Source of the DNA: a virus
Taxonomy: Duplodnaviria > Heunggongvirae > Uroviricota > Caudoviricetes
Virus record (IMG/VR): IMGVR_UViG_3300041405_000130
Reading direction: 5' to 3' (one strand)
DNA length: 64,000 nucleotides
In this document: positions 1-64,000 of the stretch, piece by piece
Numbering within the stretch: position 1 is the first letter of the stretch
Layout: each line of letters opens with the position of its first letter
Notes under the pieces: generated by a model
Database searches by the model: none
The model's input: only the letters and a program-made list of their open reading frames with translations
Told to the model about the DNA's origin: nothing
Program-made: the position numbers and the translations under genes

Positions 1-437
1 GACTATCAGGGAAGGCAAAGCCCGTACCCAAGAGTACCTTACCTTAGTGTCTGGATGATCCCGACTTCGGTAACGCACATGTCCACCAAAGCGAGATGAG
101 GTGGCTACAACGGATTAGTAGATTCCGTCATGGTTAGATTAATGGGATTAGATGCCCAGCCATAGAAGGTGATAGCCCTGTGATTGTAACCTTCCCAGTA
201 GATTACTCCCGTAAAGAGGCTACTGGGCCTTATTCATGATTACTTGCCCTCCATCGTACTGAAGCTTTGTATGGCGAGTAAGTAGATAAACCTTTCGGAA
301 CGGTACGACCTCTAGCGGAATGCCGCAACCAGCCCGTGCTGTACATTAGGATGAAAAGCTCGCCCAGCGGCGATCTACCAACGGCCTCTTGTCCGTGGAT
401 AACCAGGGCTTGAATCCTGGATGCTGGGAACGATTTC

Positions 438-524
438 GCGGGGATGGTGGAGCGGTATACGCAGCGGCCTTAAAAGCCGCCGCCCAACTGGGCTCGCTGG
501 GTTCGAATCCCGCTCCCCGCACCA
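438..524 (+). tRNA. tRNA-Leu (anticodon TAA), type II with long variable arm, CCA encoded
   Basis: Acceptor GCGGGGA/TCCCCGC, anticodon arm GCGGC-CTTAAAA-GCCGC, T-loop GGTTCGAATCC, discriminator A, then CCA. Confidence 0.85.
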
Positions 525-530
525 AACATA

Positions 531-560
531 GTGCCTGCCTTTTGGGCAGGCTTTATGCCG
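531..560 (+). terminator. GC hairpin (GCCTGCC-TTTT-GGCAGGC) followed by TTTATGC, after the tRNA; extended -10 TGATATAAT follows at 565-573
   Basis: Read directly from sequence; same stem-TTTATGC arrangement recurs window-wide. Confidence 0.5.
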
Positions 561-564
561 CGTT

Positions 565-573
565 ATGATATAA
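565..573 (+). promoter_or_regulatory. Extended -10 sigma70-like promoter TGaTATAAT upstream of CDS 592
   Basis: TGnTATAAT match; RBS GGAG at 581-584 and ATG at 592 downstream. Confidence 0.45.
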
Positions 574-591
574 TCTTAATGGAGCATAAAT

Positions 592-1317
592 ATGTTCGAA
601 TCACTATTGTCCAGTGGCCACCCAGGCGCTGCAGAAACGGGGGATGTGGTATTCCTATATGACCCTGTTACAAATACGGATCTTGTTGGTGGTCCAGCAG
701 TAACCACACTATCGGGTGGTGCAGTCGCAGATGAAACTATTTTGATCAATGGGCAACCTACTCTTAAATTTCCATCCGTAACAGCAAAACATGTTATTAC
801 ATTTCCTACGGATCTAAATTTAGTCCAAGGTAATTGGACATTGGAGTGGTCGTTTATCAACAACAGTGCGCCAACAGCTTATGCCAACGATTTCGTAATG
901 TACTCTAGAACTGGTGGTGCAGGCGTTGGTCTATATACCCGTTTTGGAGATGGTGGGTTCCTTAACCGTTGGGTATTGTCAGATCCAAGAGGTGCAGCAA
1001 CTCCGAGTCTCACGCAACCTTTACCGTTCACTAAAGCAGCATTGGTTGGGTTAACGACTAACGTAGCCCTGGTCAGTATTGCCGGCGTCATCCGGGTATA
1101 CGTTAACGGCGTAGCTACAATGATGGCCCTGGGTAACGGTAGCACCAACTACAACCAACCTACCTTTATAGCTGAAGGTATGGACAAGATTTATGCATTT
1201 GGTCTAGGTGATGTCAACTCTACTGTTCGAGCAGTACCAGGGAACCGTGGTCGTATTCGACTAAGTAACTTTGCTAGATATAAGAGCAACTACACTCCTG
1301 GCCCATTGACCCTGTAA
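592..1317 (+). CDS. Hypothetical protein embedded in tRNA cluster; concanavalin-A/LamG-like beta-sandwich suspected (RVYVNGV motif)
   Basis: 241-aa ORF, ATG with GGAG RBS 8 nt upstream; weak motif-level resemblance to LamG/lectin folds only. Confidence 0.55.
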   Translation: MFESLLSSGHPGAAETGDVVFLYDPVTNTDLVGGPAVTTLSGGAVADETILINGQPTLKFPSVTAKHVITFPTDLNLVQGNWTLEWSFINNSAPTAYANDFVMYSRTGGAGVGLYTRFGDGGFLNRWVLSDPRGAATPSLTQPLPFTKAALVGLTTNVALVSIAGVIRVYVNGVATMMALGNGSTNYNQPTFIAEGMDKIYAFGLGDVNSTVRAVPGNRGRIRLSNFARYKSNYTPGPLTL

Positions 1318-1345
1318 AAAAATACTACCAGTGTAATAATATACA

Positions 1346-1430
1346 GCGGACATGGCGGAATTGGTAGACGCACTGGATTTAGGTTCCAGCGCCGCAAGGC
1401 GTGAGAGTTCGAGTCTCTCTGTCCGCACCA
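1346..1430 (+). tRNA. tRNA-Leu (anticodon TAG), type II, CCA encoded
   Basis: Acceptor GCGGACA/TGTCCGC, anticodon loop TTTAGGT, long variable arm, T-loop GTTCGAGTC, discriminator A + CCA; close to the enterobacterial tRNA-Leu pattern. Confidence 0.9.
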
Positions 1431-1524
1431 AACGTGCTCTACGGAGCCAACAAGTAAGAGCGTAATCGTTAACGCTTCGTTAACCGAGGTCATGGTGAGA
1501 AAGGAGTGTGGTTCGATTCCACAT

Positions 1525-1556
1525 GATAAGTCTTAAGGACAATAAGCCTTAAGTAA
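1525..1556 (+). other. tRNA-like T-arm fragment (TGTGG-TTCGATT-CCACA) with no pairable acceptor stem; possible tRNA remnant or small RNA
   Basis: Canonical T-loop seen but no 5' acceptor complement in the upstream 100 nt; adjacent perfect hairpins (CTTAAGG...CCTTAAG 1551-1574; ATCGG...CCGAT ~1601-1616). Confidence 0.3.
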
Positions 1557-1631
1557 CTCTGGTGAGACAAATGGTTCGGCCAGCTAGGCCGTTAAATGCA
1601 TCGGCGGAATCCGATCAAGTAGCAAAGTTTT

Positions 1632-1719
1632 GGAAGTATGGCCGAGTGGGTTAAGGCAGCAGTCTTGAAAACTGCCGGGTGTAACAGCCCCTAGAGTTCG
1701 AATCTCTATGCTTCCGCCA
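1632..1719 (+). tRNA. tRNA-Ser (anticodon TGA), type II, CCA encoded
   Basis: Acceptor GGAAGTA/TGCTTCC, anticodon loop CTTGAAA, long variable arm, T-arm TAGAG-TTCGAAT-CTCTA, discriminator G + CCA. Confidence 0.9.
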
Positions 1720-1726
1720 ATTTAGA

Positions 1727-1813
1727 GCTGAGATGGCAGAGTGGACGAATGCGCGGGATTGCAAATCCTGTTTCGAAAGATCATCGGGGGTTCAAATCCC
1801 TCTCTTAGCTCCA
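1727..1813 (+). tRNA. Atypical tRNA with Cys identity (anticodon GCA, discriminator U73) but a ~15-nt variable region and 3-bp D-stem; CCA encoded
   Basis: Acceptor GCTGAGA/TCTTAGC (one G-U pair), anticodon arm CGGGA-TTGCAAA-TCCTG matching the canonical tRNA-Cys anticodon arm, T-arm GGGGG-TTCAAAT-CCCTC; extra TTTCGAAAGATCATC between the anticodon and T arms. Confidence 0.6.
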
Positions 1814-1814
1814 A

Positions 1815-1890
1815 GCCGTTATAGCTCAGTAGGTAGAGCAACTCACTTGTAATGAGAAGGTCGCGGGTTCGATTCCTGCTGACGGCACCA
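1815..1890 (+). tRNA. tRNA-Thr (anticodon TGT), CCA encoded
   Basis: Acceptor GCCGTTA/TGACGGC, D-arm GCTCAGTAGGTAGAGC, anticodon loop CTTGTAA, T-arm GCGGG-TTCGATT-CCTGC, discriminator A + CCA. Confidence 0.9.
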
Positions 1891-1939
1891 GATACGACGA
1901 AAACTCGTTGTTGCAACATTGGCCTTAGAGCCCCTTCGC

Positions 1940-1968
1940 ATTGGCTCGCCTTCGGGTGAGCTTTATGC
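1940..1968 (+). terminator. Hairpin element ATTGGCTCGCC-TTCG-GGTGAGC + TTTATGC after the tRNA cluster
   Basis: UUCG tetraloop hairpin followed by U-rich tract; a member of the repeated intergenic element family. Confidence 0.55.
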
Positions 1969-1994
1969 CCACAATCAATCAAGAGGAATTTACA

Positions 1995-2381
1995 ATGTAT
2001 CCACACAACTATTTCCCTAAACGTAAAACAGCAGCTGAGCGTCTGCGTGACGGCGAAGCATATCGGGCAATGTTAGATAAACAAACAGCAGCCGAAGCAG
2101 AGCGTACTCGGTTCAAAGGACCTGAGCCAATCCAGGAAGCCATAGTGGCTTATGGAGCTGGCTTACAACCATACTTCAATGACATCCGGGGTGATAGCAC
2201 TTGGAGCAATGCACAGATCTGTGGTAAGTTAGAAATAGCCATGCATGAGATCCGTGACGGCTTTACCGAAAGGCAGAAAGCTTATAAGACATATGAGCCT
2301 ACGGTTGTATTTGTAGAAGAAGGCAGACGTGGATATTTCTCGTTGCGTTTAGATGGTTGGGAAATAGGGAAGATTAGCTAA
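1995..2381 (+). CDS. Hypothetical protein (128 aa)
   Basis: ATG at 1995 with AAGAGGA RBS; the ORF-track start at 1941 (MARLRVSF) is a TTG inside the hairpin element and is rejected. Confidence 0.55.
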   Translation: MYPHNYFPKRKTAAERLRDGEAYRAMLDKQTAAEAERTRFKGPEPIQEAIVAYGAGLQPYFNDIRGDSTWSNAQICGKLEIAMHEIRDGFTERQKAYKTYEPTVVFVEEGRRGYFSLRLDGWEIGKIS

Positions 2382-3262
2382 TGGATCTTATCTTTAAGCA
2401 ACATGTTTCACAACTCGATCAATCGGTTAACTTCGAACACCGCTTTGCTGACCACCCTGGGATGCTAGAGGCACGTTACGTACGTCGGGTTGATGACTAC
2501 TTCATTGTTTACTTGTCTTCTCAGACAGGTTGTGAACAGGCTTGCCGGATGTGTTGGCTGACAGCAACAGGGCAAAACAAGACACGCGATGTTACTGTAC
2601 AGGAATACTTGGACCAGGCTAAAGAAGTCCTCAAGTATTACGATGAACGTAACCCAGCTAAGATGGTACACTTTAACTTCATGGCACGCGGTGAACCATT
2701 CGCCAATAAGATCTTTCTAGAGCATGCAGATGAAGTATTGGCTGGACTCGCCACTTTAGCTAAAGAACGTGGACTGGAATACAAGTTCCTGATTTCTACG
2801 ATCTTTCCCGAAGAGGTAGGGTACATTGATCTTACTGAGATCTTTAAAGAACCCGCGTTATATCCAGAACTGTACTACTCTATCTACAGCATGGACAAAA
2901 AGTTCCGTAGACGGTGGTTACCAAAGGCAGCCTCCCCAGAACGAGCATTAGACGAATTAAAGGCATGGCAAGAGCACACGGGTAAAATCCCAAAGATTCA
3001 CTATGCGTTCATTAATAATGAAAACGATAGTCTTGGTGCAGTTAAAGCGATCTGTGACGAAATCGTTGAACTAGAACTCGATGTGAATTGGAACGTAGTT
3101 CGTTATAATCCACCAGAAGGACATTACTCCAAGGAAACAGTAGAAGGGCAAATACACTACCTAGCTGGTTACATTCGTAGTCGGTTACCTAAGGCACGTG
3201 TTAAAGTAATCCCTCGGGTTGGTACGGATGTCCAAGCGAGTTGTGGTACGTTCTTGAAATAA
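2381..3262 (+). CDS. Radical-SAM enzyme of the RlmN/Cfr family (adenosine C2 methyltransferase acting on tRNA A37 / 23S rRNA), N-terminally truncated relative to bacterial RlmN
   Basis: SSQTGCEQACRMC is the C-x3-C-x2-C cluster in the RlmN context (compare SSQVGCALECKFC), TATGQNKTRDVTVQE matches RlmN STAQQGFNRNLRVSE, the MARGEPFAN motif (compare GMGEPL) and a C-terminal ...ASCGTF (compare AACGQL) catalytic Cys. Confidence 0.7.
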   Translation: MDLIFKQHVSQLDQSVNFEHRFADHPGMLEARYVRRVDDYFIVYLSSQTGCEQACRMCWLTATGQNKTRDVTVQEYLDQAKEVLKYYDERNPAKMVHFNFMARGEPFANKIFLEHADEVLAGLATLAKERGLEYKFLISTIFPEEVGYIDLTEIFKEPALYPELYYSIYSMDKKFRRRWLPKAASPERALDELKAWQEHTGKIPKIHYAFINNENDSLGAVKAICDEIVELELDVNWNVVRYNPPEGHYSKETVEGQIHYLAGYIRSRLPKARVKVIPRVGTDVQASCGTFLK

Positions 3263-3573
3263 AATACTGGTGCTGTAATAGTATACGACCAAGGCATGTG
3301 TTGTAAGCGGTTTACATGCTGAACGGTGGAAGATACAAATAACAACGACGGCTGTCAACCGTCAAACCGAATGTCTTATTTACGCATGTGACAGTGTGTC
3401 TATAAGAAGGTCGTGTAATAATGTTGTGGATATCCGATAGGGCCAGCCATTGGGTGCTGGACGTAGATATCTTCAATCTCTTATTAGGCGGCGCCGGATA
3501 ACACCAAGATCTCTGATTAATTGGGGATAGAGCAGGCCGGCCTTGGAACTATCTGGTTTAACTTAAGTATTGA

Positions 3574-3600
3574 GTCCTACCTGCGGGTAGGGCTTTATGC
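3574..3600 (+). terminator. Hairpin element CCTACC-TGCG-GGTAGG + CTTTATGC
   Basis: Same element family, plus orientation, in the 420-nt non-coding gap. Confidence 0.4.
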
Positions 3601-3699
3601 TGTGTAAAAGAATACTCGCGGTAATACAATATACAGGACTATACGTTCAAGCACTTAGAAAGTTACGAGCATCGTAATTAACGCTTGAAAGGTATAAAC

Positions 3700-4011
3700 A
3701 TGTTTTACAACGATTGGTCCGAAAGTGGTATTGATGGTTTGATGTCTGACTTCTCCATTCACGAAAGTGATTTGGCTGGTGTAACAATCATTCACGCTGA
3801 CTATACTTACGAAGATTACAGTGGGTCCGCCTACGTGCTCTACGTTAAGGAAGGAAAGTATTATGAAGTCCATGGTTCTCACTGCTCCTGTATGGGACTG
3901 GAAGGACAATGGGAGCCTGAAGAATGCGCCCTGTACGAGTTGGCAGAAATGCTAACACGCCGAGGTGATTCCGTCATCGGTAAAGACCTTCAATCTTACT
4001 TGGATAGATGA
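3700..4011 (+). CDS. Hypothetical protein (103 aa)
   Basis: ATG at 3700 after an AAAGG RBS (ORF-track start 3685 is TTG); acidic small protein. Confidence 0.5.
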   Translation: MFYNDWSESGIDGLMSDFSIHESDLAGVTIIHADYTYEDYSGSAYVLYVKEGKYYEVHGSHCSCMGLEGQWEPEECALYELAEMLTRRGDSVIGKDLQSYLDR

Positions 4012-4029
4012 ACTGTAGTTCTGTAGCAA

Positions 4030-4058
4030 AGGAGTTCCCTTCGGGGAGCTCTTATGCC
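4030..4058 (+). terminator. Hairpin element GAGTTCCC-TTCG-GGGAGCTC + TTATGC
   Basis: UUCG tetraloop hairpin, plus orientation. Confidence 0.5.
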
Positions 4059-4129
4059 GTTGTGTAGAAATACTCGATTGGACAATGTAGTGAACCAATA
4101 ACCGTTAATCCCGCAATGAGGTTAGGACC

Positions 4130-4483
4130 ATGCGATTCAATTGGGAACCCGGTCGACAAGGAACAGGTTACGAGAAATTACAACTCTTAAACCGTTGGAA
4201 GTTCTTTAGTCGATTTAAATGGGATCTTTACTTACTGCGTTACCCGGTAGGCTCAGGTATCCCTAGACATCGTGATCCATTACCTAACCACAGGCATTAC
4301 CGGTTAAACATCTATCTGCGCAACGCAAGTGCAGGTGGTGTCCCTGAACATGATGATGTAATCATAAGCAACCGCTTCTTTACATTGTTCAGACCAGATT
4401 TGTCAACACACAGCGTTAGCCCCGTAACTAAAGGTACGCGCTATGTCTTAAGCTTTGGCTTATCAAAACAAATTAACGTCTAA
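4130..4483 (+). CDS. Small 2-oxoglutarate/Fe(II)-dependent oxygenase-like protein
   Basis: H-x-D (RHRDP) ... H (THSVSP) ... R-x-S (RYVLS) motif arrangement typical of the 2OG-Fe(II) dioxygenase double-stranded beta-helix; GAGG RBS. Confidence 0.5.
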   Translation: MRFNWEPGRQGTGYEKLQLLNRWKFFSRFKWDLYLLRYPVGSGIPRHRDPLPNHRHYRLNIYLRNASAGGVPEHDDVIISNRFFTLFRPDLSTHSVSPVTKGTRYVLSFGLSKQINV

Positions 4484-4511
4484 ACTCTCTTTCCATCCGC
4501 GTGAGGTTTAT

Positions 4512-5777
4512 ATGAAACAAGAAACAAAGACATTTGAAATCATTGGTGGAGAACCCGAACCGGGAACTAAACCGATCAAAGGCTGGACTGTCGGCGTGCC
4601 GGTAGAACCAGAAGCTGTTAAACAACTGAAGAACATTGCTGCACTTCCGTTCATCTATTCCCACGTCGCAGTAATGCCTGACGTTCATTTGGGTAAAGGT
4701 GCAACGGTTGGTTCTGTGATCGCTACTAAAGGCGCTATCGTGCCAGCAGCAGTCGGTGTAGACATTGGGTGCGGAATGGCAGCCCAACGCCTGCGCTTCT
4801 CCTCAGACGCGCTTCCAGAGTCTCTGGGGCATCTCCGTGCCGCTATTGAATCGTGCGTACCTCATGGACGTACGGATAATGGCGGTAAGAACGATCGTGG
4901 TGCTTTTGGTACCGTGTCTATCTTCAATCATCAAGTGAAAGCTGTACGCGAAGAAGCTGAAAAGCTCCGCCGGCAACTGGACTCGATTGTTGAACGGCAT
5001 CCAAAACTGAAGCGTGCTTCTGAGAAAGCCTGGAACCACGTAGGTACACTTGGTACAGGTAACCACTTCATCGAACTGTGTCTAGATGAAACAGATCGTG
5101 TGTGGATTATGCTGCACTCTGGTTCTCGTGGTATTGGTAACGCTATCGGTTCGTACTTCATCGAGAAAGCCAAAGAAGAGATGGGTCGGTTCTTCATCCA
5201 TCTGCCGGACAAAGATCTGTCATATCTTCCAGAAGGTTCCCGTTACTACAACGATTACGTTGAAGCGGTATCCTGGGCGCAGCGCTTTGCTGCATTGAAC
5301 CGTTCGGTAATGATGCACGCTGCACTGGGCGCTATTCACCGTACGTTGGGTCTGCCGATTGATTCTGATATGGAAGCAATCAACTGCCACCACAACTACG
5401 TGTCTGAAGAACGACACATGGGACAAAACGTTATCGTAACTCGTAAGGGTGCGGTAGCTGCTCATGAAGGTACTCTGGGGATCATCCCTGGATCGATGGG
5501 TGCTAAGTCTTTCATCGTTCGCGGTAAAGGTAATCGTGATTCCTTCTGCTCGTGTTCGCATGGAGCTGGTCGTGTCATGTCGCGTACCCAAGCTGCCAAG
5601 ACCTTTACACTGGAAGATCACATCCGTGACACAGCTGGTGTTGAATGCCGTAAGGATATCGAGGTAATCGATGAAACACCTAAGGCATACAAAAACATCG
5701 AAGACGTGATGTCTGCTCAGGAAGAACTGGTAGATATCGTTCATACACTGAAACAATTCCTGTGCGTGAAAGGATGA
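4512..5777 (+). CDS. rtcB: RtcB RNA 3'-phosphate/2',3'-cyclic phosphate to 5'-OH ligase (tRNA/RNA repair)
   Basis: Hallmark RtcB motifs GTLGTGNHFIE, CHHNY and SHGAGR; 421 aa from ATG 4512 (GAGG RBS); the ORF-track start at 4455 is TTG. Confidence 0.9.
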   Translation: MKQETKTFEIIGGEPEPGTKPIKGWTVGVPVEPEAVKQLKNIAALPFIYSHVAVMPDVHLGKGATVGSVIATKGAIVPAAVGVDIGCGMAAQRLRFSSDALPESLGHLRAAIESCVPHGRTDNGGKNDRGAFGTVSIFNHQVKAVREEAEKLRRQLDSIVERHPKLKRASEKAWNHVGTLGTGNHFIELCLDETDRVWIMLHSGSRGIGNAIGSYFIEKAKEEMGRFFIHLPDKDLSYLPEGSRYYNDYVEAVSWAQRFAALNRSVMMHAALGAIHRTLGLPIDSDMEAINCHHNYVSEERHMGQNVIVTRKGAVAAHEGTLGIIPGSMGAKSFIVRGKGNRDSFCSCSHGAGRVMSRTQAAKTFTLEDHIRDTAGVECRKDIEVIDETPKAYKNIEDVMSAQEELVDIVHTLKQFLCVKG

Positions 5778-5778
5778 T

Positions 5779-6738
5779 ATGGACTATACCGGATTCTGCC
5801 AAGCCGTTGAGGAGTTTGGATTAAAACATGTACGGGATGTGTCGAGTAGTTATTACTTAACACAAGCCCAAAAATACGTTTACATCATCGGACGTATCAA
5901 CGAAGATCTTCGGCGCAGGTTCCCTGATGCCGAATTCCAAACCGATTCTTGGTTTGACTTTGACCACGGCGACATAACCAAACAACATTGGTTCGTGTCA
6001 TCTACAATCTACCAAAATGACCGCGCATTCCAATACCAGATCCGTATTATTCAAACGTATCTGCAGGAAGGTAGCGACTACGAAATTGAGAAAAAGGAAA
6101 GACCATACATGTCACGATTCCAAGACCGCGTACAGAAATACAGCCTCGACATCTTTGCTGAACTGACAGTCGATGCTAGTCTGTCTTCCAGCGAGTTCAT
6201 CACCAAGTTCGAGAAAGCACTTATCGATAAACTAGAAGAGACCTATGACCGTAAAGGTTTTGAAGTGTCCCTGACAGTAAGTCATGGTAAGAGTGTTGTA
6301 TATACTGCTTCGGTAGAAGATGCCATTGATGGTGCGGAAGTTACACTGGAAATTGGTCGTGAAGACTACATCGCCTCCACCGAAGAAAAGCCAGGTCTCA
6401 AGTGGACTAAAGACTTCAGTCTTGAAGCTGTTTATAAAGAAGATCCTGAGTTCTTCAATAAACTGTCTAAGGTTCGGGCAACGATTGAATTCAGTCGTAT
6501 CGCTACTAATGCACTGACTGATGCTTTCTTGACTAACGAAGAAGCTGTGGACAAGAACCTCGGTGCTTCCGTTATCCACGATTACGTAGCGCAGAAACTA
6601 CAAGAAGCAGCACCACCTTGCGAGTTCACTATTAAAGTGGAAGTTGAAAATCGCACGGCAACGCTGCACGTAGAAGAAGCTACCACCAAAGTTAAGTTCC
6701 GCTTGCGCGCAACTCGTGAACTGGATACTGCTGAATGA
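5779..6738 (+). CDS. Hypothetical protein (319 aa) immediately downstream of rtcB
   Basis: ATG with AAAGGA RBS; no recognisable motifs. Confidence 0.55.
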   Translation: MDYTGFCQAVEEFGLKHVRDVSSSYYLTQAQKYVYIIGRINEDLRRRFPDAEFQTDSWFDFDHGDITKQHWFVSSTIYQNDRAFQYQIRIIQTYLQEGSDYEIEKKERPYMSRFQDRVQKYSLDIFAELTVDASLSSSEFITKFEKALIDKLEETYDRKGFEVSLTVSHGKSVVYTASVEDAIDGAEVTLEIGREDYIASTEEKPGLKWTKDFSLEAVYKEDPEFFNKLSKVRATIEFSRIATNALTDAFLTNEEAVDKNLGASVIHDYVAQKLQEAAPPCEFTIKVEVENRTATLHVEEATTKVKFRLRATRELDTAE

Positions 6739-7145
6739 AAAAGATTGTAATTGCTTTGGCCATCGCTTTTGCGTTGGCCGTTCCGGCTCATGCAGCTAGT
6801 GTTGTTCGTCAACACTCTGCCTGGGTGGAGTCTGCTAACTGTGTGTTGGTAGATCGTAAAGAATCCGTATCCGGTGGATTGGTCGGTGGTGCCGTAGGTG
6901 GTGTTGGTGGCGCTCTGGTTGGTAGCCTGTTCGGTAAGAAAGGACGTACGTTAGGTGCAATCGCTGGTGGCCTAGGTGGTGCAGCTTATGGCTCGTCTGG
7001 TGAAAAGATTTACAACTGCACGTTGCTCGCTACATTGCAAGATGGTTCCAAACACATGATCACTAAGATCACCAATACCCAAATCACGACCCAAGACAAA
7101 ATCGGTGTAGCTGAATTGTCTGATGGTTCTTTCCAAGCCCTCTAA
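6735..7145 (+). CDS. Secreted glycine-zipper protein (signal peptide, then a GxxxG-rich segment)
   Basis: N-terminal MKKIVIALAIAFALAVPAHA signal; GGLVGGAVGGVGGALVGSLFG glycine-zipper motif. Confidence 0.55.
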   Translation: MKKIVIALAIAFALAVPAHAASVVRQHSAWVESANCVLVDRKESVSGGLVGGAVGGVGGALVGSLFGKKGRTLGAIAGGLGGAAYGSSGEKIYNCTLLATLQDGSKHMITKITNTQITTQDKIGVAELSDGSFQAL

Positions 7146-7154
7146 GGTTAACAC

Positions 7155-15840: not shown

Positions 15841-16752
15841 TTATTCTTTATTAAACAGTTCGGCAACAGCCTGACGGAATGCAACCCATTCACCAGTCCA
15901 TACGCCTGTGCGTGCATCAGGAAGACGCCACATCTGATCATTGTAATGCAGGTCAGCATAACGCATTTCTTTCTTCCAACCATTCCGCATTTTACGAAGC
16001 TGTGTAGCACACGAATAACGGACAGCACGATCCCCATCATTCTTGTCGTCAAAGCAGATACCTGGGCCACCATCCAAACGTACACGCAAAGCCTGAGCCG
16101 CTTCAACCAGACGATTCGTAACGTTCTGCCAACGAATGGCACGCTGTTGGATATCCAGATATTCATCCATGCGATAGTTCTGACCACCTGGAGTATGAGA
16201 CATCCACTCAGGGAACAACACAGTCATGTAATGAATCCATGCTGGATCATTGGTCAGTTCTTTATAGCGCTCGAACAGTTGTTCCTTTTTAATGCTTTTC
16301 GCAACTTCATTGCGCTCAACATTTGGAAGAGTCATCGATTCGTCACGGTTGCCTTTCCGCAAAAGAAAGGCTTTCATGGCTACACGAAATTCTTCCCAGA
16401 GTTTGGTATCGTTTTTGCTTTCACCCACAGACCATTCGTCAACAGCAGACCAGATCTTCAACCCATCACACAGAGCACGCCATTTCTTACGGTCAGCACT
16501 GAAAGTACCATGTTCGAGATAGCGCTGCAACAGCCCTACCGGCGTATAACGAATCGGCTTACCCAACTGCCCCACATGAGACACACCTGCTTTCTCTGCT
16601 ATAGACAGGAACACCTTACAGGCGTTGTAGGTGGTTTCTACTCGCTCTTCAATCGGGACGTTCAGATCGTAGCTGATCCCGGTAGGAAAGAAAGATTGAA
16701 ACCATGGTTGGGTTTTGGTCAGGAATACTACGTGACTCATTTGCGAATTCAT
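15841..16752 (-). CDS. Hypothetical protein (303 aa)
   Basis: ORF with coding-like composition. Confidence 0.55.
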   Translation of the reverse strand: MNSQMSHVVFLTKTQPWFQSFFPTGISYDLNVPIEERVETTYNACKVFLSIAEKAGVSHVGQLGKPIRYTPVGLLQRYLEHGTFSADRKKWRALCDGLKIWSAVDEWSVGESKNDTKLWEEFRVAMKAFLLRKGNRDESMTLPNVERNEVAKSIKKEQLFERYKELTNDPAWIHYMTVLFPEWMSHTPGGQNYRMDEYLDIQQRAIRWQNVTNRLVEAAQALRVRLDGGPGICFDDKNDGDRAVRYSCATQLRKMRNGWKKEMRYADLHYNDQMWRLPDARTGVWTGEWVAFRQAVAELFNKE

Positions 16753-17099
16753 TAAAGATAGCCCTTAAGAAGCTGGATTACTTTTTCGAGAGATTCTGGA
16801 TTTACCGGTCCCAAAGGACGAGGGTAAATATCCATTTTCTTTTCTTCTAGGTATTCAACAAAAATAGCCATAGTTGGCTCACCCAAATGCTTCACACGGA
16901 TGATGTCTTCTACAACTTCACCTTTCTTGTTCAAAGACGTATAAACGGTTACAATGAAACACAACCCTCTTACGCAATCGAACATATCAACTTGAGAGAT
17001 GAACTTATTTTTGTTTGCCAGGTGCCACGGTGTATGCTTCGGACCAGATGGGTTAGGAAACTTAGCCATCATGGTTTTCTCTTGAGACGTCATTGCCAT
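16752..17099 (-). CDS. Hypothetical protein (115 aa)
   Basis: ORF. Confidence 0.5.
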   Translation of the reverse strand: MAMTSQEKTMMAKFPNPSGPKHTPWHLANKNKFISQVDMFDCVRGLCFIVTVYTSLNKKGEVVEDIIRVKHLGEPTMAIFVEYLEEKKMDIYPRPLGPVNPESLEKVIQLLKGYL

Positions 17100-17117
17100 A
17101 ACAGTTGAAACCCCTGA

Positions 17118-17144
17118 CGATATAAAGCGAGCCCGAAGGCTCGC
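17118..17144 (-). terminator. Hairpin GCGAGCC-CGAA-GGCTCGC with U-tract on the minus strand
   Basis: Lies directly after the stop of CDS 17148-17537. Confidence 0.55.
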
Positions 17145-17147
17145 CTA

Positions 17148-17537
17148 TTATGCTGCTGTTGCCTGACGATCCAGCAGATAGTTATCACGCACAATGCGCC
17201 ACTGATCTGCAAGATTAATTCGGTTGTAGTTCGACTTCAAGTGTTTCAGGAAATCTTTAGGTGGCCGTGCTGCAAGCCCCTCCAGATCTTCAGGGTCCCA
17301 TGGACTGCCGGTTACCGAGACTTGTGCTGCCAGGCCCAGTTCCAACATCTCCAGAGCTTTCTGCTCCAGGATAGCCTCGCCACGATAGCCAGGCATACCT
17401 GGGAACAGATCCAAGAACTTAGGCCACTGTTCTAGGATGTATTCTTTACGCAAACGCGCCAGTTTCTGATCTTTAGTTTCGACCATGGTCGATTGAATAG
17501 TAGTATTACCCACGACTGTATCCTTGTTTGATTGCAC
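17148..17537 (-). CDS. Hypothetical protein (129 aa)
   Basis: ORF. Confidence 0.5.
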   Translation of the reverse strand: MQSNKDTVVGNTTIQSTMVETKDQKLARLRKEYILEQWPKFLDLFPGMPGYRGEAILEQKALEMLELGLAAQVSVTGSPWDPEDLEGLAARPPKDFLKHLKSNYNRINLADQWRIVRDNYLLDRQATAA

Positions 17538-17985
17538 CTACGAATGGTTCGCCAGACAAATGGAAGTTCTGACACACCATTGGTTTAAAACGTAGATTTA
17601 AACTTGCATGCATATCGACTTTATACAAAGACAATGTGTGCGTGCAGGTTCGCACTCCTTCATTGGAATGACCTGGATCGAATGGGTAACGCTCCATCAA
17701 CTTGCGCATCTCAGGAATGATGAAATCGATGATCCACTGGTTATGATCCAGTTGACCACCAAACTGAGTAATAGTTGGTAGGCGTGCCCACTGCTGCAAA
17801 TCACTTGCACCACGCAAATCGAAGTACCAACTATCATCCGGATCATCGGAATGATGGCCAAACAACATGAACGTCTTGTTGTCAGCCTTGCGTACTACTT
17901 CGACAACATAGAACGATTCATTTACCATCTTTCTTCTCCTCAGACACATGCCACACGATTTCGGATTTTGTAACCAGAGCATCAC
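17506..17985 (-). CDS. Hypothetical protein (159 aa)
   Basis: ORF. Confidence 0.5.
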   Translation of the reverse strand: MMLWLQNPKSCGMCLRRRKMVNESFYVVEVVRKADNKTFMLFGHHSDDPDDSWYFDLRGASDLQQWARLPTITQFGGQLDHNQWIIDFIIPEMRKLMERYPFDPGHSNEGVRTCTHTLSLYKVDMHASLNLRFKPMVCQNFHLSGEPFVGAIKQGYSRG

Positions 17986-18466
17986 GACCGATATAATCGA
18001 CCGTTACCACACCCGCCTTGTTAATCTGCACATGCAGAATATCAGAACGGCTATGGATGGCAAGTTCTTTCAGTGTCCGCACATAACGTGGACGACAATC
18101 ATACAACACACCATCTTCACCGCCGACACCATCATCGGTATCTTCGAGATCAATAAAGAACTCTTTGGTATTGGGGTAGATGTCGTACGTGTTAAAACGA
18201 TCGTCAATAATGAATGCCTCGACACATGCCCCGAGACCCGAACCATTAGTGAGATATACATTCTCCAAAGTAAACACACGTTTTACTTTGCGGTCGCTTT
18301 TACACCAGATGATGAAAGCAATCACCACCGGAATAAACCAAATAACCCCCCAGGTTATTAATCGCAGGAGTGGTTGGCCTTTATCAGTGATCAGCACATT
18401 ACAAACTATATTCAGAGAAGTCCATTGCCAAACAACTACAAATAAAAAGAACAGTACACCGCGCAT
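17918..18466 (-). CDS. Membrane-anchored protein (182 aa)
   Basis: Two N-terminal TM helices. Confidence 0.5.
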   Translation of the reverse strand: MRGVLFFLFVVVWQWTSLNIVCNVLITDKGQPLLRLITWGVIWFIPVVIAFIIWCKSDRKVKRVFTLENVYLTNGSGLGACVEAFIIDDRFNTYDIYPNTKEFFIDLEDTDDGVGGEDGVLYDCRPRYVRTLKELAIHSRSDILHVQINKAGVVTVDYIGRDALVTKSEIVWHVSEEKKDGK

Positions 18467-18475
18467 AACTTCCCC

Positions 18476-18640
18476 TTAAGCTGCCAAAGTGGCGCCAATC
18501 AAAACTGCAGTGGTAAAACCCATCAGCAATGCGCTGTATTTAGTATTATCGTGTCTCGGCCCATAAGCCATCAGTGATGCAACCGTGCTACCAAATGCAA
18601 CAACGGTAAGTATCCCAAACAAACCTGCAACCAAACCCAT
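18476..18640 (-). CDS. Small two-helix membrane protein (~54 aa)
   Basis: Below the ORF-track threshold; MGLVAGLFGILTVVAFG... Confidence 0.35.
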   Translation of the reverse strand: MGLVAGLFGILTVVAFGSTVASLMAYGPRHDNTKYSALLMGFTTAVLIGATLAA

Positions 18641-18680
18641 AGCTTATTTCCTAAGATGGCATAAGGGTAAGCCCGAAGGC

Positions 18681-18977
18681 CTACCCTTTAAAGTCGATTT
18701 CAAACACAGCGTCTGAACTTCGGCGTTGGATGTTCCACAACAGAATGTAGTATTCTCCAGGAGGCTGTTTCAGCTTCTGTAGAAACTTGGTGACTTCAGC
18801 AGGCTCATTTGCATAACCTGATGCCATCATCATACCGACATGGTAATCCGCTGTATCAGCGAGGGTGTTAGAAGTACCCTTAGGGCACCACAACAGTTTC
18901 TTCACCTTGGACGCTTCGCACACTTGACCGATCGGATCAGCACCCAACCGGTCACGACTTAGTCGCACACAGTGCAT
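18681..18977 (-). CDS. Hypothetical protein (98 aa)
   Basis: ORF. Confidence 0.45.
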   Translation of the reverse strand: MHCVRLSRDRLGADPIGQVCEASKVKKLLWCPKGTSNTLADTADYHVGMMMASGYANEPAEVTKFLQKLKQPPGEYYILLWNIQRRSSDAVFEIDFKG

Positions 18978-19375
18978 TAGGCTTTGCCCCGTTCCATGGA
19001 CAGACCTTCTACACGCTGACGACGAGTGACGTCACCATTGACAGCCACGATAGCTTCGTCTTTGGTGATGACCACAAAGTCACCGATGGTAAACATCGAG
19101 TATTCAGCCAATGTGGCTTGATCGATGTTCTTACCACTACGCAGGATCTTGATCAGATCACGCACGGTGGCTGCAGCGTGTTGGTTACCCAGGCATGCTA
19201 CGGCTTGAACGGTTTTGCCTTCGAACTTAGCGTCGTCCGGAGTTTGGAACCATTCGTTGAATTCTTGCGATTCCTCGTTAGAGGTGATCGAGAACTGGTC
19301 AGCGGTTACTTTCAGCAGATAGTGGTGTGTCGACTGATTGAACAGCTTCATGTTTAGAGTTTCAGTTGGGGACAT
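18977..19375 (-). CDS. Hypothetical protein (132 aa)
   Basis: ORF. Confidence 0.5.
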   Translation of the reverse strand: MSPTETLNMKLFNQSTHHYLLKVTADQFSITSNEESQEFNEWFQTPDDAKFEGKTVQAVACLGNQHAAATVRDLIKILRSGKNIDQATLAEYSMFTIGDFVVITKDEAIVAVNGDVTRRQRVEGLSMERGKA

Positions 19376-19736
19376 CTTTTACTTCCTTCTTGACGTAATA
19401 CGGCAAACATGCCACAGGTTCATTTTCAAAGGTTTGAACAACCAGCAAGTGATACCTGCCGATTGGTACATTCGAGACAGCAGTGCTACCGATTTCGATC
19501 ATCGCTCTGCGGGCTTGTTGGAAGTCCATGAAGTAAACACGTTCAATGGGTTCACCAAGCTTCACAAAATGTGCTTTCCGCGTAGATCTAAATCGGGAAT
19601 ACACTTTACCAACAACGCGAGCATATTCGTAAAGCGGATTACTCGATTCATCCGCTAACACGATGTAATACTTGCGTCCCCAGTTTACGTTCTGCCTTTG
19701 GTCAGACTTGTAGTCCCACGGGTTCGGCATACACAT
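19362..19736 (-). CDS. Hypothetical protein (124 aa)
   Basis: ORF. Confidence 0.5.
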   Translation of the reverse strand: MCMPNPWDYKSDQRQNVNWGRKYYIVLADESSNPLYEYARVVGKVYSRFRSTRKAHFVKLGEPIERVYFMDFQQARRAMIEIGSTAVSNVPIGRYHLLVVQTFENEPVACLPYYVKKEVKDVPN

Positions 19737-19962
19737 ACCCTTCAGCTACGGGTTCCATCATTGCTTCTGTGACAGGAGCATTCCGATAGGGTTCGCCAAA
19801 TACACGAACACCATACGGTTCTTCTTTGGATGGGTCGTACGACATGATTCGAACAACCATGCCTTTAGAGGCATATACAACTTGCCCCACACCGGGTTTG
19901 TTAATGAACACGTCAGTATTCAACATGACATATTCACAAACTTTAAATTTACGATCAGCCAT
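19702..19962 (-). CDS. Hypothetical protein (86 aa; start moved to ATG 19962)
   Basis: GAGG RBS; a longer N-terminus would overlap the upstream gene. Confidence 0.45.
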   Translation of the reverse strand: MADRKFKVCEYVMLNTDVFINKPGVGQVVYASKGMVVRIMSYDPSKEEPYGVRVFGEPYRNAPVTEAMMEPVAEGYVYAEPVGLQV

Positions 19963-19969
19963 TGCAACC

Positions 19970-20593
19970 TCAGTGCAGATAACGAGCCAGACTCTGGCGC
20001 GCTGGATGTTCATCAAATTTGATCTTGGCGCCGAATGGTTCAGTTTCCAAAATCGTTTGCGGCGAATGAGAGTACCCCTCATCCCATGGAAGTTTTCCAT
20101 CAGCGTCCTGGAAAACCAGCTGCACTATTTTAGCGTTAGCCCGTTCTTCTTCGGTATAGAAGGCTGCATGCTGCCAACCTTGCCCAGCAAACCAACGATC
20201 TTTATCAACCACCCGCAAATGCAAGCGGTGGTGAGGTTCAATCGGAGCTGCTGTTGTATAACCGCGATGTTGAACAGCAAAGGCATAGAAGTCTTCAAGA
20301 TCCACATCACCATCGATGAGTTCTTTATTCCATTCCAGATAAGCCAGGATGTCGCCGATGTAACTGCGGGCACGACCCAGTTCTATATCTGAAAGATTCA
20401 TACCAATCACAATATCGGGTTGCCCATAGCGAGCGTTACCGATGGTTGCGATTACAGGAGGGAGATCGGTATCACGACCACTCTCAATGAATTCCCACTT
20501 AGCCTCACCGAGATTATCTCGGATCTGCTCCACAGCCATCAAACGAATTTCAGCAATACCATCCTTACTGTGAAAATGGGTGTAAGACAACAT
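19970..20593 (-). CDS. Hypothetical protein (207 aa)
   Basis: ORF. Confidence 0.55.
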   Translation of the reverse strand: MLSYTHFHSKDGIAEIRLMAVEQIRDNLGEAKWEFIESGRDTDLPPVIATIGNARYGQPDIVIGMNLSDIELGRARSYIGDILAYLEWNKELIDGDVDLEDFYAFAVQHRGYTTAAPIEPHHRLHLRVVDKDRWFAGQGWQHAAFYTEEERANAKIVQLVFQDADGKLPWDEGYSHSPQTILETEPFGAKIKFDEHPARQSLARYLH

Positions 20594-20602
20594 TACTCGC
20601 CC

Positions 20603-20950
20603 TCAGTTTAGGAGACAGTAGTCCGTATCATTAGAGACACGAATCTCTGCCTCGACTCTTTTAGAATCTTTCATTGTGTTAAGTGGTATTTCAATCAACT
20701 TGATATCCGGCTCCCACGCGTATTGCGCTTGCAGCTTTTTACATGGGTGCTTTCCAGCTCGCAACTGTGCAATCTGTTTATCCACCTCGGCGCTCACAGT
20801 ACGGGAATGCCCTGTGATGAACCAACCACTGGAGATGTGATCGATTACATAAGCGCCTTGGGTTACTAACATGCTACGGGCTCCACGACCATGAACCGTC
20901 GAAGACCACGAATATGACTTTTCTTCTATCTTGTACATCACGCACTCCAA
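20603..20950 (-). CDS. Hypothetical protein (115 aa)
   Basis: ORF. Confidence 0.5.
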   Translation of the reverse strand: MECVMYKIEEKSYSWSSTVHGRGARSMLVTQGAYVIDHISSGWFITGHSRTVSAEVDKQIAQLRAGKHPCKKLQAQYAWEPDIKLIEIPLNTMKDSKRVEAEIRVSNDTDYCLLN

Positions 20951-20978
20951 TAATCACATTGGATTTAGGGTGCGAGTA

Positions 20979-21416
20979 TTACTTAGCAGCCAATTGCTTA
21001 GAATGCTCGGATGGTCGCAGCAGTTTGTTAGCCCAGTCCAGGAAAGCGCTAACCAGTGGCACAGAGCTCACCAGGCGCTCTTCTACGAGACGTTCGCGCG
21101 CATCTGGAATGATGGGTGCTTCGTCGGGTGTAGTTGGCACAGCGTCCAGCTGAAGGCTTTTCAGATGTTCGATAAAAGCGAACCGTTTTTCCAGGTAAAT
21201 AACCCGAGACGGCGAACAGTTGTCTTCGAATGCCCACAGATACAGTTCTTGCAGGTTAACGGCTTTTGGAAAGCCAGGAACATGTTCTTTACGGAATTGA
21301 TCCAGCGACAAAAGCTTGATCAATGTATCTTGATCAGCTTGACCAGGAATGTACGGGTGTGGTACCAAATGACTTTTGCAAACTTCACGGACTTTGTTAT
21401 TGAGTTCATTAGCCAT
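20979..21416 (-). CDS. Hypothetical protein (145 aa; start at ATG 21416)
   Basis: ORF; the alternative longer start would overlap the upstream gene. Confidence 0.5.
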   Translation of the reverse strand: MANELNNKVREVCKSHLVPHPYIPGQADQDTLIKLLSLDQFRKEHVPGFPKAVNLQELYLWAFEDNCSPSRVIYLEKRFAFIEHLKSLQLDAVPTTPDEAPIIPDARERLVEERLVSSVPLVSAFLDWANKLLRPSEHSKQLAAK

Positions 21417-21633
21417 GTTGCACTTGATCCTTAGTAACGTAAAAGTCAACCCCTGCAGCGTTCTTGACGTTGAGGGTATCGCCCAGGTCTTCCAGCAGTT
21501 CCAAAGCATCACCTTTGTGTGCCAAGGTACAACCGCCTTCCATCTCTCCAAAAGAGAACTTGATGTCTTCTTTAGCTGTTAATGTCATTCGCCCAGAGAT
21601 CCTTGTTAAAACCGCCAGTGTTGTGCTCGACAC
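21409..21633 (-). CDS. Hypothetical protein (74 aa)
   Basis: ORF. Confidence 0.45.
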   Translation of the reverse strand: MSSTTLAVLTRISGRMTLTAKEDIKFSFGEMEGGCTLAHKGDALELLEDLGDTLNVKNAAGVDFYVTKDQVQHG

Positions 21634-21919
21634 CCGACTTGGAAATCAGCATTTCGATTTCCGCATGGATGTCGGCCAGTTGGTAGATCAAATCAGCACG
21701 GCGCAGTTTCTCCGCAGAGAAGCCAGCAACGCGTTCCGCTTGGAATGCCAGATGGAAAATGGATTCAGCGGTTTGGCCAGTGGTATCGATACCTACCCGA
21801 CTGATGATGCGCACAGTCTTCAGGTAAGTGAGGGTATGGATATTCTTGTTCAGATAATCCACTTCCAGATCGATACCGTAAACCTGACTGATGTATTCTT
21901 GAATGTTATCAAATTGCAT
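21572..21919 (-). CDS. Hypothetical protein (115 aa)
   Basis: ORF. Confidence 0.5.
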   Translation of the reverse strand: MQFDNIQEYISQVYGIDLEVDYLNKNIHTLTYLKTVRIISRVGIDTTGQTAESIFHLAFQAERVAGFSAEKLRRADLIYQLADIHAEIEMLISKSGVEHNTGGFNKDLWANDINS

Positions 21920-22203
21920 TATTTGTACTCGTTGAAGGTGTCTTCTAGGTCGTTGGGATTTACAGAGCCGACTTCACCGAAGTTGTCGACATTAGAACAA
22001 ACAAACAAATCGCCAGGTCGAAGATCATCGGGATGTTCGATCTTGATCTGGTCGCCTTCGTTTGCATACGGGATGTCATGATGTTGGCCGTTGCGATCCA
22101 AGATAGTGATGAAGATATCACGGGCAGCGGTTAGAACCATTCCCGGTTCTACTTTGGCAGCCGCGATTCCACATACAGCTACGCGCAGTAGAGTACCGAT
22201 CAT
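21919..22203 (-). CDS. Hypothetical protein (94 aa)
   Basis: ORF. Confidence 0.5.
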   Translation of the reverse strand: MIGTLLRVAVCGIAAAKVEPGMVLTAARDIFITILDRNGQHHDIPYANEGDQIKIEHPDDLRPGDLFVCSNVDNFGEVGSVNPNDLEDTFNEYK

Positions 22204-22288
22204 GTTTTGTCTCCTTAGTATGTTGTTGCTAAGTTGTTATTTGCTACTCCCATGTCTAAGGAGTAATGTAAAGCTGTAATTTTTTGCA

Positions 22289-22312
22289 ACATAAAAGAGT
22301 CCCCGAAGGGAC
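22289..22312 (-). terminator. Hairpin GTCCC-CGAA-GGGAC with U-tract on minus
   Basis: After the stop of CDS 22318-22779. Confidence 0.45.
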
Positions 22313-22317
22313 CCCAT

Positions 22318-22779
22318 TTAGTCGAACTGCAATTTCAAACCAACAACCGGACTTTCCCGGTCAACGTGGATGGTACAGTAGCCAGTAGTCGGATCAAGCA
22401 CGAGGTGGAAACCCCAACGCAACCCACACAACTTAGTCACATGACCAATTTCAATCTTTGCCTTGCCTTTGCTGACATAGGCTGGATCTTGCAGAACCGT
22501 CGGTGCCATCTTGGTGATGTTGTGCACTTGCAGGTTATCGCCGCGGTCGATGTAAGCAATTGCTTTTACCGACAACGTTTTGGACTTTCCATTGTTCTGA
22601 CACAACGCGTACAGGTCAACCGGTTCATCACCAGTTACTTTAACGTAACCAGTTTCAACAATATCTCCACTCGGCAGACTTACTCGCTGAGGCATGGATT
22701 GTTGATGTTGAACGAAAAGATGACCGTTGGTGTTTCGTTGCAGTACAGGGAATTGTCCCGGACTAAGTTTTTCTGACAT
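22318..22779 (-). CDS. Hypothetical protein (153 aa)
   Basis: ORF. Confidence 0.55.
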   Translation of the reverse strand: MSEKLSPGQFPVLQRNTNGHLFVQHQQSMPQRVSLPSGDIVETGYVKVTGDEPVDLYALCQNNGKSKTLSVKAIAYIDRGDNLQVHNITKMAPTVLQDPAYVSKGKAKIEIGHVTKLCGLRWGFHLVLDPTTGYCTIHVDRESPVVGLKLQFD

Positions 22780-22884
22780 GCGATGTTCCTCACGAACGTT
22801 GACGATACGACGATACCGAGTGTCATTACGACACCTAAGAGGAATGTGATCTCGCTGAGTAGCGGGGCATTCACTTTACCTCAC

Positions 22885-23298
22885 TTACGCTTTGCTCCAT
22901 TTAAGCTTTGCGATCGGCTTAGAAAGATTGGTTTGTTCAAAGCGTGTAATACGCTGACCTACCATTCTGATTTGCAGCCGGAAGAACAAGATCTCTTCAG
23001 AGCTTCGTAGGATTGGGTTCAGTAATGCAGCATCCCCCGGCGTATGGTATCGCACGACACCGTTAGTGATCGTGATATAGAAGTCATTCAATCCAGCATT
23101 AAGCTTCTTACCACCATCCTCAGCGGTAAGCTTATGGTTTTCAACAACACGTTGATTGCCATACATCGTGGTAATGTCGACAGAATCGAAGTTCATTACC
23201 AGCACAGGTTTGCTGAGCCATTTAAGCAAGCACCACAAACCTACAAATGCTCCAAATACAAGCAGAGCCAATTTAGTTGCATCAACCTCAAACATCAT
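22885..23298 (-). CDS. Membrane-anchored protein (137 aa)
   Basis: N-terminal TM. Confidence 0.5.
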   Translation of the reverse strand: MMFEVDATKLALLVFGAFVGLWCLLKWLSKPVLVMNFDSVDITTMYGNQRVVENHKLTAEDGGKKLNAGLNDFYITITNGVVRYHTPGDAALLNPILRSSEEILFFRLQIRMVGQRITRFEQTNLSKPIAKLKWSKA

Positions 23299-23621
23299 GC
23301 CTCCTCAACGTACGCCTTAGTTGCTTTTATAGTGTTCGCTACGGAGTGACCTTTCGGTATTTCTAGTTCCAAAAGATCTTCTCCTGTAGCTAGACTTCGT
23401 ACGCTTTCCAACGTTCCATCCAGACCGATATTAAACTCTACCGCTCCAGATGGGTGAACACCAAGTGAGCGCCAAGATACCAAATCCGAATCAATAATGA
23501 AGTGCCGCAATTTACCTAAGAATTCAGTAACCCACACATTGCCGCATTTGATCAACTTGACGCCCACGATTGCCGCTCCTATGTTATTCGTGTTTTGCCA
23601 TTTCGTCACGCAAGAGGTCAC
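23295..23621 (-). CDS. Hypothetical protein (108 aa)
   Basis: ORF. Confidence 0.45.
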   Translation of the reverse strand: MTSCVTKWQNTNNIGAAIVGVKLIKCGNVWVTEFLGKLRHFIIDSDLVSWRSLGVHPSGAVEFNIGLDGTLESVRSLATGEDLLELEIPKGHSVANTIKATKAYVEEA

Positions 23622-24009
23622 CCAATGTACGTGCTGGCTTTTTCTTTACTATAAGATCACCGAACTCAAGTTCTTTTGCCACAGTTTCGAGTTCTTTCAG
23701 ATCAGTCAAAACAGTCTCAAACATCTGCTTGCGCCCGGTCATAACAGAGACCGGACCAGATGCAGCATTCCCTTCTTCCAGAAGCGCAATGGCCACAGTG
23801 TAGTCATTGATTTCTTTTTGAATCATCTTGGTGGTATAGCCACCACCCCAACGGAAACGCAGGTTCATGCCACCAACCCGTGATTCCGGAAAACGCTTCA
23901 GCAACGCACCGAAGTGTTCTTGTGGAACGTAGAAGCCAAAAGCACGATACATCGCAACGATGTTTTTGAAATCGGCTTTTGGTGGGAGGCTATAATTCAA
24001 CAGATCCAT
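23584..24009 (-). CDS. Hypothetical protein (141 aa)
   Basis: ORF. Confidence 0.5.
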   Translation of the reverse strand: MDLLNYSLPPKADFKNIVAMYRAFGFYVPQEHFGALLKRFPESRVGGMNLRFRWGGGYTTKMIQKEINDYTVAIALLEEGNAASGPVSVMTGRKQMFETVLTDLKELETVAKELEFGDLIVKKKPARTLGDLLRDEMAKHE

Positions 24010-24012
24010 CGT

Positions 24013-24462
24013 TTAATCCTTAGGCACGAATGCTTTGTAGTGCTTCATTTTGTAAAGCATCGGTGTGAACTCACGACCAAACCGGTGCTTGTAGAGAGGG
24101 TTCTTCAAATCACAGTTATCATTCATCCAAGCCAATGCACGCTCCTGAATGTCCTGGATAGATCTGCCCATTACCAATACGTGTGCAGTCCTATATTGGT
24201 ATTTGGCTTCAGCATTCCAAGCTTCGTTAGCGACACACACGGCTACTTCGAATACACCGTAACCACCAAAGCCATCGTACTGGCAGTTTTGCCAAGTAAG
24301 ATCTTGAGGTTCGATGATCAGAAGATCACTGTACGTATAAGCTGTGCGAATACGGATATCCGACATACTGGTCTTGCTTTCAATCTCATCCAAGTGGTAT
24401 TCTTGGGAGATCACATAACGCCGTAGATCACGCAGTTCCTGCATGTGCTTCATTCCTTTCAC
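24013..24462 (-). CDS. Hypothetical protein (149 aa)
   Basis: ORF. Confidence 0.5.
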   Translation of the reverse strand: MKGMKHMQELRDLRRYVISQEYHLDEIESKTSMSDIRIRTAYTYSDLLIIEPQDLTWQNCQYDGFGGYGVFEVAVCVANEAWNAEAKYQYRTAHVLVMGRSIQDIQERALAWMNDNCDLKNPLYKHRFGREFTPMLYKMKHYKAFVPKD

Positions 24463-25165
24463 GGAGATCTTTCAACATGGCGATACCAGCCGCATCCCAC
24501 AAGTTGAAAGCGCAGATGGTAGCCGAGTAATGCAACACATCGGAAGTATGAGGGTTGGCACGAGAAGCATGGACGTTAACGATTTCTTCGTGTTCTTCAA
24601 TCGCGGTGATTTGGAACCCAGCAGCCCGTAGACGAGTCAAACCGTCATAGACCATAACCAGTTCTTCTTCTACCATGTTATCGGTGTAGCGAGAGATCTG
24701 TGCCAGCATATCTTCCCACGTGATGTAACCAACACGACCAGTCGATACTTGAGTGGTGTTGATCGGCCACGGCAAGAAACACGACGCATAGGCATCATAG
24801 AGCTCATCACGCTTATGCAGTGATTTACGTTTACGTTCTACATCAGCATGGGTTTCAGCACGTTGTACAACTTTGAATGGCGTGCAAGCATTGCCATTCT
24901 CAGTAATACCATGATAACCGATCTCATCACGAGCATTACCCATCATTTCGCTGTTAGCCAAACCTTGAGCAAACTGTTCAGCTTCTTTAGGGCTGTCAAA
25001 ACGAATCACCCGAGAATCCAGCGTATTGAAACGAGTTACATGCCGGTCCTGCTCCCAGAAATGTTCATGCATCCCCAGTGAACCAAACTCGTTCACATAA
25101 GCGCGGGAACGCATTGAGTTTTCACTACGAATCGGAGTATCGATGTAAACTACACATTGAGTCAT
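24428..25165 (-). CDS. Hypothetical protein (245 aa)
   Basis: ORF. Confidence 0.55.
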   Translation of the reverse strand: MTQCVVYIDTPIRSENSMRSRAYVNEFGSLGMHEHFWEQDRHVTRFNTLDSRVIRFDSPKEAEQFAQGLANSEMMGNARDEIGYHGITENGNACTPFKVVQRAETHADVERKRKSLHKRDELYDAYASCFLPWPINTTQVSTGRVGYITWEDMLAQISRYTDNMVEEELVMVYDGLTRLRAAGFQITAIEEHEEIVNVHASRANPHTSDVLHYSATICAFNLWDAAGIAMLKDLRERNEAHAGTA

Positions 25166-25167
25166 TC

Positions 25168-25392
25168 TTAAAGTACCTTGTTATTTTCTTTATCAAACAG
25201 CACGTTAACGCTGAAGAAGCTAGATACGGTGAACCGGTGTGGCCAACCGAGTGGTTTTGGATCAGGTGTGACGGTGTCATCAATGACAAAGCCCACCACG
25301 TTATTTTCAACCCTTACCAGACGATCCGGCATGTAAACTTTAGGGCCGAACTTCGGGCACGTATCATACACACCGTCAGCTAGATTGTGCAT
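25168..25392 (-). CDS. Hypothetical protein (74 aa)
   Basis: ORF. Confidence 0.4.
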
Positions 25393-26624
25393 TGAGGTAT
25401 ACCTTTCTTGTAAGCTTTCAAAGCCATCAGTCTTGCTAACCTGAGTGCTTTACCTAGGTCTGGACCTTTGTACCCTTTTTCAATCAGTGGCTGTGTTTCC
25501 ACAAGGCGCACTGTGTTAGCTGCACAACGCATGTACTCAGCTTGTGGGTATGCACGATGTTCCAAACCATCTCGACCCCTGGCATCCATCTCACATGCGC
25601 GGATGAAATCCTCGAATCGTTGTGGCCTGCGATATATGTCAAAGCTTTGCAACAACTCCAACAATTTCTTTGGCGTTAGTTCCATAGCCCGATGACAATG
25701 GGTGTGGTATTGACACACCAGCGATGCTAATTGCTGGCAATCCTTCGGCACTTTAAATCGAGCATTGACATCATTAACTAATGGCACCCCCGACTTTTCA
25801 TGCTTCAGATGTTGTGGCCATTCCTCTTTAGGAGTTACACCTTTACCCAGATCATGCAACAAACATGCCCAACGAATCGGTAACGATTGCTGAAACAATG
25901 ATGCCTGTCGCAATACACTCAAGATATGTAAGCCAGTACAGATCTCTGGATGATGTGCCGCAGGCTGTGGTACACCAAACAACGCATCAACCTCTGGTAG
26001 CAATACCTTTAGCGCACCACAATCCCGTAACACTTCGATAAAGACATGTGGGTCATCTTCCATTAACGCACGAGATATTTCTTTCCAACTGCGTTCAGCG
26101 GCTAATGTTTTCAGTTCACCAGATTCACTGAGTTGACGCATCAACTCTAATGTTTCAGGTGCCACTGTAAACCCCAAGCATGCATAACGGGCTGCAAAGC
26201 GAGCTACCCGTAATACACGCAATGGATCTTCAGCAAAAGCCGGAGATACATGACGCAGCACTCGATCTTGCAAATCACGCAGACCATTGTAAGGATCAAT
26301 CAGGTTTAGTTGATCATCCTCAGCAATAGCATTAATCGTCAAATCACGACGACTAAGATCTTCTTCCAACGTTACATCAGAACTGGCATGGAAAGTAAAG
26401 CCACCATAACCAGTTCCACTTTTACGTTCGGTACGAGCCAGCGCGTATTCTTCACTCGTCTCCGGATGTAAGAACACAGGGAAATCAGTACCGACTGGTT
26501 TGTAGCCTTGCTCTAACATTTCCTCAGTAGTAGAACCAACCACTACCCAGTCTACGTCAGTTACAGGGAAACCCAGCAATCGGTCACGTACGGCGCCGCC
26601 GACTTTATAAACTGTTGGTTTCAT
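25380..26624 (-). CDS. cca: tRNA nucleotidyltransferase (CCA-adding enzyme) with C-terminal HD domain
   Basis: Strong motif match to bacterial class-II CCA enzymes throughout the N-terminal head: [63 protein letters not shown], then the HDLGKG HD motif. Confidence 0.9.
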
Positions 26625-26923
26625 TTGCAGTGCACCATTTGTTCTTTGAAGTCTTCTCGCTCCCGATGGAACAATTGACCTTTTTCAGCATCCCAATAAA
26701 CGAACAACCGTTCATCACGACGCCAGCCAGCACCCATAGACTGACCCAGGTATTTGTAACGGGTTTCAGGGCGCAATGCATAAACCACTTCGCCCTTGAA
26801 TAATTGGTTCGCTGCATAGCGAGCCTTTATGTTCCGTTTCACACATTCCCGGTGCAATGGACCTTCGTACCGATCTGGGTTAGCATCAACCCAGTCGAGT
26901 TCCCATTGTAATGCGTTACTCAT
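26621..26923 (-). CDS. Hypothetical protein (100 aa)
   Basis: ORF; ATGA overlap with cca. Confidence 0.5.
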
Positions 26924-27617
26924 GACCGAAGGACTTCATCACGTGAGCGATCTTGAAAGCCATCAAGTGATCCATGACCTTGTGGAGTTCTTCATCATTG
27001 GTTGGAAGGAACCGAAGTTCTTCGCCAAGATTCCAGATGTAAGGAACCCCAGTATCTTCCTCGATCATTTCACAAACAGTCAGAGAACCTTTCTCATGCC
27101 ATTCGTAAGGGTCCAAATGGATTTCCTTACGTTGCAGAGTCATGAACTCTTTCTTGAGCTCGATCATTTCAATCACGTACAATGCATCATGACCGTCTTT
27201 CGGCAGATAGGTCATGAAACCTTCTTCTTTACGACATGGTTGGTAATGACCTTCCATGTAGTTGTGAATGGTGTCTACTTCTGCTGCTGCTTTGGTATCA
27301 TGTGGATTGAACTGTACAGTAATAGGCAATGGATTCCCATTGTTATCCAACAGGTTCAGGCGACGTTTCAACAGATGGCGGAATTTAACCCAGCTCCCCT
27401 GCCAGAACTCGATGAATACCCATTCACCAGTCGGTGCATCGGAACCACCTTGAAAGAAAGCCCCCGAACCTTCACGAGCTTTGTAGTATTCACAGGCATA
27501 ACGGTTGCTGTTCATGAAGCGGGAGAAGATTTGATGTACCGACTCGGTAACATGTTTACCGTGGATGTTAATGCCAGGCCCTTTACCGGGTTGTGGACGA
27601 ACTGGGATAGCGATCAT
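26916..27617 (-). CDS. Hypothetical protein (233 aa)
   Basis: ORF. Confidence 0.55.
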   Translation of the reverse strand: MIAIPVRPQPGKGPGINIHGKHVTESVHQIFSRFMNSNRYACEYYKAREGSGAFFQGGSDAPTGEWVFIEFWQGSWVKFRHLLKRRLNLLDNNGNPLPITVQFNPHDTKAAAEVDTIHNYMEGHYQPCRKEEGFMTYLPKDGHDALYVIEMIELKKEFMTLQRKEIHLDPYEWHEKGSLTVCEMIEEDTGVPYIWNLGEELRFLPTNDEELHKVMDHLMAFKIAHVMKSFGHE

Positions 27618-27910
27618 GCGACTTGCTCCTTAAATTGGTACAGACGTGAGTTTGCAGAAGGACTAGCGTTCAAACGTTTACGGCTCATAATGCGTACGGG
27701 CCGTACCCATGTATCAGAAACCTTTAGTAGCTTGCGCATCTCGTTCATCGGCATACCCATCAGGTCATCAATGACTTGCTTGGCATCAGCACACGAGTTG
27801 AAAGTAACCGCATTCCGTTCTTGTGGGGTAACGGTACTGCGACCACTGTCTTTGCGAGTGAGGTACACATGATCCCCACCCCGGATAATCTCAAGTACGT
27901 ATTCAGACAT
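27614..27910 (-). CDS. Hypothetical protein (98 aa)
   Basis: ORF. Confidence 0.45.
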   Translation of the reverse strand: MSEYVLEIIRGGDHVYLTRKDSGRSTVTPQERNAVTFNSCADAKQVIDDLMGMPMNEMRKLLKVSDTWVRPVRIMSRKRLNASPSANSRLYQFKEQVA

Positions 27911-28428
27911 CAGCTAAGCTCCACTGCATGTAAAGTGTACCAGCCTTTGAAGAATTTGTAGTAAGTCCGCTCTTCTTGTATCTCTACAACAACCGGACCA
28001 TTCTTCCAGTTATGAACTGCCTCCATCCACGACATCTTTTTGACTTCGTAATGGATGTAGGTATCGCGAGCAGCACGATACGTGTCGAATACCATAGCAA
28101 ACCGAGGATATTGATTCAGTCCGTTGGTTAGATGCGACAGATCAGCCGGAGGACCAATAACTGCTGCATTCAGAAGCGCCTGACGCTCTTCAATGTTTTC
28201 GCAATGCTGAGCTAGGAACGTGTGCTTCCAACGTTTTTCCAGCCCGCTCCAATCTTGATAACGGAAGCGGATCATGTAACGACGATCCCCTCCTTTACCC
28301 GGAGCATTGTTCAAACGAGCATCTTGCCAAGCCGCACCACAGACGACTAAGCAAATCAAAGCTGCTACCGTAACCATTCCCATTAAGAACAGTTGAATGC
28401 CATGGGCATTTTCAATAAACGCTACCAT
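27910..28428 (-). CDS. Membrane-anchored protein (172 aa)
   Basis: N-terminal TM. Confidence 0.5.
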   Translation of the reverse strand: MVAFIENAHGIQLFLMGMVTVAALICLVVCGAAWQDARLNNAPGKGGDRRYMIRFRYQDWSGLEKRWKHTFLAQHCENIEERQALLNAAVIGPPADLSHLTNGLNQYPRFAMVFDTYRAARDTYIHYEVKKMSWMEAVHNWKNGPVVVEIQEERTYYKFFKGWYTLHAVELS

Positions 28429-28485
28429 TACTTTTCCTTGTTTCGGACAAAAAAGAAAACGGGCCGGAATTGGCCCATCTCTTAA

Positions 28486-28863
28486 TCACACCGGGTCAAT
28501 AACAATACCACCCATAAAACTAATGGAGGCACGTTTATTGATTTCCGATGTATTAAAGATGAGTTTGTTAAAGCGTTCGGCTGTAAAGCGTTTAATAGGA
28601 GTGTCAATTCGAAAGGGTGCATTCTCGAATCCTTCACCTGCCCATACTACACGATACATCCAAATGTCATCACGGATATCCAGACTGATCTTAATCAGTT
28701 CACGGTCTGGTTTATCGCCGAACAATTCAGCGAGAGGGGATTCATCACCAAAGAAGATGTGAAACTCACGTACACTCAGCGACAACGATTTTGCAAACAC
28801 TGCAGCTCTGCTCTTCTGTGCAACAGAAATCTGTTCTTTGCTAGCCATAATGTATTCTTCCAA
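28486..28863 (-). CDS. Hypothetical protein (125 aa)
   Basis: ORF directly downstream of a promoter motif. Confidence 0.5.
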   Translation of the reverse strand: MEEYIMASKEQISVAQKSRAAVFAKSLSLSVREFHIFFGDESPLAELFGDKPDRELIKISLDIRDDIWMYRVVWAGEGFENAPFRIDTPIKRFTAERFNKLIFNTSEINKRASISFMGGIVIDPV

Positions 28864-28881
28864 GTCTTATAACTCACAAAA

Positions 28882-28912
28882 GTAATATAGGCTTTTAAAT
28901 AGTTTAAATCAA
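28882..28912 (-). promoter_or_regulatory. Sigma70-like promoter (minus: TTGATT-17 bp-TATATT AC)
   Basis: -35 TTGATT, 17-nt spacer, -10 TATATT; ~30 nt upstream of ATG 28863 and directly downstream of the terminator. Confidence 0.6.
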
Positions 28913-28924
28913 CAGCTTTCTAAA

Positions 28925-28964
28925 ACAAAAAAAAAGAAGGCATAAAGCTTCCCCGAAGGGAAGC
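28925..28964 (-). terminator. Rho-independent terminator: GCTTCCC-UUCG-GGGAAGC + U-run (A11 on plus)
   Basis: Perfect stem, tetraloop and T-run on the transcribed strand, after the Big_2 gene. Confidence 0.7.
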
Positions 28965-28971
28965 GATATGT

Positions 28972-29520
28972 TTAGGCTGTAACGGTAACAGTCTTGGTGA
29001 TGCTGTACAGGCCAGCTTCAGCAATAGTGATAACCGAGGTACCGGCTTCAACACCAGTAACTTCACCAGTTGCAGATACGGTGGCCTTAGCCGGAGTACC
29101 CGAAGTGAAGGTTGGTGCAGCAGTGTACGGCTGACCGTTCTTAGTGACGGTAACAACCAGTTGCACTTTAGCGCCAACAGCGACGCTAGGTGTAGCAGGA
29201 GTTGCAGTAGCAACGTAAACATCAGGTGGAGTAACTTTCGCTTTAACAGAGAAAGCAACAACCAGACGCTTAGGTTCCTGGACGACTTCTACGTCTTTCC
29301 AGCCAGCAGCTTCAACAGCCGCTTTCAGGGAAGCTTGTGCAGAGTTAGTCAAAACTTGACCGTCAACGATAACACGCAGCGATGGGTTTTCGATCTCATC
29401 ATTGGTGACGTAGTCAACAGTACGTTGTTCGGTGAGGCGGGCATTGATTGCAGCTTCAATCGGGGCAACGTCAAGTGCAACACGTGCAGCAATAGCATCA
29501 GCTTTGTTCAGAATAGCCAT
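28972..29520 (-). CDS. Bacterial Ig-like (Big_2) domain protein, Thr/Val/Ala-rich; monocistronic with a strong AAGGAG RBS
   Basis: C-terminal TSGTPAKATVSATGEVTGVEAGTSVITIAEAGLYSITKTVTVTA, typical of a Big_2 fold; own promoter-proximal region and own terminator. Confidence 0.55.
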   Translation of the reverse strand: MAILNKADAIAARVALDVAPIEAAINARLTEQRTVDYVTNDEIENPSLRVIVDGQVLTNSAQASLKAAVEAAGWKDVEVVQEPKRLVVAFSVKAKVTPPDVYVATATPATPSVAVGAKVQLVVTVTKNGQPYTAAPTFTSGTPAKATVSATGEVTGVEAGTSVITIAEAGLYSITKTVTVTA

Positions 29521-29579
29521 ATCGGGCTCCTTGTGATCACAGAAATCTACGGATGTAGATACATAAGATCACACAGAGC

Positions 29580-30023
29580 CTAGCTATTAATGTCAGCGCA
29601 ATGGCTGTCCCAGTATGTTACTAAACCAAAATCAATGACCTCATGAGGGGGATTGATGGACTCTCCTCCTTCATCGAGCAACTGCATGTTGCACTCATCG
29701 ATTGTGTCTAATACCATCCTGACACCTATCCGCATGCATTCAATTGCATCCGGTGTTACGCTAGCCATTTCTGTTAATCCATCTAGCCGATCTTCGATGT
29801 GCTGAACAAACAACCCTTGCGACGCTCGAGTTCCAGCAATCTTAGCGTTCTCTTCACCCTTGGTTCCGACTATCTGCAAGATATGTGCATCGATATCCTG
29901 CGTCAAGTCAATACCGTCTAGCTTAGAACTCGCTATGAAGTTACGCAACTTGTTTCTTTCAAAAGCACATTCAGCTTCGGGCATGACAACCTCAACTGTT
30001 GATATAGCTAGACCACCGATCAA
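29580..30023 (-). CDS. Small acidic protein, member of the C-terminal -(I/V)NS family (..WDSHCADINS)
   Basis: ORF; shared C-terminal motif with five neighbours. Confidence 0.5.
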   Translation of the reverse strand: MIGGLAISTVEVVMPEAECAFERNKLRNFIASSKLDGIDLTQDIDAHILQIVGTKGEENAKIAGTRASQGLFVQHIEDRLDGLTEMASVTPDAIECMRIGVRMVLDTIDECNMQLLDEGGESINPPHEVIDFGLVTYWDSHCADINS

Positions 30024-30384
30024 TCATCGGAATCATATCCGGACCATGATCAGTAATCTGTACGTTGAGCATTCGATCATCGCCATCAATCAGCAACATG
30101 TTCTTGGTGTCGATGGCGTTGAACACACACTCAACACCACGGTTCATACCAGACCGGAAGGCCTGAGACATTGTAGAACCTTTATCGAACTTAGGTGGCA
30201 GCTGATCCAACACGTTAGCCTGAACTTCAGCAAAGAAGAAACCACGTGCCATCTCGGATTCTTCTTCTAGTTCTCTTTCCAGGTCGGCAACTATGGAGTA
30301 GGCTTTTTCAAGCTCTTCCTTAGTTACCTTTGAACGGTTATTCACAAGCAGAGTCCTCAATGATGGGTTCGATCTCGGTAACAC
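29992..30384 (-). CDS. Small acidic protein, C-terminal -INS family (..RWSSYINS)
   Basis: ORF. Confidence 0.5.
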   Translation of the reverse strand: MLPRSNPSLRTLLVNNRSKVTKEELEKAYSIVADLERELEEESEMARGFFFAEVQANVLDQLPPKFDKGSTMSQAFRSGMNRGVECVFNAIDTKNMLLIDGDDRMLNVQITDHGPDMIPMIDRWSSYINS

Positions 30385-30802
30385 TGATACGGTTGTAGAT
30401 TACTTGCAACGCAACCTGACCGCCTTCTAGTTGTTCCAGATCCATCCCGAAGTCGTATGCCACCAAATCCTTTTCATGGGACTCGTCAATGCCATCCAGC
30501 GAACTAGCGCTCCGGGCAAAGGTATCTACTACAGAGAACCGACCGAGCTTTTCAGCGTGGTCGTATTCCAGACAGATTGGGGTTTCGAGTTTTGCAACAA
30601 CATCAATGCCATGCTTCTTGTAACGGAAGCCAGTCAACCAGGTTGGTTTTGGCGTATGCACAACCTCAGGGAAATCAGCATCGACCCACTGCTTCAAGCC
30701 ACCACCGGTAGCATTGATGAGCCATTCCCACGTAGCGTAGGCAATGAGTCCGATAATCACGAGTGCAACAAGGCCGAGGGTAGCAGCAGGAGCGGTGAAC
30801 AT
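30338..30802 (-). CDS. Membrane-anchored protein (154 aa)
   Basis: N-terminal TM. Confidence 0.5.
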   Translation of the reverse strand: MFTAPAATLGLVALVIIGLIAYATWEWLINATGGGLKQWVDADFPEVVHTPKPTWLTGFRYKKHGIDVVAKLETPICLEYDHAEKLGRFSVVDTFARSASSLDGIDESHEKDLVAYDFGMDLEQLEGGQVALQVIYNRISVTEIEPIIEDSACE

Positions 30803-30972
30803 TTTTATTCCTTGGGGTCAGCTTAGACCAGTTTGAGAGACGAGGGCGATGTACAGTGCTCCAGCTAGAGCCAACCCCAATGGGTTACGATACTCGTAGA
30901 AGAAGGCAATAAGCGCGTGTTTCATTTTAGCAATCCAGAGGGGTTGTATACATACTGATACGCCGCCAGTAT

Positions 30973-31266
30973 TTATTCCTCAGAACGCTTATGCATGATT
31001 ACATCTCGAAATGTTTTGGGGTCATCCATTTCCCGAGAGTATGCAAATTCATGCCACTTATCATAGATCTCCATGGGGAGATGATTAGCTTCGGCCATTG
31101 TTCGAAATCCAAGAGTTATGCCCAAGATGATACCATGGCGAGTACCCTCGTGGTAATATATACAAGCAGTTGATGGATCGTTAGCTTCTGCGTATGATGG
31201 TCCCTGAGATTCCACGATCATGTTGTGGAACAGCTCTTGGTAATCAGCCATAGTGCAGGTCAACAT
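30973..31266 (-). CDS. Hypothetical protein (97 aa)
   Basis: ORF. Confidence 0.45.
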   Translation of the reverse strand: MLTCTMADYQELFHNMIVESQGPSYAEANDPSTACIYYHEGTRHGIILGITLGFRTMAEANHLPMEIYDKWHEFAYSREMDDPKTFRDVIMHKRSEE

Positions 31267-31537
31267 GTTTTTCGAAGCACGTAAGCATCACGTCATCTTT
31301 GATGTCATCTGCCTTTTCCATAGTGAGTGGTTCACCGGCCTTAGCAAAGTGACTGAAATAACCAATGGTCAATCGAGAACCTTCAATGAGCTGGGTAAGC
31401 GTATGTGCTTCGCCTGCCGAGTTATCATCCAAGTATTCAACCAAGCCACCAAAGAACTTATCTGGATCAGGAATCATTACAACCTCACAAAAGAAAACAA
31501 CAGAAAGCCTACCCCGAAGGGTAGGCGTTCTATTCAA
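31244..31537 (-). CDS. Hypothetical protein (97 aa)
   Basis: ORF. Confidence 0.45.
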   Translation of the reverse strand: MNRTPTLRGRLSVVFFCEVVMIPDPDKFFGGLVEYLDDNSAGEAHTLTQLIEGSRLTIGYFSHFAKAGEPLTMEKADDIKDDVMLTCFEKHVDLHYG

Positions 31538-31543
31538 GCAGAG

Positions 31544-32407
31544 TTACTTGTTGAAGATACGGTTCGAAAGACCAGCGCTGCCCATAGCCTCGTAAGGTAC
31601 GAAAACAGCAGCTTTGTTTTCCGCCATTTGACCTTGAACGTCCAGAGCTTTGTAAGCCAGCAACATTGGGCTCAGACCATCAGCAGTGATGGCGTTAGAG
31701 TCACGCAGGGTCTTGGCACGGGTCAGCTCGATATCACGGTCCAGTTGCGCAAGAGCCAGAGCGTTGGTACGCTTGGTGGTCTCGATCGCTTGCTGGTTGG
31801 TTTCAGTTTCGATAGCCAGACGACGTTCCGATTGCTTCTCGATAGCAACGGTGATAACATCAGGGTATTTCAAGTTACCCAGAGTAACGTTGGAAACTTC
31901 CAGAGGAGAGTTAGCCATTGCCTTCACCAGACGCTCACTGAGATCTTTGGTGATGTTATCGAAGTTAGCACCAACGTCTTCGGTCTTATACTTGCCCACA
32001 ACCGAACGGGATACCGATTGCACAACGTCTAGGCCATACACACCGTAGACTTGCTGCAGAGTAACGCGTTTGTCTTTCACTTGGATGTCGTTGAACATCT
32101 GGTTCAGGACTTTCTCGTTACCGCCGATGCGAGTACGGAAGCGAACATCGAAGGTCAGGTCGAGCTTGTCGTCCATCTTCACGGTGATGGTTTCAGCAAC
32201 GGTACGGGTACCAGTTTCCAGCAGGACCAGTTCATCACGGCCCCACAGGGTTTCTTTACCCGGTTCCAGGATTTCTTTGTTGTAGCCAGTAGTGGTCAGA
32301 ACCTTACCTTTGAAAGCAGGAGGAATGACTTCGAACGAGCAACCTTGCAGCGCAACGACAGCGATCATGGCGAGTGCAGCGGATTTGATTACAGACAACA
32401 GTTTCAT
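31544..32407 (-). CDS. SPFH/band-7 (prohibitin-like) domain lipoprotein
   Basis: Lipobox LQG-C signal peptide; the central region has an SPFH-like alternation of beta and long coiled-coil helix (QSERRLAIETETNQQAIETTKR...). Confidence 0.5.
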   Translation of the reverse strand: MKLLSVIKSAALAMIAVVALQGCSFEVIPPAFKGKVLTTTGYNKEILEPGKETLWGRDELVLLETGTRTVAETITVKMDDKLDLTFDVRFRTRIGGNEKVLNQMFNDIQVKDKRVTLQQVYGVYGLDVVQSVSRSVVGKYKTEDVGANFDNITKDLSERLVKAMANSPLEVSNVTLGNLKYPDVITVAIEKQSERRLAIETETNQQAIETTKRTNALALAQLDRDIELTRAKTLRDSNAITADGLSPMLLAYKALDVQGQMAENKAAVFVPYEAMGSAGLSNRIFNK

Positions 32408-32447
32408 GCAACTTTTCCTTTTGAATTCGATTTGTGTGCAGCGTGGT

Positions 32448-32792
32448 TTACTTGTTCAGATTGCCAGCGTCAATTTCTTTACGCAGTGCAGCGGCAGCTT
32501 CTTTTGCAGATTGTGGAGAAGCAGTTTCATGCTTCACCGGAGTGCTTTTTTCAGTCAGCGTACCGACTTGATCAAAGCGTGCACGATCGCCTTCGGTGTT
32601 ATGCACACCAACGTTAACGAACGTAAGCAGCCAGACCACTGGCAGAATGAACGTCCAGACCCAACGAGTACGTGGAGTGATCCAGGCCATCCATTCAGCT
32701 TTGCTGCGGATCAACCAGGTGAGAAACACTGCGAGCACAATCAGGCCCATTACGGCACCGATGACACTACCTTGCCAATATACTGGAAACAT
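32448..32792 (-). CDS. Membrane protein (114 aa)
   Basis: Two TM segments. Confidence 0.5.
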   Translation of the reverse strand: MFPVYWQGSVIGAVMGLIVLAVFLTWLIRSKAEWMAWITPRTRWVWTFILPVVWLLTFVNVGVHNTEGDRARFDQVGTLTEKSTPVKHETASPQSAKEAAAALRKEIDAGNLNK

Positions 32793-32801
32793 CTGTTTTC
32801 C

Positions 32802-33104
32802 TTAGGAGTTAATTGAAGCGGTCCATTCGTCGGACATCTGTTGATGCACGAGGTCATCAATAGTACCGTTTTGTGCATCAGCTACGGTGAAGAACCCGTG
32901 GGTATCAAACACCGACAGCGTTTGTCCTACTGTGCGATTGTAGAGCCCTTCCAATGCACCAAGAACACTTTCTTTGGTGAACGCTTCATTACCAGCGCCA
33001 CCCTCGTCGACGCGTGCATCTTTGTATGCATCACAAACGAGTTGATCACGATCCTGGCTAAGCTTATCCAACATGCCAGCTTCTTTCAGGGTGACGGCCA
33101 TCAA
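32802..33104 (-). CDS. Small acidic protein, C-terminal -INS family (..DEWTASINS)
   Basis: ORF; TGATG coupling with the upstream gene. Confidence 0.5.
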   Translation of the reverse strand: MMAVTLKEAGMLDKLSQDRDQLVCDAYKDARVDEGGAGNEAFTKESVLGALEGLYNRTVGQTLSVFDTHGFFTVADAQNGTIDDLVHQQMSDEWTASINS

Positions 33105-33775
33105 GAGTTAACTGCTTCTGACCAGGATTCGGTCAGTGCAGCGGACAGGCCTTGAACAGTAGAGATACCACCGGAAGCGAAGGCTTCTTCCAGGACGCTG
33201 ACGGTACCAACGATTGCGGTATCGACAGCAGTAGCGACGGTGAGTTCGCCATTGGCAGCAGAGCGAACAGCGTTGATGGATGCCAGTACTACGGCATTGT
33301 TCTTATCAGTGGTGTTTCCGGTAGCAGCTTCAGTCACGACATGATTCCTTGTTTGAGTATCCCAGAGGTTCAGGTGAACACCCCAGAGTTCGGTATGGTT
33401 TGCAACCATAGCGACTTTGTTGTTGATTATGCACGCGGTATCGGTAATGGCGTCTTGGACGGCACCACGGATTACTGCATGGTATTGCAGAGGCAAGTGA
33501 TTTTTTGCACGGTCCACGATAATATCGCGTTGGCGTTTCAAACCATTTCGGAGTGGTTCCAGTGCATATGAAGGTTCTTCATAAGCAGTCCATGACATTT
33601 CACCGTCACGGGAAGGATGTGGAATACCTAGCTCATTAAGCTCTTTGGCTATGTAGTAATCCAGGTTATGGTCATCATCCTCAGCACTCTCCCATACCTC
33701 TTCACTAACTAGGGGTTCCAGGGGCAAAGAAATCCTCCAGTGATACTTTCTCCTCGGCTCGATGGATTGCACCAA
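33101..33775 (-). CDS. Acidic protein (224 aa), C-terminal -VNS family (..ESWSEAVNS)
   Basis: ORF. Confidence 0.55.
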   Translation of the reverse strand: MVQSIEPRRKYHWRISLPLEPLVSEEVWESAEDDDHNLDYYIAKELNELGIPHPSRDGEMSWTAYEEPSYALEPLRNGLKRQRDIIVDRAKNHLPLQYHAVIRGAVQDAITDTACIINNKVAMVANHTELWGVHLNLWDTQTRNHVVTEAATGNTTDKNNAVVLASINAVRSAANGELTVATAVDTAIVGTVSVLEEAFASGGISTVQGLSAALTESWSEAVNS

Positions 33776-33947
33776 TTGCTTGGGTAATACGATCTTTTGT
33801 TCCGTGGAAAAGAATACCTGCTTTGGTTAGTGCATCCAGCGTAGCTTCTACGCCAGGAGCCAGTCGTTCGAAATCATCTTCATCCAGAGATCGGCTCCAA
33901 TCAATCAGTTCACGAGCCGCAACATCAATCTCGTTCTGACGATGGCC
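33705..33947 (-). CDS. Hypothetical protein (~80 aa; start at ATG 33947, TAATG-coupled)
   Basis: Start moved from the ORF-track position 34007 to avoid a 58-nt overlap. Confidence 0.45.
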   Translation of the reverse strand, partial: GHRQNEIDVAARELIDWSRSLDEDDFERLAPGVEATLDALTKAGILFHGTKDRITQAIGAIHRAEEKVSLEDFFAPGTPS

Positions 33948-33949
33948 CA

Positions 33950-34210
33950 TTACGAATTGACTTCTTCGATGAAACGATCGGCAGCACCCATGAACTCGGT
34001 TGCGCAACCACCAGCCGATACTTCCAGGCAGAAAGCGTTCTCGTAGGTACGAGCGGTTTCAGCGATGGCGTGGATGATACCTTGCTCTTGCGGCATGGCT
34101 TCTGCTTCGATACGGATACCGACCAGACTGTCCAGAATTTCGCGTTGTTTGTTGTCGTTGGCTTCAGCTACGCCAGCTACTAGTTCATCAGCGTTTTCGA
34201 TAGTGCTCAT
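33950..34210 (-). CDS. Small acidic protein, C-terminal -VNS family (..RFIEEVNS)
   Basis: ORF. Confidence 0.5.
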   Translation of the reverse strand: MSTIENADELVAGVAEANDNKQREILDSLVGIRIEAEAMPQEQGIIHAIAETARTYENAFCLEVSAGGCATEFMGAADRFIEEVNS

Positions 34211-34219
34211 TGCATGTCC

Positions 34220-34513
34220 TTACGAATTGATTGCAGCGATGTATGCTTCCGATAACTCATCGTTATCAAAGAAGGGTTGGTCACCCAGTTTAACCCCTGG
34301 TGGTTCATGAGGGAAAATTTGGGCTTGTGACTCGATGGCTTGAAGCGTCAACAGCGTGGTGTCTTGGATTGCCCCTTTAACCGCTACTGCTTGATCAATA
34401 GTAAAACCAAGATCTTGGTCATCGAGTTTGTCTTGAACTTGTTGGTTTGCATCAAGTAGATCAGCGAGCAGCTTTTCGCGGGCGTTGATCATACCAGTGG
34501 TGCGTGTGCTCAT
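34220..34513 (-). CDS. Small acidic protein, C-terminal -INS family (..EAYIAAINS)
   Basis: ORF. Confidence 0.5.
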   Translation of the reverse strand: MSTRTTGMINAREKLLADLLDANQQVQDKLDDQDLGFTIDQAVAVKGAIQDTTLLTLQAIESQAQIFPHEPPGVKLGDQPFFDNDELSEAYIAAINS

Positions 34514-34740
34514 ACGTGTACGTCCACCAGATATTCTGGATTTGGTTTCAGTTCCAATCGGTCCTTCTGTTGGATAGGTTCGGGCGATTCTTTTACAACA
34601 GGACGCTGTGGGGTATGGATTAATGCGCCACCCATAACCCCAGCTAGGATTTCTTCAAACGACAGATTCTCCGGGAACGGTTCTTTTGCCATGTTCAATG
34701 TCCTCTCCATGTAACCAACTAAGGACGATTTCATCCTCAT
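34510..34740 (-). CDS. Hypothetical protein (76 aa)
   Basis: ORF. Confidence 0.4.
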   Translation of the reverse strand: MRMKSSLVGYMERTLNMAKEPFPENLSFEEILAGVMGGALIHTPQRPVVKESPEPIQQKDRLELKPNPEYLVDVHV

Positions 34741-34993
34741 CTGTTAGCGAACCCACGTACAAAATTTCTGCTTCACCATCATAGCAGAACTGGTGCGGGG
34801 TTATCCCTGTCTTCTTCATAAGCCATTTGCGACGTTCGGTTACATGCTCTTCGCAAGACTCATAGAACCGCCCACAAGCTTGTGTGACGATGTATTCACC
34901 CGGTAGGGGTATATGGTCCGGCGTAAGCCACCAGAACTCGTTCCGTAGCCTTTTGAGTTGTTTCTCTAATACATCGCAAATGTCTTCAGTCAT
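34655..34993 (-). CDS. Hypothetical protein (112 aa), Cys-rich
   Basis: ORF; overlaps the downstream gene in a different frame. Confidence 0.45.
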   Translation of the reverse strand: MTEDICDVLEKQLKRLRNEFWWLTPDHIPLPGEYIVTQACGRFYESCEEHVTERRKWLMKKTGITPHQFCYDGEAEILYVGSLTDEDEIVLSWLHGEDIEHGKRTVPGESVV

Positions 34994-35268
34994 ACTGCCA
35001 TTTCTGCCAAGGTGAGTTCTTTTTCGGCGGGAGGCAACATGAAGCCCAACGAGTTCCGGTCTGACGCCAAAGCAATTTCTTTACGTTGTTCAGCATCCGG
35101 CACCAACAGGTACTGGAAGTATTCACCACGATCAGAAAACGCCCACACTGCCATGCCCTGTTCTTTCATCAGGTTCATGAACTTGGTTTCAGTTTCTTTG
35201 TCGTCTTTACGGAACGAACACAACACGTCACCAGGACGGAATGTGTCGATAGTTGCCAGATCAATCAC
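34990..35268 (-). CDS. Hypothetical protein (92 aa)
   Basis: ORF. Confidence 0.45.
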   Translation of the reverse strand: MIDLATIDTFRPGDVLCSFRKDDKETETKFMNLMKEQGMAVWAFSDRGEYFQYLLVPDAEQRKEIALASDRNSLGFMLPPAEKELTLAEMAV

Positions 35269-35626
35269 GCTTTGTTACCTCTTCTTCATCTTTATCAACC
35301 AGTGCCCAATACTCTTCGTAATAGGCCACGGTTGGTAAGGTGTATTCGATTGCCGTACCCAGTTCCGCAATTGGTGCATCGTAGAACTCAATACCAATGA
35401 AACCCAGCGAGCGCAATTCACGCGCGATCTTTTTACCCGCAAGCGATTCGCCACGGATATCAACCGGATGGTGAACTACAAACACCAAACCATGGCGGGT
35501 AACCCGAGTAGGTTGTGGTACCGGTTTTTCGTAGTGCAGGTCCATTACCGCTTTAACTACCGCATCGGCGATAGCTTCTTGGATCTCAACAACATGCTTG
35601 TCCGCATCTGGATACATGTGACACAT
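35261..35626 (-). CDS. Hypothetical protein (121 aa)
   Basis: ORF. Confidence 0.5.
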   Translation of the reverse strand: MCHMYPDADKHVVEIQEAIADAVVKAVMDLHYEKPVPQPTRVTRHGLVFVVHHPVDIRGESLAGKKIARELRSLGFIGIEFYDAPIAELGTAIEYTLPTVAYYEEYWALVDKDEEEVTKRD

Positions 35627-35955
35627 TACACGCCTGCCTTGTGGATAGTGATAGACATCCGGGTATACCCATCTCGGAAATCATTGAAGTGTACGGAGCT
35701 GAACTCTTTTTCTGCGAGTGCATCTCGTACAGCATGTTGTACGTATTCGGTGACAGCGAACGGGAGTTCGATGAACCACTTCCATTCATCGCCATTGTCC
35801 TGCGCTTTGATAAAAGGTTCGTCGTCCCCTTCATCAGACCGAAACTCTTTAATAACCCGCGCAAGAATATCTTCCACTTCTTTTGCGGTGCCAATTTTGA
35901 TAAGTTCATTCCGATCCGGGATCTGGCTCAATAGTTGTGCTACGCTCATTACCAA
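35626..35955 (-). CDS. Hypothetical protein (109 aa)
   Basis: ORF. Confidence 0.5.
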   Translation of the reverse strand: MVMSVAQLLSQIPDRNELIKIGTAKEVEDILARVIKEFRSDEGDDEPFIKAQDNGDEWKWFIELPFAVTEYVQHAVRDALAEKEFSSVHFNDFRDGYTRMSITIHKAGV

Positions 35956-36415
35956 CCTTCATGCGTTTCAGTATGTCGATGATCTGACCATCGAATTGAT
36001 TCGTTTCTACCGCGTCTGTGATGCACACCAGTCCCGGTTCCATGTCTTGCGGTTGCCACACTAATCCACTACGTAAAACAAATGCCGCCATAATCGGAGA
36101 ACTGTCGTTAGACAACTCTCCAAGTATGTGTAAATTCGTTACCGCTTCCAACCCGCCTCTGCTAACTGGCTTGCCGAAAGATTGCCTTTGCAACCCAGTC
36201 GTGCTACTAACTGAGGTGGGGGCGAGAAAGACAGAACCCGACGATTTGCCGCATGTTGGGTTTGTTCTTCCGTCAGTTGCTGCGAATGCTGATACATGGT
36301 GCGTTTCTCCGGCACGGTCTATTATTTCTAGAGTTGGGTGCACGTAGAGTCTGAAGGTTTGATCTTGATCAAGCTGCCACTCCCCACGAACAATAGCCAA
36401 TTTTGCATAAGCCAT
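35906..36415 (-). CDS. Hypothetical protein (169 aa)
   Basis: ORF downstream of a promoter motif. Confidence 0.5.
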   Translation of the reverse strand: MAYAKLAIVRGEWQLDQDQTFRLYVHPTLEIIDRAGETHHVSAFAATDGRTNPTCGKSSGSVFLAPTSVSSTTGLQRQSFGKPVSRGGLEAVTNLHILGELSNDSSPIMAAFVLRSGLVWQPQDMEPGLVCITDAVETNQFDGQIIDILKRMKVGNERSTTIEPDPGSE

Positions 36416-36443
36416 TGCTTTGCTCCTATAACAGATGCATACA

Positions 36444-36470
36444 AGTAATATAGATCTGAGATTTTTTGGA
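36444..36470 (-). promoter_or_regulatory. Promoter-like motif (minus: AAAAAATCTCAGATCTATATTACTTG)
   Basis: AATCTNANATCTATATTAC family. Confidence 0.5.
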
Positions 36471-36472
36471 CT

Positions 36473-36510
36473 AAAAAAAAGAAAGGATAGCTGCCTCCCC
36501 GAAGGGAGGC
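36473..36510 (-). terminator. Rho-independent terminator GCCTCCC-UUCG-GGGAGGC + U8
   Basis: Perfect stem and T-run on the transcribed strand. Confidence 0.7.
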
Positions 36511-36517
36511 AAACTGA

Positions 36518-36961
36518 TTACGAATCGAATCCTTTTGTCGACAGTTGTTTAGGTACTTTGTAGACAGTGCCTTTGATCTCGTTGGCTGCACAGAGTTGCT
36601 TCATGCGAAGAGCCACCAATTCTACTTTCGTATATTTGGTTAAGCTCTTCGCAAGCTTGTCTATGTCGGCCGAATCATACTGCTTGCGGATAAAGGCCGT
36701 AGCTTCACGAACCATAGACCACGCAACAACCATTTCAGTATTGCTTTGATAATTGGCAATCTCATGGTCAGCCCAGGCATTGATCGCATCGTCATCAAAA
36801 CCCGCATCGATCTTTGCTGCGGATACCGCCGAAGCGGATTCCACATAGTTGCAGATCTGGGTGTTGATTCGAACATCATCAAACTCGACAGCTTTGGCAC
36901 TACATGAGAACACCATTGCCATCGTGATACCGAGTGCTATCCAAGGAGCTACCGGCCTCAT
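36518..36961 (-). CDS. Secreted protein (signal peptide, 147 aa)
   Basis: N-terminal signal ..VFSCSAKA. Confidence 0.5.
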   Translation of the reverse strand: MRPVAPWIALGITMAMVFSCSAKAVEFDDVRINTQICNYVESASAVSAAKIDAGFDDDAINAWADHEIANYQSNTEMVVAWSMVREATAFIRKQYDSADIDKLAKSLTKYTKVELVALRMKQLCAANEIKGTVYKVPKQLSTKGFDS

Positions 36962-37425
36962 TCGGAGATACCATCGATCTTGAGTGGATCAACTTGATCT
37001 TCGTCTGGCATCACACGGTTTTCCAGGTTGTAGCAAACCGCTTGTACGTCGAAATGTTTTGCTTGCATTTCGGCATACTTCAGTTCAACATACTTGGGCT
37101 TCTTATCGAAGTCCGCTGGCAACACCGTAAGTTCCATGTGATAGCCTTGCTGCATCAAACGCGTAGCCAATTCACGAGGGCCGTTGTATGGATCGATTGG
37201 TTGCTCTTGACCGGATGTTTCTTGATCGTACTTGAGCATGGATTCGTAGTGGCGACGTACAATGTCTTCACCACGAGAGTTATCCACAATGATCCACAGC
37301 ACAGCCTTAGGGCTACCCATAGCAGGGACAGCTACAGTGTTCAATGACTTACGGAAGAGAGCTTCCGCTTCCACGTAACGCTCACCAAAGACATCACGTA
37401 GTTGACGAATCAGATTCATGTCCAT
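36958..37425 (-). CDS. Hypothetical protein (155 aa)
   Basis: ORF. Confidence 0.5.
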   Translation of the reverse strand: MDMNLIRQLRDVFGERYVEAEALFRKSLNTVAVPAMGSPKAVLWIIVDNSRGEDIVRRHYESMLKYDQETSGQEQPIDPYNGPRELATRLMQQGYHMELTVLPADFDKKPKYVELKYAEMQAKHFDVQAVCYNLENRVMPDEDQVDPLKIDGISE

Positions 37426-37429
37426 AATT

Positions 37430-37810
37430 TTACTCGTAGATAACGTAGTTTGTGTTCATGGCTTCCAGGCAATTGGAAGACTGCTTTTGAATAATTGCAG
37501 CGGGCTTGTAAGCCTTCTTCAAAGCTACACGGACGCTTGGTACATTCAGCTTTGCTAATACAGCACCCATGTATTCTGCTGGATGCTTTTTCGGATCTGA
37601 GCTTTCTTTATCGAGGTACGACATGATCTCGATATTAGAACTACCGCCTTGCATCATGCGGATAGTATCGGAAACAAACTTGTCGGCAACCAAACAACTT
37701 TTCTGCGTGATCACCGCTTTGCCGTTTGGTTCAGGTGCAGCGTAAACCGGATGACATGACATCAGTCCTAGCGAAAGCAAGGACGTAGTAATTAGTTTTA
37801 GGAATCGCAT
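37430..37810 (-). CDS. Secreted protein (signal peptide, 126 aa)
   Basis: Signal ..SCHPVYA. Confidence 0.5.
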   Translation of the reverse strand: MRFLKLITTSLLSLGLMSCHPVYAAPEPNGKAVITQKSCLVADKFVSDTIRMMQGGSSNIEIMSYLDKESSDPKKHPAEYMGAVLAKLNVPSVRVALKKAYKPAAIIQKQSSNCLEAMNTNYVIYE

Positions 37811-38223
37811 GGATCACTCCAGAAGTGGTCGAGTGGATCATACAACCAGACTTTACGGTCTTCGATATTGATTTGGTAAATGTCAAGCAAACGATCCCTG
37901 GGAATATTAAGGATGTCCATTACCGAAACCAAATCGCCGAATTGAATGTCTGCAATGATTACCCAGCCTTGTGCAGCATGGGTGATAACACGGGTGAGTA
38001 GGGTTTGCTCCCCTATTTCTTTTTTGCCGTCCCACAGTGTTACAACCTGCCCCGTCCACTCTTGGGTGGAATACATCATCGGAGGATTAGGCTTCAACAT
38101 CCATTCACGACGAGCATGTTGCCACAGCTCCAGCAATTCGTTTTCCATCCGATACCGGCGACGGACTTGACCTTGCAACACCCCAGCTAACAACGCAATA
38201 CAGCCAGATTCAAGATGCTCCAT
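37798..38223 (-). CDS. Hypothetical protein (141 aa)
   Basis: ORF. Confidence 0.5.
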   Translation of the reverse strand: MEHLESGCIALLAGVLQGQVRRRYRMENELLELWQHARREWMLKPNPPMMYSTQEWTGQVVTLWDGKKEIGEQTLLTRVITHAAQGWVIIADIQFGDLVSVMDILNIPRDRLLDIYQINIEDRKVWLYDPLDHFWSDPCDS

Positions 38224-38482
38224 TTTTTACCCCAAAGTAAATCAAAATAGCAACGGCGGAAAACATAGACCAAACGAGCAAGTTAGCCACACACAACAGC
38301 TTGAAATAATCAAACTTGGCGCGACAATGTTCGATGTAGTCTGCTCCGTGAATTCTCGGCTTGTAATTTACAGCCATCCGATTCGATTCACGCCCCAAGG
38401 CAAACGCCCGATATAAGAGCCAACATCCACACAATCCCAACGGGACAAGATATATGATCAGTGGAATGACGGGATACGTCAC
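38210..38482 (-). CDS. Membrane protein (90 aa)
   Basis: Three hydrophobic segments. Confidence 0.45.
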   Translation of the reverse strand: MTYPVIPLIIYLVPLGLCGCWLLYRAFALGRESNRMAVNYKPRIHGADYIEHCRAKFDYFKLLCVANLLVWSMFSAVAILIYFGVKNGAS

Positions 38483-38997
38483 GCCGCTGCACTCCGTACA
38501 GATTTGTTCTGCATCGAAGTAAAAGCTTCAGCTACGTCTTCACTGGCGATAGCCGAGAATCCGTTACCGCCTTGGTTCAGTTCACGACGTTCACCATTGA
38601 CGGTGTAATCGCTCATGACCTGAGTCAAGGCCATAGCAAGCTCGCTGGCGATCCACAGGTAGTTTTTACCCCAGGGTTTGCTGGTGGCCGTTTCTACTGT
38701 AGTTACCCCTACATCGCCTCGACGCAGGGTATGATGAACTTCTTCCCATTTACCGGAAGGTTTCTTTTCGATACGCAAAATGATTACATCTGCGCCTTTA
38801 TCACGAACCTTAGCAAAGATCAGATTCGTATGTGGGTTGAGTTGGAACAGTCGGGATGGTTCCTCATCCAACATGTTCATGTAACCACCAGAAAGGAAGT
38901 CACGAGTTGCAGCATCGATCATTGCCAATCCGATACGTTTAGCGTTAGTAGCTTTGTTCATTATTGTGGCCTTAAATGCTGCAGAGAGTTCTTGCAT
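38479..38997 (-). CDS. Hypothetical protein (172 aa)
   Basis: ORF. Confidence 0.5.
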   Translation of the reverse strand: MQELSAAFKATIMNKATNAKRIGLAMIDAATRDFLSGGYMNMLDEEPSRLFQLNPHTNLIFAKVRDKGADVIILRIEKKPSGKWEEVHHTLRRGDVGVTTVETATSKPWGKNYLWIASELAMALTQVMSDYTVNGERRELNQGGNGFSAIASEDVAEAFTSMQNKSVRSAAA

Positions 38998-39409
38998 CGG
39001 TTATTTCTTGAACGGAATAGCGATCACCATTCCAGCAGTACCCACACATAGCGCTAGTAATAACACCATGTAAATTTGTAGCGACTTCCAGGGTAGTATA
39101 GTTGGGTGATTCAACAACTACCCCAAGCACCCGGAAATGGTAATCCAGACGAACACGGATTTTATACCATTCATCTGGATTGTGATTCTGCCGTGTAATA
39201 ATGAAAACATGCTCAGGTGTTTCCTTGCTGAGTTCTTCAACTGCAACAGTTACCCGGTCTGTTTTATCACCATCACACCGTACATAAAAAGGTGTACCTT
39301 CCTTAGCGAACCGGCTAAGAAGATTCACATAACCAAATTCCAACCAACGGTCAATCAGACCAGCCGCCATGTGGCTAGCCAGATCTTTCGATGCTTCGGC
39401 GGTATTCAT
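38972..39409 (-). CDS. Hypothetical protein (145 aa)
   Basis: ORF. Confidence 0.5.
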   Translation of the reverse strand: MNTAEASKDLASHMAAGLIDRWLEFGYVNLLSRFAKEGTPFYVRCDGDKTDRVTVAVEELSKETPEHVFIITRQNHNPDEWYKIRVRLDYHFRVLGVVVESPNYTTLEVATNLHGVITSAMCGYCWNGDRYSVQEITDARTLCSI

Positions 39410-40122
39410 TACTTGCCTTCCATTTCCTGGATTTGTTTTTGGATGTCTTCAAGCGAGTCTTTAACATAACGCTCGTTATGCTGCTTTGCCAGAATACGTT
39501 TTTCTTCCTGTGTCGGTGACGCTGTTGGGTTCACTGGAAAGTTAAACGTTTTCATATCCATACCGAATGGTTGGGGATGGTCAGCTTCCATACCTAGAGG
39601 CTTAGCCAATTCTTCTTCATCCCAATCTTTCATGTGATGAGTCGAATATTCGGGGATAGCTTGTTTAGCCATACGTGCACCCCATTTACCACTAGGGGCA
39701 TCATAGCCGAACTGCTGCGAACGTCGACGACGAATCAACGTATCGGTTGGGTCAGCCCAGAAAATGTATGACCAAGCTTCTTGCTCTTCGTATACTGTTC
39801 GAGCTTGTACTTCCCCTTCCCGCATATTAACCCATGGCTGGATTTCATGCAAGAAGAACGCGAGTTTGGTTTCTTCATGTTTCCAGCTACTGTTTACTTT
39901 CAGATGCCAGTAACTGCCATTGATTGGATCATTATCAACCCAACGCAGGCTACCACCTTTGTAATCTTCGAAATCACCAGGAACGCCCCGCCCTGTCAAC
40001 ATGTCATTCATGTCAGGGATGTTACCTTCACCCATGCAGTGCTTGGACAACCATACAGCAATCTGCGGAGGCAAAGCGCCACTCAAACGCAGATCAATTT
40101 GTACGCCAGTGTAATGGCCCAT
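39409..40122 (-). CDS. Hypothetical protein (237 aa)
   Basis: ORF. Confidence 0.55.
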   Translation of the reverse strand: MGHYTGVQIDLRLSGALPPQIAVWLSKHCMGEGNIPDMNDMLTGRGVPGDFEDYKGGSLRWVDNDPINGSYWHLKVNSSWKHEETKLAFFLHEIQPWVNMREGEVQARTVYEEQEAWSYIFWADPTDTLIRRRRSQQFGYDAPSGKWGARMAKQAIPEYSTHHMKDWDEEELAKPLGMEADHPQPFGMDMKTFNFPVNPTASPTQEEKRILAKQHNERYVKDSLEDIQKQIQEMEGK

Positions 40123-40498
40123 TGTTAAATTCCTCTTTAAAATCGTGAAGTTTTAAAACTTTGCGTGAGATGATTGCATCAGGTTCAAATCGACATTGGT
40201 TATAACCACACTCGGCATCTTTCACATCGAGTTTAATTATACGCCCGCCTCTTTCATAAAGCAAATCGATTGGACAGCCATTTAACCAGCTCAACATCTG
40301 AGGTACGCCAGTAAACCCATAGAGCTTACCGAATGCTTCGTCCCCACGTGTTAAACCATCATCGCTAGGTGTGGGTTGGCAGCGTGCCCCTTCGAATGGA
40401 AAGTATTCCGATAGTCCACCCGCTAGGGAAAACTCATAGCCAACGTCAGCAGCGTATAACCCGCCACCTTCTATAGCTTCAATCCGAAATACCCTCAT
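40094..40498 (-). CDS. Hypothetical protein (134 aa)
   Basis: ORF. Confidence 0.5.
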   Translation of the reverse strand: MRVFRIEAIEGGGLYAADVGYEFSLAGGLSEYFPFEGARCQPTPSDDGLTRGDEAFGKLYGFTGVPQMLSWLNGCPIDLLYERGGRIIKLDVKDAECGYNQCRFEPDAIISRKVLKLHDFKEEFNNGPLHWRTN

Positions 40499-40760
40499 CC
40501 CGCAATTCCTCTTGTTCCATTTCCAAAGCTTGTATCGTCAGATCTTTTGCGTAGCGAATTTCAGCAGTCTGTATTTGGTGGTATGCAAACCCTGCCACGT
40601 TCCAACCAAAGCCGAATAGGTTAGCGCAAAGCAAGAACATGACTGTCTTTGGCCATTTGCCATTTTCTTGTTCGACGGATTGCAACAAGGCCATTGCTGA
40701 GAAGGCACACAATGCACCGCACAAATACCACCAGGTACCGATATAAATTCCGAAGAACAT
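40479..40760 (-). CDS. Membrane protein (93 aa)
   Basis: Hydrophobic. Confidence 0.45.
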   Translation of the reverse strand: MFFGIYIGTWWYLCGALCAFSAMALLQSVEQENGKWPKTVMFLLCANLFGFGWNVAGFAYHQIQTAEIRYAKDLTIQALEMEQEELRDEGISD

Positions 40761-40811
40761 CTTTCTTTCCTTTTAAAAACAAGTGAGCCCTCTTTCGAGG
40801 GCCCTTGTTAG

Positions 40812-41018
40812 TTAAGCTTTATGGAGGCGTTCAATAGCTTCCCGTTGCAGTGCATTTCTTTCCGTATCAGAGAGACTGAATACCGCCAGTGTCTCTGCTA
40901 CAGCCACACCAACTGGCTTATGGGTTTCACGTGCCTCTGCGACAGCAGCTCGCAGTACATCAGACAGGTAACCCGCACGAATCTGGGTGGAGGCGTGCAG
41001 CAGATCTTCGTACTTCAT
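40812..41018 (-). CDS. Hypothetical protein (68 aa)
   Basis: ORF. Confidence 0.4.
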   Translation of the reverse strand: MKYEDLLHASTQIRAGYLSDVLRAAVAEARETHKPVGVAVAETLAVFSLSDTERNALQREAIERLHKA

Positions 41019-41117
41019 TTTACTTCCTTACTGTGGGTTTGAGCCTACATTCTACCACAGGCTCACCTATTGTCAACACTTAGTTTGATGAAACATGCAT
41101 CTTTTTACGGTGCAGCT

Positions 41118-41378
41118 TTACAACGTGATTTGCTTGCAGGTGGATTCACGACGCACTGTATCACCACCAGTGCTACCGTATTTGTCGGTAGACACTTTAA
41201 GCTCACCATTAACGGTGATTGCGCCGATATGGAAAGACGCTTCCAATGCCCGGCAAACAGACATTGAATTCGATCCTTCAATAATCGTTGTTTCTTTTAC
41301 TGGAACCGGAGCGCGAGAATTGCTGCCACTGAAACCAATCATCACGGTCATAAATGCAACGGCTACTGTGCCCATCAT
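41118..41378 (-). CDS. Small secreted protein (86 aa)
   Basis: Signal-peptide-like N-terminus; promoter motif just upstream. Confidence 0.45.
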   Translation of the reverse strand: MMGTVAVAFMTVMIGFSGSNSRAPVPVKETTIIEGSNSMSVCRALEASFHIGAITVNGELKVSTDKYGSTGGDTVRRESTCKQITL

Positions 41379-41408
41379 TAAATCCCTTTTGTGTGTGATA
41401 CTATCAAT

Positions 41409-41441
41409 GTAATATAGGCTTATAAAACTTTTAAATCAAAC
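41409..41441 (-). promoter_or_regulatory. Sigma70-like promoter (minus: TTGATT-17 bp-TATATT AC)
   Basis: Same architecture as 28882-28912. Confidence 0.6.
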
Positions 41442-41480
41442 AAAAAAGAAAATGTCATAAGGCTCACCCGAAGGTGAGCC
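41441..41480 (-). terminator. Terminator GGCTCACC-UUCG-GGTGAGCC + U-rich tract; flanks CATAAGG / CCAATATG
   Basis: Perfect 8-bp stem. Confidence 0.65.
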
Positions 41481-41486
41481 AATATG

Positions 41487-41687
41487 TTATTCTGTTCCGT
41501 CCATCCACTTAGTGACTTCAGGCTGCCATGTGCTGAAACCATTCTTACCAGTCACTGAATCATCTTCAGTGTGGTAAACTCCGACGTACCACTGTTCGAA
41601 TGGTTCGAAGTAATACAAAACCCGCTGTTGGTCAGAGGGGCGATCATTGCCATCATAGACAGCTTTTGTACCAATCGGTTCACGCAT
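41487..41687 (-). CDS. Hypothetical protein (66 aa)
   Basis: ORF. Confidence 0.4.
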   Translation of the reverse strand: MREPIGTKAVYDGNDRPSDQQRVLYYFEPFEQWYVGVYHTEDDSVTGKNGFSTWQPEVTKWMDGTE

Positions 41688-41696
41688 GTTACTTCC

Positions 41697-41969
41697 TTAG
41701 ATGTCAGGACGTTCGTCTGTCCATTCTTTAGTCTTCATACCGGATTTCTCCAACTGGTAGTCATACCGATGTTGACGCGCATCTTTTGCCCAACCACGAC
41801 AAGTCTTACAGCTGCAGTTCATAGCCTTACGTTTACGCCAACCGGTAGGCTTCTGCTGTGGTAACCAATAGTCGTTCCGGTTATACATCTTCCAGATAGA
41901 CAACTGATTACGGAAAGAACGATAGTCTTCGTAGCGGTTTGATGCACGGGTTTGTTTGTCTGCGGACAT
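41697..41969 (-). CDS. Hypothetical basic protein (90 aa, Cys-rich CxxC...CxxC)
   Basis: ORF; CSCKTCRGW suggests possible Zn binding. Confidence 0.45.
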   Translation of the reverse strand: MSADKQTRASNRYEDYRSFRNQLSIWKMYNRNDYWLPQQKPTGWRKRKAMNCSCKTCRGWAKDARQHRYDYQLEKSGMKTKEWTDERPDI

Positions 41970-42028
41970 TGCGAATTCTCACACTGCGGTGCCCGCCCCG
42001 AATTGAGGCGGGCTACCGTATGCTTAAA

Positions 42029-42313
42029 TTACACATTGGTTATCTCCTCATTGTTAGCCAGAAAGTAATCTGCTTTGCACGTGTCAACCTGACCAGCATC
42101 AGTCAGGATAATAAAATTGGAAACAGACACTACCAGCAGAATCTTTTCTAATTGGATAGACAGGGTAGGTTTAATACCCAACCCAGTCACACCCTGATTG
42201 TGATCCATCCAAACGCAGTGTTCACCAACCAAGTCTATTACGTCTTGAGTATTGGTGCCGTCCCATTGGATTGCATTGAAAGGTGCAGGAATACGCCGAT
42301 AACGTTTATGCAT
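42029..42313 (-). CDS. Hypothetical protein (94 aa; start ATG 42313)
   Basis: Start moved to remove a 68-nt overlap. Confidence 0.45.
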   Translation of the reverse strand: MHKRYRRIPAPFNAIQWDGTNTQDVIDLVGEHCVWMDHNQGVTGLGIKPTLSIQLEKILLVVSVSNFIILTDAGQVDTCKADYFLANNEEITNV

Positions 42314-42707
42314 CTTTAACGATATCAAAAAGAGATTGCATGTATTCACGAGTTCCGCTATCATAGCCGTCACTGTCTTCCCAGATGTAATAATCTGGTT
42401 TAAGCTTCAGTGTGCCATAACCAACGGTGATGTGTGCTTCACCATTAGACCAAAAGATGTAGTGTGCATATGGACCAACGAATTGTTGCAAGCCAACTTG
42501 GCTAATGCCATCCCAACGATAAGCTAGGCGGGCACTATCCGTACCCTTCCGTTTGATTACTGTATTGCCTTTGGTGCGGGTAGCTTCAAATTTAGCTTTG
42601 GTTGAAGCCAGCATCATGGTAGACGCAGTACGGTTCAGTAAGCCCCGATACCACTCCCCAAACTGGGAAAGCAGATCTAATGTAGAAGGAAGCTTGATCT
42701 GTTTCAC
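42306..42707 (-). CDS. Hypothetical protein (133 aa)
   Basis: ORF. Confidence 0.5.
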   Translation of the reverse strand: MKQIKLPSTLDLLSQFGEWYRGLLNRTASTMMLASTKAKFEATRTKGNTVIKRKGTDSARLAYRWDGISQVGLQQFVGPYAHYIFWSNGEAHITVGYGTLKLKPDYYIWEDSDGYDSGTREYMQSLFDIVKDA

Positions 42708-42967
42708 AATGCAATCGCCGGCATGAGTTTGTTGGAACCACTGTTAAATTCGACAACAACCTTTTCACCAACCAGGTCTGAATAGTCACCATCAACAGCA
42801 ATCGATTTTGGCCCATCGTCTACAATAAGCACGGCTACACAGTTTACCAGCTTGTCACCTTCGATATCACACTTGGTGGCAAGAACTTCACCCACAACAA
42901 CTGGTTGTGCGGCGTACAACGGCAATGCCCAGCACAAAGCTGTCACTGCGATAAGTTTACGGATCAT
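42704..42967 (-). CDS. Small secreted protein (87 aa)
   Basis: Signal peptide ..LPLYAAQP. Confidence 0.45.
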   Translation of the reverse strand: MIRKLIAVTALCWALPLYAAQPVVVGEVLATKCDIEGDKLVNCVAVLIVDDGPKSIAVDGDYSDLVGEKVVVEFNSGSNKLMPAIAL

Positions 42968-43443
42968 GCTGCTTCCTTTTCTACTAAGCTTTTAGCAATC
43001 TTCATTGCGTGATTGTAATCGGTGACCACTTCGCCATTCAAGAACTTCTCGAAATAGCTACTGATGTCAACTGGACCTTTGAGTGTTTCGCGTGTGGAAG
43101 AACAGCAACGCGCGTAAGGGTTGTCGATGTAGCGCTCTACCAGAGCCACCATTTCTGGTTGTTCTTGTTTGGTGGACTCAGGTAGACACATCCACAGCAG
43201 TAGATAGTGGTTGATCTTGAGTAACCCACCAACACGGATTACATCACGAGCCAACCAATATTCCATCAGATACTTGAATGCCACGTAAAACTTGGACAGA
43301 TCTGTTTCACCCATCAACAACTTGTACCATGGGTATTCTGCCAGAGGAGAGGCTTTCCACTCTGCGTGACGAGCAATTAGGTCCTCACGCATTTTAAGCA
43401 CGTAAGCCGTTTCTTTAGCTCGTTGTTCTTCGTACGGACTCAT
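42964..43443 (-). CDS. Hypothetical protein (159 aa)
   Basis: ORF. Confidence 0.5.
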   Translation of the reverse strand: MSPYEEQRAKETAYVLKMREDLIARHAEWKASPLAEYPWYKLLMGETDLSKFYVAFKYLMEYWLARDVIRVGGLLKINHYLLLWMCLPESTKQEQPEMVALVERYIDNPYARCCSSTRETLKGPVDISSYFEKFLNGEVVTDYNHAMKIAKSLVEKEAA

Positions 43444-43739
43444 TTTGAATTCTCCAACACACGGTATTCATCTTCATCTACTTTGATTACAGTTACCTCT
43501 CTGCCAATCGAACGACTGTAGTTAGCATCTGCAGCAAAACCTTTTGTTTCACCCGTCTCAGAACGAACTGCAACCAAGCATTCGTCTTCCGTTGGGAGAG
43601 CCCCACCACCACGAGGGTAATAGATGTTACCGTTTTTGCATGTAGCACCAATCAAAGTGCCAGTCATGATAAAATCGGCTTGACGTGGTTTACAACCCAG
43701 CAACAGAAATGGGATCAAGCACAGGGCAAAGCGTTTCAT
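43440..43739 (-). CDS. Small lipoprotein (99 aa)
   Basis: Lipobox LLG-C. Confidence 0.5.
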   Translation of the reverse strand: MKRFALCLIPFLLLGCKPRQADFIMTGTLIGATCKNGNIYYPRGGGALPTEDECLVAVRSETGETKGFAADANYSRSIGREVTVIKVDEDEYRVLENSK

Positions 43740-43873
43740 TACTTTTGGTCCAGTTGATGTGACTTAACAACAGTCAATTGCATTTCAATGAGAGCACCAG
43801 CAGTGATGATGGTACCAATGAGCACGGCAAAGACAATGGCAAGGAAGCGTTTCACGGTGATATCTCTTTTTTA

Positions 43874-44230
43874 TTAGCCTATTGCTTGAGCAATATTGAA
43901 TGGCTTTGGTTTTTCTACTTGACGATGAGATTCAAAGACGTGATCGTCTAAGTAATTCAAAACGAGAGCATCCTCTCGCCAGCGTCGGGTAAAGAAAGAT
44001 TTTTTCAGGACAATTGATACACGGTACGTATGACGACTATCCGTATTGATGCAAGCGATGATCTCTTTGATGCAGGAGAATCGATCAGGTGCTAACGACT
44101 TCATTACAGCAATCACTTCAGCAGTATTACCACGAGTGTAAAATTTAGTCACGTTCTTTCCTTCTTTGTAAGTAGTCAATGGTTCTGGTGCTACCCAAGG
44201 GATCTCACTACCGCCCATATCAAAGATCAT
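43874..44230 (-). CDS. Hypothetical protein (118 aa)
   Basis: ORF. Confidence 0.5.
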   Translation of the reverse strand: MIFDMGGSEIPWVAPEPLTTYKEGKNVTKFYTRGNTAEVIAVMKSLAPDRFSCIKEIIACINTDSRHTYRVSIVLKKSFFTRRWREDALVLNYLDDHVFESHRQVEKPKPFNIAQAIG

Positions 44231-44272
44231 CTTACCTCCATGGCATAAACGGACCCAAAGGTCCGCGTATGA

Positions 44273-45643
44273 TTAATCGTCAGCTTTCTTGAGCAAGTAC
44301 GAGTTCGAGATAGCTTTCCACGACATTACGCGTTTCAGCGACTTGAACACGATACCTTCACGATAGGTACCTTTCTTCTGGTTGAAAGCACGTTGACCTT
44401 CAGCCATGGCCAGGACATCTTTAACAGTCCACTCTTTCGGAATTACGAAACGTTCGTGCATCACAGGAACGTAGGTCAGACCCAGTTCTTCTACGATCTT
44501 ACGAGCTTCTTCCGGCAGAACTTCTTCGTTACCGTTGCGGTACACGTTGAAGATGTGGTATTCGTGTTCTTCTACACCTTCGAAGCCAGACTGGATGTCA
44601 GGACCGATCTGCTCACCTTGCAGGGTGATGAACTCACCGGTACGAGCATGGTAGGCTTTCAGCTTACCCAGGATGTCGTACTTAGCGATAGTGCGGGTGT
44701 AGTTGTTATCACCACCTTCGGTCTTCGCTTTCCACTCTGGAACAGTGATACCATTCCAACGGATGCGCAGTTTGAAGTTACCTTCGTCATCTTTGGTTTT
44801 CTTCCAAGAAACGATCTTACGGTTACGTGCCAGGAAAGTACCAACCCAGTAACGCAGCTGTTCGGTAAAGGTCCATTCTTCGCCACCGATACCCAGCTCG
44901 TAATTACGCGAGCAGACACCAGTACGAACACCACCATCATTGATGCAGAAAGCAGTCATCGATTGACCGTCGAGTTTGTAAGTTACTTCAAACTCTTCTT
45001 CTTCCGATTGAGCTACCGAGAAAGCAACAGTTTTGTTCTGTACGCGGTCTTGATCGGACTTAATCAGTTGAGCAGGCCATGGCATCAGAGTGCCACCGAT
45101 GTTACCGAGGATCTTACGGATCAAACGGCTGTACCAACCCGAGTTACCCACAGCAGCAGGCCCATCGCGTTCGGTTTGTGGCTTTGGCTCGTACTTCAGG
45201 ATACCGAGTTCCAGAGTCAGGTTAGTATCAACCGGAGCGTCTTTGAACTTATCGGGAACCGGAACCAGCAAACCTTGCGACAGTTCTTTACGCAGTTTGA
45301 TAGTGGTCAGGCGGTGGTAGTTCTCGCCGTTAACACGACGGTTAGACGAACGACGTTCTTCCAGGAAACCAAACAGTGCTACGTTCGACAGCGGTAGCAG
45401 GGAATCGATCTCACAGTAAACAGCGCGTTCGCCTTTCTTGTACTCGCCAATCTTGACGCACAGTTGCCAACCACCAACGACAGCCAGTTCCAATGCATCG
45501 GCATTAGGGTGCTTAACAACGTCATCGATAACAACAATACGTGCAAGCTTGCGATCTTTTTCTACAACACCAAAACCTTCTTTGATCGGCTTGTCAACCA
45601 GAACAGTTTCAGCTACAACTGGAGTAACCACTTCTTGGGTCAT
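44273..45643 (-). CDS. ATP-dependent RNA ligase (KxDG nucleotidyltransferase) fused to an N-terminal tRNA-binding OB-fold (Myf/Trbp111-like) domain
   Basis: N-terminus VVKHPNADALELAVVGGW matches the tRNA-binding-domain signature (KHPDADKL...V.VG); KLDGQS is the ligase motif I; start set at ATG 45643 (GAGGAAGA RBS) rather than GTG 45754. Confidence 0.6.
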   Translation of the reverse strand: MTQEVVTPVVAETVLVDKPIKEGFGVVEKDRKLARIVVIDDVVKHPNADALELAVVGGWQLCVKIGEYKKGERAVYCEIDSLLPLSNVALFGFLEERRSSNRRVNGENYHRLTTIKLRKELSQGLLVPVPDKFKDAPVDTNLTLELGILKYEPKPQTERDGPAAVGNSGWYSRLIRKILGNIGGTLMPWPAQLIKSDQDRVQNKTVAFSVAQSEEEEFEVTYKLDGQSMTAFCINDGGVRTGVCSRNYELGIGGEEWTFTEQLRYWVGTFLARNRKIVSWKKTKDDEGNFKLRIRWNGITVPEWKAKTEGGDNNYTRTIAKYDILGKLKAYHARTGEFITLQGEQIGPDIQSGFEGVEEHEYHIFNVYRNGNEEVLPEEARKIVEELGLTYVPVMHERFVIPKEWTVKDVLAMAEGQRAFNQKKGTYREGIVFKSLKRVMSWKAISNSYLLKKADD

Positions 45644-45707
45644 TGCATCTTCCTCGTGGGATATTGAAACAGATCTCTCTGTATTCAATAATCCACACGA
45701 GTACTTT

Positions 45708-46091
45708 TTAGCAGATAACCGTAAGGGCAGTGGTCTTGTTGTTACTAACGCCACTACTAACCCGGAAGGTCCACGCGTTGTAACCTACACGCCAGTATGG
45801 ATAACGCAGCACGATTACTTGCATGTCACCGGTATACTGCGTTTGCAACGTCTTAACGATTTGATCAACCGAGTACGTCTTTTCTTTCAGTTCCGACAGT
45901 TCAGCAATGGTCGTCTTCTTAACCGACCACGTCCGGGTAACCATGGTTAGCAACCAGATGATCCAAACTACGAAGGCAATGAAACCATCGATCAGGCTGT
46001 TTTGAATCCACCAATACCAACCGGTATCAGCGGGCTTGCGTTTCTTTACTTCACCTGTAATCAAAGAAAACAGGTAAATCAGCTTTTCCAT
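45708..46091 (-). CDS. Membrane protein (127 aa)
   Basis: Two TM helices. Confidence 0.5.
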   Translation of the reverse strand: MEKLIYLFSLITGEVKKRKPADTGWYWWIQNSLIDGFIAFVVWIIWLLTMVTRTWSVKKTTIAELSELKEKTYSVDQIVKTLQTQYTGDMQVIVLRYPYWRVGYNAWTFRVSSGVSNNKTTALTVIC

Positions 46092-46097
46092 TTTGTC

Positions 46098-46529
46098 TCA
46101 CTTCTTCTTTTTAGGTTTACCCGATACTTCATGGGTATAGTCTGTATGGTGTTCATTTGGAATGAAATCCAGTTGTAGGATTTCAATGACTCGACCTTGG
46201 GCATCTTGCACCATACGTGCACCCAGAGTTACGCCACCACTTTCACGGGCGTGTTTCAGCGCGTCACGAAGTGGACCATGGTAATGAGCCACGAAAGTAT
46301 AGGTGCCGTCTGTAACGTTGTGTGTAGGCTCTTTTAGTACAGAGCATACGCTCGTTGGGTTTATCTGTCCCAACCGCCACAGACGACGTTTGGCGTCCTT
46401 GTACGGTGTAAGGTTAGGAACACCAGCTTCTGTTTGCATGCCAATGGCTTTGTATTTCTTTACATAAGCTTCCAGTGCTTCTAGATAACCGTCTGGTTTG
46501 CCTTTTAGATCAATCGTTGTCCGGAACAT
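46098..46529 (-). CDS. Hypothetical protein (143 aa), His-rich, Lys tail
   Basis: ORF. Confidence 0.5.
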   Translation of the reverse strand: MFRTTIDLKGKPDGYLEALEAYVKKYKAIGMQTEAGVPNLTPYKDAKRRLWRLGQINPTSVCSVLKEPTHNVTDGTYTFVAHYHGPLRDALKHARESGGVTLGARMVQDAQGRVIEILQLDFIPNEHHTDYTHEVSGKPKKKK

Positions 46530-47052
46530 CTTGTTCTGCCTCTTTTACGTTCAGCCAATATGCATAAATGGCTTTGTCTTTGGGACGCTGGATAAGGAAG
46601 TCACAGAAATGCAAAGCATATTCACGTGGACTGGTGTCGGCACCAATTGCTTCCTGAATAGCTGTGCTAAGTTCATTAGCGACTTGCTTCACTATTACAG
46701 CATCATCTGTTTTGGTTAGCTCACCCTTCAGTGCCATGTCCAATAGGACTTCCAGCATTGTATGGGTAGTAGATTCGAATGACAGGTTGTGTCGAATCAA
46801 AACTGCATTTAATGAGCATTTGCCACTGAGGAAATCTTCGATCTCATTCAATGGGTGTGGATTGTTGGTAAAGCGTGGAACGTCCTCGCCATCCAGGTAG
46901 TCATGGATCTGAGCTACCGTGCGATCAGCATACTGCGAAACAGTTTTGGTTGTGGTAGGACTATAACGGTTGGTACGACCCGTTAATTTTTCATCCTTCT
47001 TCAGATTCATCAAAGCACAACGTTCTTCGAGTTGCAGTTCGCGCTGGAACAT
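46510..47052 (-). CDS. Hypothetical protein (180 aa)
   Basis: ORF. Confidence 0.5.
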   Translation of the reverse strand: MFQRELQLEERCALMNLKKDEKLTGRTNRYSPTTTKTVSQYADRTVAQIHDYLDGEDVPRFTNNPHPLNEIEDFLSGKCSLNAVLIRHNLSFESTTHTMLEVLLDMALKGELTKTDDAVIVKQVANELSTAIQEAIGADTSPREYALHFCDFLIQRPKDKAIYAYWLNVKEAEQDVPDND

Positions 47053-47054
47053 GA

Positions 47055-47330
47055 TTAGTCTTCCTGTTTAATGGGATAGTCGATTGCTTGAAAACGGACG
47101 TTCGTAATTGGACGTTCGTGATCAACCATGTGGAGATGGGTTACGTCTTTGATTGTGTTCAGCCAGTTAGCTACTACACCAGCCTCAGCACCAAACACTT
47201 GAGCTTCTTCAACATCCTGCACTTTGGTAAAGCTGTAATGCTTACCATCGTGAGAAACACCAGCTACCAAACCGACACTGTTCTTATCCAGTATCGGATA
47301 CACGGTTACAGCAATAACTTTCTTAGTCAT
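47055..47330 (-). CDS. Hypothetical protein (91 aa)
   Basis: ORF, GGAG RBS. Confidence 0.45.
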   Translation of the reverse strand: MTKKVIAVTVYPILDKNSVGLVAGVSHDGKHYSFTKVQDVEEAQVFGAEAGVVANWLNTIKDVTHLHMVDHERPITNVRFQAIDYPIKQED

Positions 47331-47339
47331 GACAACTCC

Positions 47340-47366
47340 GAATAAAAGCCTCCCCGAAGGGAGGCC
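47340..47366 (-). terminator. Hairpin GCCTCCC-UUCG-GGGAGGC + CUUUUAUU after the thyA-like gene
   Basis: Perfect stem; there is no promoter before the next gene, so read-through or attenuation is implied. Confidence 0.6.
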
Positions 47367-47374
47367 TTATGTTG

Positions 47375-48799
47375 TTAAACAGCTACAGGGGCTTCAATGG
47401 CTGGTTGTGGATTGTAACCAATCACTTCCAGGTCATGATAAGTCATATCCAGGATCGATGTGCCGACTGGCAAGTTGATCTTCAGACGTGGTAGCTCCTG
47501 ATCAGGAATGCGCTGTTGTTGCAGATCCACTTGGTCCAAATGGTTCAAGTAAATGTGGGCATCGCCGACCATGTGGATCAGTTCTTCACCGTACATATTA
47601 AACTGGTGTGCCAGCTTGTGCGTCAGCGAGGAATAGAATGTCAGGTTATATGGCGCACCCAAGAACACGTCATTGGAACGCATGTAGAACAGACAAGTCA
47701 AGCCACGACGTGGAATATTCAATGCATCACAGTACGCGTGCAGCTTGACGTCATCGCGCTGATATGCGTTATCAATTACGGTACAGAACAAATCCAGTGG
47801 ATAAGGTGCATGTGTCGTATAAATGTCAGCATGACTACGTTTGGCGATGTCTTGATAAAGTTCCTTTTGTTCCCGTGCAAACCGCTCAACATAAATGTCA
47901 TAGCGTTCACATGGGTCTAATTCACGAGTCCAGAACTGAATGAACGAATGGCAAGGTGGCAAAGCTTGCTCATCTACAAACAATGGATTCCATGGACACA
48001 AAATCAAACGACGAGAATCAGGGTTGTGTTCCAGATTCTTCAACAGCTCAGCGAATTGATCGAAGTCACGATGGTAGATGTCTTTGGTAGAGACGTCATC
48101 CGATACAGGGGTCATTGAACCCATGTACTCGAACCCACGCGCATGCATCTTCATGTGTTCTTCGTTACTCAGTGGATCAACCATCCGAGTGTCAGGGATG
48201 CTACGGAACATTGCACCGTAAACTTTACCGAGTTCGCCATCAACAACTTCTTGATCGGAGATACCCAGAGCAGTATAGAACTCAAACCACAGAGGATCTT
48301 CTTTATCTTCCCACCGTTTTACGTTCACATTGTTGTCCGATTTATCTAGGACCATGTGTCGCTCGTTAGGAAACACGTAGATCTTGTAATCATCTCCGAC
48401 ATGGAGTAGAGTCCAATGCTCAATTTCTTCCTCAGTTGACCCAGCACTGAAGACACCTGGCTCTTCCCAACCGAAATGGTTACGCTTGTAGGCACGACGC
48501 ATTTCTTTCAGCAACCGCGGGCGGTAAGTACCTGTACCTTCCAGTACCCATTCATCCCAGATGTTGCAGTTGTTCTCTTTTAAGAACTTCAGACGGGTAT
48601 CACCGGAGATCATCCAGTCTTCTTCGACTTGACCGGTTTTGATGTGAATCTTTTTGGTTGATACTGCAGCCAAACGGTTGCCGCGAATATCATAGCGGCG
48701 TACTACACCTGGTGCCGAGATAGTGCCGGTGTTAGTACGATCTTCTTTCTTTACACCGCGCTCTAGAACTTCGCGCTGCATTGACAAATACTGGTCCAT
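47375..48799 (-). CDS. thyA: Thymidylate synthase (ThyA) homologue with three large insertions (474 aa versus the canonical ~264); could be a dUMP-modifying variant
   Basis: ThyA motifs conserved: QYLSMQREVLERGVKKEDRTNTGT, IWDEW, GKVYGAMFR, PDSRRLILCPWNP, PPCHSFIQFW (catalytic Cys), RSNDVFLGAPYN (Asn indicates dUMP specificity), GDAHIY..H, and a C-terminal ...AIEAPVAV; true ATG at 48799. Confidence 0.8.
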   Translation of the reverse strand: MDQYLSMQREVLERGVKKEDRTNTGTISAPGVVRRYDIRGNRLAAVSTKKIHIKTGQVEEDWMISGDTRLKFLKENNCNIWDEWVLEGTGTYRPRLLKEMRRAYKRNHFGWEEPGVFSAGSTEEEIEHWTLLHVGDDYKIYVFPNERHMVLDKSDNNVNVKRWEDKEDPLWFEFYTALGISDQEVVDGELGKVYGAMFRSIPDTRMVDPLSNEEHMKMHARGFEYMGSMTPVSDDVSTKDIYHRDFDQFAELLKNLEHNPDSRRLILCPWNPLFVDEQALPPCHSFIQFWTRELDPCERYDIYVERFAREQKELYQDIAKRSHADIYTTHAPYPLDLFCTVIDNAYQRDDVKLHAYCDALNIPRRGLTCLFYMRSNDVFLGAPYNLTFYSSLTHKLAHQFNMYGEELIHMVGDAHIYLNHLDQVDLQQQRIPDQELPRLKINLPVGTSILDMTYHDLEVIGYNPQPAIEAPVAV

Positions 48800-48821
48800 C
48801 AAATTCTCCTGTGGTTATACA

Positions 48822-49409
48822 TCATTGCCACAATGCGTTATTTTTCCACGTAGGGTGGCTTGGGGCGAATACCACACAAAGATCTTTGTTATGATGCGCT
48901 ACCAAAGCTGGCCAACTGGTTTGCTTTCTGAATCCGATCTGTAAGGATGTCATCGTGTGATCATGAATGTCGAGGATGTTGGACAGTTGGATACCAGCAG
49001 CCAGATTAGGGACACGGTACAAACCTTTATCCAGTTCTTGATACAACACTTCTTCAACGTGTTCCATTGTGAAAGTCAACCGAACTTTCGCAAATTCCAT
49101 CAGGCCCAAATGTTGCACCGTATATTGACCGGTGGTCTCATTGAACTGAATGGTTGTCATGAGTTCATCGAACGGCAGACGGTTCCGATAGATGTTGATA
49201 TGTTTACGATCACCGTAGCTGGTGAACTGAATATGAAACCCACCTTTAGGCATCGCCCCTTCGGCAGTCAGCAATGTGCCATCAACAAAGGCGATGTCCT
49301 TTCCGACGAGATCTGAATGGGCACCACTTTTATGGGTATCGAAGTTGAGAACCACATCAAATTCAACACGTTCCGCTTTTGGTTTTTCACAACCTGCGCA
49401 GCAACTCAT
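48822..49409 (-). CDS. Hypothetical protein (195 aa), Cys-rich N-terminus
   Basis: ORF, GAGGTG RBS. Confidence 0.5.
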   Translation of the reverse strand: MSCCAGCEKPKAERVEFDVVLNFDTHKSGAHSDLVGKDIAFVDGTLLTAEGAMPKGGFHIQFTSYGDRKHINIYRNRLPFDELMTTIQFNETTGQYTVQHLGLMEFAKVRLTFTMEHVEEVLYQELDKGLYRVPNLAAGIQLSNILDIHDHTMTSLQIGFRKQTSWPALVAHHNKDLCVVFAPSHPTWKNNALWQ

Positions 49410-49426
49410 TTAACACCTCGTAATGA

Positions 49427-49462
49427 CAAAAAAGAAAATAGGATGGGGACCCGAAGGTCCCC
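49427..49462 (-). terminator. Terminator GGGGACC-UUCG-GGTCCCC + U-rich
   Basis: After nadV. Confidence 0.65.
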
Positions 49463-49468
49463 GTCCGA

Positions 49469-51292
49469 TTATGCGGCTTCTTCTACTTCAGGAGCAAACT
49501 CACGTTGGATCGATGCTTCAATACGTGCACGCATATCACCAAGTGTTACTTGACGCAGGAACTTACCATTACGGAACAATGGCTTCAGTTCGCCAGAACC
49601 GTTCAGCAGGTCATCCCAGGTCATATCGACTTCTTGTTCGAGACGGTAGTTGAAATCCGAATCCTGTACCACGCGCAGGAAGCCTTTAGCCGACTTCTTG
49701 GACAGTGCAGTTTTTGGATCTTTGTACAGCTCGATCAGTTCGTCATTCACTTCGCAAGCAGTGGCTTTCATCGCCATGCCGAAAGTATCACGAGTGTTCA
49801 TCTGGTAGGTATAAGAACCGATACCCAGAACCACGTTAGACGATGCGTAGCCTTTCTCAGCCAGACGGCGGAAGATTTGCTCTGCACGTTCAACAGTGAT
49901 AGAGTCACCGTAGATCAGACCGATGTATTCGTTCAGGACTTTGTAGCCCTTAGTGTTTACATGGCCACCGAAAGAAGCCCACAGCGATTCGATCGCACCA
50001 CGTGCTTCCACTTCGCGCATCTCACGACCGAGTAGTTCTTCGGCAGTGGAGTTGCTGAACTGATGTGGGTTTCTGTGGTTTTGCAATTCGTAGAACTTAT
50101 CGCCGATACGGATAGCTTCACCGTTAACAGCTTCCCAACCGATGTTGTGCAGGGCTGCAACGAAGTCTTCGCGAGAATTGTACTCGACCAGATAGAAGCC
50201 ACAGATCACATGAACCGGATTGCCCGAGTCAGGACGAACTACAACTTTAGCCAGACCGAGTTCGTTCTTGATTCGGCTTTCGATTTCGGCACGGATCGAT
50301 GGTAACAGATCGGCAACTACCGACCAGAAGTCAAACGAATCGCATACCAGCGAGATGATACCGGTCTTGACTTTCTGCAGGATGATTTCCAGAATGTATT
50401 CGCGCTCACATTCCAGTTTCAGCTTGTCGATGAAAGCAGCCCAGTTTTCAGGAGCGATGGTCTCACTATCTTTGTCCAGCCACTTCAGCTTTTGTTTCAG
50501 GCGGGACAGGATGTTTGCAGTGGCTACGGCGTGCTCAGTAGCAGTAACCGAACCAGCAATCAACTCCTTATCGGAATCGGCGTGATACAAGCCCTCCAGG
50601 TAATCGATAGCCGGAACGGTATCGGTACCAGTAAACGACAACATGTGACCAGCGTTCGAACGACCAGCAGCTTCTGGGCCAGGCATACCACGGAACGAGA
50701 AGTCATGACCCTGCCATTGCACGTGCAGGTTATTGTCACAGGTCTCTTCGGCCCAGTGCTCCATGACCCGACGATATTCGTAGGCGATGGTTGCGTTAGT
50801 GATCGACTGCCAGTTATACGAACTGGTGATGGTTTCCAGATAGTTAACCAACCAGTAATGTTCTTTCTCATCATCGGAACTGTAAACAACCCACAGTGGG
50901 ATACCGATGTTAACACGCTGACCTTCTTCCAGCGCCAGTACGGTGACCGGCAGGTAACCCAGATCGTGAAGCTTAGCGATCTGACGGGTGGAAATAACGT
51001 CTACACCGCAAGCATTGTCGAAACGACGCTTGACTTCTTTAACAGCTTTCTTCTTCTCTACTTGGAAGAAGGTACGGTCCCACAGTTCAACCAGTTCTTG
51101 CCAGGTGCCATAGAGACCGAAGTTCACAACTTTGTTATCGTAGTGAACAGAGCAGGATTTGGAGTTCAGGAAGTTCTTCGCCGAACGAGGGGTGAAGTTG
51201 GAATACTTCCGGGTGGTGCCTTCTGGGTACAGAGGACCGTGACCAGGTTTGTAGAAGTCAGTAGCGGTTGCTGCTTTAAGCCATTGTGCCAT
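49469..51292 (-). CDS. nadV: Nicotinamide phosphoribosyltransferase (NadV/NAMPT family)
   Basis: N-terminus DFYKPGHGPLYPEGT...SNFTPRS matches the NadV/NAMPT signature (DSYK.SH...YP....S.FTPR); 607 aa type-II PRTase; AAGGAA RBS. Confidence 0.75.
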   Translation of the reverse strand: MAQWLKAATATDFYKPGHGPLYPEGTTRKYSNFTPRSAKNFLNSKSCSVHYDNKVVNFGLYGTWQELVELWDRTFFQVEKKKAVKEVKRRFDNACGVDVISTRQIAKLHDLGYLPVTVLALEEGQRVNIGIPLWVVYSSDDEKEHYWLVNYLETITSSYNWQSITNATIAYEYRRVMEHWAEETCDNNLHVQWQGHDFSFRGMPGPEAAGRSNAGHMLSFTGTDTVPAIDYLEGLYHADSDKELIAGSVTATEHAVATANILSRLKQKLKWLDKDSETIAPENWAAFIDKLKLECEREYILEIILQKVKTGIISLVCDSFDFWSVVADLLPSIRAEIESRIKNELGLAKVVVRPDSGNPVHVICGFYLVEYNSREDFVAALHNIGWEAVNGEAIRIGDKFYELQNHRNPHQFSNSTAEELLGREMREVEARGAIESLWASFGGHVNTKGYKVLNEYIGLIYGDSITVERAEQIFRRLAEKGYASSNVVLGIGSYTYQMNTRDTFGMAMKATACEVNDELIELYKDPKTALSKKSAKGFLRVVQDSDFNYRLEQEVDMTWDDLLNGSGELKPLFRNGKFLRQVTLGDMRARIEASIQREFAPEVEEAA

Positions 51293-51310
51293 GTTGAATC
51301 AATTCCTTGT

Positions 51311-52255
51311 TTACAGGTGCTTGAATGCGATCAGGTTTTCAGGATTGTTTTCACGCTGCGGTAAGTCAACGTGATAAGTGTTCATGGTGTAGACTTTGTC
51401 AAAGACACTGGTCAACACTTCAACACCAGCGGAGAAAATACCGTGGGTAACGTACAACGACAACGAACCCAGATCATAGTCCTTCAGAACTTTTGCCAGT
51501 TCGGTAAAGGTACGTCCACCGTCACAGATATCGTCAACGATCAACAGATCTTCACCAGCCAGATCAGTCAGTTCCATTACTTCATCGCCAGCAACAAAGC
51601 TGTCAACGGTAGTGCGCAGGATCTTACCATCACGAGTGTTACGAACTTTATTGGCATACACGATGCCTTTAAAGCCAAACTCTTTTGCCAGTGATTCTAC
51701 CTTCTTACGTGCACCAGCATCAGGTGCAACCAGAATGGTATTCTTGGGATTGATGCGATCATCATTACCCCAATCCAACATGTGTTTACGGAACAGATCA
51801 TTCAGCGAGAACACACGTGCATTGTTCAATACCGAACCAATAACGTCAGAGTGCGGATCAGTCAAGATCACACGTTCTACGTCAAGGCTATTGATGACAT
51901 GAGCAAATGCTTTAGCCGAATTCGCTTCACCTGGGTTACACACACGGTCTTGTCGAGCGTATGGCATGTAGCCGATGTCAAGCGTGATTGATGGGTTGGC
52001 CACCAATGCGTTTTCACGAATAGCGTTTACAGCCATGATCAAAGACCACGCTGCCGCCGCATCTGGTAGAGCTGCAACGATCCGATAGCTTTCACCTTTG
52101 AACCACTGGCCCTTCTGGCTCATGCCATCTTCACGAGGAATGGATACGTTTACTTCACCAGCCGGAAACATCCGACCATCACGAATTTCGGTAGGGAACG
52201 AGCGAGTCACTCCCACACCTTCATGCGTTACGATCAGTTTCAGATTCTGATTCAT
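51311..52255 (-). CDS. prs: Ribose-phosphate pyrophosphokinase (PRPP synthetase)
   Basis: PRPP-binding loop LLIVDDICDGGRT and a bipartite PRTase fold; co-operonic with nadV. Confidence 0.75.
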   Translation of the reverse strand: MNQNLKLIVTHEGVGVTRSFPTEIRDGRMFPAGEVNVSIPREDGMSQKGQWFKGESYRIVAALPDAAAAWSLIMAVNAIRENALVANPSITLDIGYMPYARQDRVCNPGEANSAKAFAHVINSLDVERVILTDPHSDVIGSVLNNARVFSLNDLFRKHMLDWGNDDRINPKNTILVAPDAGARKKVESLAKEFGFKGIVYANKVRNTRDGKILRTTVDSFVAGDEVMELTDLAGEDLLIVDDICDGGRTFTELAKVLKDYDLGSLSLYVTHGIFSAGVEVLTSVFDKVYTMNTYHVDLPQRENNPENLIAFKHL

Positions 52256-52608
52256 GCAACTTCCTTTTCATCTGCTATTAATTGCAGGGGCATTGTGAAC
52301 TCAGCAGCGAACAACAGTTCTACATCACCGAGCTTTGTTTTGATATTGCTGGTTGCTTCATAGCGGCAAGTCTGCAGATCCATAATCAAATCAGTTTCTT
52401 GCTCACCCGAACGTACCAGGAACCGGGCAACTTTGCCCAGCTCCACGCCACGTGAAATTACTTCGATCTCATTCGTCAGAATATGATCGCTGTGAAATGC
52501 GCCCAGGAACTTAACCATAACACAAGTGCCTTCCGTCAGGAAGCGATCTTTGTGATAAGTCATTTCTTCTGGTTGTACTCGGAACACGTGTTGCAGTTTG
52601 GTATCCAT
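52252..52608 (-). CDS. Hypothetical protein (118 aa)
   Basis: ORF, ATGA overlap. Confidence 0.5.
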   Translation of the reverse strand: MDTKLQHVFRVQPEEMTYHKDRFLTEGTCVMVKFLGAFHSDHILTNEIEVISRGVELGKVARFLVRSGEQETDLIMDLQTCRYEATSNIKTKLGDVELLFAAEFTMPLQLIADEKEVA

Positions 52609-52619
52609 GTCACTGTGCC

Positions 52620-53996
52620 TTATGCGGCGGCTGCAATATCCAGTTGTTGGGAAGCATTAGCCGCTTTCTTTTTGATAGGTGGGCGCGGTGGCTCTGGTTG
52701 TAGAGCATAGTTCTCCGCGACGTATTTGTCATCCAACGTATCCAGCTTATCAATGAAGGCCAGATGATCGTCAGGGTGTTCCATGAAGATCCCTGCCAAA
52801 GTAGAAGCGGGAACATCTGGGTACACTACATTACGATCGTAAGTAGGATTATCATACATCGAGTCAATGTAACGCTTGATCTCAGGGTCTTTCAACGGCA
52901 ACACTTCGATCAGTTTGTTCACACGGGACGGACGGTAGACCGCTGGGTCGATCAGTTCCAAGTGGTTAGTAGTCAGGATGATAATGATGTCATCCAGTTC
53001 TACAACGCCTTGTAGGACGTTGAGGAAGGTACTGAGTTGAATCTCACAGTCCATCAACAACGCTTCTGGTTTCTTATCAGCACTGCCGCCATCGAAATCA
53101 GACATTTCGACTTTCTTAGCACCAACCCGTCGGTGCAAAGATTTCACATCATCAAAGTCTTCAATGACCAACATATCGCCAGGAGACAGTTTACCCATCA
53201 GATCCACTAACTGACGACCATGGGAAGCCAGATTGAGGAAGTGGATGTCTCGCTTGTACTTACGACCAGCCCGTTTGATCAACGAAGTTTTACCAGTACC
53301 GGGAGGACCGTGCAACACGATGGTGTGCTTGTAAGCCAAACCACGTTTACGGTACCAAGCTTCGTTCTTCATGTACCAGTCGATAGAGCCAAAGAAATCT
53401 TTCTCTACTTCAGGATCAATGATCAATGTTTCGTCTGCATCTAAACGCAACCGGCCTTGGAAGTTCCAACCGTCATTGGCTGGACCATAGATTCGGATGG
53501 ACTTTTTGCATGGCTTGATTCGGAACTCTTCTACCAGTTCTTCAAATGGAGCAGTAGTACGACCGAACGTATAAAGCGTAAACTCTTCTTTCTCGATATC
53601 GGTACCGGAAGAATTCAAACGTACCACGTTAAACCAGAAGTAGCGACCTTTCCAGACGAACCAGTGAAAGCCAGTACCAGGACCAAAGGCTGGATTATCT
53701 CGATCGAATGTAACACGACGATTACGATCGTACTTAGCCCATTTCGACTTGGAGAACCATCGCATAAACTCGATGTAGTTCTGCATGTCCATGGAATAAG
53801 AACCAGCACGAGTGAAGGTCATTGACGAGATGGTGTTCCGTTTAATGAAACTCCAGATCGTTCTGGGAATGGTACGTCCCAGATAACCCAACAAGCCCAT
53901 AAGGCCCAAGGTCATAAAACCTTTTACCGTTGAGTCTCCCGAACTCAACATTTCTAGCGTCTTGTGAAAGAACGCCAAAATATCTGTTACAAGCAT
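52620..53996 (-). CDS. BCS1-like membrane-anchored AAA+ ATPase
   Basis: N-terminal TM (MTLGLMGLLGYLG), Walker A GPPGTGKTS, Walker B MLVIEDFDD (BCS1-type IEDxD), Arg-finger region; 458 aa. Confidence 0.65.
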   Translation of the reverse strand: MLVTDILAFFHKTLEMLSSGDSTVKGFMTLGLMGLLGYLGRTIPRTIWSFIKRNTISSMTFTRAGSYSMDMQNYIEFMRWFSKSKWAKYDRNRRVTFDRDNPAFGPGTGFHWFVWKGRYFWFNVVRLNSSGTDIEKEEFTLYTFGRTTAPFEELVEEFRIKPCKKSIRIYGPANDGWNFQGRLRLDADETLIIDPEVEKDFFGSIDWYMKNEAWYRKRGLAYKHTIVLHGPPGTGKTSLIKRAGRKYKRDIHFLNLASHGRQLVDLMGKLSPGDMLVIEDFDDVKSLHRRVGAKKVEMSDFDGGSADKKPEALLMDCEIQLSTFLNVLQGVVELDDIIIILTTNHLELIDPAVYRPSRVNKLIEVLPLKDPEIKRYIDSMYDNPTYDRNVVYPDVPASTLAGIFMEHPDDHLAFIDKLDTLDDKYVAENYALQPEPPRPPIKKKAANASQQLDIAAAA

Positions 53997-54706
53997 TATT
54001 CCGCCCCAGGCATCAGCAGTACTGTTGTGTCGAAACCTTCGGCTCGGACATAGTCAAAGAAAGGATCTTCCAAGCCTACCTCTTCACCAGGTTCGCATTT
54101 TTCTTTCAGGTGATTATCGCAATAAACGATAGCGTTTTCTGTTTGGCGTTTTACCAAACGGAAGAAATCCGCTGTAAGTAACAGCACCACAGTGATTGTC
54201 AAGTGTTTGGTAGTACGCGGTATCGACCACTTGTGATCTTCGCGCTCATCCAGGCCAACCCCAACTACGATCATGTCGAAGTTTTCACGGAGTTGGTCAT
54301 AACCGAGGCGTTGTTGTGAACGGAGACCTTCTAATTGGACGTCCAAACCCCAGCTCATTACGTGGTTGATGGTAGCGGCATGAATCATTTCATGAATGGC
54401 ACCATACGAATTTTCGGCGTCGTTTAGATCGGGCCAATACGTACGGATGTTTTCATGCATAACCCACAGATTGCCATCTGCCATTCGACTCATGGGAACC
54501 GTACGGATGTTAACCTGTACGAGTTCTTTAGAATCGATCGACAATGCTTCAGGCATCCACGCCAGTTTGTCGTACATCAGATCATTCAGATCGTACCGAT
54601 TGATCGGAGCAAACGCTGGTTTGTCGGCAATGAAATGAAAGATACCAGCTATGCGTGGCCGGGAAGAGCTTTGTACAATGTGAGCCTTTTGTTCAACCAA
54701 ATTCAC
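53996..54706 (-). CDS. Putative zinc metalloprotease (HExxH, metzincin-like HEMIHAATINH spacing)
   Basis: HEMIH with a third His at +10; GTG start with strong GAAGGAGG RBS; translationally coupled between the SspB-like and AAA genes. Confidence 0.45.
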   Translation of the reverse strand: MNLVEQKAHIVQSSSRPRIAGIFHFIADKPAFAPINRYDLNDLMYDKLAWMPEALSIDSKELVQVNIRTVPMSRMADGNLWVMHENIRTYWPDLNDAENSYGAIHEMIHAATINHVMSWGLDVQLEGLRSQQRLGYDQLRENFDMIVVGVGLDEREDHKWSIPRTTKHLTITVVLLLTADFFRLVKRQTENAIVYCDNHLKEKCEPGEEVGLEDPFFDYVRAEGFDTTVLLMPGAE

Positions 54707-55449
54707 GCTTTGCCTCCTTCAATTACACGCCAGTTGTTAGGTATAGCGCGTTTGACTTTTGCTGCTGGCAGTTGTGTGCCATTTACATTGCCGAAGTTCA
54801 GTAATGGTGCAGGTTGTTCTTTTGCAACCGGTTTTGCAGGACGTTGTGCCAGGGGCTTACGACGCATGAGTTCCACATTGGTCGGCAGTTTATTACCTTC
54901 CTCATCATGAGTAGCAATTTCCACACCATGTACAGCGTACGGAGAATCTTCAATAGCCTTTGCAGCTTTGAATGGAGGTGGAGTGGTATCTTGAGCAGAA
55001 CCTGGGAATGTCCCGCCACCTTCGAAAGCATTCAACTGAGGAATGCCTTCTTCTTCAAACATTTTGTGGAGATCTTGCATTTGTTTCACCCCGAGCAATT
55101 CACGCTCGAAGTTAGGAATGGGGAGAATGCTTTCGTAGTTCTCTGTGGTTGGTACAGCGAAGCCCAGTACTGCTTCGTACGGAACTTCCAGATAAACATC
55201 AGCACCATTATAGCCACACTGAAAACTGAAGTTGTCTTCATTGTAACGGAAATTGCGAGTTGCGTTTGCAGCGATATTCAGACGGATCTGGTATAACCCG
55301 TTGATCTCTGGTTCTAACAGCCCGACATCAAACATCCGAGCATCGGTGATGATGTGAATACGACGGGACATGTCCATGTCGACGAACCATTGAATCATGG
55401 TATTCATAATTGCGCGAGTCATGTTCAGCTCAGGTGCTACTTGTTGCAT
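54703..55449 (-). CDS. SspB-like ClpXP specificity-enhancing adaptor homologue
   Basis: N-terminal domain aligns with SspB residues 10-100 (W..D...H..VD.....V.VP.....G.I.LNIA..A..N......V.F.....G......VP..AVL.....EN); Pro-rich linker and a C-terminal ..WRVIEGGKA tail reminiscent of the SspB ClpX-binding LRVVK. Confidence 0.55.
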   Translation of the reverse strand: MQQVAPELNMTRAIMNTMIQWFVDMDMSRRIHIITDARMFDVGLLEPEINGLYQIRLNIAANATRNFRYNEDNFSFQCGYNGADVYLEVPYEAVLGFAVPTTENYESILPIPNFERELLGVKQMQDLHKMFEEEGIPQLNAFEGGGTFPGSAQDTTPPPFKAAKAIEDSPYAVHGVEIATHDEEGNKLPTNVELMRRKPLAQRPAKPVAKEQPAPLLNFGNVNGTQLPAAKVKRAIPNNWRVIEGGKA

Positions 55450-55484
55450 CGTCTTACTCCAAATTTTAACGTTAGTATTCAGTT

Positions 55485-55513
55485 AAGTAATATAGATTTC
55501 AGATTTGTTGCAC
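55485..55513 (-). promoter_or_regulatory. Promoter-like motif (minus: GCAACAAATCTGAAATCTATATTACTT) driving the sspB-like / protease / AAA / prs / nadV operon
   Basis: AATCTGAAATCTATATTAC, identical to the motif at 63773-63806. Confidence 0.5.
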
Positions 55514-55710
55514 TACAACAACAGCATGCCGGCGATACATGCAACGTCTATTAGTATCGCAATACCAAGAAGCCACCGCATAAAACGTTTAGTGTCTGGT
55601 AGATATACCGTCCACCATACCCCTGCTGAGGCACACCCGGCCAAAATACCGATAGATAATACTTGCGACAGTGCAGCTAATACGGCAAATAAAAACGGAT
55701 GCTCTAGCAT
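55513..55710 (-). CDS. Tiny membrane protein (65 aa), first of a run of 4 overlapping small hydrophobic ORFs (to ~56170)
   Basis: Hydrophobic; ATG-coupled chain. Confidence 0.4.
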   Translation of the reverse strand: MLEHPFLFAVLAALSQVLSIGILAGCASAGVWWTVYLPDTKRFMRWLLGIAILIDVACIAGMLLL

Positions 55711-55825
55711 GATTTAAACCACCGCCACAACAGCCGGCCAAGTTCCAATACACCCCAGCCAACCACAGAGATCGCCAAGACCATCATAAACAGTTCTAGG
55801 TACATGTCTTGCGCATTGAAGGTCA

Positions 55826-56035
55826 TTACTTCACCACCATCACTAGCAGAGCTGCAGCGGTCATTAACACTAACCCACTGAACTTTTCATCCGAGTGGGA
55901 TCGACCGATGTCATCAGCATCTACATCCGGGCCACGTTCACCGAAGAATATCCCGGCACCAATTACGAATAAAACAAAGGCAACTAAATACAAGCCCCAC
56001 ATACTAACAAGCCGTAGTGGTAATGATGCCAGCAA
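55826..56035 (-). CDS. Tiny membrane protein (69 aa)
   Basis: Hydrophobic, acidic tail. Confidence 0.4.
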   Translation of the reverse strand: MLASLPLRLVSMWGLYLVAFVLFVIGAGIFFGERGPDVDADDIGRSHSDEKFSGLVLMTAAALLVMVVK

Positions 56036-56199
56036 TAATAGCTACGATACCACCAATAAGGCAGTCACGATCCCAACCGCGCTTTTTACTGCGAGAAAAC
56101 AAGAGTGCTATAACACCCACCACAATCAGAGTACCACCCATTGCTAGAATCCTTTTGTATCGATGGGACATAAAGCCTTCCGCAAGGGAAGGCTAAATA

Positions 56200-56574
56200 T
56201 CAATAAACTAGGGAAATAGTTTTCCCGTAGTCATTCGCCATACAGCTGACGTATGAAGTCTGATAGGTGTCCATCGGATTTTTCTTTTCCCGATAAACAG
56301 TATCCACCTCAGCTACCGCTTTAGGAAGAATGCTGTAAAGAACGTTATCTTTATTCTTCACAACGTATCCCTTTAGGGAGAGAAGGTTAGAGCGCCATTG
56401 TTGCTTGGTCTCTCCGCGCGATTTCGCTTCTGCTCCAGCTTTTGCCAAATCGGCTAAGCTTTCACAATAAGTTCCATTCGCGACAACCGTCTCTGTTGCC
56501 ATTGTATTACTTGCAGCCGCTAATGCGGTTACAAGAACCAACGACCTCAGTACGTGTGTTAAACATTGCATCAC
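56200..56574 (-). CDS. Secreted protein (124 aa)
   Basis: Signal peptide ..ASNTMA. Confidence 0.5.
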   Translation of the reverse strand: MMQCLTHVLRSLVLVTALAAASNTMATETVVANGTYCESLADLAKAGAEAKSRGETKQQWRSNLLSLKGYVVKNKDNVLYSILPKAVAEVDTVYREKKNPMDTYQTSYVSCMANDYGKTISLVY

Positions 56575-56619
56575 GTTGCCTCATGGTTGATGGGTCAGAA
56601 TATTAATGCACCGGAGTGC

Positions 56620-57078
56620 TTATTCATGAAGCCCACAAAGACGCAGAACACGATATCCTTCGCTTGAGGTGGTGAGAACCCATCCCAATGCGGTCGTGTT
56701 ATTTGGACGAAGTTCACGACGGACGATATGGTCACGAATGCGATGCATTAGGTTAACCACCGACTTAAATGGTGTTTCGAGTTCTACGTGCAGGTTAGAG
56801 AACAGATCGCAATCCATACTCACCATTTTATCATCTTCATTCCAGGCGCAACCAACACCCATAACGAACTTACCCGATGGAACTACCAGCTTCTCTGTAT
56901 TTACCGGTTGATCAGTTTCCAGACGTGTAACATGCTGGTTCAAGAAATCATACAGTTCACAGTTGGTGTCCGTTGGGGATGCCCAATACAGCAATGGCAG
57001 CATTTCGGCACGTTGGATCAACCGACTGGCGATGTAGTCAAAATGCTCATCGTCAATCAAATATAAAACTGAAGTCAT
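56620..57078 (-). CDS. Hypothetical protein (152 aa)
   Basis: ORF. Confidence 0.5.
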   Translation of the reverse strand: MTSVLYLIDDEHFDYIASRLIQRAEMLPLLYWASPTDTNCELYDFLNQHVTRLETDQPVNTEKLVVPSGKFVMGVGCAWNEDDKMVSMDCDLFSNLHVELETPFKSVVNLMHRIRDHIVRRELRPNNTTALGWVLTTSSEGYRVLRLCGLHE

Positions 57079-57086
57079 GGAGTTCC

Positions 57087-57548
57087 TTAAACATTCCGGT
57101 CAATGTGGGAAACAGAAGCGACATGGTTACGACACAAGGCAACTGCTTCACCTTCTTCATCCCAACCCATACCCCAACCACGAAGTTCCATACCCAGTGC
57201 AATAAAGCCATGAGTAGTACGTGCGTGTGTAATAACTGCTTCTTTACCTTCAATCAGTAATTCCTGCAGTTGTTTGTCGGGACCACCTACCAGGTTAGTC
57301 CATAACACATCACCATGTTGAACTTTGCCATCCTGGTTCAATACCAGACGAGCACCAATCTGTAAATCTTCCACAGGATCATAGCCGACCAATACCCCGG
57401 CTTTGTTCCGTGTCAACCAACGCGCTTCCCGCATTAGCAGTTTATCTACCAGAGTTGCTTTCAACGTGCCTTCTGGTAAATAGGTATTCGCAGTAATGGC
57501 GATACCCAGTTCCTCGAAATGTTTCCGAGCAATTACAGGATGCTGCAT
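57087..57548 (-). CDS. Hypothetical protein (153 aa)
   Basis: ORF, GAAGGG RBS. Confidence 0.5.
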   Translation of the reverse strand: MQHPVIARKHFEELGIAITANTYLPEGTLKATLVDKLLMREARWLTRNKAGVLVGYDPVEDLQIGARLVLNQDGKVQHGDVLWTNLVGGPDKQLQELLIEGKEAVITHARTTHGFIALGMELRGWGMGWDEEGEAVALCRNHVASVSHIDRNV

Positions 57549-57550
57549 GC

Positions 57551-57706
57551 TTAACCCTTCTTCTTTTCTAATGCATCCAACCGTCTTTCGAGTTCACTTT
57601 GCTTCTTAACGAGCCCACTCATCTGTTTAACCAGTTTCAGGTTGTCGTCGATGAGAACTTGCATCTGTTCCTGAAGTTCGTGTATCATCTCGGTCTTTGT
57701 CTTCAT
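57551..57706 (-). CDS. Small coiled-coil protein (~51 aa)
   Basis: Below the ORF-track threshold; MKTKTEMIHELQEQMQVLIDDNLKLVKQ... heptad pattern. Confidence 0.35.
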   Translation of the reverse strand: MKTKTEMIHELQEQMQVLIDDNLKLVKQMSGLVKKQSELERRLDALEKKKG

Positions 57707-57708
57707 GA

Positions 57709-58140
57709 TTAGATCGTGTTATCGAAAACCCAATCGCCGTGATGGGTTTTGTTATGAAATGCCACAGGTGCAGGAGGACGGTTGTAGTTACCATGAACAT
57801 GGAACGTTGTAATCAACCGACGACGACGGTAGTACTCTTCCAGTTCAACAAAGTACTGGTTTGTATTAGAGTCCACCGTAATAGTAGCCACGAGCTTTTG
57901 CACGGACTGGCTCCGCTTATCCCAAATCTGGAACTTCTTCACATCCACGTAAGAGTGGATCGTTGGTACTGTTTTAAAGGCATGGACGGCTTGGCCATCA
58001 GCTTCAAACGTCAACCCCGCAGTAATCCAAAAAGGATCACCTAAAGTCTTGTCTTCTGTGCCACGGACAAAGTCACCTAGGTCACCCGTTCGTTGATCGT
58101 AGAGTGCAACTTGAACTTCAATCATACCGCAATGCTCCAC
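57709..58140 (-). CDS. Hypothetical protein (143 aa)
   Basis: ORF. Confidence 0.5.
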   Translation of the reverse strand: MEHCGMIEVQVALYDQRTGDLGDFVRGTEDKTLGDPFWITAGLTFEADGQAVHAFKTVPTIHSYVDVKKFQIWDKRSQSVQKLVATITVDSNTNQYFVELEEYYRRRRLITTFHVHGNYNRPPAPVAFHNKTHHGDWVFDNTI

Positions 58141-58499
58141 AGGTGTGAAGGAATCGCAGGATCTTGAGAGAACTCGACTACGGTTTGGAACGGGGTCAAC
58201 CGACGCATGCTAACAGGTTTAATCCAACGCATTCGTTTGAGCTGTAATTCAATCTCCAGCTCAGCAATCATCTCGTTCTGGATGCGATCAAAGAACGTAA
58301 AGACAATCCGATTGGGGAATTCAATCTGAGGCTCTTTATAGAACCCCAGTTCCGATTCGTAGATCTGTGGCCCTTGTGTTACCGACAGTACGTTGGCATC
58401 AATGAACGTGTGGTCCTTTGAGCCTACATGTACCAAAGAGTTAGATCTGCCAGACACTACTCCGGGATTGGAATAGTCAAGCGTCAGACGAGTCTTCAT
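58122..58499 (-). CDS. Hypothetical protein (125 aa)
   Basis: ORF. Confidence 0.5.
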   Translation of the reverse strand: MKTRLTLDYSNPGVVSGRSNSLVHVGSKDHTFIDANVLSVTQGPQIYESELGFYKEPQIEFPNRIVFTFFDRIQNEMIAELEIELQLKRMRWIKPVSMRRLTPFQTVVEFSQDPAIPSHLWSIAV

Positions 58500-58905
58500 G
58501 GGTATCCTCGATTTGAACGAGGAAAGCGACGGTCACATTGTGTGCTGCTTCAATAATACTTGCAGGCACTTCTTCACCCATATTAGCCCCGACAACAATC
58601 CGATGGAATGGACCACCGATTACGATAGAAGCTACACGATTCAGATTACACCAGATATCAACCCATTGTCCACTACCTTCTTGTGTACGATGAGGACGAA
58701 TGGTGAACGTAAACCCTGGAGCTGGTACACCTGTATAATGAGCAGAAACTTGAACCGGAGTGATCCAGTGAATGTCAGCGATTTCGACACCCAAGAAACC
58801 TGGGAGCTCGTAACATTCCGATGCGAACAAAGGAACTTGAACGATAGCCTGCTTTACGCCACTGCTTTCGTCGATTGGCATTCTTCGGATTGTGAGTTCA
58901 GACAT
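58477..58905 (-). CDS. Hypothetical protein (142 aa)
   Basis: ORF. Confidence 0.5.
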   Translation of the reverse strand: MSELTIRRMPIDESSGVKQAIVQVPLFASECYELPGFLGVEIADIHWITPVQVSAHYTGVPAPGFTFTIRPHRTQEGSGQWVDIWCNLNRVASIVIGGPFHRIVVGANMGEEVPASIIEAAHNVTVAFLVQIEDTHEDSSDA

Positions 58906-59240
58906 GTGCTTTCCTGCGTTGTGGTTTGGACGGTAATATGGAAGTCGATGCCAGCTGGACGATCCATGGGGTTACCGAGTTTCAGTACATACATACCATT
59001 TTCAATATCGATCATCAAAGCACCGATACGTTCAGATTCTTTTGGACCTTTCTTGTAAATAGTCCGTTGGTAAACACCAGGGATGATTGCTTCATTTGCA
59101 ATGAAGTATTCCTTGGTTTCTTCTTGATGTGCATCGAGCAGCTTGCAGCAGATAATCTTTTCAATTTTAGTGCCATCTTTGAAAAGTGCATGGGTAGCCT
59201 CACCCATGTCCAGCAACGGGATACGTGCAACTTTGTTCAA
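58854..59240 (-). CDS. Hypothetical protein (128 aa; TTG start with GGAG RBS, or ATG 11 codons in)
   Basis: ORF. Confidence 0.45.
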   Translation of the reverse strand: MNKVARIPLLDMGEATHALFKDGTKIEKIICCKLLDAHQEETKEYFIANEAIIPGVYQRTIYKKGPKESERIGALMIDIENGMYVLKLGNPMDRPAGIDFHITVQTTTQESTCLNSQSEECQSTKAVA

Positions 59241-59363
59241 CGTCTTAACTCCGGTTATTGTTTCTTAGAATAAGGATGTTGCTTTGCAACCATGTTACAG
59301 AATAAAAGCCTACTCCTTTGCTCTTAGTGGGACTGTTCACCTATACTAAGAGTAAGCCGAGTA

Positions 59364-59420
59364 TAAAAAAGAAAAACTAGTGGTATGGACTCCCCTAACC
59401 CGAAGGCCAGAGGAGTCCAT
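59364..59420 (-). terminator. Compound hairpin (GGACTCC...GGAGTCC with an inner CCGAAGG) + U-rich tract, after CDS 59436-59798; followed by a ~190-nt non-coding leader
   Basis: Read from sequence. Confidence 0.45.
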
Positions 59421-59435
59421 TCCGAATAGGAAGAA

Positions 59436-59798
59436 CTATGCAGGTTCAACTTTCAAAGCATAGTTGATAACGTGCTTGGGATTACCCTTCACACGGATGT
59501 CTACTTTAGCACTGTCGATGTGGTACCACTCGAGTTCAATCTCGTGGATCTCACATTTGTGCCACCAGTCGTACAATGCGGCCAGAGTAGACTCGCCATC
59601 GCCATGCATTACAACCGAAGAAACTTCTACACCCTCATGACGAGAGTCGGTAGCAGTAACGGTCATTTGGCGATCAATAGGTTTACGGCTGAAGCGGTCT
59701 ACCAGAGTGAATTTCAACTTCTCTGCGTTGAGACCCACTGGGACCAGATCTTCAAAAGTTACGGTGTTGTCAGTTAGGTTAAGATATAGTGCGGTCAT
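59436..59798 (-). CDS. Hypothetical protein (120 aa)
   Basis: ORF. Confidence 0.5.
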   Translation of the reverse strand: MTALYLNLTDNTVTFEDLVPVGLNAEKLKFTLVDRFSRKPIDRQMTVTATDSRHEGVEVSSVVMHGDGESTLAALYDWWHKCEIHEIELEWYHIDSAKVDIRVKGNPKHVINYALKVEPA

Positions 59799-59849
59799 TT
59801 GGGAACCTCCTCCTGGATAATATTCTTTTATCCGGCTCCCGTAATAAGC

Positions 59850-60140
59850 TTACGGTTGTCGGAATGATTGTAGTTGAAACTGGACGAGCTGTAAGCGTGT
59901 CTCATTGCTTATTCTGTCCGATATGTCGTGATGGTCAAGTGTAGCGTTAACGCTGAGTGTAATGCATTCCAGCACCGCTACCGCCCTACTGATGTCCGGT
60001 TGAAAGATCACATCACCGGTGTTCAGCAATACGTTTAAGTGTTTTACTATCTTGCGTATATCCTCCGTATCAGCTCCACTCAAATAGAGATGGGCGGTTT
60101 TCAATACGCAGAGCTTCCACAGCTCTGGGGTTATCATCAT
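59850..60140 (-). CDS. Hypothetical protein (96 aa)
   Basis: ORF, AAGGAG RBS. Confidence 0.5.
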   Translation of the reverse strand: MMITPELWKLCVLKTAHLYLSGADTEDIRKIVKHLNVLLNTGDVIFQPDISRAVAVLECITLSVNATLDHHDISDRISNETRLQLVQFQLQSFRQP

Positions 60141-60157
60141 AACGCACTCCTTGATGG

Positions 60158-60193
60158 GGCATATTGGCTCTCCCGGAGGAGAGCCTTTATGCG
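60158..60193. repeat. Hairpin element CATATTGGCTCTCC-CGGA-GGAGAGCCTTTATGCGG between two minus genes, with no U-run on minus
   Basis: Same family as 9117-9147 (stem identical except the loop); not a classical terminator here. Confidence 0.5.
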
Positions 60194-60194
60194 G

Positions 60195-60485
60195 TTATAC
60201 AACGTAATCAGTAAAGCGAGGGAACTCGATGGTTTGACCGATCGCTTGCTGGTCTTTACGACAGGCTTCTATAAAAGCATAGAAGTCTTTATTCGACGAT
60301 TCCCGGAACCATTGCATAATGGCCAGGTACTCACCGGTTTTGTGACGACGTTCAATCAGCAAACGACGGACCTCCGACAGCTTCGCCGGATGAGTCACCC
60401 CATTGCAGTTAATAGCGATATCAACAACAGTGAACGAAAGTTTCTTTACAGCACGTTCGCGGTGGGGTTCAAAATCGAGTTCCAT
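60195..60485 (-). CDS. Hypothetical protein (96 aa)
   Basis: ORF. Confidence 0.5.
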   Translation of the reverse strand: MELDFEPHRERAVKKLSFTVVDIAINCNGVTHPAKLSEVRRLLIERRHKTGEYLAIMQWFRESSNKDFYAFIEACRKDQQAIGQTIEFPRFTDYVV

Positions 60486-60520
60486 GGTGAAATCCTTACT
60501 AATTGAAGGGCTAGATTCAA

Positions 60521-60555
60521 GATTGTAATATAGCCTTTTGATTAGTTTAAATCAA
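60521..60555 (-). promoter_or_regulatory. Sigma70-like promoter (minus: TTGATT-17 bp-TATATT AC)
   Basis: Third copy of the TTGATTTAAAC...TATATTAC architecture. Confidence 0.6.
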
Positions 60556-61814
60556 TAAATCGGTGCTTCTGGATACAGCTCGTTGGTAACGATGTACGGA
60601 CCACTGTACGACACGTCACCCTGGTGTCCTTTGTTCCGGTATACACGTTCCCACTTTGGCAGGAACGGCTCTGCGCCGATAGCAGAGAACCCAGACGGAC
60701 TAGAGCTATGTTCACTACCATCTTTCAACATGTAGCGAATATTATCCACATACAGTCGACCATGCATTTCACAGCGTTCCAGCTTCAATCGATCCGATGC
60801 AGCTTTGTACAACTTACCCAGATTGACGATCATGCCCTTGTATAGCGTCTCTGAGTCAACTTCGATACGGAACCGTTGACGAGTGAAGGTATCTTTCAAC
60901 TTACCTTCTACGAGGGCCACATAAGCTTCAGTGCCTACGTCTTGATCATCTTCCAACCGAATGATACGAATTGGATCAAACAGATCGACATAGTCTTTCT
61001 CTTCAATACCAAACAGTCGGAAACCACCTGCTTTGCGCATCACTGGTTCCAGCACCCAAGACAGCATGCCGTTATGTGGAACCAGTGCGTCCCCATGATT
61101 CCGATTATAAAGCGTCACTGGAATTTGGCGTGACAATGAAACATAATCTAGTTTCATGTAGGCCGCATATTCGGTAAGGATTACTGTGCCGTCAGCCAAC
61201 TCACCCAAAGCGATCAGTTTGTCTTTGTTCCATTCCTCTGCAACCTTCCAGCGCTGTAGTGTTTCAGACAACTCAGGAAAGATAGGGACAGGTGCCTCGT
61301 GATGCGTCGAATACGAGTGATACATTGCACTTATACGTCTGGCTCGTGCCACGTAATTTACCCGGTTTTCAAACCGCGGCATTACTTCGTATTGAGTGGG
61401 ATCAACTTCAGATATGGTAGCCCGATGACGATAGCTTTCATGATCGCCGTAGTGGATTGTATCTGTCCCGTAATATCGGCCCCATTCAACGCCTTGTTCG
61501 TATATATCGGACAACGATACCGGAATTAACGTATCGCAATTCCACAACGTGATATTTTTCTCCATCCCCTCGATAGGGTTAGGGCCTCTGCTTGGTGAGC
61601 AAATACCCCGATAGAGAGAATCATTGTTGTAGCATTTGATCTCGAGACGATCAGCTTGTGTGCCACCGATGTCTTTGTTCAATGCCAGCAGCCAATCATT
61701 GTAACGATTGGAACGGCAGAAAGTTTCAGGGGGCTTTTCTTCAGGTGCAGCAGGTGTTACTGGAACTGGAGTGCTAGAAAAGAAATCGGAAAGCCAAGAG
61801 CAAATAGACATCAT
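60552..61814 (-). CDS. Hypothetical protein (420 aa)
   Basis: ORF. Confidence 0.6.
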   Translation of the reverse strand: MMSICSWLSDFFSSTPVPVTPAAPEEKPPETFCRSNRYNDWLLALNKDIGGTQADRLEIKCYNNDSLYRGICSPSRGPNPIEGMEKNITLWNCDTLIPVSLSDIYEQGVEWGRYYGTDTIHYGDHESYRHRATISEVDPTQYEVMPRFENRVNYVARARRISAMYHSYSTHHEAPVPIFPELSETLQRWKVAEEWNKDKLIALGELADGTVILTEYAAYMKLDYVSLSRQIPVTLYNRNHGDALVPHNGMLSWVLEPVMRKAGGFRLFGIEEKDYVDLFDPIRIIRLEDDQDVGTEAYVALVEGKLKDTFTRQRFRIEVDSETLYKGMIVNLGKLYKAASDRLKLERCEMHGRLYVDNIRYMLKDGSEHSSSPSGFSAIGAEPFLPKWERVYRNKGHQGDVSYSGPYIVTNELYPEAPIY

Positions 61815-61820
61815 TGATCC

Positions 61821-62738
61821 TTACGGAAAGCCAGTTGGAAGTTTTGCAGTGTAGGTGTAATCAGCGTTACCCCAGAATCCAGCAGAACCAGTATCATTCA
61901 AAAAGAAACGATTCTCGGGGTTATCTGTCTTTAACCACTTCAGGTGTTGTGGTTTTGGACGCATGCCATATTTAACCTGGATGTTATCTACGTTCAATGA
62001 CCATTTTTCAGACTGGTGGTCAAAGCCTTCTCGGAACGCTCGGATAAACACGCCAAGATCAACAATGGGGTTAGCGCTATTGTCTAACAAATCAATGTTG
62101 AACTGCACATCGAAAGATTCGTGGGTGTGTACACCTGGACAACCCTCTGCTTCTTTGAGGCGGGTGTATGCGCCAAGTTTATCACTCTGGCATGGAATAA
62201 GCTCCACGACAGGTTTCCAAGTGGTCACAGGTTCTTTGAGGACCAGATCGAACAATTGCATGGTGTACTGGGTAACTTCAATTCGATTGTTCCACCGGAT
62301 TTCTCGAAGCATCACGGTAGGGAACTCAAGTCGTTCGCCTTCTTTGGTGTAGAGATGCATCCACTCACCATCGTCAAGGCTATTTTGTGTCAAATAAAGC
62401 TCGTTCCCACCAGCACGTATAAATGCAACCCCATGATTTACTTCTGCTTTACGCATACGCATAAAAGCAATAAGGTCTTTTGCTTTACAGTGAAGATCAT
62501 TGTATTCATCACGGTTGCGCACATACCAGCAGCAATGGGCTACAAACGGTAATTCCAAAGACAGTGGATCAACGGGTCGTAATGTGTCGGTAAGATAAGC
62601 TTTAGGTACACCTGCTTTATCGTTAGTCAACAGTACGTCTGCACCAATATCGGTGCGCCATGAAGCTGCTACTTTGTTCAGGTCTTCGTGATTGACCAAA
62701 CGTTTCAGTTGACGGCGATGCTTGTAATCTTCAAACAT
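61821..62738 (-). CDS. Hypothetical protein (305 aa)
   Basis: ORF. Confidence 0.6.
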   Translation of the reverse strand: MFEDYKHRRQLKRLVNHEDLNKVAASWRTDIGADVLLTNDKAGVPKAYLTDTLRPVDPLSLELPFVAHCCWYVRNRDEYNDLHCKAKDLIAFMRMRKAEVNHGVAFIRAGGNELYLTQNSLDDGEWMHLYTKEGERLEFPTVMLREIRWNNRIEVTQYTMQLFDLVLKEPVTTWKPVVELIPCQSDKLGAYTRLKEAEGCPGVHTHESFDVQFNIDLLDNSANPIVDLGVFIRAFREGFDHQSEKWSLNVDNIQVKYGMRPKPQHLKWLKTDNPENRFFLNDTGSAGFWGNADYTYTAKLPTGFP

Positions 62739-62749
62739 TGTTAATCCTT

Positions 62750-63739
62750 TTATGCAAAGCTACGGTGCAGTGTTGGGTTCTTGAGTGTATAGTGCTGGTT
62801 CTTTTCTCCAGTCAAGCTGTTGTAATAATTGAACCCGTACCGTTGACGTAGGTCGATGGTATACATCTCTTCGGTATGCAGCTGGAACTTGATTCGGTCT
62901 TCATGAATTACCACTCGGTTATTCGGCCATTCAGTTGCAACGATGCGATTCAACAAAGGTTTAATATCAACAACCTCATTACCTTTGCTGACTTCGTGAA
63001 GACGTAGGGTCAACCGGAAATGTTTGACAGTAGCTGCAATACCTTTACTTGGGTACAGTACCGATACGCCAGCCACAGACTTCGCATCTGTTTCTTCGAT
63101 ACCATAAAGGTCGACCAGGTCCACCGGAACAATGTGTTCACCCGAATGAGACATTACCCGTTCTTTGTCGATCAGCGTGACCGCACCCAGGTCATCGCCA
63201 AAATGCCACGTACCTTTATACAGGTGTGCCAGCTTGGCCATCATGTGACCTTGACCACCATAATTCTCAATACCTTTTTCACAGGTGAGTTTTATAATGG
63301 GGACCTGCCCACGATCGAAGTTACCGAACGTGTCATGAAACATAAACCAACGACGCCCACGGGGATCGGTAAAGACATGTCGTCCTTTAAACTGACCCAA
63401 CGCATCAGCAAGCGGAGCTAATGTGGTACGCTGGTCTTCGATACCATTTCTTGGTGCAGGAGCATTAATGACGCCTGACAACACAGAAGGCTTCAATGAG
63501 AAGAATTGGAAATCGGTGTTACGGATCGTTTCGTCGTTAGGAACATAACGACCGATCTGTGGGCCATCATCCAAACTGTGAGCACCGACTTCTAATTTCC
63601 GACCGTAGTTCTCGGTAAAGTAAAGCAACTCTTCACCGGACTCTTTATCCGTACCAATAGCGTAGTCAACGGACTCGCTGGTTAGCACTCGAGTCAACCA
63701 CTCTTTTGGTTTTTCAAACAGACGTTTACCGATACCCAT
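62750..63739 (-). CDS. Hypothetical protein (329 aa)
   Basis: ORF. Confidence 0.6.
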   Translation of the reverse strand: MGIGKRLFEKPKEWLTRVLTSESVDYAIGTDKESGEELLYFTENYGRKLEVGAHSLDDGPQIGRYVPNDETIRNTDFQFFSLKPSVLSGVINAPAPRNGIEDQRTTLAPLADALGQFKGRHVFTDPRGRRWFMFHDTFGNFDRGQVPIIKLTCEKGIENYGGQGHMMAKLAHLYKGTWHFGDDLGAVTLIDKERVMSHSGEHIVPVDLVDLYGIEETDAKSVAGVSVLYPSKGIAATVKHFRLTLRLHEVSKGNEVVDIKPLLNRIVATEWPNNRVVIHEDRIKFQLHTEEMYTIDLRQRYGFNYYNSLTGEKNQHYTLKNPTLHRSFA

Positions 63740-63772
63740 CTTTATTTTCCTTTATTGAATTATTACCACAAC

Positions 63773-63806
63773 AGTAATATAGATTTCAGATTTCATCGAG
63801 TAAAAA
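63773..63806 (-). promoter_or_regulatory. Promoter-like motif (minus: GATGAAATCTGAAATCTATATTACTG)
   Basis: AATCTGAAATCTATATTAC family. Confidence 0.5.
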
Positions 63807-63839
63807 AAAAGAACATATTGGCTACCCCGAAGGGTAGCC
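63802..63839 (-). terminator. Terminator GGCTACCC-UUCG-GGGTAGCC + U9; flanks GCATAAGG / CCAATATG
   Basis: Perfect 8-bp stem and T-run on minus. Confidence 0.7.
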
Positions 63840-63847
63840 TTATGCTG

Positions 63848-64000
63848 TTATGCAGATAGAGCGATTATCTTTTCATCGATCTCATCAAGCCTTTCCTGTG
63901 CTTGAACAGTAATCGATATCTTCCAACGATTGTCTTTGCGTCCACAAATCCGTTGCGTGCAGCACGGACACAGAAACTTAGAAGTCCCTGCATCGTAGGT
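63848..64000 (-). CDS. 3' end of a minus-strand CDS that continues beyond the window (..QERLDEIDEKIIALSA*)
   Basis: Open frame to the window edge; TAA stop at 63848-63850. Confidence 0.45.
   Translation of the reverse strand, partial: TYDAGTSKFLCPCCTQRICGRKDNRWKISITVQAQERLDEIDEKIIALSA

Follow-up and report, generated by a model that had tools for sequence, protein, structure and literature searches.

The 64,000 nucleotides of phage DNA analysed here (the window) contain a gene, at 44273-45643, that an initial annotation had read as an RNA ligase fused to a tRNA-binding OB domain, and the locus raises the question of what such an enzyme repairs and whether its N-terminal domain directs it to tRNA. 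The window derives from a Chimalliviridae-like jumbo phage of the Pseudomonas type, closest to Pseudomonas phage D6; the placement rests on homologues in PhiPA3 and Psa21. An ORF at 7155-9098, considered as the phage-nucleus shell protein, matched only hypothetical or virion proteins and was set aside. On the evidence described below, the gene probably encodes an ATP-dependent nick-sealing ligase of the Rnl5 family that may be part of an RNA-repair toolkit of this phage.

The ORF list gives a minus-strand ORF at 44273..45754 that begins with GTG. Because a Shine-Dalgarno-like GAGGAAG precedes the ATG at 45643 (core GAGGA at 45651-45655, spacing to the ATG of 7 nt) and the upstream gene ends at 45708, we take 44273-45643 as the right gene, coding for 456 aa. 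This span had been given correctly from the outset, with the strand left unstated; it is the minus strand. The gene and its parts are the following.

44273..45643, minus strand: Rnl5-family RNA ligase, complete coding sequence of 456 aa plus stop (ORF list, Pfam, phrog_968, NgrRnl, AF2 model)
45649..45655, minus strand: Shine-Dalgarno-like GAGGAAG (read from the sequence)
45563..45643, minus strand: clade-specific N-terminal extension, residues 1-27, including a conserved KPIKEGFGVVE (homologue comparison)
45176..45562, minus strand: N-terminal OB domain, residues 28-156, the Rnl5 signature module with a tRNA_bind-class OB fold
45074..45175, minus strand: inter-domain linker, residues 157-190 (AF2 model, homologue comparison)
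44276..45073, minus strand: nucleotidyltransferase (adenylyltransferase) domain, residues 191-456 (PF09414, NgrRnl alignment, invariant columns, Foldseek)
44960..44977, minus strand: motif I KLDGQS with the predicted AMP-accepting K223 (aligned to KLDGSS, Lys170, of NgrRnl)
44630..44890, minus strand: variable segment inserted between motif Ia and motif III, residues 252-338 (NgrRnl alignment gap, AF2 secondary structure)

The N-terminal extension, modelled with a pLDDT of 63-77, is shared with the closest homologues; short-form homologues lack it and start just before an RKLA motif.

Pfam assigns residues 34-129 to PF21189 ('PHA02142 OB-fold', E = 1.5e-22) and residues 216-439 to PF09414 (RNA_ligase, E = 1.7e-16), and the AF2 model (pLDDT 90.3, pTM 0.80) has the same order of an OB module followed by a nucleotidyltransferase domain, as in Rnl5. 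NgrRnl of Naegleria gruberi, the Rnl5 prototype (PDB 5COT, 5COU, 6VT0-6VTG), was matched by phmmer in PDB (E = 3.1e-37), with three stretches spanning both domains, and the predicted fold superposes on it in Foldseek with E = 1e-28 and a TM of 0.83 normalised to NgrRnl; the other Foldseek matches were REL1, T4 Rnl2, Rnl3 and Rnl1. The proposed combination of an RNA ligase with an OB domain is thus present, as is the KxDG-family fold. The chain stops 13 residues past motif V and so has no C-terminal domain, which is likewise the case for Rnl5 (PMC1807946). The ligase also matches phrog_968, 'RNA ligase' (E = 2.2e-107), and 3391 cluster representatives match it at E ≤ 1e-10. The sole NCBIfam match, TIGR02306 (RNA_lig_DRB0094, 7.7e-36), is split in two by the insert and, at 123.6 bits, lies under the curated equivalog cutoff of 151.15; at the level of sequence, homology is clear and the curated 'same function' threshold is missed. 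The gene product is an ordinary further member of the Rnl5 nick-sealing RNA ligases. The fusion is not a new one: it is the defining layout of Rnl5 (DraRnl/NgrRnl) and has been known since 2007, when the N module of DraRnl was likened to PheRS-beta B2 and a phage homologue (Aeromonas phage 44RR2.8t) was described (PMC1807946); the family (DraRnl/NgrRnl) got its name in 2015 (PMC4408790). Published work already covers the family and its structure, the two-metal mechanism, the tRNA-synthetase-like origin of the N-domain and the occurrence in phages.

Across the aligned structure, the amoebal enzyme NgrRnl and the phage ligase are only 27% identical. The phage ligase exceeds NgrRnl by 116 aa, through its N-terminal extension of 27 aa, a lengthened linker that contains an added helix, and some 60 further residues between motif Ia and motif III; it also retains KHPNAD, a motif absent from NgrRnl. 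The founding member of the family, DraRnl of Deinococcus radiodurans (DR_B0094; TIGR02306), is a 342-aa OB and nucleotidyltransferase protein that acts on duplex nicks, sealing those with an RNA 3'-OH; it is bacterial, is tied to radiation recovery (PMC5397189) and lacks the long insert of the phage ligase. In a tblastn search, 337 phage records matched the ligase. Phage proteins of the same family, labelled 'RNA ligase' in GenBank, include those of Aeromonas phages 44RR2.8t and 25, the Pakpunavirus JG004/PAK_P1 group and BcepSauron (phrog_968); the Aeromonas, Pakpunavirus and BcepSauron proteins have 360-380 aa and are without all or most of the insert and N-terminal extension. Only about 28 of the 150 top clusters at 50% identity have the long form, and these derive mostly from ~300 kb contigs. 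Outside the family, T4 Rnl2 and the kinetoplastid RNA-editing ligase REL1 (both of the Rnl2 family) have the nucleotidyltransferase fold in common with the phage ligase (Foldseek E = 1.7e-6 to 1e-4) and, like Rnl5, prefer duplex nicks with an RNA 3'-OH in vitro (PMC5397189). The Rnl2 family, however, carries a helical domain at its C-terminus and lacks the N-terminal OB, which is the reverse of the phage layout, and the nucleotidyltransferase domain alone aligns, at 9-13% identity. T4 Rnl1 gave only weak matches at the level of this domain (Foldseek E about 1e-4). T4 Rnl1 gets its tRNA specificity from a C-terminal domain, which the phage ligase lacks; of a linked Pnkp, the other feature of the T4 Rnl1 type, there is no sign among the window ORFs scanned or in 80 IMG/VR loci.

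The tRNA-binding signature quoted for the N-terminus was found at 45470-45517 as V43-KHPNADALELAVVGG-G58. The domain carries the motifs KHPNAD..L (residues 44-51) and KLRKELSQGLL (residues 116-126), and hhalign of an N-domain profile with residues 1-200 of E. coli PheT gave a probability of 88% and E = 3e-6, with 33% identity over 82 columns and with the HPNAD.L and KLRG.S.G motifs both aligned. The domain is not a generic OB: its fold belongs to the tRNA_bind sub-type, and it shares ancestry with the tRNA_bind OBs (PF01588) of PheRS-beta B2, Trbp111, CsaA and EMAPII; the comparison set also includes YtpR/3BU2, YgjH, MetRS-C and Arc1p. The Rnl5 OB differs from tRNA_bind OBs in having an extra helix and hairpin inserted at about residues 85-112 and, unlike them, is joined to the active site of a ligase and binds ATP there. 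With hhalign, the N-domain profile matched YgjH at E = 4.5e-4 and a probability of 33%, and MetG-C not significantly; among PDB sequences, its sole non-Rnl5 matches were YgjH (E = 0.4) and MetRS-C (E = 0.95), which are suggestive, not significant. In Pfam, the isolated N domain matched PF21189 only, with no match to tRNA_bind at E ≤ 10, a search in which HMMER filters may conceal very weak matches.

The initial annotation had gone on to interpret the OB as a tRNA-targeting module and the enzyme as a dedicated tRNA-repair ligase, acting for instance on the anticodon loop and needing an end-healing kinase/phosphatase that is either not yet recognised or supplied by the host. We consider this unlikely. 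The Pfam result and the non-significant YgjH and MetRS-C profile matches speak against it, and the demonstrated role of the Rnl5 OB is a catalytic one (PMC7261155): lysine adenylylation, the first step, depends on the OB domain (PMC7261155, PMC4408790), and in NgrRnl Arg4, Lys121 and Asp53 contact the ATP gamma-phosphate and a metal (PMC7261155). By alignment, Arg4, Asp53 and Lys121 correspond to R31, D80 and K150 in the OB domain of the phage ligase, where the ATP-contacting residues are kept; across 58 homologues neither D80 nor K150 varies and R31 is conserved in at least 90%, and all three are invariant in a 33-sequence alignment of the N-domain. Within Rnl5, the N-terminal OB works as a built-in catalytic module. 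Furthermore, the Rnl5 papers cited here report tRNA binding for no member, and the characterised enzymes require a nicked duplex, sealing duplex nicks with an RNA 3'-OH strand and not anticodon-loop breaks (PMC4408790, PMC5397189).

As to the end-healing partner, the observation that no obvious Pnkp is adjacent holds. A Pfam scan covering the majority of the window ORFs that reach 150 aa, and several smaller ligase neighbours, found no kinase or phosphatase, including no HAD, 2H or Metallophos domain, and a Walker-A regular expression run across the window matched solely a BCS1-like AAA ATPase and no P-loop kinase. A DxDxT-like string was discounted, since it is antisense to another ORF. The ORF at 46098-46529, singled out earlier as His-rich, has 7 His in 143 aa (4.9%), and its sole match is phrog_7478, a group with the label head maturation protease (E = 1.2e-10); with no Pfam or NCBIfam match and no phosphoesterase signature, it was rejected as a phosphoesterase or end-healer. 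Rnl5 homologues of 702 and 1138 aa, considered as fusions with healing domains, are intein-containing ligases instead. A PseT-type Pnkp lies near Rnl5 in none of the 80 IMG/VR viral loci, and this, together with the lack of a kinase or phosphatase linked to Rnl5 in the window, also argues against the tRNA-targeting interpretation. A novel partner is, moreover, not required: breaks with 3'-OH/5'-PO4 ends need none, RtcB takes the other end chemistry, and the window also has a CCA-adding enzyme with an HD domain.

4455..5777, plus strand: RtcB, a 3'-P/5'-OH RNA ligase (PF01139, E = 2.9e-126)
25380..26624, minus strand: CCA-adding enzyme with an HD domain (PF01743, PF12627 and PF01966)
438..1890, plus strand: cluster of tRNA genes, Leu-taa, Leu-tag, Ser-tga, Cys-gca and Thr-tgt (ARAGORN)

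The RtcB ORF is listed from a TTG but probably begins at the ATG near 4512; the CCA/HD gene scores 648.5 bits against a cutoff of 451 for NCBIfam NF008137, 'multifunctional CCA addition/repair protein'. In the window, the distance from the ligase is 39 kb to RtcB, 18 kb to the CCA/HD gene and 42 kb to the tRNAs; the genes that neighbour it are those of thymidylate synthase, NAMPT and PRPP synthetase. In Erwinia phage pEa_SNUABM_37, Rnl5 is followed by RtcB after 10 nt; RtcB stands 264 nt upstream of Rnl5 in an IMG/VR contig whose ligase is 63% identical (L020) and 16 nt downstream of it in another (L033); and in a compost jumbo-phage contig (L013) the CCA/HD gene overlaps the start of Rnl5 by 13 nt. 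Aeromonas phage 25 carries rnlA and pseT within 5 kb, a further link to RNA repair. This placement of Rnl5 beside RtcB or overlapping CCA/HD in relatives lends support to a role in RNA repair. Of the dedicated tRNA repair originally proposed, it is the RNA-repair role that gains from gene order, and the sealing of anticodon loops that is disfavoured by the duplex nicks on which Rnl5 acts. Proximity to tRNA genes was rejected as evidence, as such genes lie within 10 kb in 14 of the 80 loci, a figure that does not clearly exceed chance in phages with tRNA arrays. A recurrent DUF2828/DUF7788 neighbour, which may be Ro/TROVE-like, had no match among PDB sequences and no informative literature.

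A role in phage DNA replication or repair, in which the ligase would seal a 3'-ribonucleotide patch abutting 5'-PO4 DNA, as proposed for DraRnl, appears improbable as well. DraRnl does take DNA both as the template and as the 5'-PO4 strand, and in its absence genome reassembly after irradiation is delayed; radiation sensitivity with this delay, in Deinococcus, is the only genetic phenotype of an Rnl5, and post-irradiation DNA repair is the single physiological role known for the family (PMC5397189). Rnl5 genes also recur within replication and nucleotide-metabolism modules: near ThyA here and in D6 and two contigs (L008, L012), alongside primase-helicase, PolA, dNMP kinase, dUTPase, ThyX and RNR in a third (L009), after RNR genes in a fourth (L011), after a topoisomerase in BcepSauron, and between gp32 and frd-td in Aeromonas phage 25. 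Across the 80 loci, genes of NAD salvage and nucleotide metabolism, NAMPT (12) and ThyA/Td (9), are more frequent neighbours than the RNA-repair genes RtcB (3) and RnlA (3), which also counts against an RNA-repair role. However, NAMPT and PRPP synthetase are NAD-salvage and not replication genes, and the tightest linkages, by overlap or by gaps of 10-16 nt, join Rnl5 to the genes of two RNA enzymes, RtcB and CCA/HD. Phage accessory genes of any kind are often found among early or metabolic genes, so that such clustering is weak evidence for a role in DNA repair.

The nucleotidyltransferase motifs of the ligase comprise R200, K223-LDG with D225 (motif I), S245-R-N (Ia), Q342-G-E344 (III), R428-E429-G (IV) and K443 (V). 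The KLDGQS lysine-adenylation motif noted at the outset is there, as K223-LDGQS-S228 at 44960-44977; in the 58 sequences, K223, G226 and S228 are invariant, and L224 and D225 at least 90% conserved. Arg149, Lys170, Asp172, Glu227, Glu312 and Lys326 of NgrRnl align with R200, K223, D225, E344, E429 and K443, so that, with the three in the OB domain, nine mapped catalytic or ATP-binding residues, whose roles are known from NgrRnl (PMC7261155), are all kept, each invariant or at least 90% conserved in the 58 homologues. The insert (residues 252-338) takes the place of about 27 residues in NgrRnl, leaving an alignment gap from 251 to 339 of the query; the AF2 model gives it a helix at 259-273, a basic beta-hairpin at 278-296 and helices at 314-335. 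It shows graded presence across phage homologues and, searched alone against Pfam, had no match. The linker is disordered at 158-167 (pLDDT < 50) and has a clade-specific helix at 170-179 in the model; this segment is missing from the Aeromonas and Burkholderia phage homologues. Apart from the clade-specific insert of ~60 aa and the N-terminal extension, the protein has no unusual features. Both could shift its specificity, and the insert marks a sub-family that perhaps deserves one biochemical comparison. The TIGR02306 score under the equivalog cutoff and the large insert within the nucleotidyltransferase domain might suggest a ligase homologue that has lost catalysis or been repurposed, or else an ORF called in error, but this is highly improbable given the nine retained residues, the confident predicted fold, a start codon with a good Shine-Dalgarno sequence and a clade deeply conserved at 40-85% identity across many ~300 kb contigs. 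We regard the Rnl5 family, the fold and the catalytic residues as established, and infer ligase activity, substrate and biological role.

For the Rnl5 nick-sealing ligase that we favour, a mechanism may be proposed from the family and the conserved residues. Lys223 of motif I would attack the ATP alpha-phosphate to give ligase-AMP, with two metal ions held via D225, E344 and E429 and the phosphates bound by K443 and R200. The OB domain would close over the site, R31, K150 and D80 orienting the pyrophosphate leaving group; AMP would be transferred to the 5'-PO4 end, and the break would be sealed by attack of the RNA 3'-OH. The enzyme would most likely reseal breaks with 3'-OH/5'-PO4 ends where RNA is base-paired, for example in the stems of tRNA or rRNA, with RtcB (for 3'-P or cyclic-P/5'-OH ends) and the CCA-adding/HD enzyme as parallel partners. 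Encoded at scattered sites, the three may form one RNA-repair toolkit that counters host ribonucleases. In a review of jumbo phages, co-occurring RtcB and ATP-dependent ligases are treated as non-redundant RNA repair for different end chemistries (PMC7824862), and the physiological substrates of Rnl5 have been termed 'uncharted' (PMC5397189).

More tentatively, the long-form chimallivirus Rnl5 might be a specialised ligase of broken tRNA or rRNA that acts with RtcB and CCA/HD as a counter-defence against tRNA-cleaving host RNases, a possibility to which we give only modest credence. This specialised interpretation draws on the N-terminal extension, the linker helix, the basic helix-hairpin insert and the PheT-like OB motifs. 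If true, it would provide the first physiological role for a viral Rnl5 and would mean that the tRNA_bind-like domain does take part in RNA recognition. In chimallivirus-type phages, the DNA lies inside the phage nucleus and translation takes place in the cytoplasm. Together with the adjacency of RtcB and CCA/HD, this separation of DNA and translation offers a concrete handle on the question of whether Rnl5 serves RNA or DNA repair.

The ligase gene lies within one long open reading frame (44273-45754, minus strand), in which we take the ATG at 45643 to be the right start, because a GAGGAAG sequence is found at 45649-45655 (with the GAGGA core 7 nt before the ATG), the preceding gene stops at 45708, and the resulting N-terminus is common to the closest homologues in the alignment. 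The product is 456 aa long, and the GC content of the gene, 0.476, is unremarkable within the window. The sequence contains both motifs quoted in the initial annotation, VKHPNADALELAVVGG (residues 43-58) and KLDGQS (residues 223-228).

[quoted passage not shown] In Pfam, it matched PF21189 ('PHA02142 OB-fold', residues 34-129, E = 1.5e-22) and PF09414 (RNA_ligase, residues 216-439, E = 1.7e-16), in PHROGs phrog_968 'RNA ligase' (2.2e-107), and in NCBIfam solely TIGR02306 (RNA_lig_DRB0094, 7.7e-36), with 123.6 bits falling below the curated cutoff of 151.15. A phmmer search of all PDB sequences found NgrRnl (E = 3e-37) in three stretches spanning both domains. An AlphaFold2 model built from 58 homologues was confident (pLDDT 90.3, pTM 0.80), and its top Foldseek matches were the 13 NgrRnl entries (E about 1e-28, TM 0.79-0.84 relative to NgrRnl), followed, at the level of the nucleotidyltransferase fold, by REL1, T4 Rnl2, archaeal Rnl3, T4 Rnl1 and DNA ligases. 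The KxDG-family fold, whose absence would have refuted the initial annotation, is therefore present in the model. The functional residues of NgrRnl align to R200, K223, D225, E344, E429 and K443 in the nucleotidyltransferase domain and to R31, D80 and K150 in the OB domain; all nine are invariant or at least 90% conserved in the 58-sequence alignment. Since the protein stops 13 residues past motif V, it has no C-terminal domain, an absence that is a hallmark of Rnl5 (PMC1807946; PMC4408790).

The N-terminal domain was proposed to be of the tRNA-binding type rather than a generic OB fold, and this is borne out by hhalign, which aligned its profile with residues 1-200 of E. coli PheT (probability 88%, E = 3e-6, 33% identity, 82 columns), pairing HPNADKL with HPNADAL and KLRGEPSEGML with KLRKELSQGLL. 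Of the two Pfam models suggested for checking, RNA_ligase matched, whereas tRNA_bind did not match the N domain, and the profile gave only weak hits to PDB sequences (YgjH, E = 0.4; MetRS-C, E = 0.95). Because these direct tests were negative or weak, the domain is regarded as a diverged relative of tRNA_bind, given its own Pfam model. The 126-aa N module of DraRnl was described as a putative homologue of the PheRS-beta domain B2 OB fold by Raymond and Shuman (2007, PMC1807946), who also included a homologue from Aeromonas phage 44RR2.8t in an alignment. In characterised enzymes, lysine adenylylation and nick sealing as a whole depend on this domain, but sealing of pre-adenylylated nicks does not (PMC4408790, PMC7261155), and in the Michaelis complex the domain touches the ATP gamma-phosphate and the second metal (PMC7261155). 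The OB-nucleotidyltransferase architecture is thus no novel fusion but the textbook layout that defines Rnl5, with a demonstrated catalytic role for the OB domain.

The family is large, with 3391 cluster representatives (50% identity) at E <= 1e-10 and 337 phage GenBank records identified by tblastn. The closest relatives, among them those in Pseudomonas phages D6, Psa21, PhiPA3 and Phabio, are already annotated 'RNA ligase', and a JGI protein 99% identical to the ligase is labelled 'TIGR02306 family'. Some homologues carry one or two inteins (Intein_splicing with LAGLIDADG_2/_3, LAGLIDADG homing endonucleases) inside the nucleotidyltransferase domain, such as P0152 (702 aa) and P0164 (1138 aa). 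In comparison with NgrRnl and with short forms from phages (Aeromonas phage 25, BcepSauron, JG004), the ligase has three additions: 27 conserved residues extend the N-terminus, the linker between the two domains is longer and contains an extra helix, and motifs Ia and III are separated by about 60 more residues (252-338, versus ~27 residues in NgrRnl). This insert, which had no Pfam match, was modelled by AlphaFold2 as one helix, then a basic beta-hairpin and a further pair of helices. Its length is graded over homologues, the full long form occurring in ~28 of the 150 best cluster representatives; the insert is clade-specific, and might offer a further surface for contact with nucleic acids.

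At the DNA and protein levels, the best matches are to jumbo phages of Pseudomonas, namely D6 (72% aa), Psa21, BRkr and PhiPA3, of which PhiPA3 and Psa21 are classified as Chimalliviridae. The gene order around the ligase is that of D6: BCS1-like AAA ATPase, PRPP synthetase, NAMPT, enlarged thymidylate synthase, small ORFs, ligase.

Genes in the ligase region and a Band_7 gene elsewhere in the window
31544-32407, minus: Band_7/SPFH protein
47375-48802, minus: thymidylate synthase, 475 aa versus 266 Pfam model positions, matched in two stretches
49469-52255, minus: NAMPT (607 aa) and PRPP-synthetase-like protein (314 aa), NAD-salvage pair just upstream of ThyA/ligase
52620-53996, minus: BCS1-N and AAA ATPase; D6 counterpart annotated 'cell division protein'
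54703-55449, minus: SspB-like protein (ClpXP adaptor family), E = 2.5e-5, below cutoff

The length and split match of the thymidylate synthase imply large insertions; the enlarged form is kept in D6 and several jumbo-phage contigs (465-474 aa). Band_7 genes lie 0.5-1.2 kb from Rnl5 in three unrelated phage contigs.

The initial annotation found no polynucleotide kinase-phosphatase near the ligase, and none was detected when most window ORFs of 150 aa or more, and the ligase neighbours, were scanned with Pfam; the only Walker-A motif in the window is that of the AAA ATPase. ORF 46098-46529, described as His-rich, contains 4.9% His and matches, weakly, only a PHROG family labelled 'head maturation protease'. 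Five tRNA genes and the following genes were found.

RNA-related and adjacent genes in the window
2381-3262, plus: radical-SAM-like protein (PF04055 at 25.9 bits, under the gathering score of 29.5), with the tRNA cluster on one side and RtcB on the other
4455-5777, plus: RtcB (E = 2.9e-126)
25380-26624, minus: full-length 'multifunctional CCA addition/repair protein' with HD domain (648 bits, cutoff 451)

In E. coli Cca, the HD domain acts as a 2',3'-cyclic phosphodiesterase and as a phosphatase, and that of the phage enzyme could be a source of 3'-end healing. RtcB would join 3'-phosphate or cyclic phosphate to 5'-OH ends, and Rnl5 3'-OH to 5'-phosphate ends. As the two would between them span both end chemistries, a novel healing partner need not be postulated. 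In a comparative review, co-occurring ligases of jumbo phages have likewise been read as split by end chemistry (PMC7824862).

Within the tRNA cluster, a 241-aa ORF (592-1317, plus) between two tRNA-Leu genes matches only the C-terminal part of phrog_3545 (positions 764-975 of 1115), a family of unknown function, and the ARAGORN tRNA-Cys(GCA) at 1727-1813 (plus) is, at 87 nt, unusually long for a Cys tRNA, which suggests a long variable arm or mis-assignment. Directly downstream of RtcB, ORFs 5779-6738, 7155-9098 and 9118-9942 (plus; 319, 647 and 274 aa) had no Pfam match, the first two no PHROG match, and the first none in NCBIfam; homologues of the 647-aa ORF occur only in D6, Psa21 and RVTF4, one annotated 'virion structural protein'.

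In relatives, the tightest Rnl5 linkages are to RNA enzymes. RtcB starts 10 nt past the Rnl5 stop in Erwinia phage pEa_SNUABM_37, lies 16 nt downstream in viral contig L033, and 264 nt upstream in L020 (310 kb; ligase 63% identical), where both genes sit in the PRPPs-NAMPT-AAA module that the window also has; the BCS1-like AAA ATPase gene of L020 is between NAMPT and RtcB. In a 267-kb contig from compost (L013), a CCA/HD gene and the start of Rnl5 share 13 nt, and rnlA and pseT are within 5 kb of Rnl5 in Aeromonas phage 25. Against this stand the counts from a tblastn survey of 80 viral (IMG/VR) loci, up to 10 kb each side of Rnl5.

Neighbours of Rnl5 among 80 loci
NAMPT: 12, most frequent, in quite different phages
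ThyA/Td: 9
DUF2828/DUF7788 protein: 9
PRPP synthetase: 8
PolA: 5
ThyX: 3
RNR: 3
RtcB: 3
RnlA: 3
PseT-type Pnkp within 10 kb: 0
CCA-adding enzyme within 10 kb: 0

The DUF2828/DUF7788 protein (~500 aa; L016 6698-8224, also L035-L039, L047, L060, L085, L087 and L090) often has a tRNA array on one side and the ligase on the other; it had no match among PDB sequences, no useful literature was found, and it may be Ro/TROVE-like.

Known Rnl5 substrates are duplex nicks with RNA as the 3'-OH strand (PMC4408790, PMC5397189), and the only known physiology is that of a Deinococcus knockout, radiation-sensitive and slow in genome reassembly (PMC5397189). Overall, we favour a role in RNA repair, with about even confidence. 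The main rival, a role in DNA repair or replication, to which the knockout phenotype is relevant, we consider rather unlikely beside the RtcB and CCA/HD linkages. Dedication to tRNA repair, a subset of the RNA-repair reading, is similarly doubtful. Of the 80 loci, 14 carry tRNA genes within 10 kb of Rnl5, not clearly above chance. The initial observation is confirmed, and its interpretation stands in part: for the domains and the chemistry, an RNA ligase with a tRNA-binding-type OB domain, and not for dedicated tRNA repair. What the ligase adds is a member of a known family, Rnl5, with a clade-specific insert.

Follow-up and report, generated by a model that had tools for sequence, protein, structure and literature searches.

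The closest described relative of the first gene treated here is SspB, the proteobacterial adaptor that enhances the specificity of ClpXP (Escherichia coli b3228; PDB 1OX9, 1OU8 and 8ET3), built of a substrate-binding domain, a linker and a docking peptide; its C-terminal segment binds the N domain of ClpX, and the C-terminal -AA of the ssrA tag is the end that ClpX recognises (PMC9963277). SspB-like genes are present in 81 phage records. Gp39 of Erwinia phage RAY has been described as SspB-like and cytoplasmic (PMC10299810), and gp18 of Pseudomonas phage pf16 is annotated as SspB-like (PMC5587285); for these two proteins and for phiKZ gp232, a search of the literature found no functional study. 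Mitochondrial BCS1 (PDB 6SH3 and 6UKO) translocates folded protein (PMC7824862, citing Tang et al. 2020), and for its orthologues in jumbo phages, noted by Iyer et al. 2021, a role in the membrane-proximal assembly or translocation of folded proteins has been suggested (PMC7824862). FtsH combines a AAA+ ATPase with a fused M41 HExxH zinc protease. Finally, NARP1 is a phage NAD+ reconstitution pathway defined by the pair Adps and Namat (bioRxiv 10.1101/2024.02.11.579819), the loci of which may include accessory genes directed against defence, for example RyDEP (bioRxiv 10.64898/2026.05.28.727677).

Genes resembling SspB, BCS1 and the NARP1 pair are found together in a single operon of a Psa21-like (Tepukevirus-like) jumbo Pseudomonas phage, of which a stretch of 64,000 nucleotides, here called the window, was analysed. 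The operon comprises six genes, all on the minus strand: A (54703..55449, 248 aa), B (53996..54706, 236 aa) and C (52620..53996, 458 aa), which form its first half, followed by D (orf118; 52252..52608, 118 aa), conserved and with no assigned function, a Prs-like gene (51311..52255, 314 aa) and a NAMPT-like gene (49469..51292, 607 aa). It ends in a terminator-like hairpin, GGGGACCTTCGGGTCCCC, and a T-run (49445..49462, minus strand). The stop codon of A overlaps the start of B (GTGA), that of B the start of C (TAATG), and that of D the start of the Prs-like gene (ATGA). An earlier, sequence-only reading of this DNA had proposed three translationally coupled genes, placed behind one conserved promoter and continuing into NAD genes, and in all of these points it was accurate. 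The order from A through C, an orf, Adps and Namat to ThyA is kept in Psa21, D6 and five metagenomic relatives, and in RVTF4 the A-B-C order is kept up to the end of the stretch compared. All complete Psa21-like relatives that were examined have the trio, and its order is the same in all clade members whose locus reaches that far, which bears out the expected co-conservation.

A phiKZ-type early-promoter-like motif (AAATCTGAAATCTATATTAC; 55487..55506, minus strand) lies 37 nt 5′ of the ATG of gene A. Eight copies of the core motif TATATTAC are found in the window, all on the minus strand (1.35 expected; none of 100 shuffles reaches eight), and seven of the eight are intergenic, shortly 5′ of an ATG. 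Nine of the 10 clade loci retain an extended form, AAATCTnAnATCTAyATTAC, upstream of A; in D6 it contains an additional A. The motif is a putative early promoter by its likeness to those of phiKZ.

The product of gene A consists of an N-terminal substrate-binding domain of the SspB type and a long, partly conserved tail. The domain (residues 11-118; 55096..55419, minus strand) was delimited with Pfam SspB (E 2.5e-5, 24.8 bits, residues 12-102; slightly below the family cut-off of 27) and with a profile of the A family, which retrieved only SspB chains from the PDB (E 4e-7 to 3e-6, residues 14-99) and aligned the strand QIRLNIAANATRNF of A to QIVLNLSASATGNL of SspB. The NCBIfam SspB model also matches (E 3e-7), five relatives of A carry a precomputed PF04386 match, and comparison of A with the 302-residue PA7 protein of the phiKZ group (PHIKZ232) gives an hhalign E value of 2.7e-10. 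Judged from these alignments A is a genuine SspB relative and an SspB-type adaptor, as had been claimed, and phiKZ gp232 (phrog_25970), RAY gp39 (phrog_8945) and pf16 gp18 belong to the same family. The C-terminus of A, NWRVIEGGKA (residues 239-248; 54706..54735, minus strand), is an XB-like motif with the family consensus [LW]x[VL]IQGGK. It belongs to a graded series, common to A, RAY gp39 and the phiKZ group, that runs from RPALRVVK in E. coli SspB through PTLTVVK in RAY gp39, PKLTVIKGGKK in PA7/phiKZ and PHLRVIQGGKA in D6 to the window protein. Like ALRVVK of SspB, the tail ends in a hydrophobic-x-V-(V/I) motif, and the whole plan of domain, linker and docking peptide is matched by A; at the level of sequence pattern, the end of the A tail is a variant of the peptide by which SspB attaches to the N domain of ClpX. 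A differs from SspB in being phage-encoded, in its length (248 against 165 aa), in its IQGGK(A) end and in several additional conserved motifs of the tail (PYAVHG, LPTxxELMxRKPLAQRP and PLL(N/D)FG). The conserved part of this tail amounts to about 70 residues, far beyond the needs of a passive linker.

Gene B is a homologue of phiKZ gp233 (PHIKZ233). The sequence-only reading had taken it for a zinc protease from the string HEMIHAATINH (residues 105-115; 54362..54394, minus strand), read as a zinc site; the string lies inside a helix spanning residues 103-118. Across 20 members of the B family the five HExxH positions read HEMIH, HDMVN, HDMVH, TSMVE, HTIAE, HAMLE or QDMVH, among others; HExxH occurs in the window copy only (1/20), and its glutamate is replaced elsewhere by D, S, T, N, A or Q. 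No peptidase HMM from Pfam, NCBIfam, PHROGs or PADLOC matched B, and its fold is the alpha/beta/alpha fold of Nudix proteins, not that of a protease. A metzincin-like HExxH zinc protease was rejected on these three grounds, and the string is evidently a chance feature of the window sequence alone. The helix itself, which reads AIHEMIHAATINHVMS, would correspond to the Nudix-box helix, to go by the succession of strands and helices. The Nudix box GX5EX7REUXEEXGU is absent from all 20 family members, whether searched as a strict or a relaxed pattern. TM1382 of Thermotoga maritima (PDB 3E57, 'putative Nudix hydrolase') is a fold relative at 12% identity, with no match to B at sequence level; compared with it and with non-catalytic Nudix domains (NrtR, the MutY C-terminal domain), B is longer by some 60 residues at the N-terminus and 40 at the C-terminus. 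The structural neighbours of B include NrtR, NadQ and the NUDT9H domain of TRPM2, Nudix folds in which ADP-ribose or NAD is bound but not hydrolysed. An orphan jumbo-phage family, that of phiKZ gp233 and its relatives, now has an assigned fold, and in two distant jumbo-phage groups it consistently accompanies the phage SspB-like gene.

The same results bear on the idea that the cluster forms a split FtsH-like machine, with C as unfoldase, B as HExxH zinc protease and A as dedicated adaptor. Apart from the string in B, this idea could draw on a weak AAA-level similarity of C to FtsH, the likeness being confined to a classical-clade AAA+ module and an N-terminal hydrophobic segment. However, C groups with BCS1, not with FtsH, it has no M41 domain, and all six operon genes were negative for a peptidase, with no M41 domain anywhere in the cluster. 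Because the cluster contains no protease the idea is unsupported; family comparison and structure both refute it, and it has next to no chance of being correct. A false lead, that of an encoded FtsH-like protease, is thereby removed.

The domains of C are BCS1_N (PF08740, 46.2 bits against a cut-off of 28.1) and then AAA (PF00004, 43.7 bits), and the protein falls into phrog_7485. Among solved structures, yeast and mouse BCS1 are the closest to it (E 6e-22), with the yeast alignment covering residues 103-381. The Walker A sequence GPPGTGKTS (residues 230-238; 53283..53309, minus strand) is invariant against seven phage homologues. Across the eight proteins, residues G230-K236, S238, E279, D280, the sensor-1 N344, R355 and R358 do not vary, and the Walker A GPPGTGKT and Walker B IEDFD are likewise invariant in the phage alignment. 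By its domains and motifs C is a BCS1-family AAA+ ATPase with its motifs intact, in agreement with the sequence-only reading. It has in common with mitochondrial BCS1 and the jumbo-phage orthologues the Bcs1-specific domain, the classical AAA module, Walker A and B, sensor 1, the arginines and an N-terminal hydrophobic segment; it differs in being only about 25-30% identical and in a C-terminal extension specific to the window clade. The N-terminal segment GFMTLGLMGLLGYLG is conserved, glycine-rich and weakly hydrophobic (Kyte-Doolittle mean about 0.9-1.4, calculated by hand), lies outside the most hydrophobic 19-residue windows of C, and makes a membrane anchor only plausible. Homologues of C occur in 162 phage records, mostly of jumbo phages. 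A defined binding partner would give a first way into the function of an ATPase that is widespread in these viruses and has had none assigned.

The C-terminal extension of C contains YVAENYAL (residues 425-432; 52701..52724, minus strand), which resembles the ssrA tag AANDENYALAA, the resemblance spanning E5-L9 of the tag. The pattern Y(I/V)A(E/N)NYA(L/M/I) is present in 9/9 clade orthologues of C, all of them coupled to A-B, and is absent from the five BCS1-like proteins of Derbicus, Munch, PS119XW, phiTE and the phiKZ group, none of which has such coupling. A search of the window ORFs of at least 80 aa for [DEN]NY[AG][LMIA] returned the C tail as the sole match; the chance of such a 5-mer in A, B or C is roughly 1e-3 to 1e-2, an estimate made post hoc. 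Moreover, C terminates in AAAA (residues 455-458; 52623..52634, minus strand), and an -AA end is found in 6/9 orthologues. Such ends are over-represented in the window as a whole (6/114 proteins against 0.7 expected, P 1e-4) and weakly enriched in another 50 kb of Psa21 (2/89, P 0.12).

In the preferred model, to which a probability of about 0.4 may be given, A would tether to host ClpX and hand over tagged phage proteins, first of all C, with B as a ligand-binding partner. Host ClpXP would be used, with no phage protease of its own involved: a dimer of A would dock on the ClpX N domains via its tail, and the SspB-like groove would hold the ssrA-like element of phage proteins, the co-translated C tail being the first. 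Phage proteins would in this way be tethered to ClpX for timed removal, or ClpXP would simply be occupied. For B, a non-catalytic Nudix fold, the model proposes a nucleoside-diphosphate-X ligand and a modulating effect on the adaptor; the obvious guess, given that the NARP1-like genes share the transcript, is that this ligand is ADP-ribose or derived from NAD. The putative link of A to ClpX is drawn from the graded series of C-termini and the role of the SspB C-terminal segment (PMC9963277). That of A to C is drawn from the ssrA-like motif, present in all nine coupled orthologues and absent from the five others, together with the frequent -AA end, the overlap of B and C and the -AA enrichment in the window. 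The sequence-only reading had also offered, as an alternative, a device redirecting host ClpXP; this is close to the preferred model and viable.

Several points stand against the preferred model. E. coli SspB reportedly (Flynn et al. 2001) reads mainly A1-D4 and Y7 of the ssrA tag, whereas the resemblance of the C tail covers E5-L9, which keeps the binding of A to C putative. The extra conserved motifs of the A tail are left unexplained, the -AA enrichment is weak in Psa21, and joint expression of a protein and the adaptor for its degradation would be odd in a phage. A wider version would be a private degradation code, in which the adaptor feeds into host ClpX and ssrA-mimic tags (the ENYA(L/M) tail of C and the -AA ends of early proteins) mark the clients; ClpXP would then remove early phage proteins at set times, or become saturated and diverted from host or defence substrates, while the Nudix partner gates the process by a nucleotide such as ADP-ribose. 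This version is unlikely as a whole. If A does dock on host ClpX and read an ssrA-like phage tag, the virus would supply both the specificity factor and the tags for a host AAA+ protease, with a bearing on the timing of early functions, host takeover and counter-defence. We know of no precedent for such an arrangement. Both phiKZ and Psa21 are tractable systems for a test.

The comparison with phiKZ introduces a second explanation. In phiKZ the SspB-like gp232 and the B-like gp233 are likewise neighbours, followed by thymidylate synthase (gp235, ThyA), and no BCS1-like, Prs-like or NAMPT-like gene lies in the gp232-gp235 region; its BCS1-like gene is elsewhere and the product has no C-terminal tail. 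The window clade has the order A-B-[C-D-Adps-Namat-orf]-ThyA. Since phiKZ keeps A-B without an adjacent BCS1-like gene, and its BCS1-like protein is tail-less, C may be a later neighbour and not a partner. The old A-B pair would then boost, compete with or redirect the ClpXP handling of ssrA-tagged or other host proteins, and C, acting independently, would have been inserted with the NARP1-like genes between B and thymidylate synthase. In line with this, C homologues occur in 162 phage records, and in the four other neighbourhoods inspected an A- or B-like neighbour was neither annotated nor detected; SspB-like and BCS1-like genes are far apart in LucasX and RTH11; and an independent function of phage BCS1 has already been suggested (PMC7824862). 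No BCS1-like ATPase gene and no NARP1-like genes follow the SspB-like genes of phiKZ, RAY and pf16, and the SspB-like loci of RAY and LucasX have no B-like neighbour. Mere co-location is less easily reconciled with the overlap of the B stop and C start and the order kept in every clade member reaching that far, or with a clade-specific ssrA-like tail that coincides exactly with adjacency to the SspB-like gene; it is a possible account, with the odds against it. The tight A-B-C arrangement occurs in a single clade, and the literature yielded no study of its function. Its presentation as an undescribed phage system was right in part: of the components, jumbo-phage BCS1 had been noted (PMC7824862) and SspB-like genes already annotated.

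Tight coupling and co-conservation of the three genes would also suit a self-contained machine, in which the ENYAL tail of C serves as docking site for the SspB-like domain of A, and A, with B, recruits a substrate for the BCS1-like ring instead of ClpX, moving or remodelling a folded client at the inner membrane or an early infection compartment. The ssrA-like motif in the C tail, the 70 or so conserved residues of the A tail, more than a passive linker needs, and the translocation of folded protein by mitochondrial BCS1 (PMC7824862, citing Tang et al. 2020) are consistent with it. It is nonetheless quite improbable: the C-terminus of A differs little from the motif with which SspB binds the N domain of ClpX and is common to phage SspB-like proteins whose BCS1-like gene lies elsewhere, C has BCS1_N and not the zinc-binding N domain of the ClpX type, the polarity would be the reverse of SspB-ClpX, and no client is evident.

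The last two genes of the operon are recognisable by family. The Prs-like gene, the probable Adps, matches phrog_619 (E 4e-73) and Pfam Pribosyltran, Pribosyl_synth and Pribosyltran_N, and the NAMPT-like gene, the probable Namat, matches phrog_448 (E 2e-172) and Pfam NAPRTase (114 bits) and NAMPT_N. A Prs-family gene directly followed by a Nampt-family gene is the order that defines a NARP1 pair, and on gene order and Pfam families the two genes are probably a NARP1-like pair, with A, B and C outside it. B could on this basis be a counter-defence accessory of the pair, binding or sequestering ADP-ribose-derived immune signals or feeding ADP-ribose to Adps, with A and C as unrelated passengers. 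It shares the transcript with the Adps-like and Namat-like genes, NARP1 loci can carry anti-defence genes such as RyDEP (bioRxiv 10.64898/2026.05.28.727677), and its structural neighbours NrtR, NadQ and TRPM2 NUDT9H bind the relevant ligands. Yet the B homologue of phiKZ has no Prs-like or NAMPT-like gene beside it, and the constant neighbour of B is the SspB-like gene, not NARP1, which makes this role very unlikely. RNA-repair genes, which may be taken as typical of counter-defence regions and in that respect favour such a role, are also present in the window region.

All parts of the operon are of familiar types: jumbo-phage genes resembling SspB and BCS1 have been published before, and the pair of genes downstream fits NARP1. 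What is new is the fold given to the family of phiKZ gp233, the conserved pairing of SspB-like and Nudix-fold genes across Phikzvirus and Tepukevirus-like phages, and an ssrA-like tail on the BCS1-like protein.

The first gene, A (54703-55449, minus strand; 248 aa), is predicted from its domain and architecture to encode an SspB-type adaptor, because it joins an SspB domain to a tail whose end falls into a series like XB, the C-terminal SspB peptide that docks on the ClpX N domain. The sequence-only reading had named it an SspB homologue, and this is upheld by the NCBIfam models for the ClpXP specificity factor (E 3e-7), by the PHROG ‘SspB-like’ family (E 6e-4), and by ten SspB chains matched over residues 14-99 (E 4e-7 to 3e-6) when a 16-member profile of the A family was compared with all PDB sequences. 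The score against Pfam SspB was 24.8 bits, the cut-off being 27, and the sole non-SspB match of the profile in the PDB was insignificant (E 0.77). Beyond the SspB domain, the family has approximately 130 further residues with conserved motifs, finishing in [LW]x[VL]IQGGK. The C-terminal ends are RPALRVVK in E. coli SspB, PTLTVVK in RAY gp39, PKLTVIKGGKK in a phiKZ-group homologue and PHLRVIQGGKA in D6, a graded series starting from the C-terminal segment of SspB, in which ClpX N-domain binding resides (PMC9963277). A ubiquitin-like interpretation of the ...IQGGK(A) end was discarded, given that no sign of a beta-grasp domain was seen and that the motif grades into the XB peptide. SspB-like genes are common in jumbo phages (81 records); those of pf16 (gp18; PMC5587285) and RAY (gp39, a cytoplasmic protein; PMC10299810) have been described.

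Gene B (53996-54706, minus strand; 236 aa, GTG start) encodes a Nudix-fold protein and not the metzincin-spaced HExxH zinc protease that had been read from its sequence. The string HEMIHAATINH is present in the window protein, which is the only one of 20 family members with HExxH; the others have HDMVN, HDMVH, TSMVE, HTIAE, HAMLE, QDMVH and similar strings. No match to B was found in the Pfam, PHROGs, NCBIfam and PADLOC HMM libraries, nor among PDB sequences, where a weak similarity to a RibD-type reductase (E 0.88) was put down to chance. A structure model built from an alignment of five sequences was too weak to be used alone (pLDDT 55), that from 20 sequences reached a pLDDT of 87, and in a viral fold library the B model matched the Psa21 orthologue and, weakly, Nudix-like proteins, and nothing else. 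The HEMIHAATINH string is located on helix 103-118, which from its place in the fold would be the Nudix-box helix. Since a Nudix box, in any form, is found in none of the 20 members, B probably binds rather than hydrolyses. The family is small, because its profile recovered just 16 family-sized proteins (224-244 aa; 18 matches in all) among 1.84 billion representatives; a search of 5.8 billion proteins gave five and then seven clusters. Proteins P0035 (4924 aa) and P0037 (922 aa), matched over short stretches only, were treated as spurious. With no protease in the operon, the proposal of a split, FtsH-like unfoldase and protease has to be abandoned.

The assignment of the third gene, C (52620-53996, minus strand; 458 aa), to the BCS1-type AAA+ ATPases stands: its product comprises BCS1_N and AAA domains with all ATPase motifs intact, and among solved structures yeast and mouse BCS1 are closest to it (E 6e-22), in an alignment that spans the Bcs1-specific domain. 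The membrane anchoring proposed for it is plausible but putative, because the N-terminal hydrophobic segment is weak. Similarity to PADLOC IetA and TRIP13 was rejected as generic to AAA proteins, being confined to short stretches with E 3e-9 or weaker. Homologues of C occur in 162 phage records, mostly of jumbo phages, and such genes were noted previously by Iyer et al. (PMC7824862), a comparative note; no functional work on phage BCS1 was found in the literature. In PS119XW and the phiKZ group (loci L006, 3396-4910, and L022, 2384-3910), the BCS1-like ATPase has approximately 70-100 extra residues inserted after Walker B and before sensor 1; the window protein lacks this insertion.

The closest records to the window are 300-kb Pseudomonas jumbo phages, namely Psa21 (Tepukevirus), D6 and RVTF4, to whose proteins A is 45-61%, B 30-40% and C 68-77% identical. 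Co-conservation of the three genes was borne out in these phages. The order A-B-C-orf-Prs-NAMPT-orf-thymidylate synthase is common to Psa21, D6 and five metagenomic relatives, and RVTF4 retains A-B-C as far as the fetched stretch of its record reaches; one relative (L008) that appeared to be a natural variant without C and Adps was an artefact of 100-nt scaffold gaps. One interpretation of this linkage, considered improbable, has A and B working for the BCS1-like ring itself. The BCS1-like genes of Derbicus, Munch, PS119XW and phiTE have no SspB-like or Nudix neighbours, as judged by annotation and Pfam matches.

The pairing of A with B extends to the phiKZ group. PHIKZ232 (302 aa, SspB-like) aligns with the A family (hhalign E 2.7e-10) and PHIKZ233 (235 aa) with the B family (E 2.6e-10 over 187 columns), while none of four unrelated genes lying next to the SspB-like ones of RAY and LucasX, taken as controls, was B-like (hhalign E > 0.05). 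No functional work on phiKZ gp232/gp233 or TM1382 was found in the literature. In the phiKZ group, PHIKZ232 is followed by one or two short ORFs, PHIKZ233 and then thymidylate synthase (PHIKZ235). As this is the same order, A-B-ThyA is the ancestral arrangement, and C, orf118 and the NAD genes appear between B and ThyA in the Psa21-like clade only. The phiKZ arrangement favours the main rival explanation, in which the substrates of A and B come from the host and C merely adjoins them without being related; this is possible, if rather doubtful.

The feature that may tie C to the adaptor is its C-terminus. All nine C orthologues adjoining A-B have a C-terminal extension that opens with Y(I/V)A(E/N)NYA(L/M/I) and goes on into a variable proline-rich stretch; in six of them the last two residues are -AA. 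In Derbicus, Munch, PS119XW, phiTE and the phiKZ group, the BCS1-like protein lacks such a tail, which is clade-specific and ssrA-like in sequence: AENYAL in the window protein is comparable to the ssrA tag AANDENYALAA. This is the sole match of its type among window ORFs of at least 80 aa, and a rough, post hoc estimate puts the probability of finding a 5-mer of this kind in the products of A, B and C at 1e-3 to 1e-2. In addition, 6 of 114 predicted window proteins terminate in Ala-Ala, similar to the ClpX-recognised end of the tag, where the frequency of AA dipeptides inside the proteins predicts approximately 0.7 (P 1e-4). They are encoded on the minus strand at 17148-17537, 18476-18640, 38479-38997, 42964-43443, 49469-51292 and 52620-53996, and one ends in ...TLAA. 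Elsewhere, the counts are 2 of 89 in another 50 kb of Psa21 (P 0.12) and 0 of 80 in 60 kb of phiKZ. An EAA end is frequent among C, orf118 and NAMPT-like orthologues, and five of eight orf118 orthologues end in KEAA or VEAA. No tmRNA is encoded within the window.

The model favoured here, tentatively and with a probability of roughly 0.4, is that A links phage proteins to host ClpX. The A tail would dock on host ClpX while A holds the ssrA-like element of phage proteins, C foremost, so that the bound proteins would be tethered to ClpXP or ClpXP itself would be occupied; in B, the adaptor would have a partner that binds nucleotides.

Translational coupling of the three genes is evident from the overlaps of stop and start codons, GTGA between A and B and TAATG between B and C. 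The operon also runs on into NAD genes, as had been claimed. An 11-nt spacer separates C from orf118 (52252-52608), whose stop overlaps the start of the Prs-like gene (51311-52255), the NAMPT-like gene (49469-51292) lies 18 nt beyond, and the series closes at 49445-49462 in a GC-rich hairpin with a T-run, all on the minus strand; this spacing and the hairpin point to a six-gene transcription unit from A through the NAMPT-like gene. By gene order and Pfam families, the Prs-like and NAMPT-like genes (49469-52255, minus strand) are probably Adps and Namat of NARP1, a phage counter-defence pathway of NAD+ reconstitution, and ordinary NAD salvage is unlikely. That B is an accessory of this pair is very unlikely. 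The orf118 protein matched no family; it is present in all relatives, with 32 invariant positions among eight sequences.

The expected promoter-like motif was found as well. The motif TATATTAC is placed 37 bases 5′ of A and has eight copies in the window (14777, 28882, 31153, 36445, 41409, 55487, 60525 and 63774), all on the minus, coding strand, the expectation being 1.35 and none of 100 shuffles reaching eight. Seven of the eight shortly precede an ATG, in AT-rich intergenic sequence at 30-45 nt and often with TTTAAA...AAGnC in front; the copy at 31153 is apparently within coding sequence. A longer motif, AAATCTnAnATCTAyATTAC, which we take to be the phiKZ early-promoter consensus, is retained 5′ of A in nine of ten related loci, with one additional A in D6, and the whole set looks like phiKZ-type early promoters. 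Just 5′ of A, two metagenomic relatives have an inserted gene similar to homing endonucleases (GIY-YIG, I-TevI DNA-binding domain; L016, 6280-6990, and L015, 5955-6521), which in L016 abuts the A start, the promoter motif being displaced. Immediately upstream of the promoter in the window, four tiny, strongly hydrophobic ORFs (65, 40, 69 and 55 aa; 55513-56171, minus strand) possibly encode small membrane proteins.

The surroundings, with RtcB, a CCA-adding enzyme, an RNA ligase, tRNAs and thymidylate synthase, constitute an accessory region. The five tRNA genes, RtcB-type ligase, CCA-adding enzyme and RNA ligase are found at 438-1890 and 4455-5777 (plus strand) and at 25380-26624 and 44273-45754 (minus strand); such RNA-repair sets are thought to counter anticodon nucleases.
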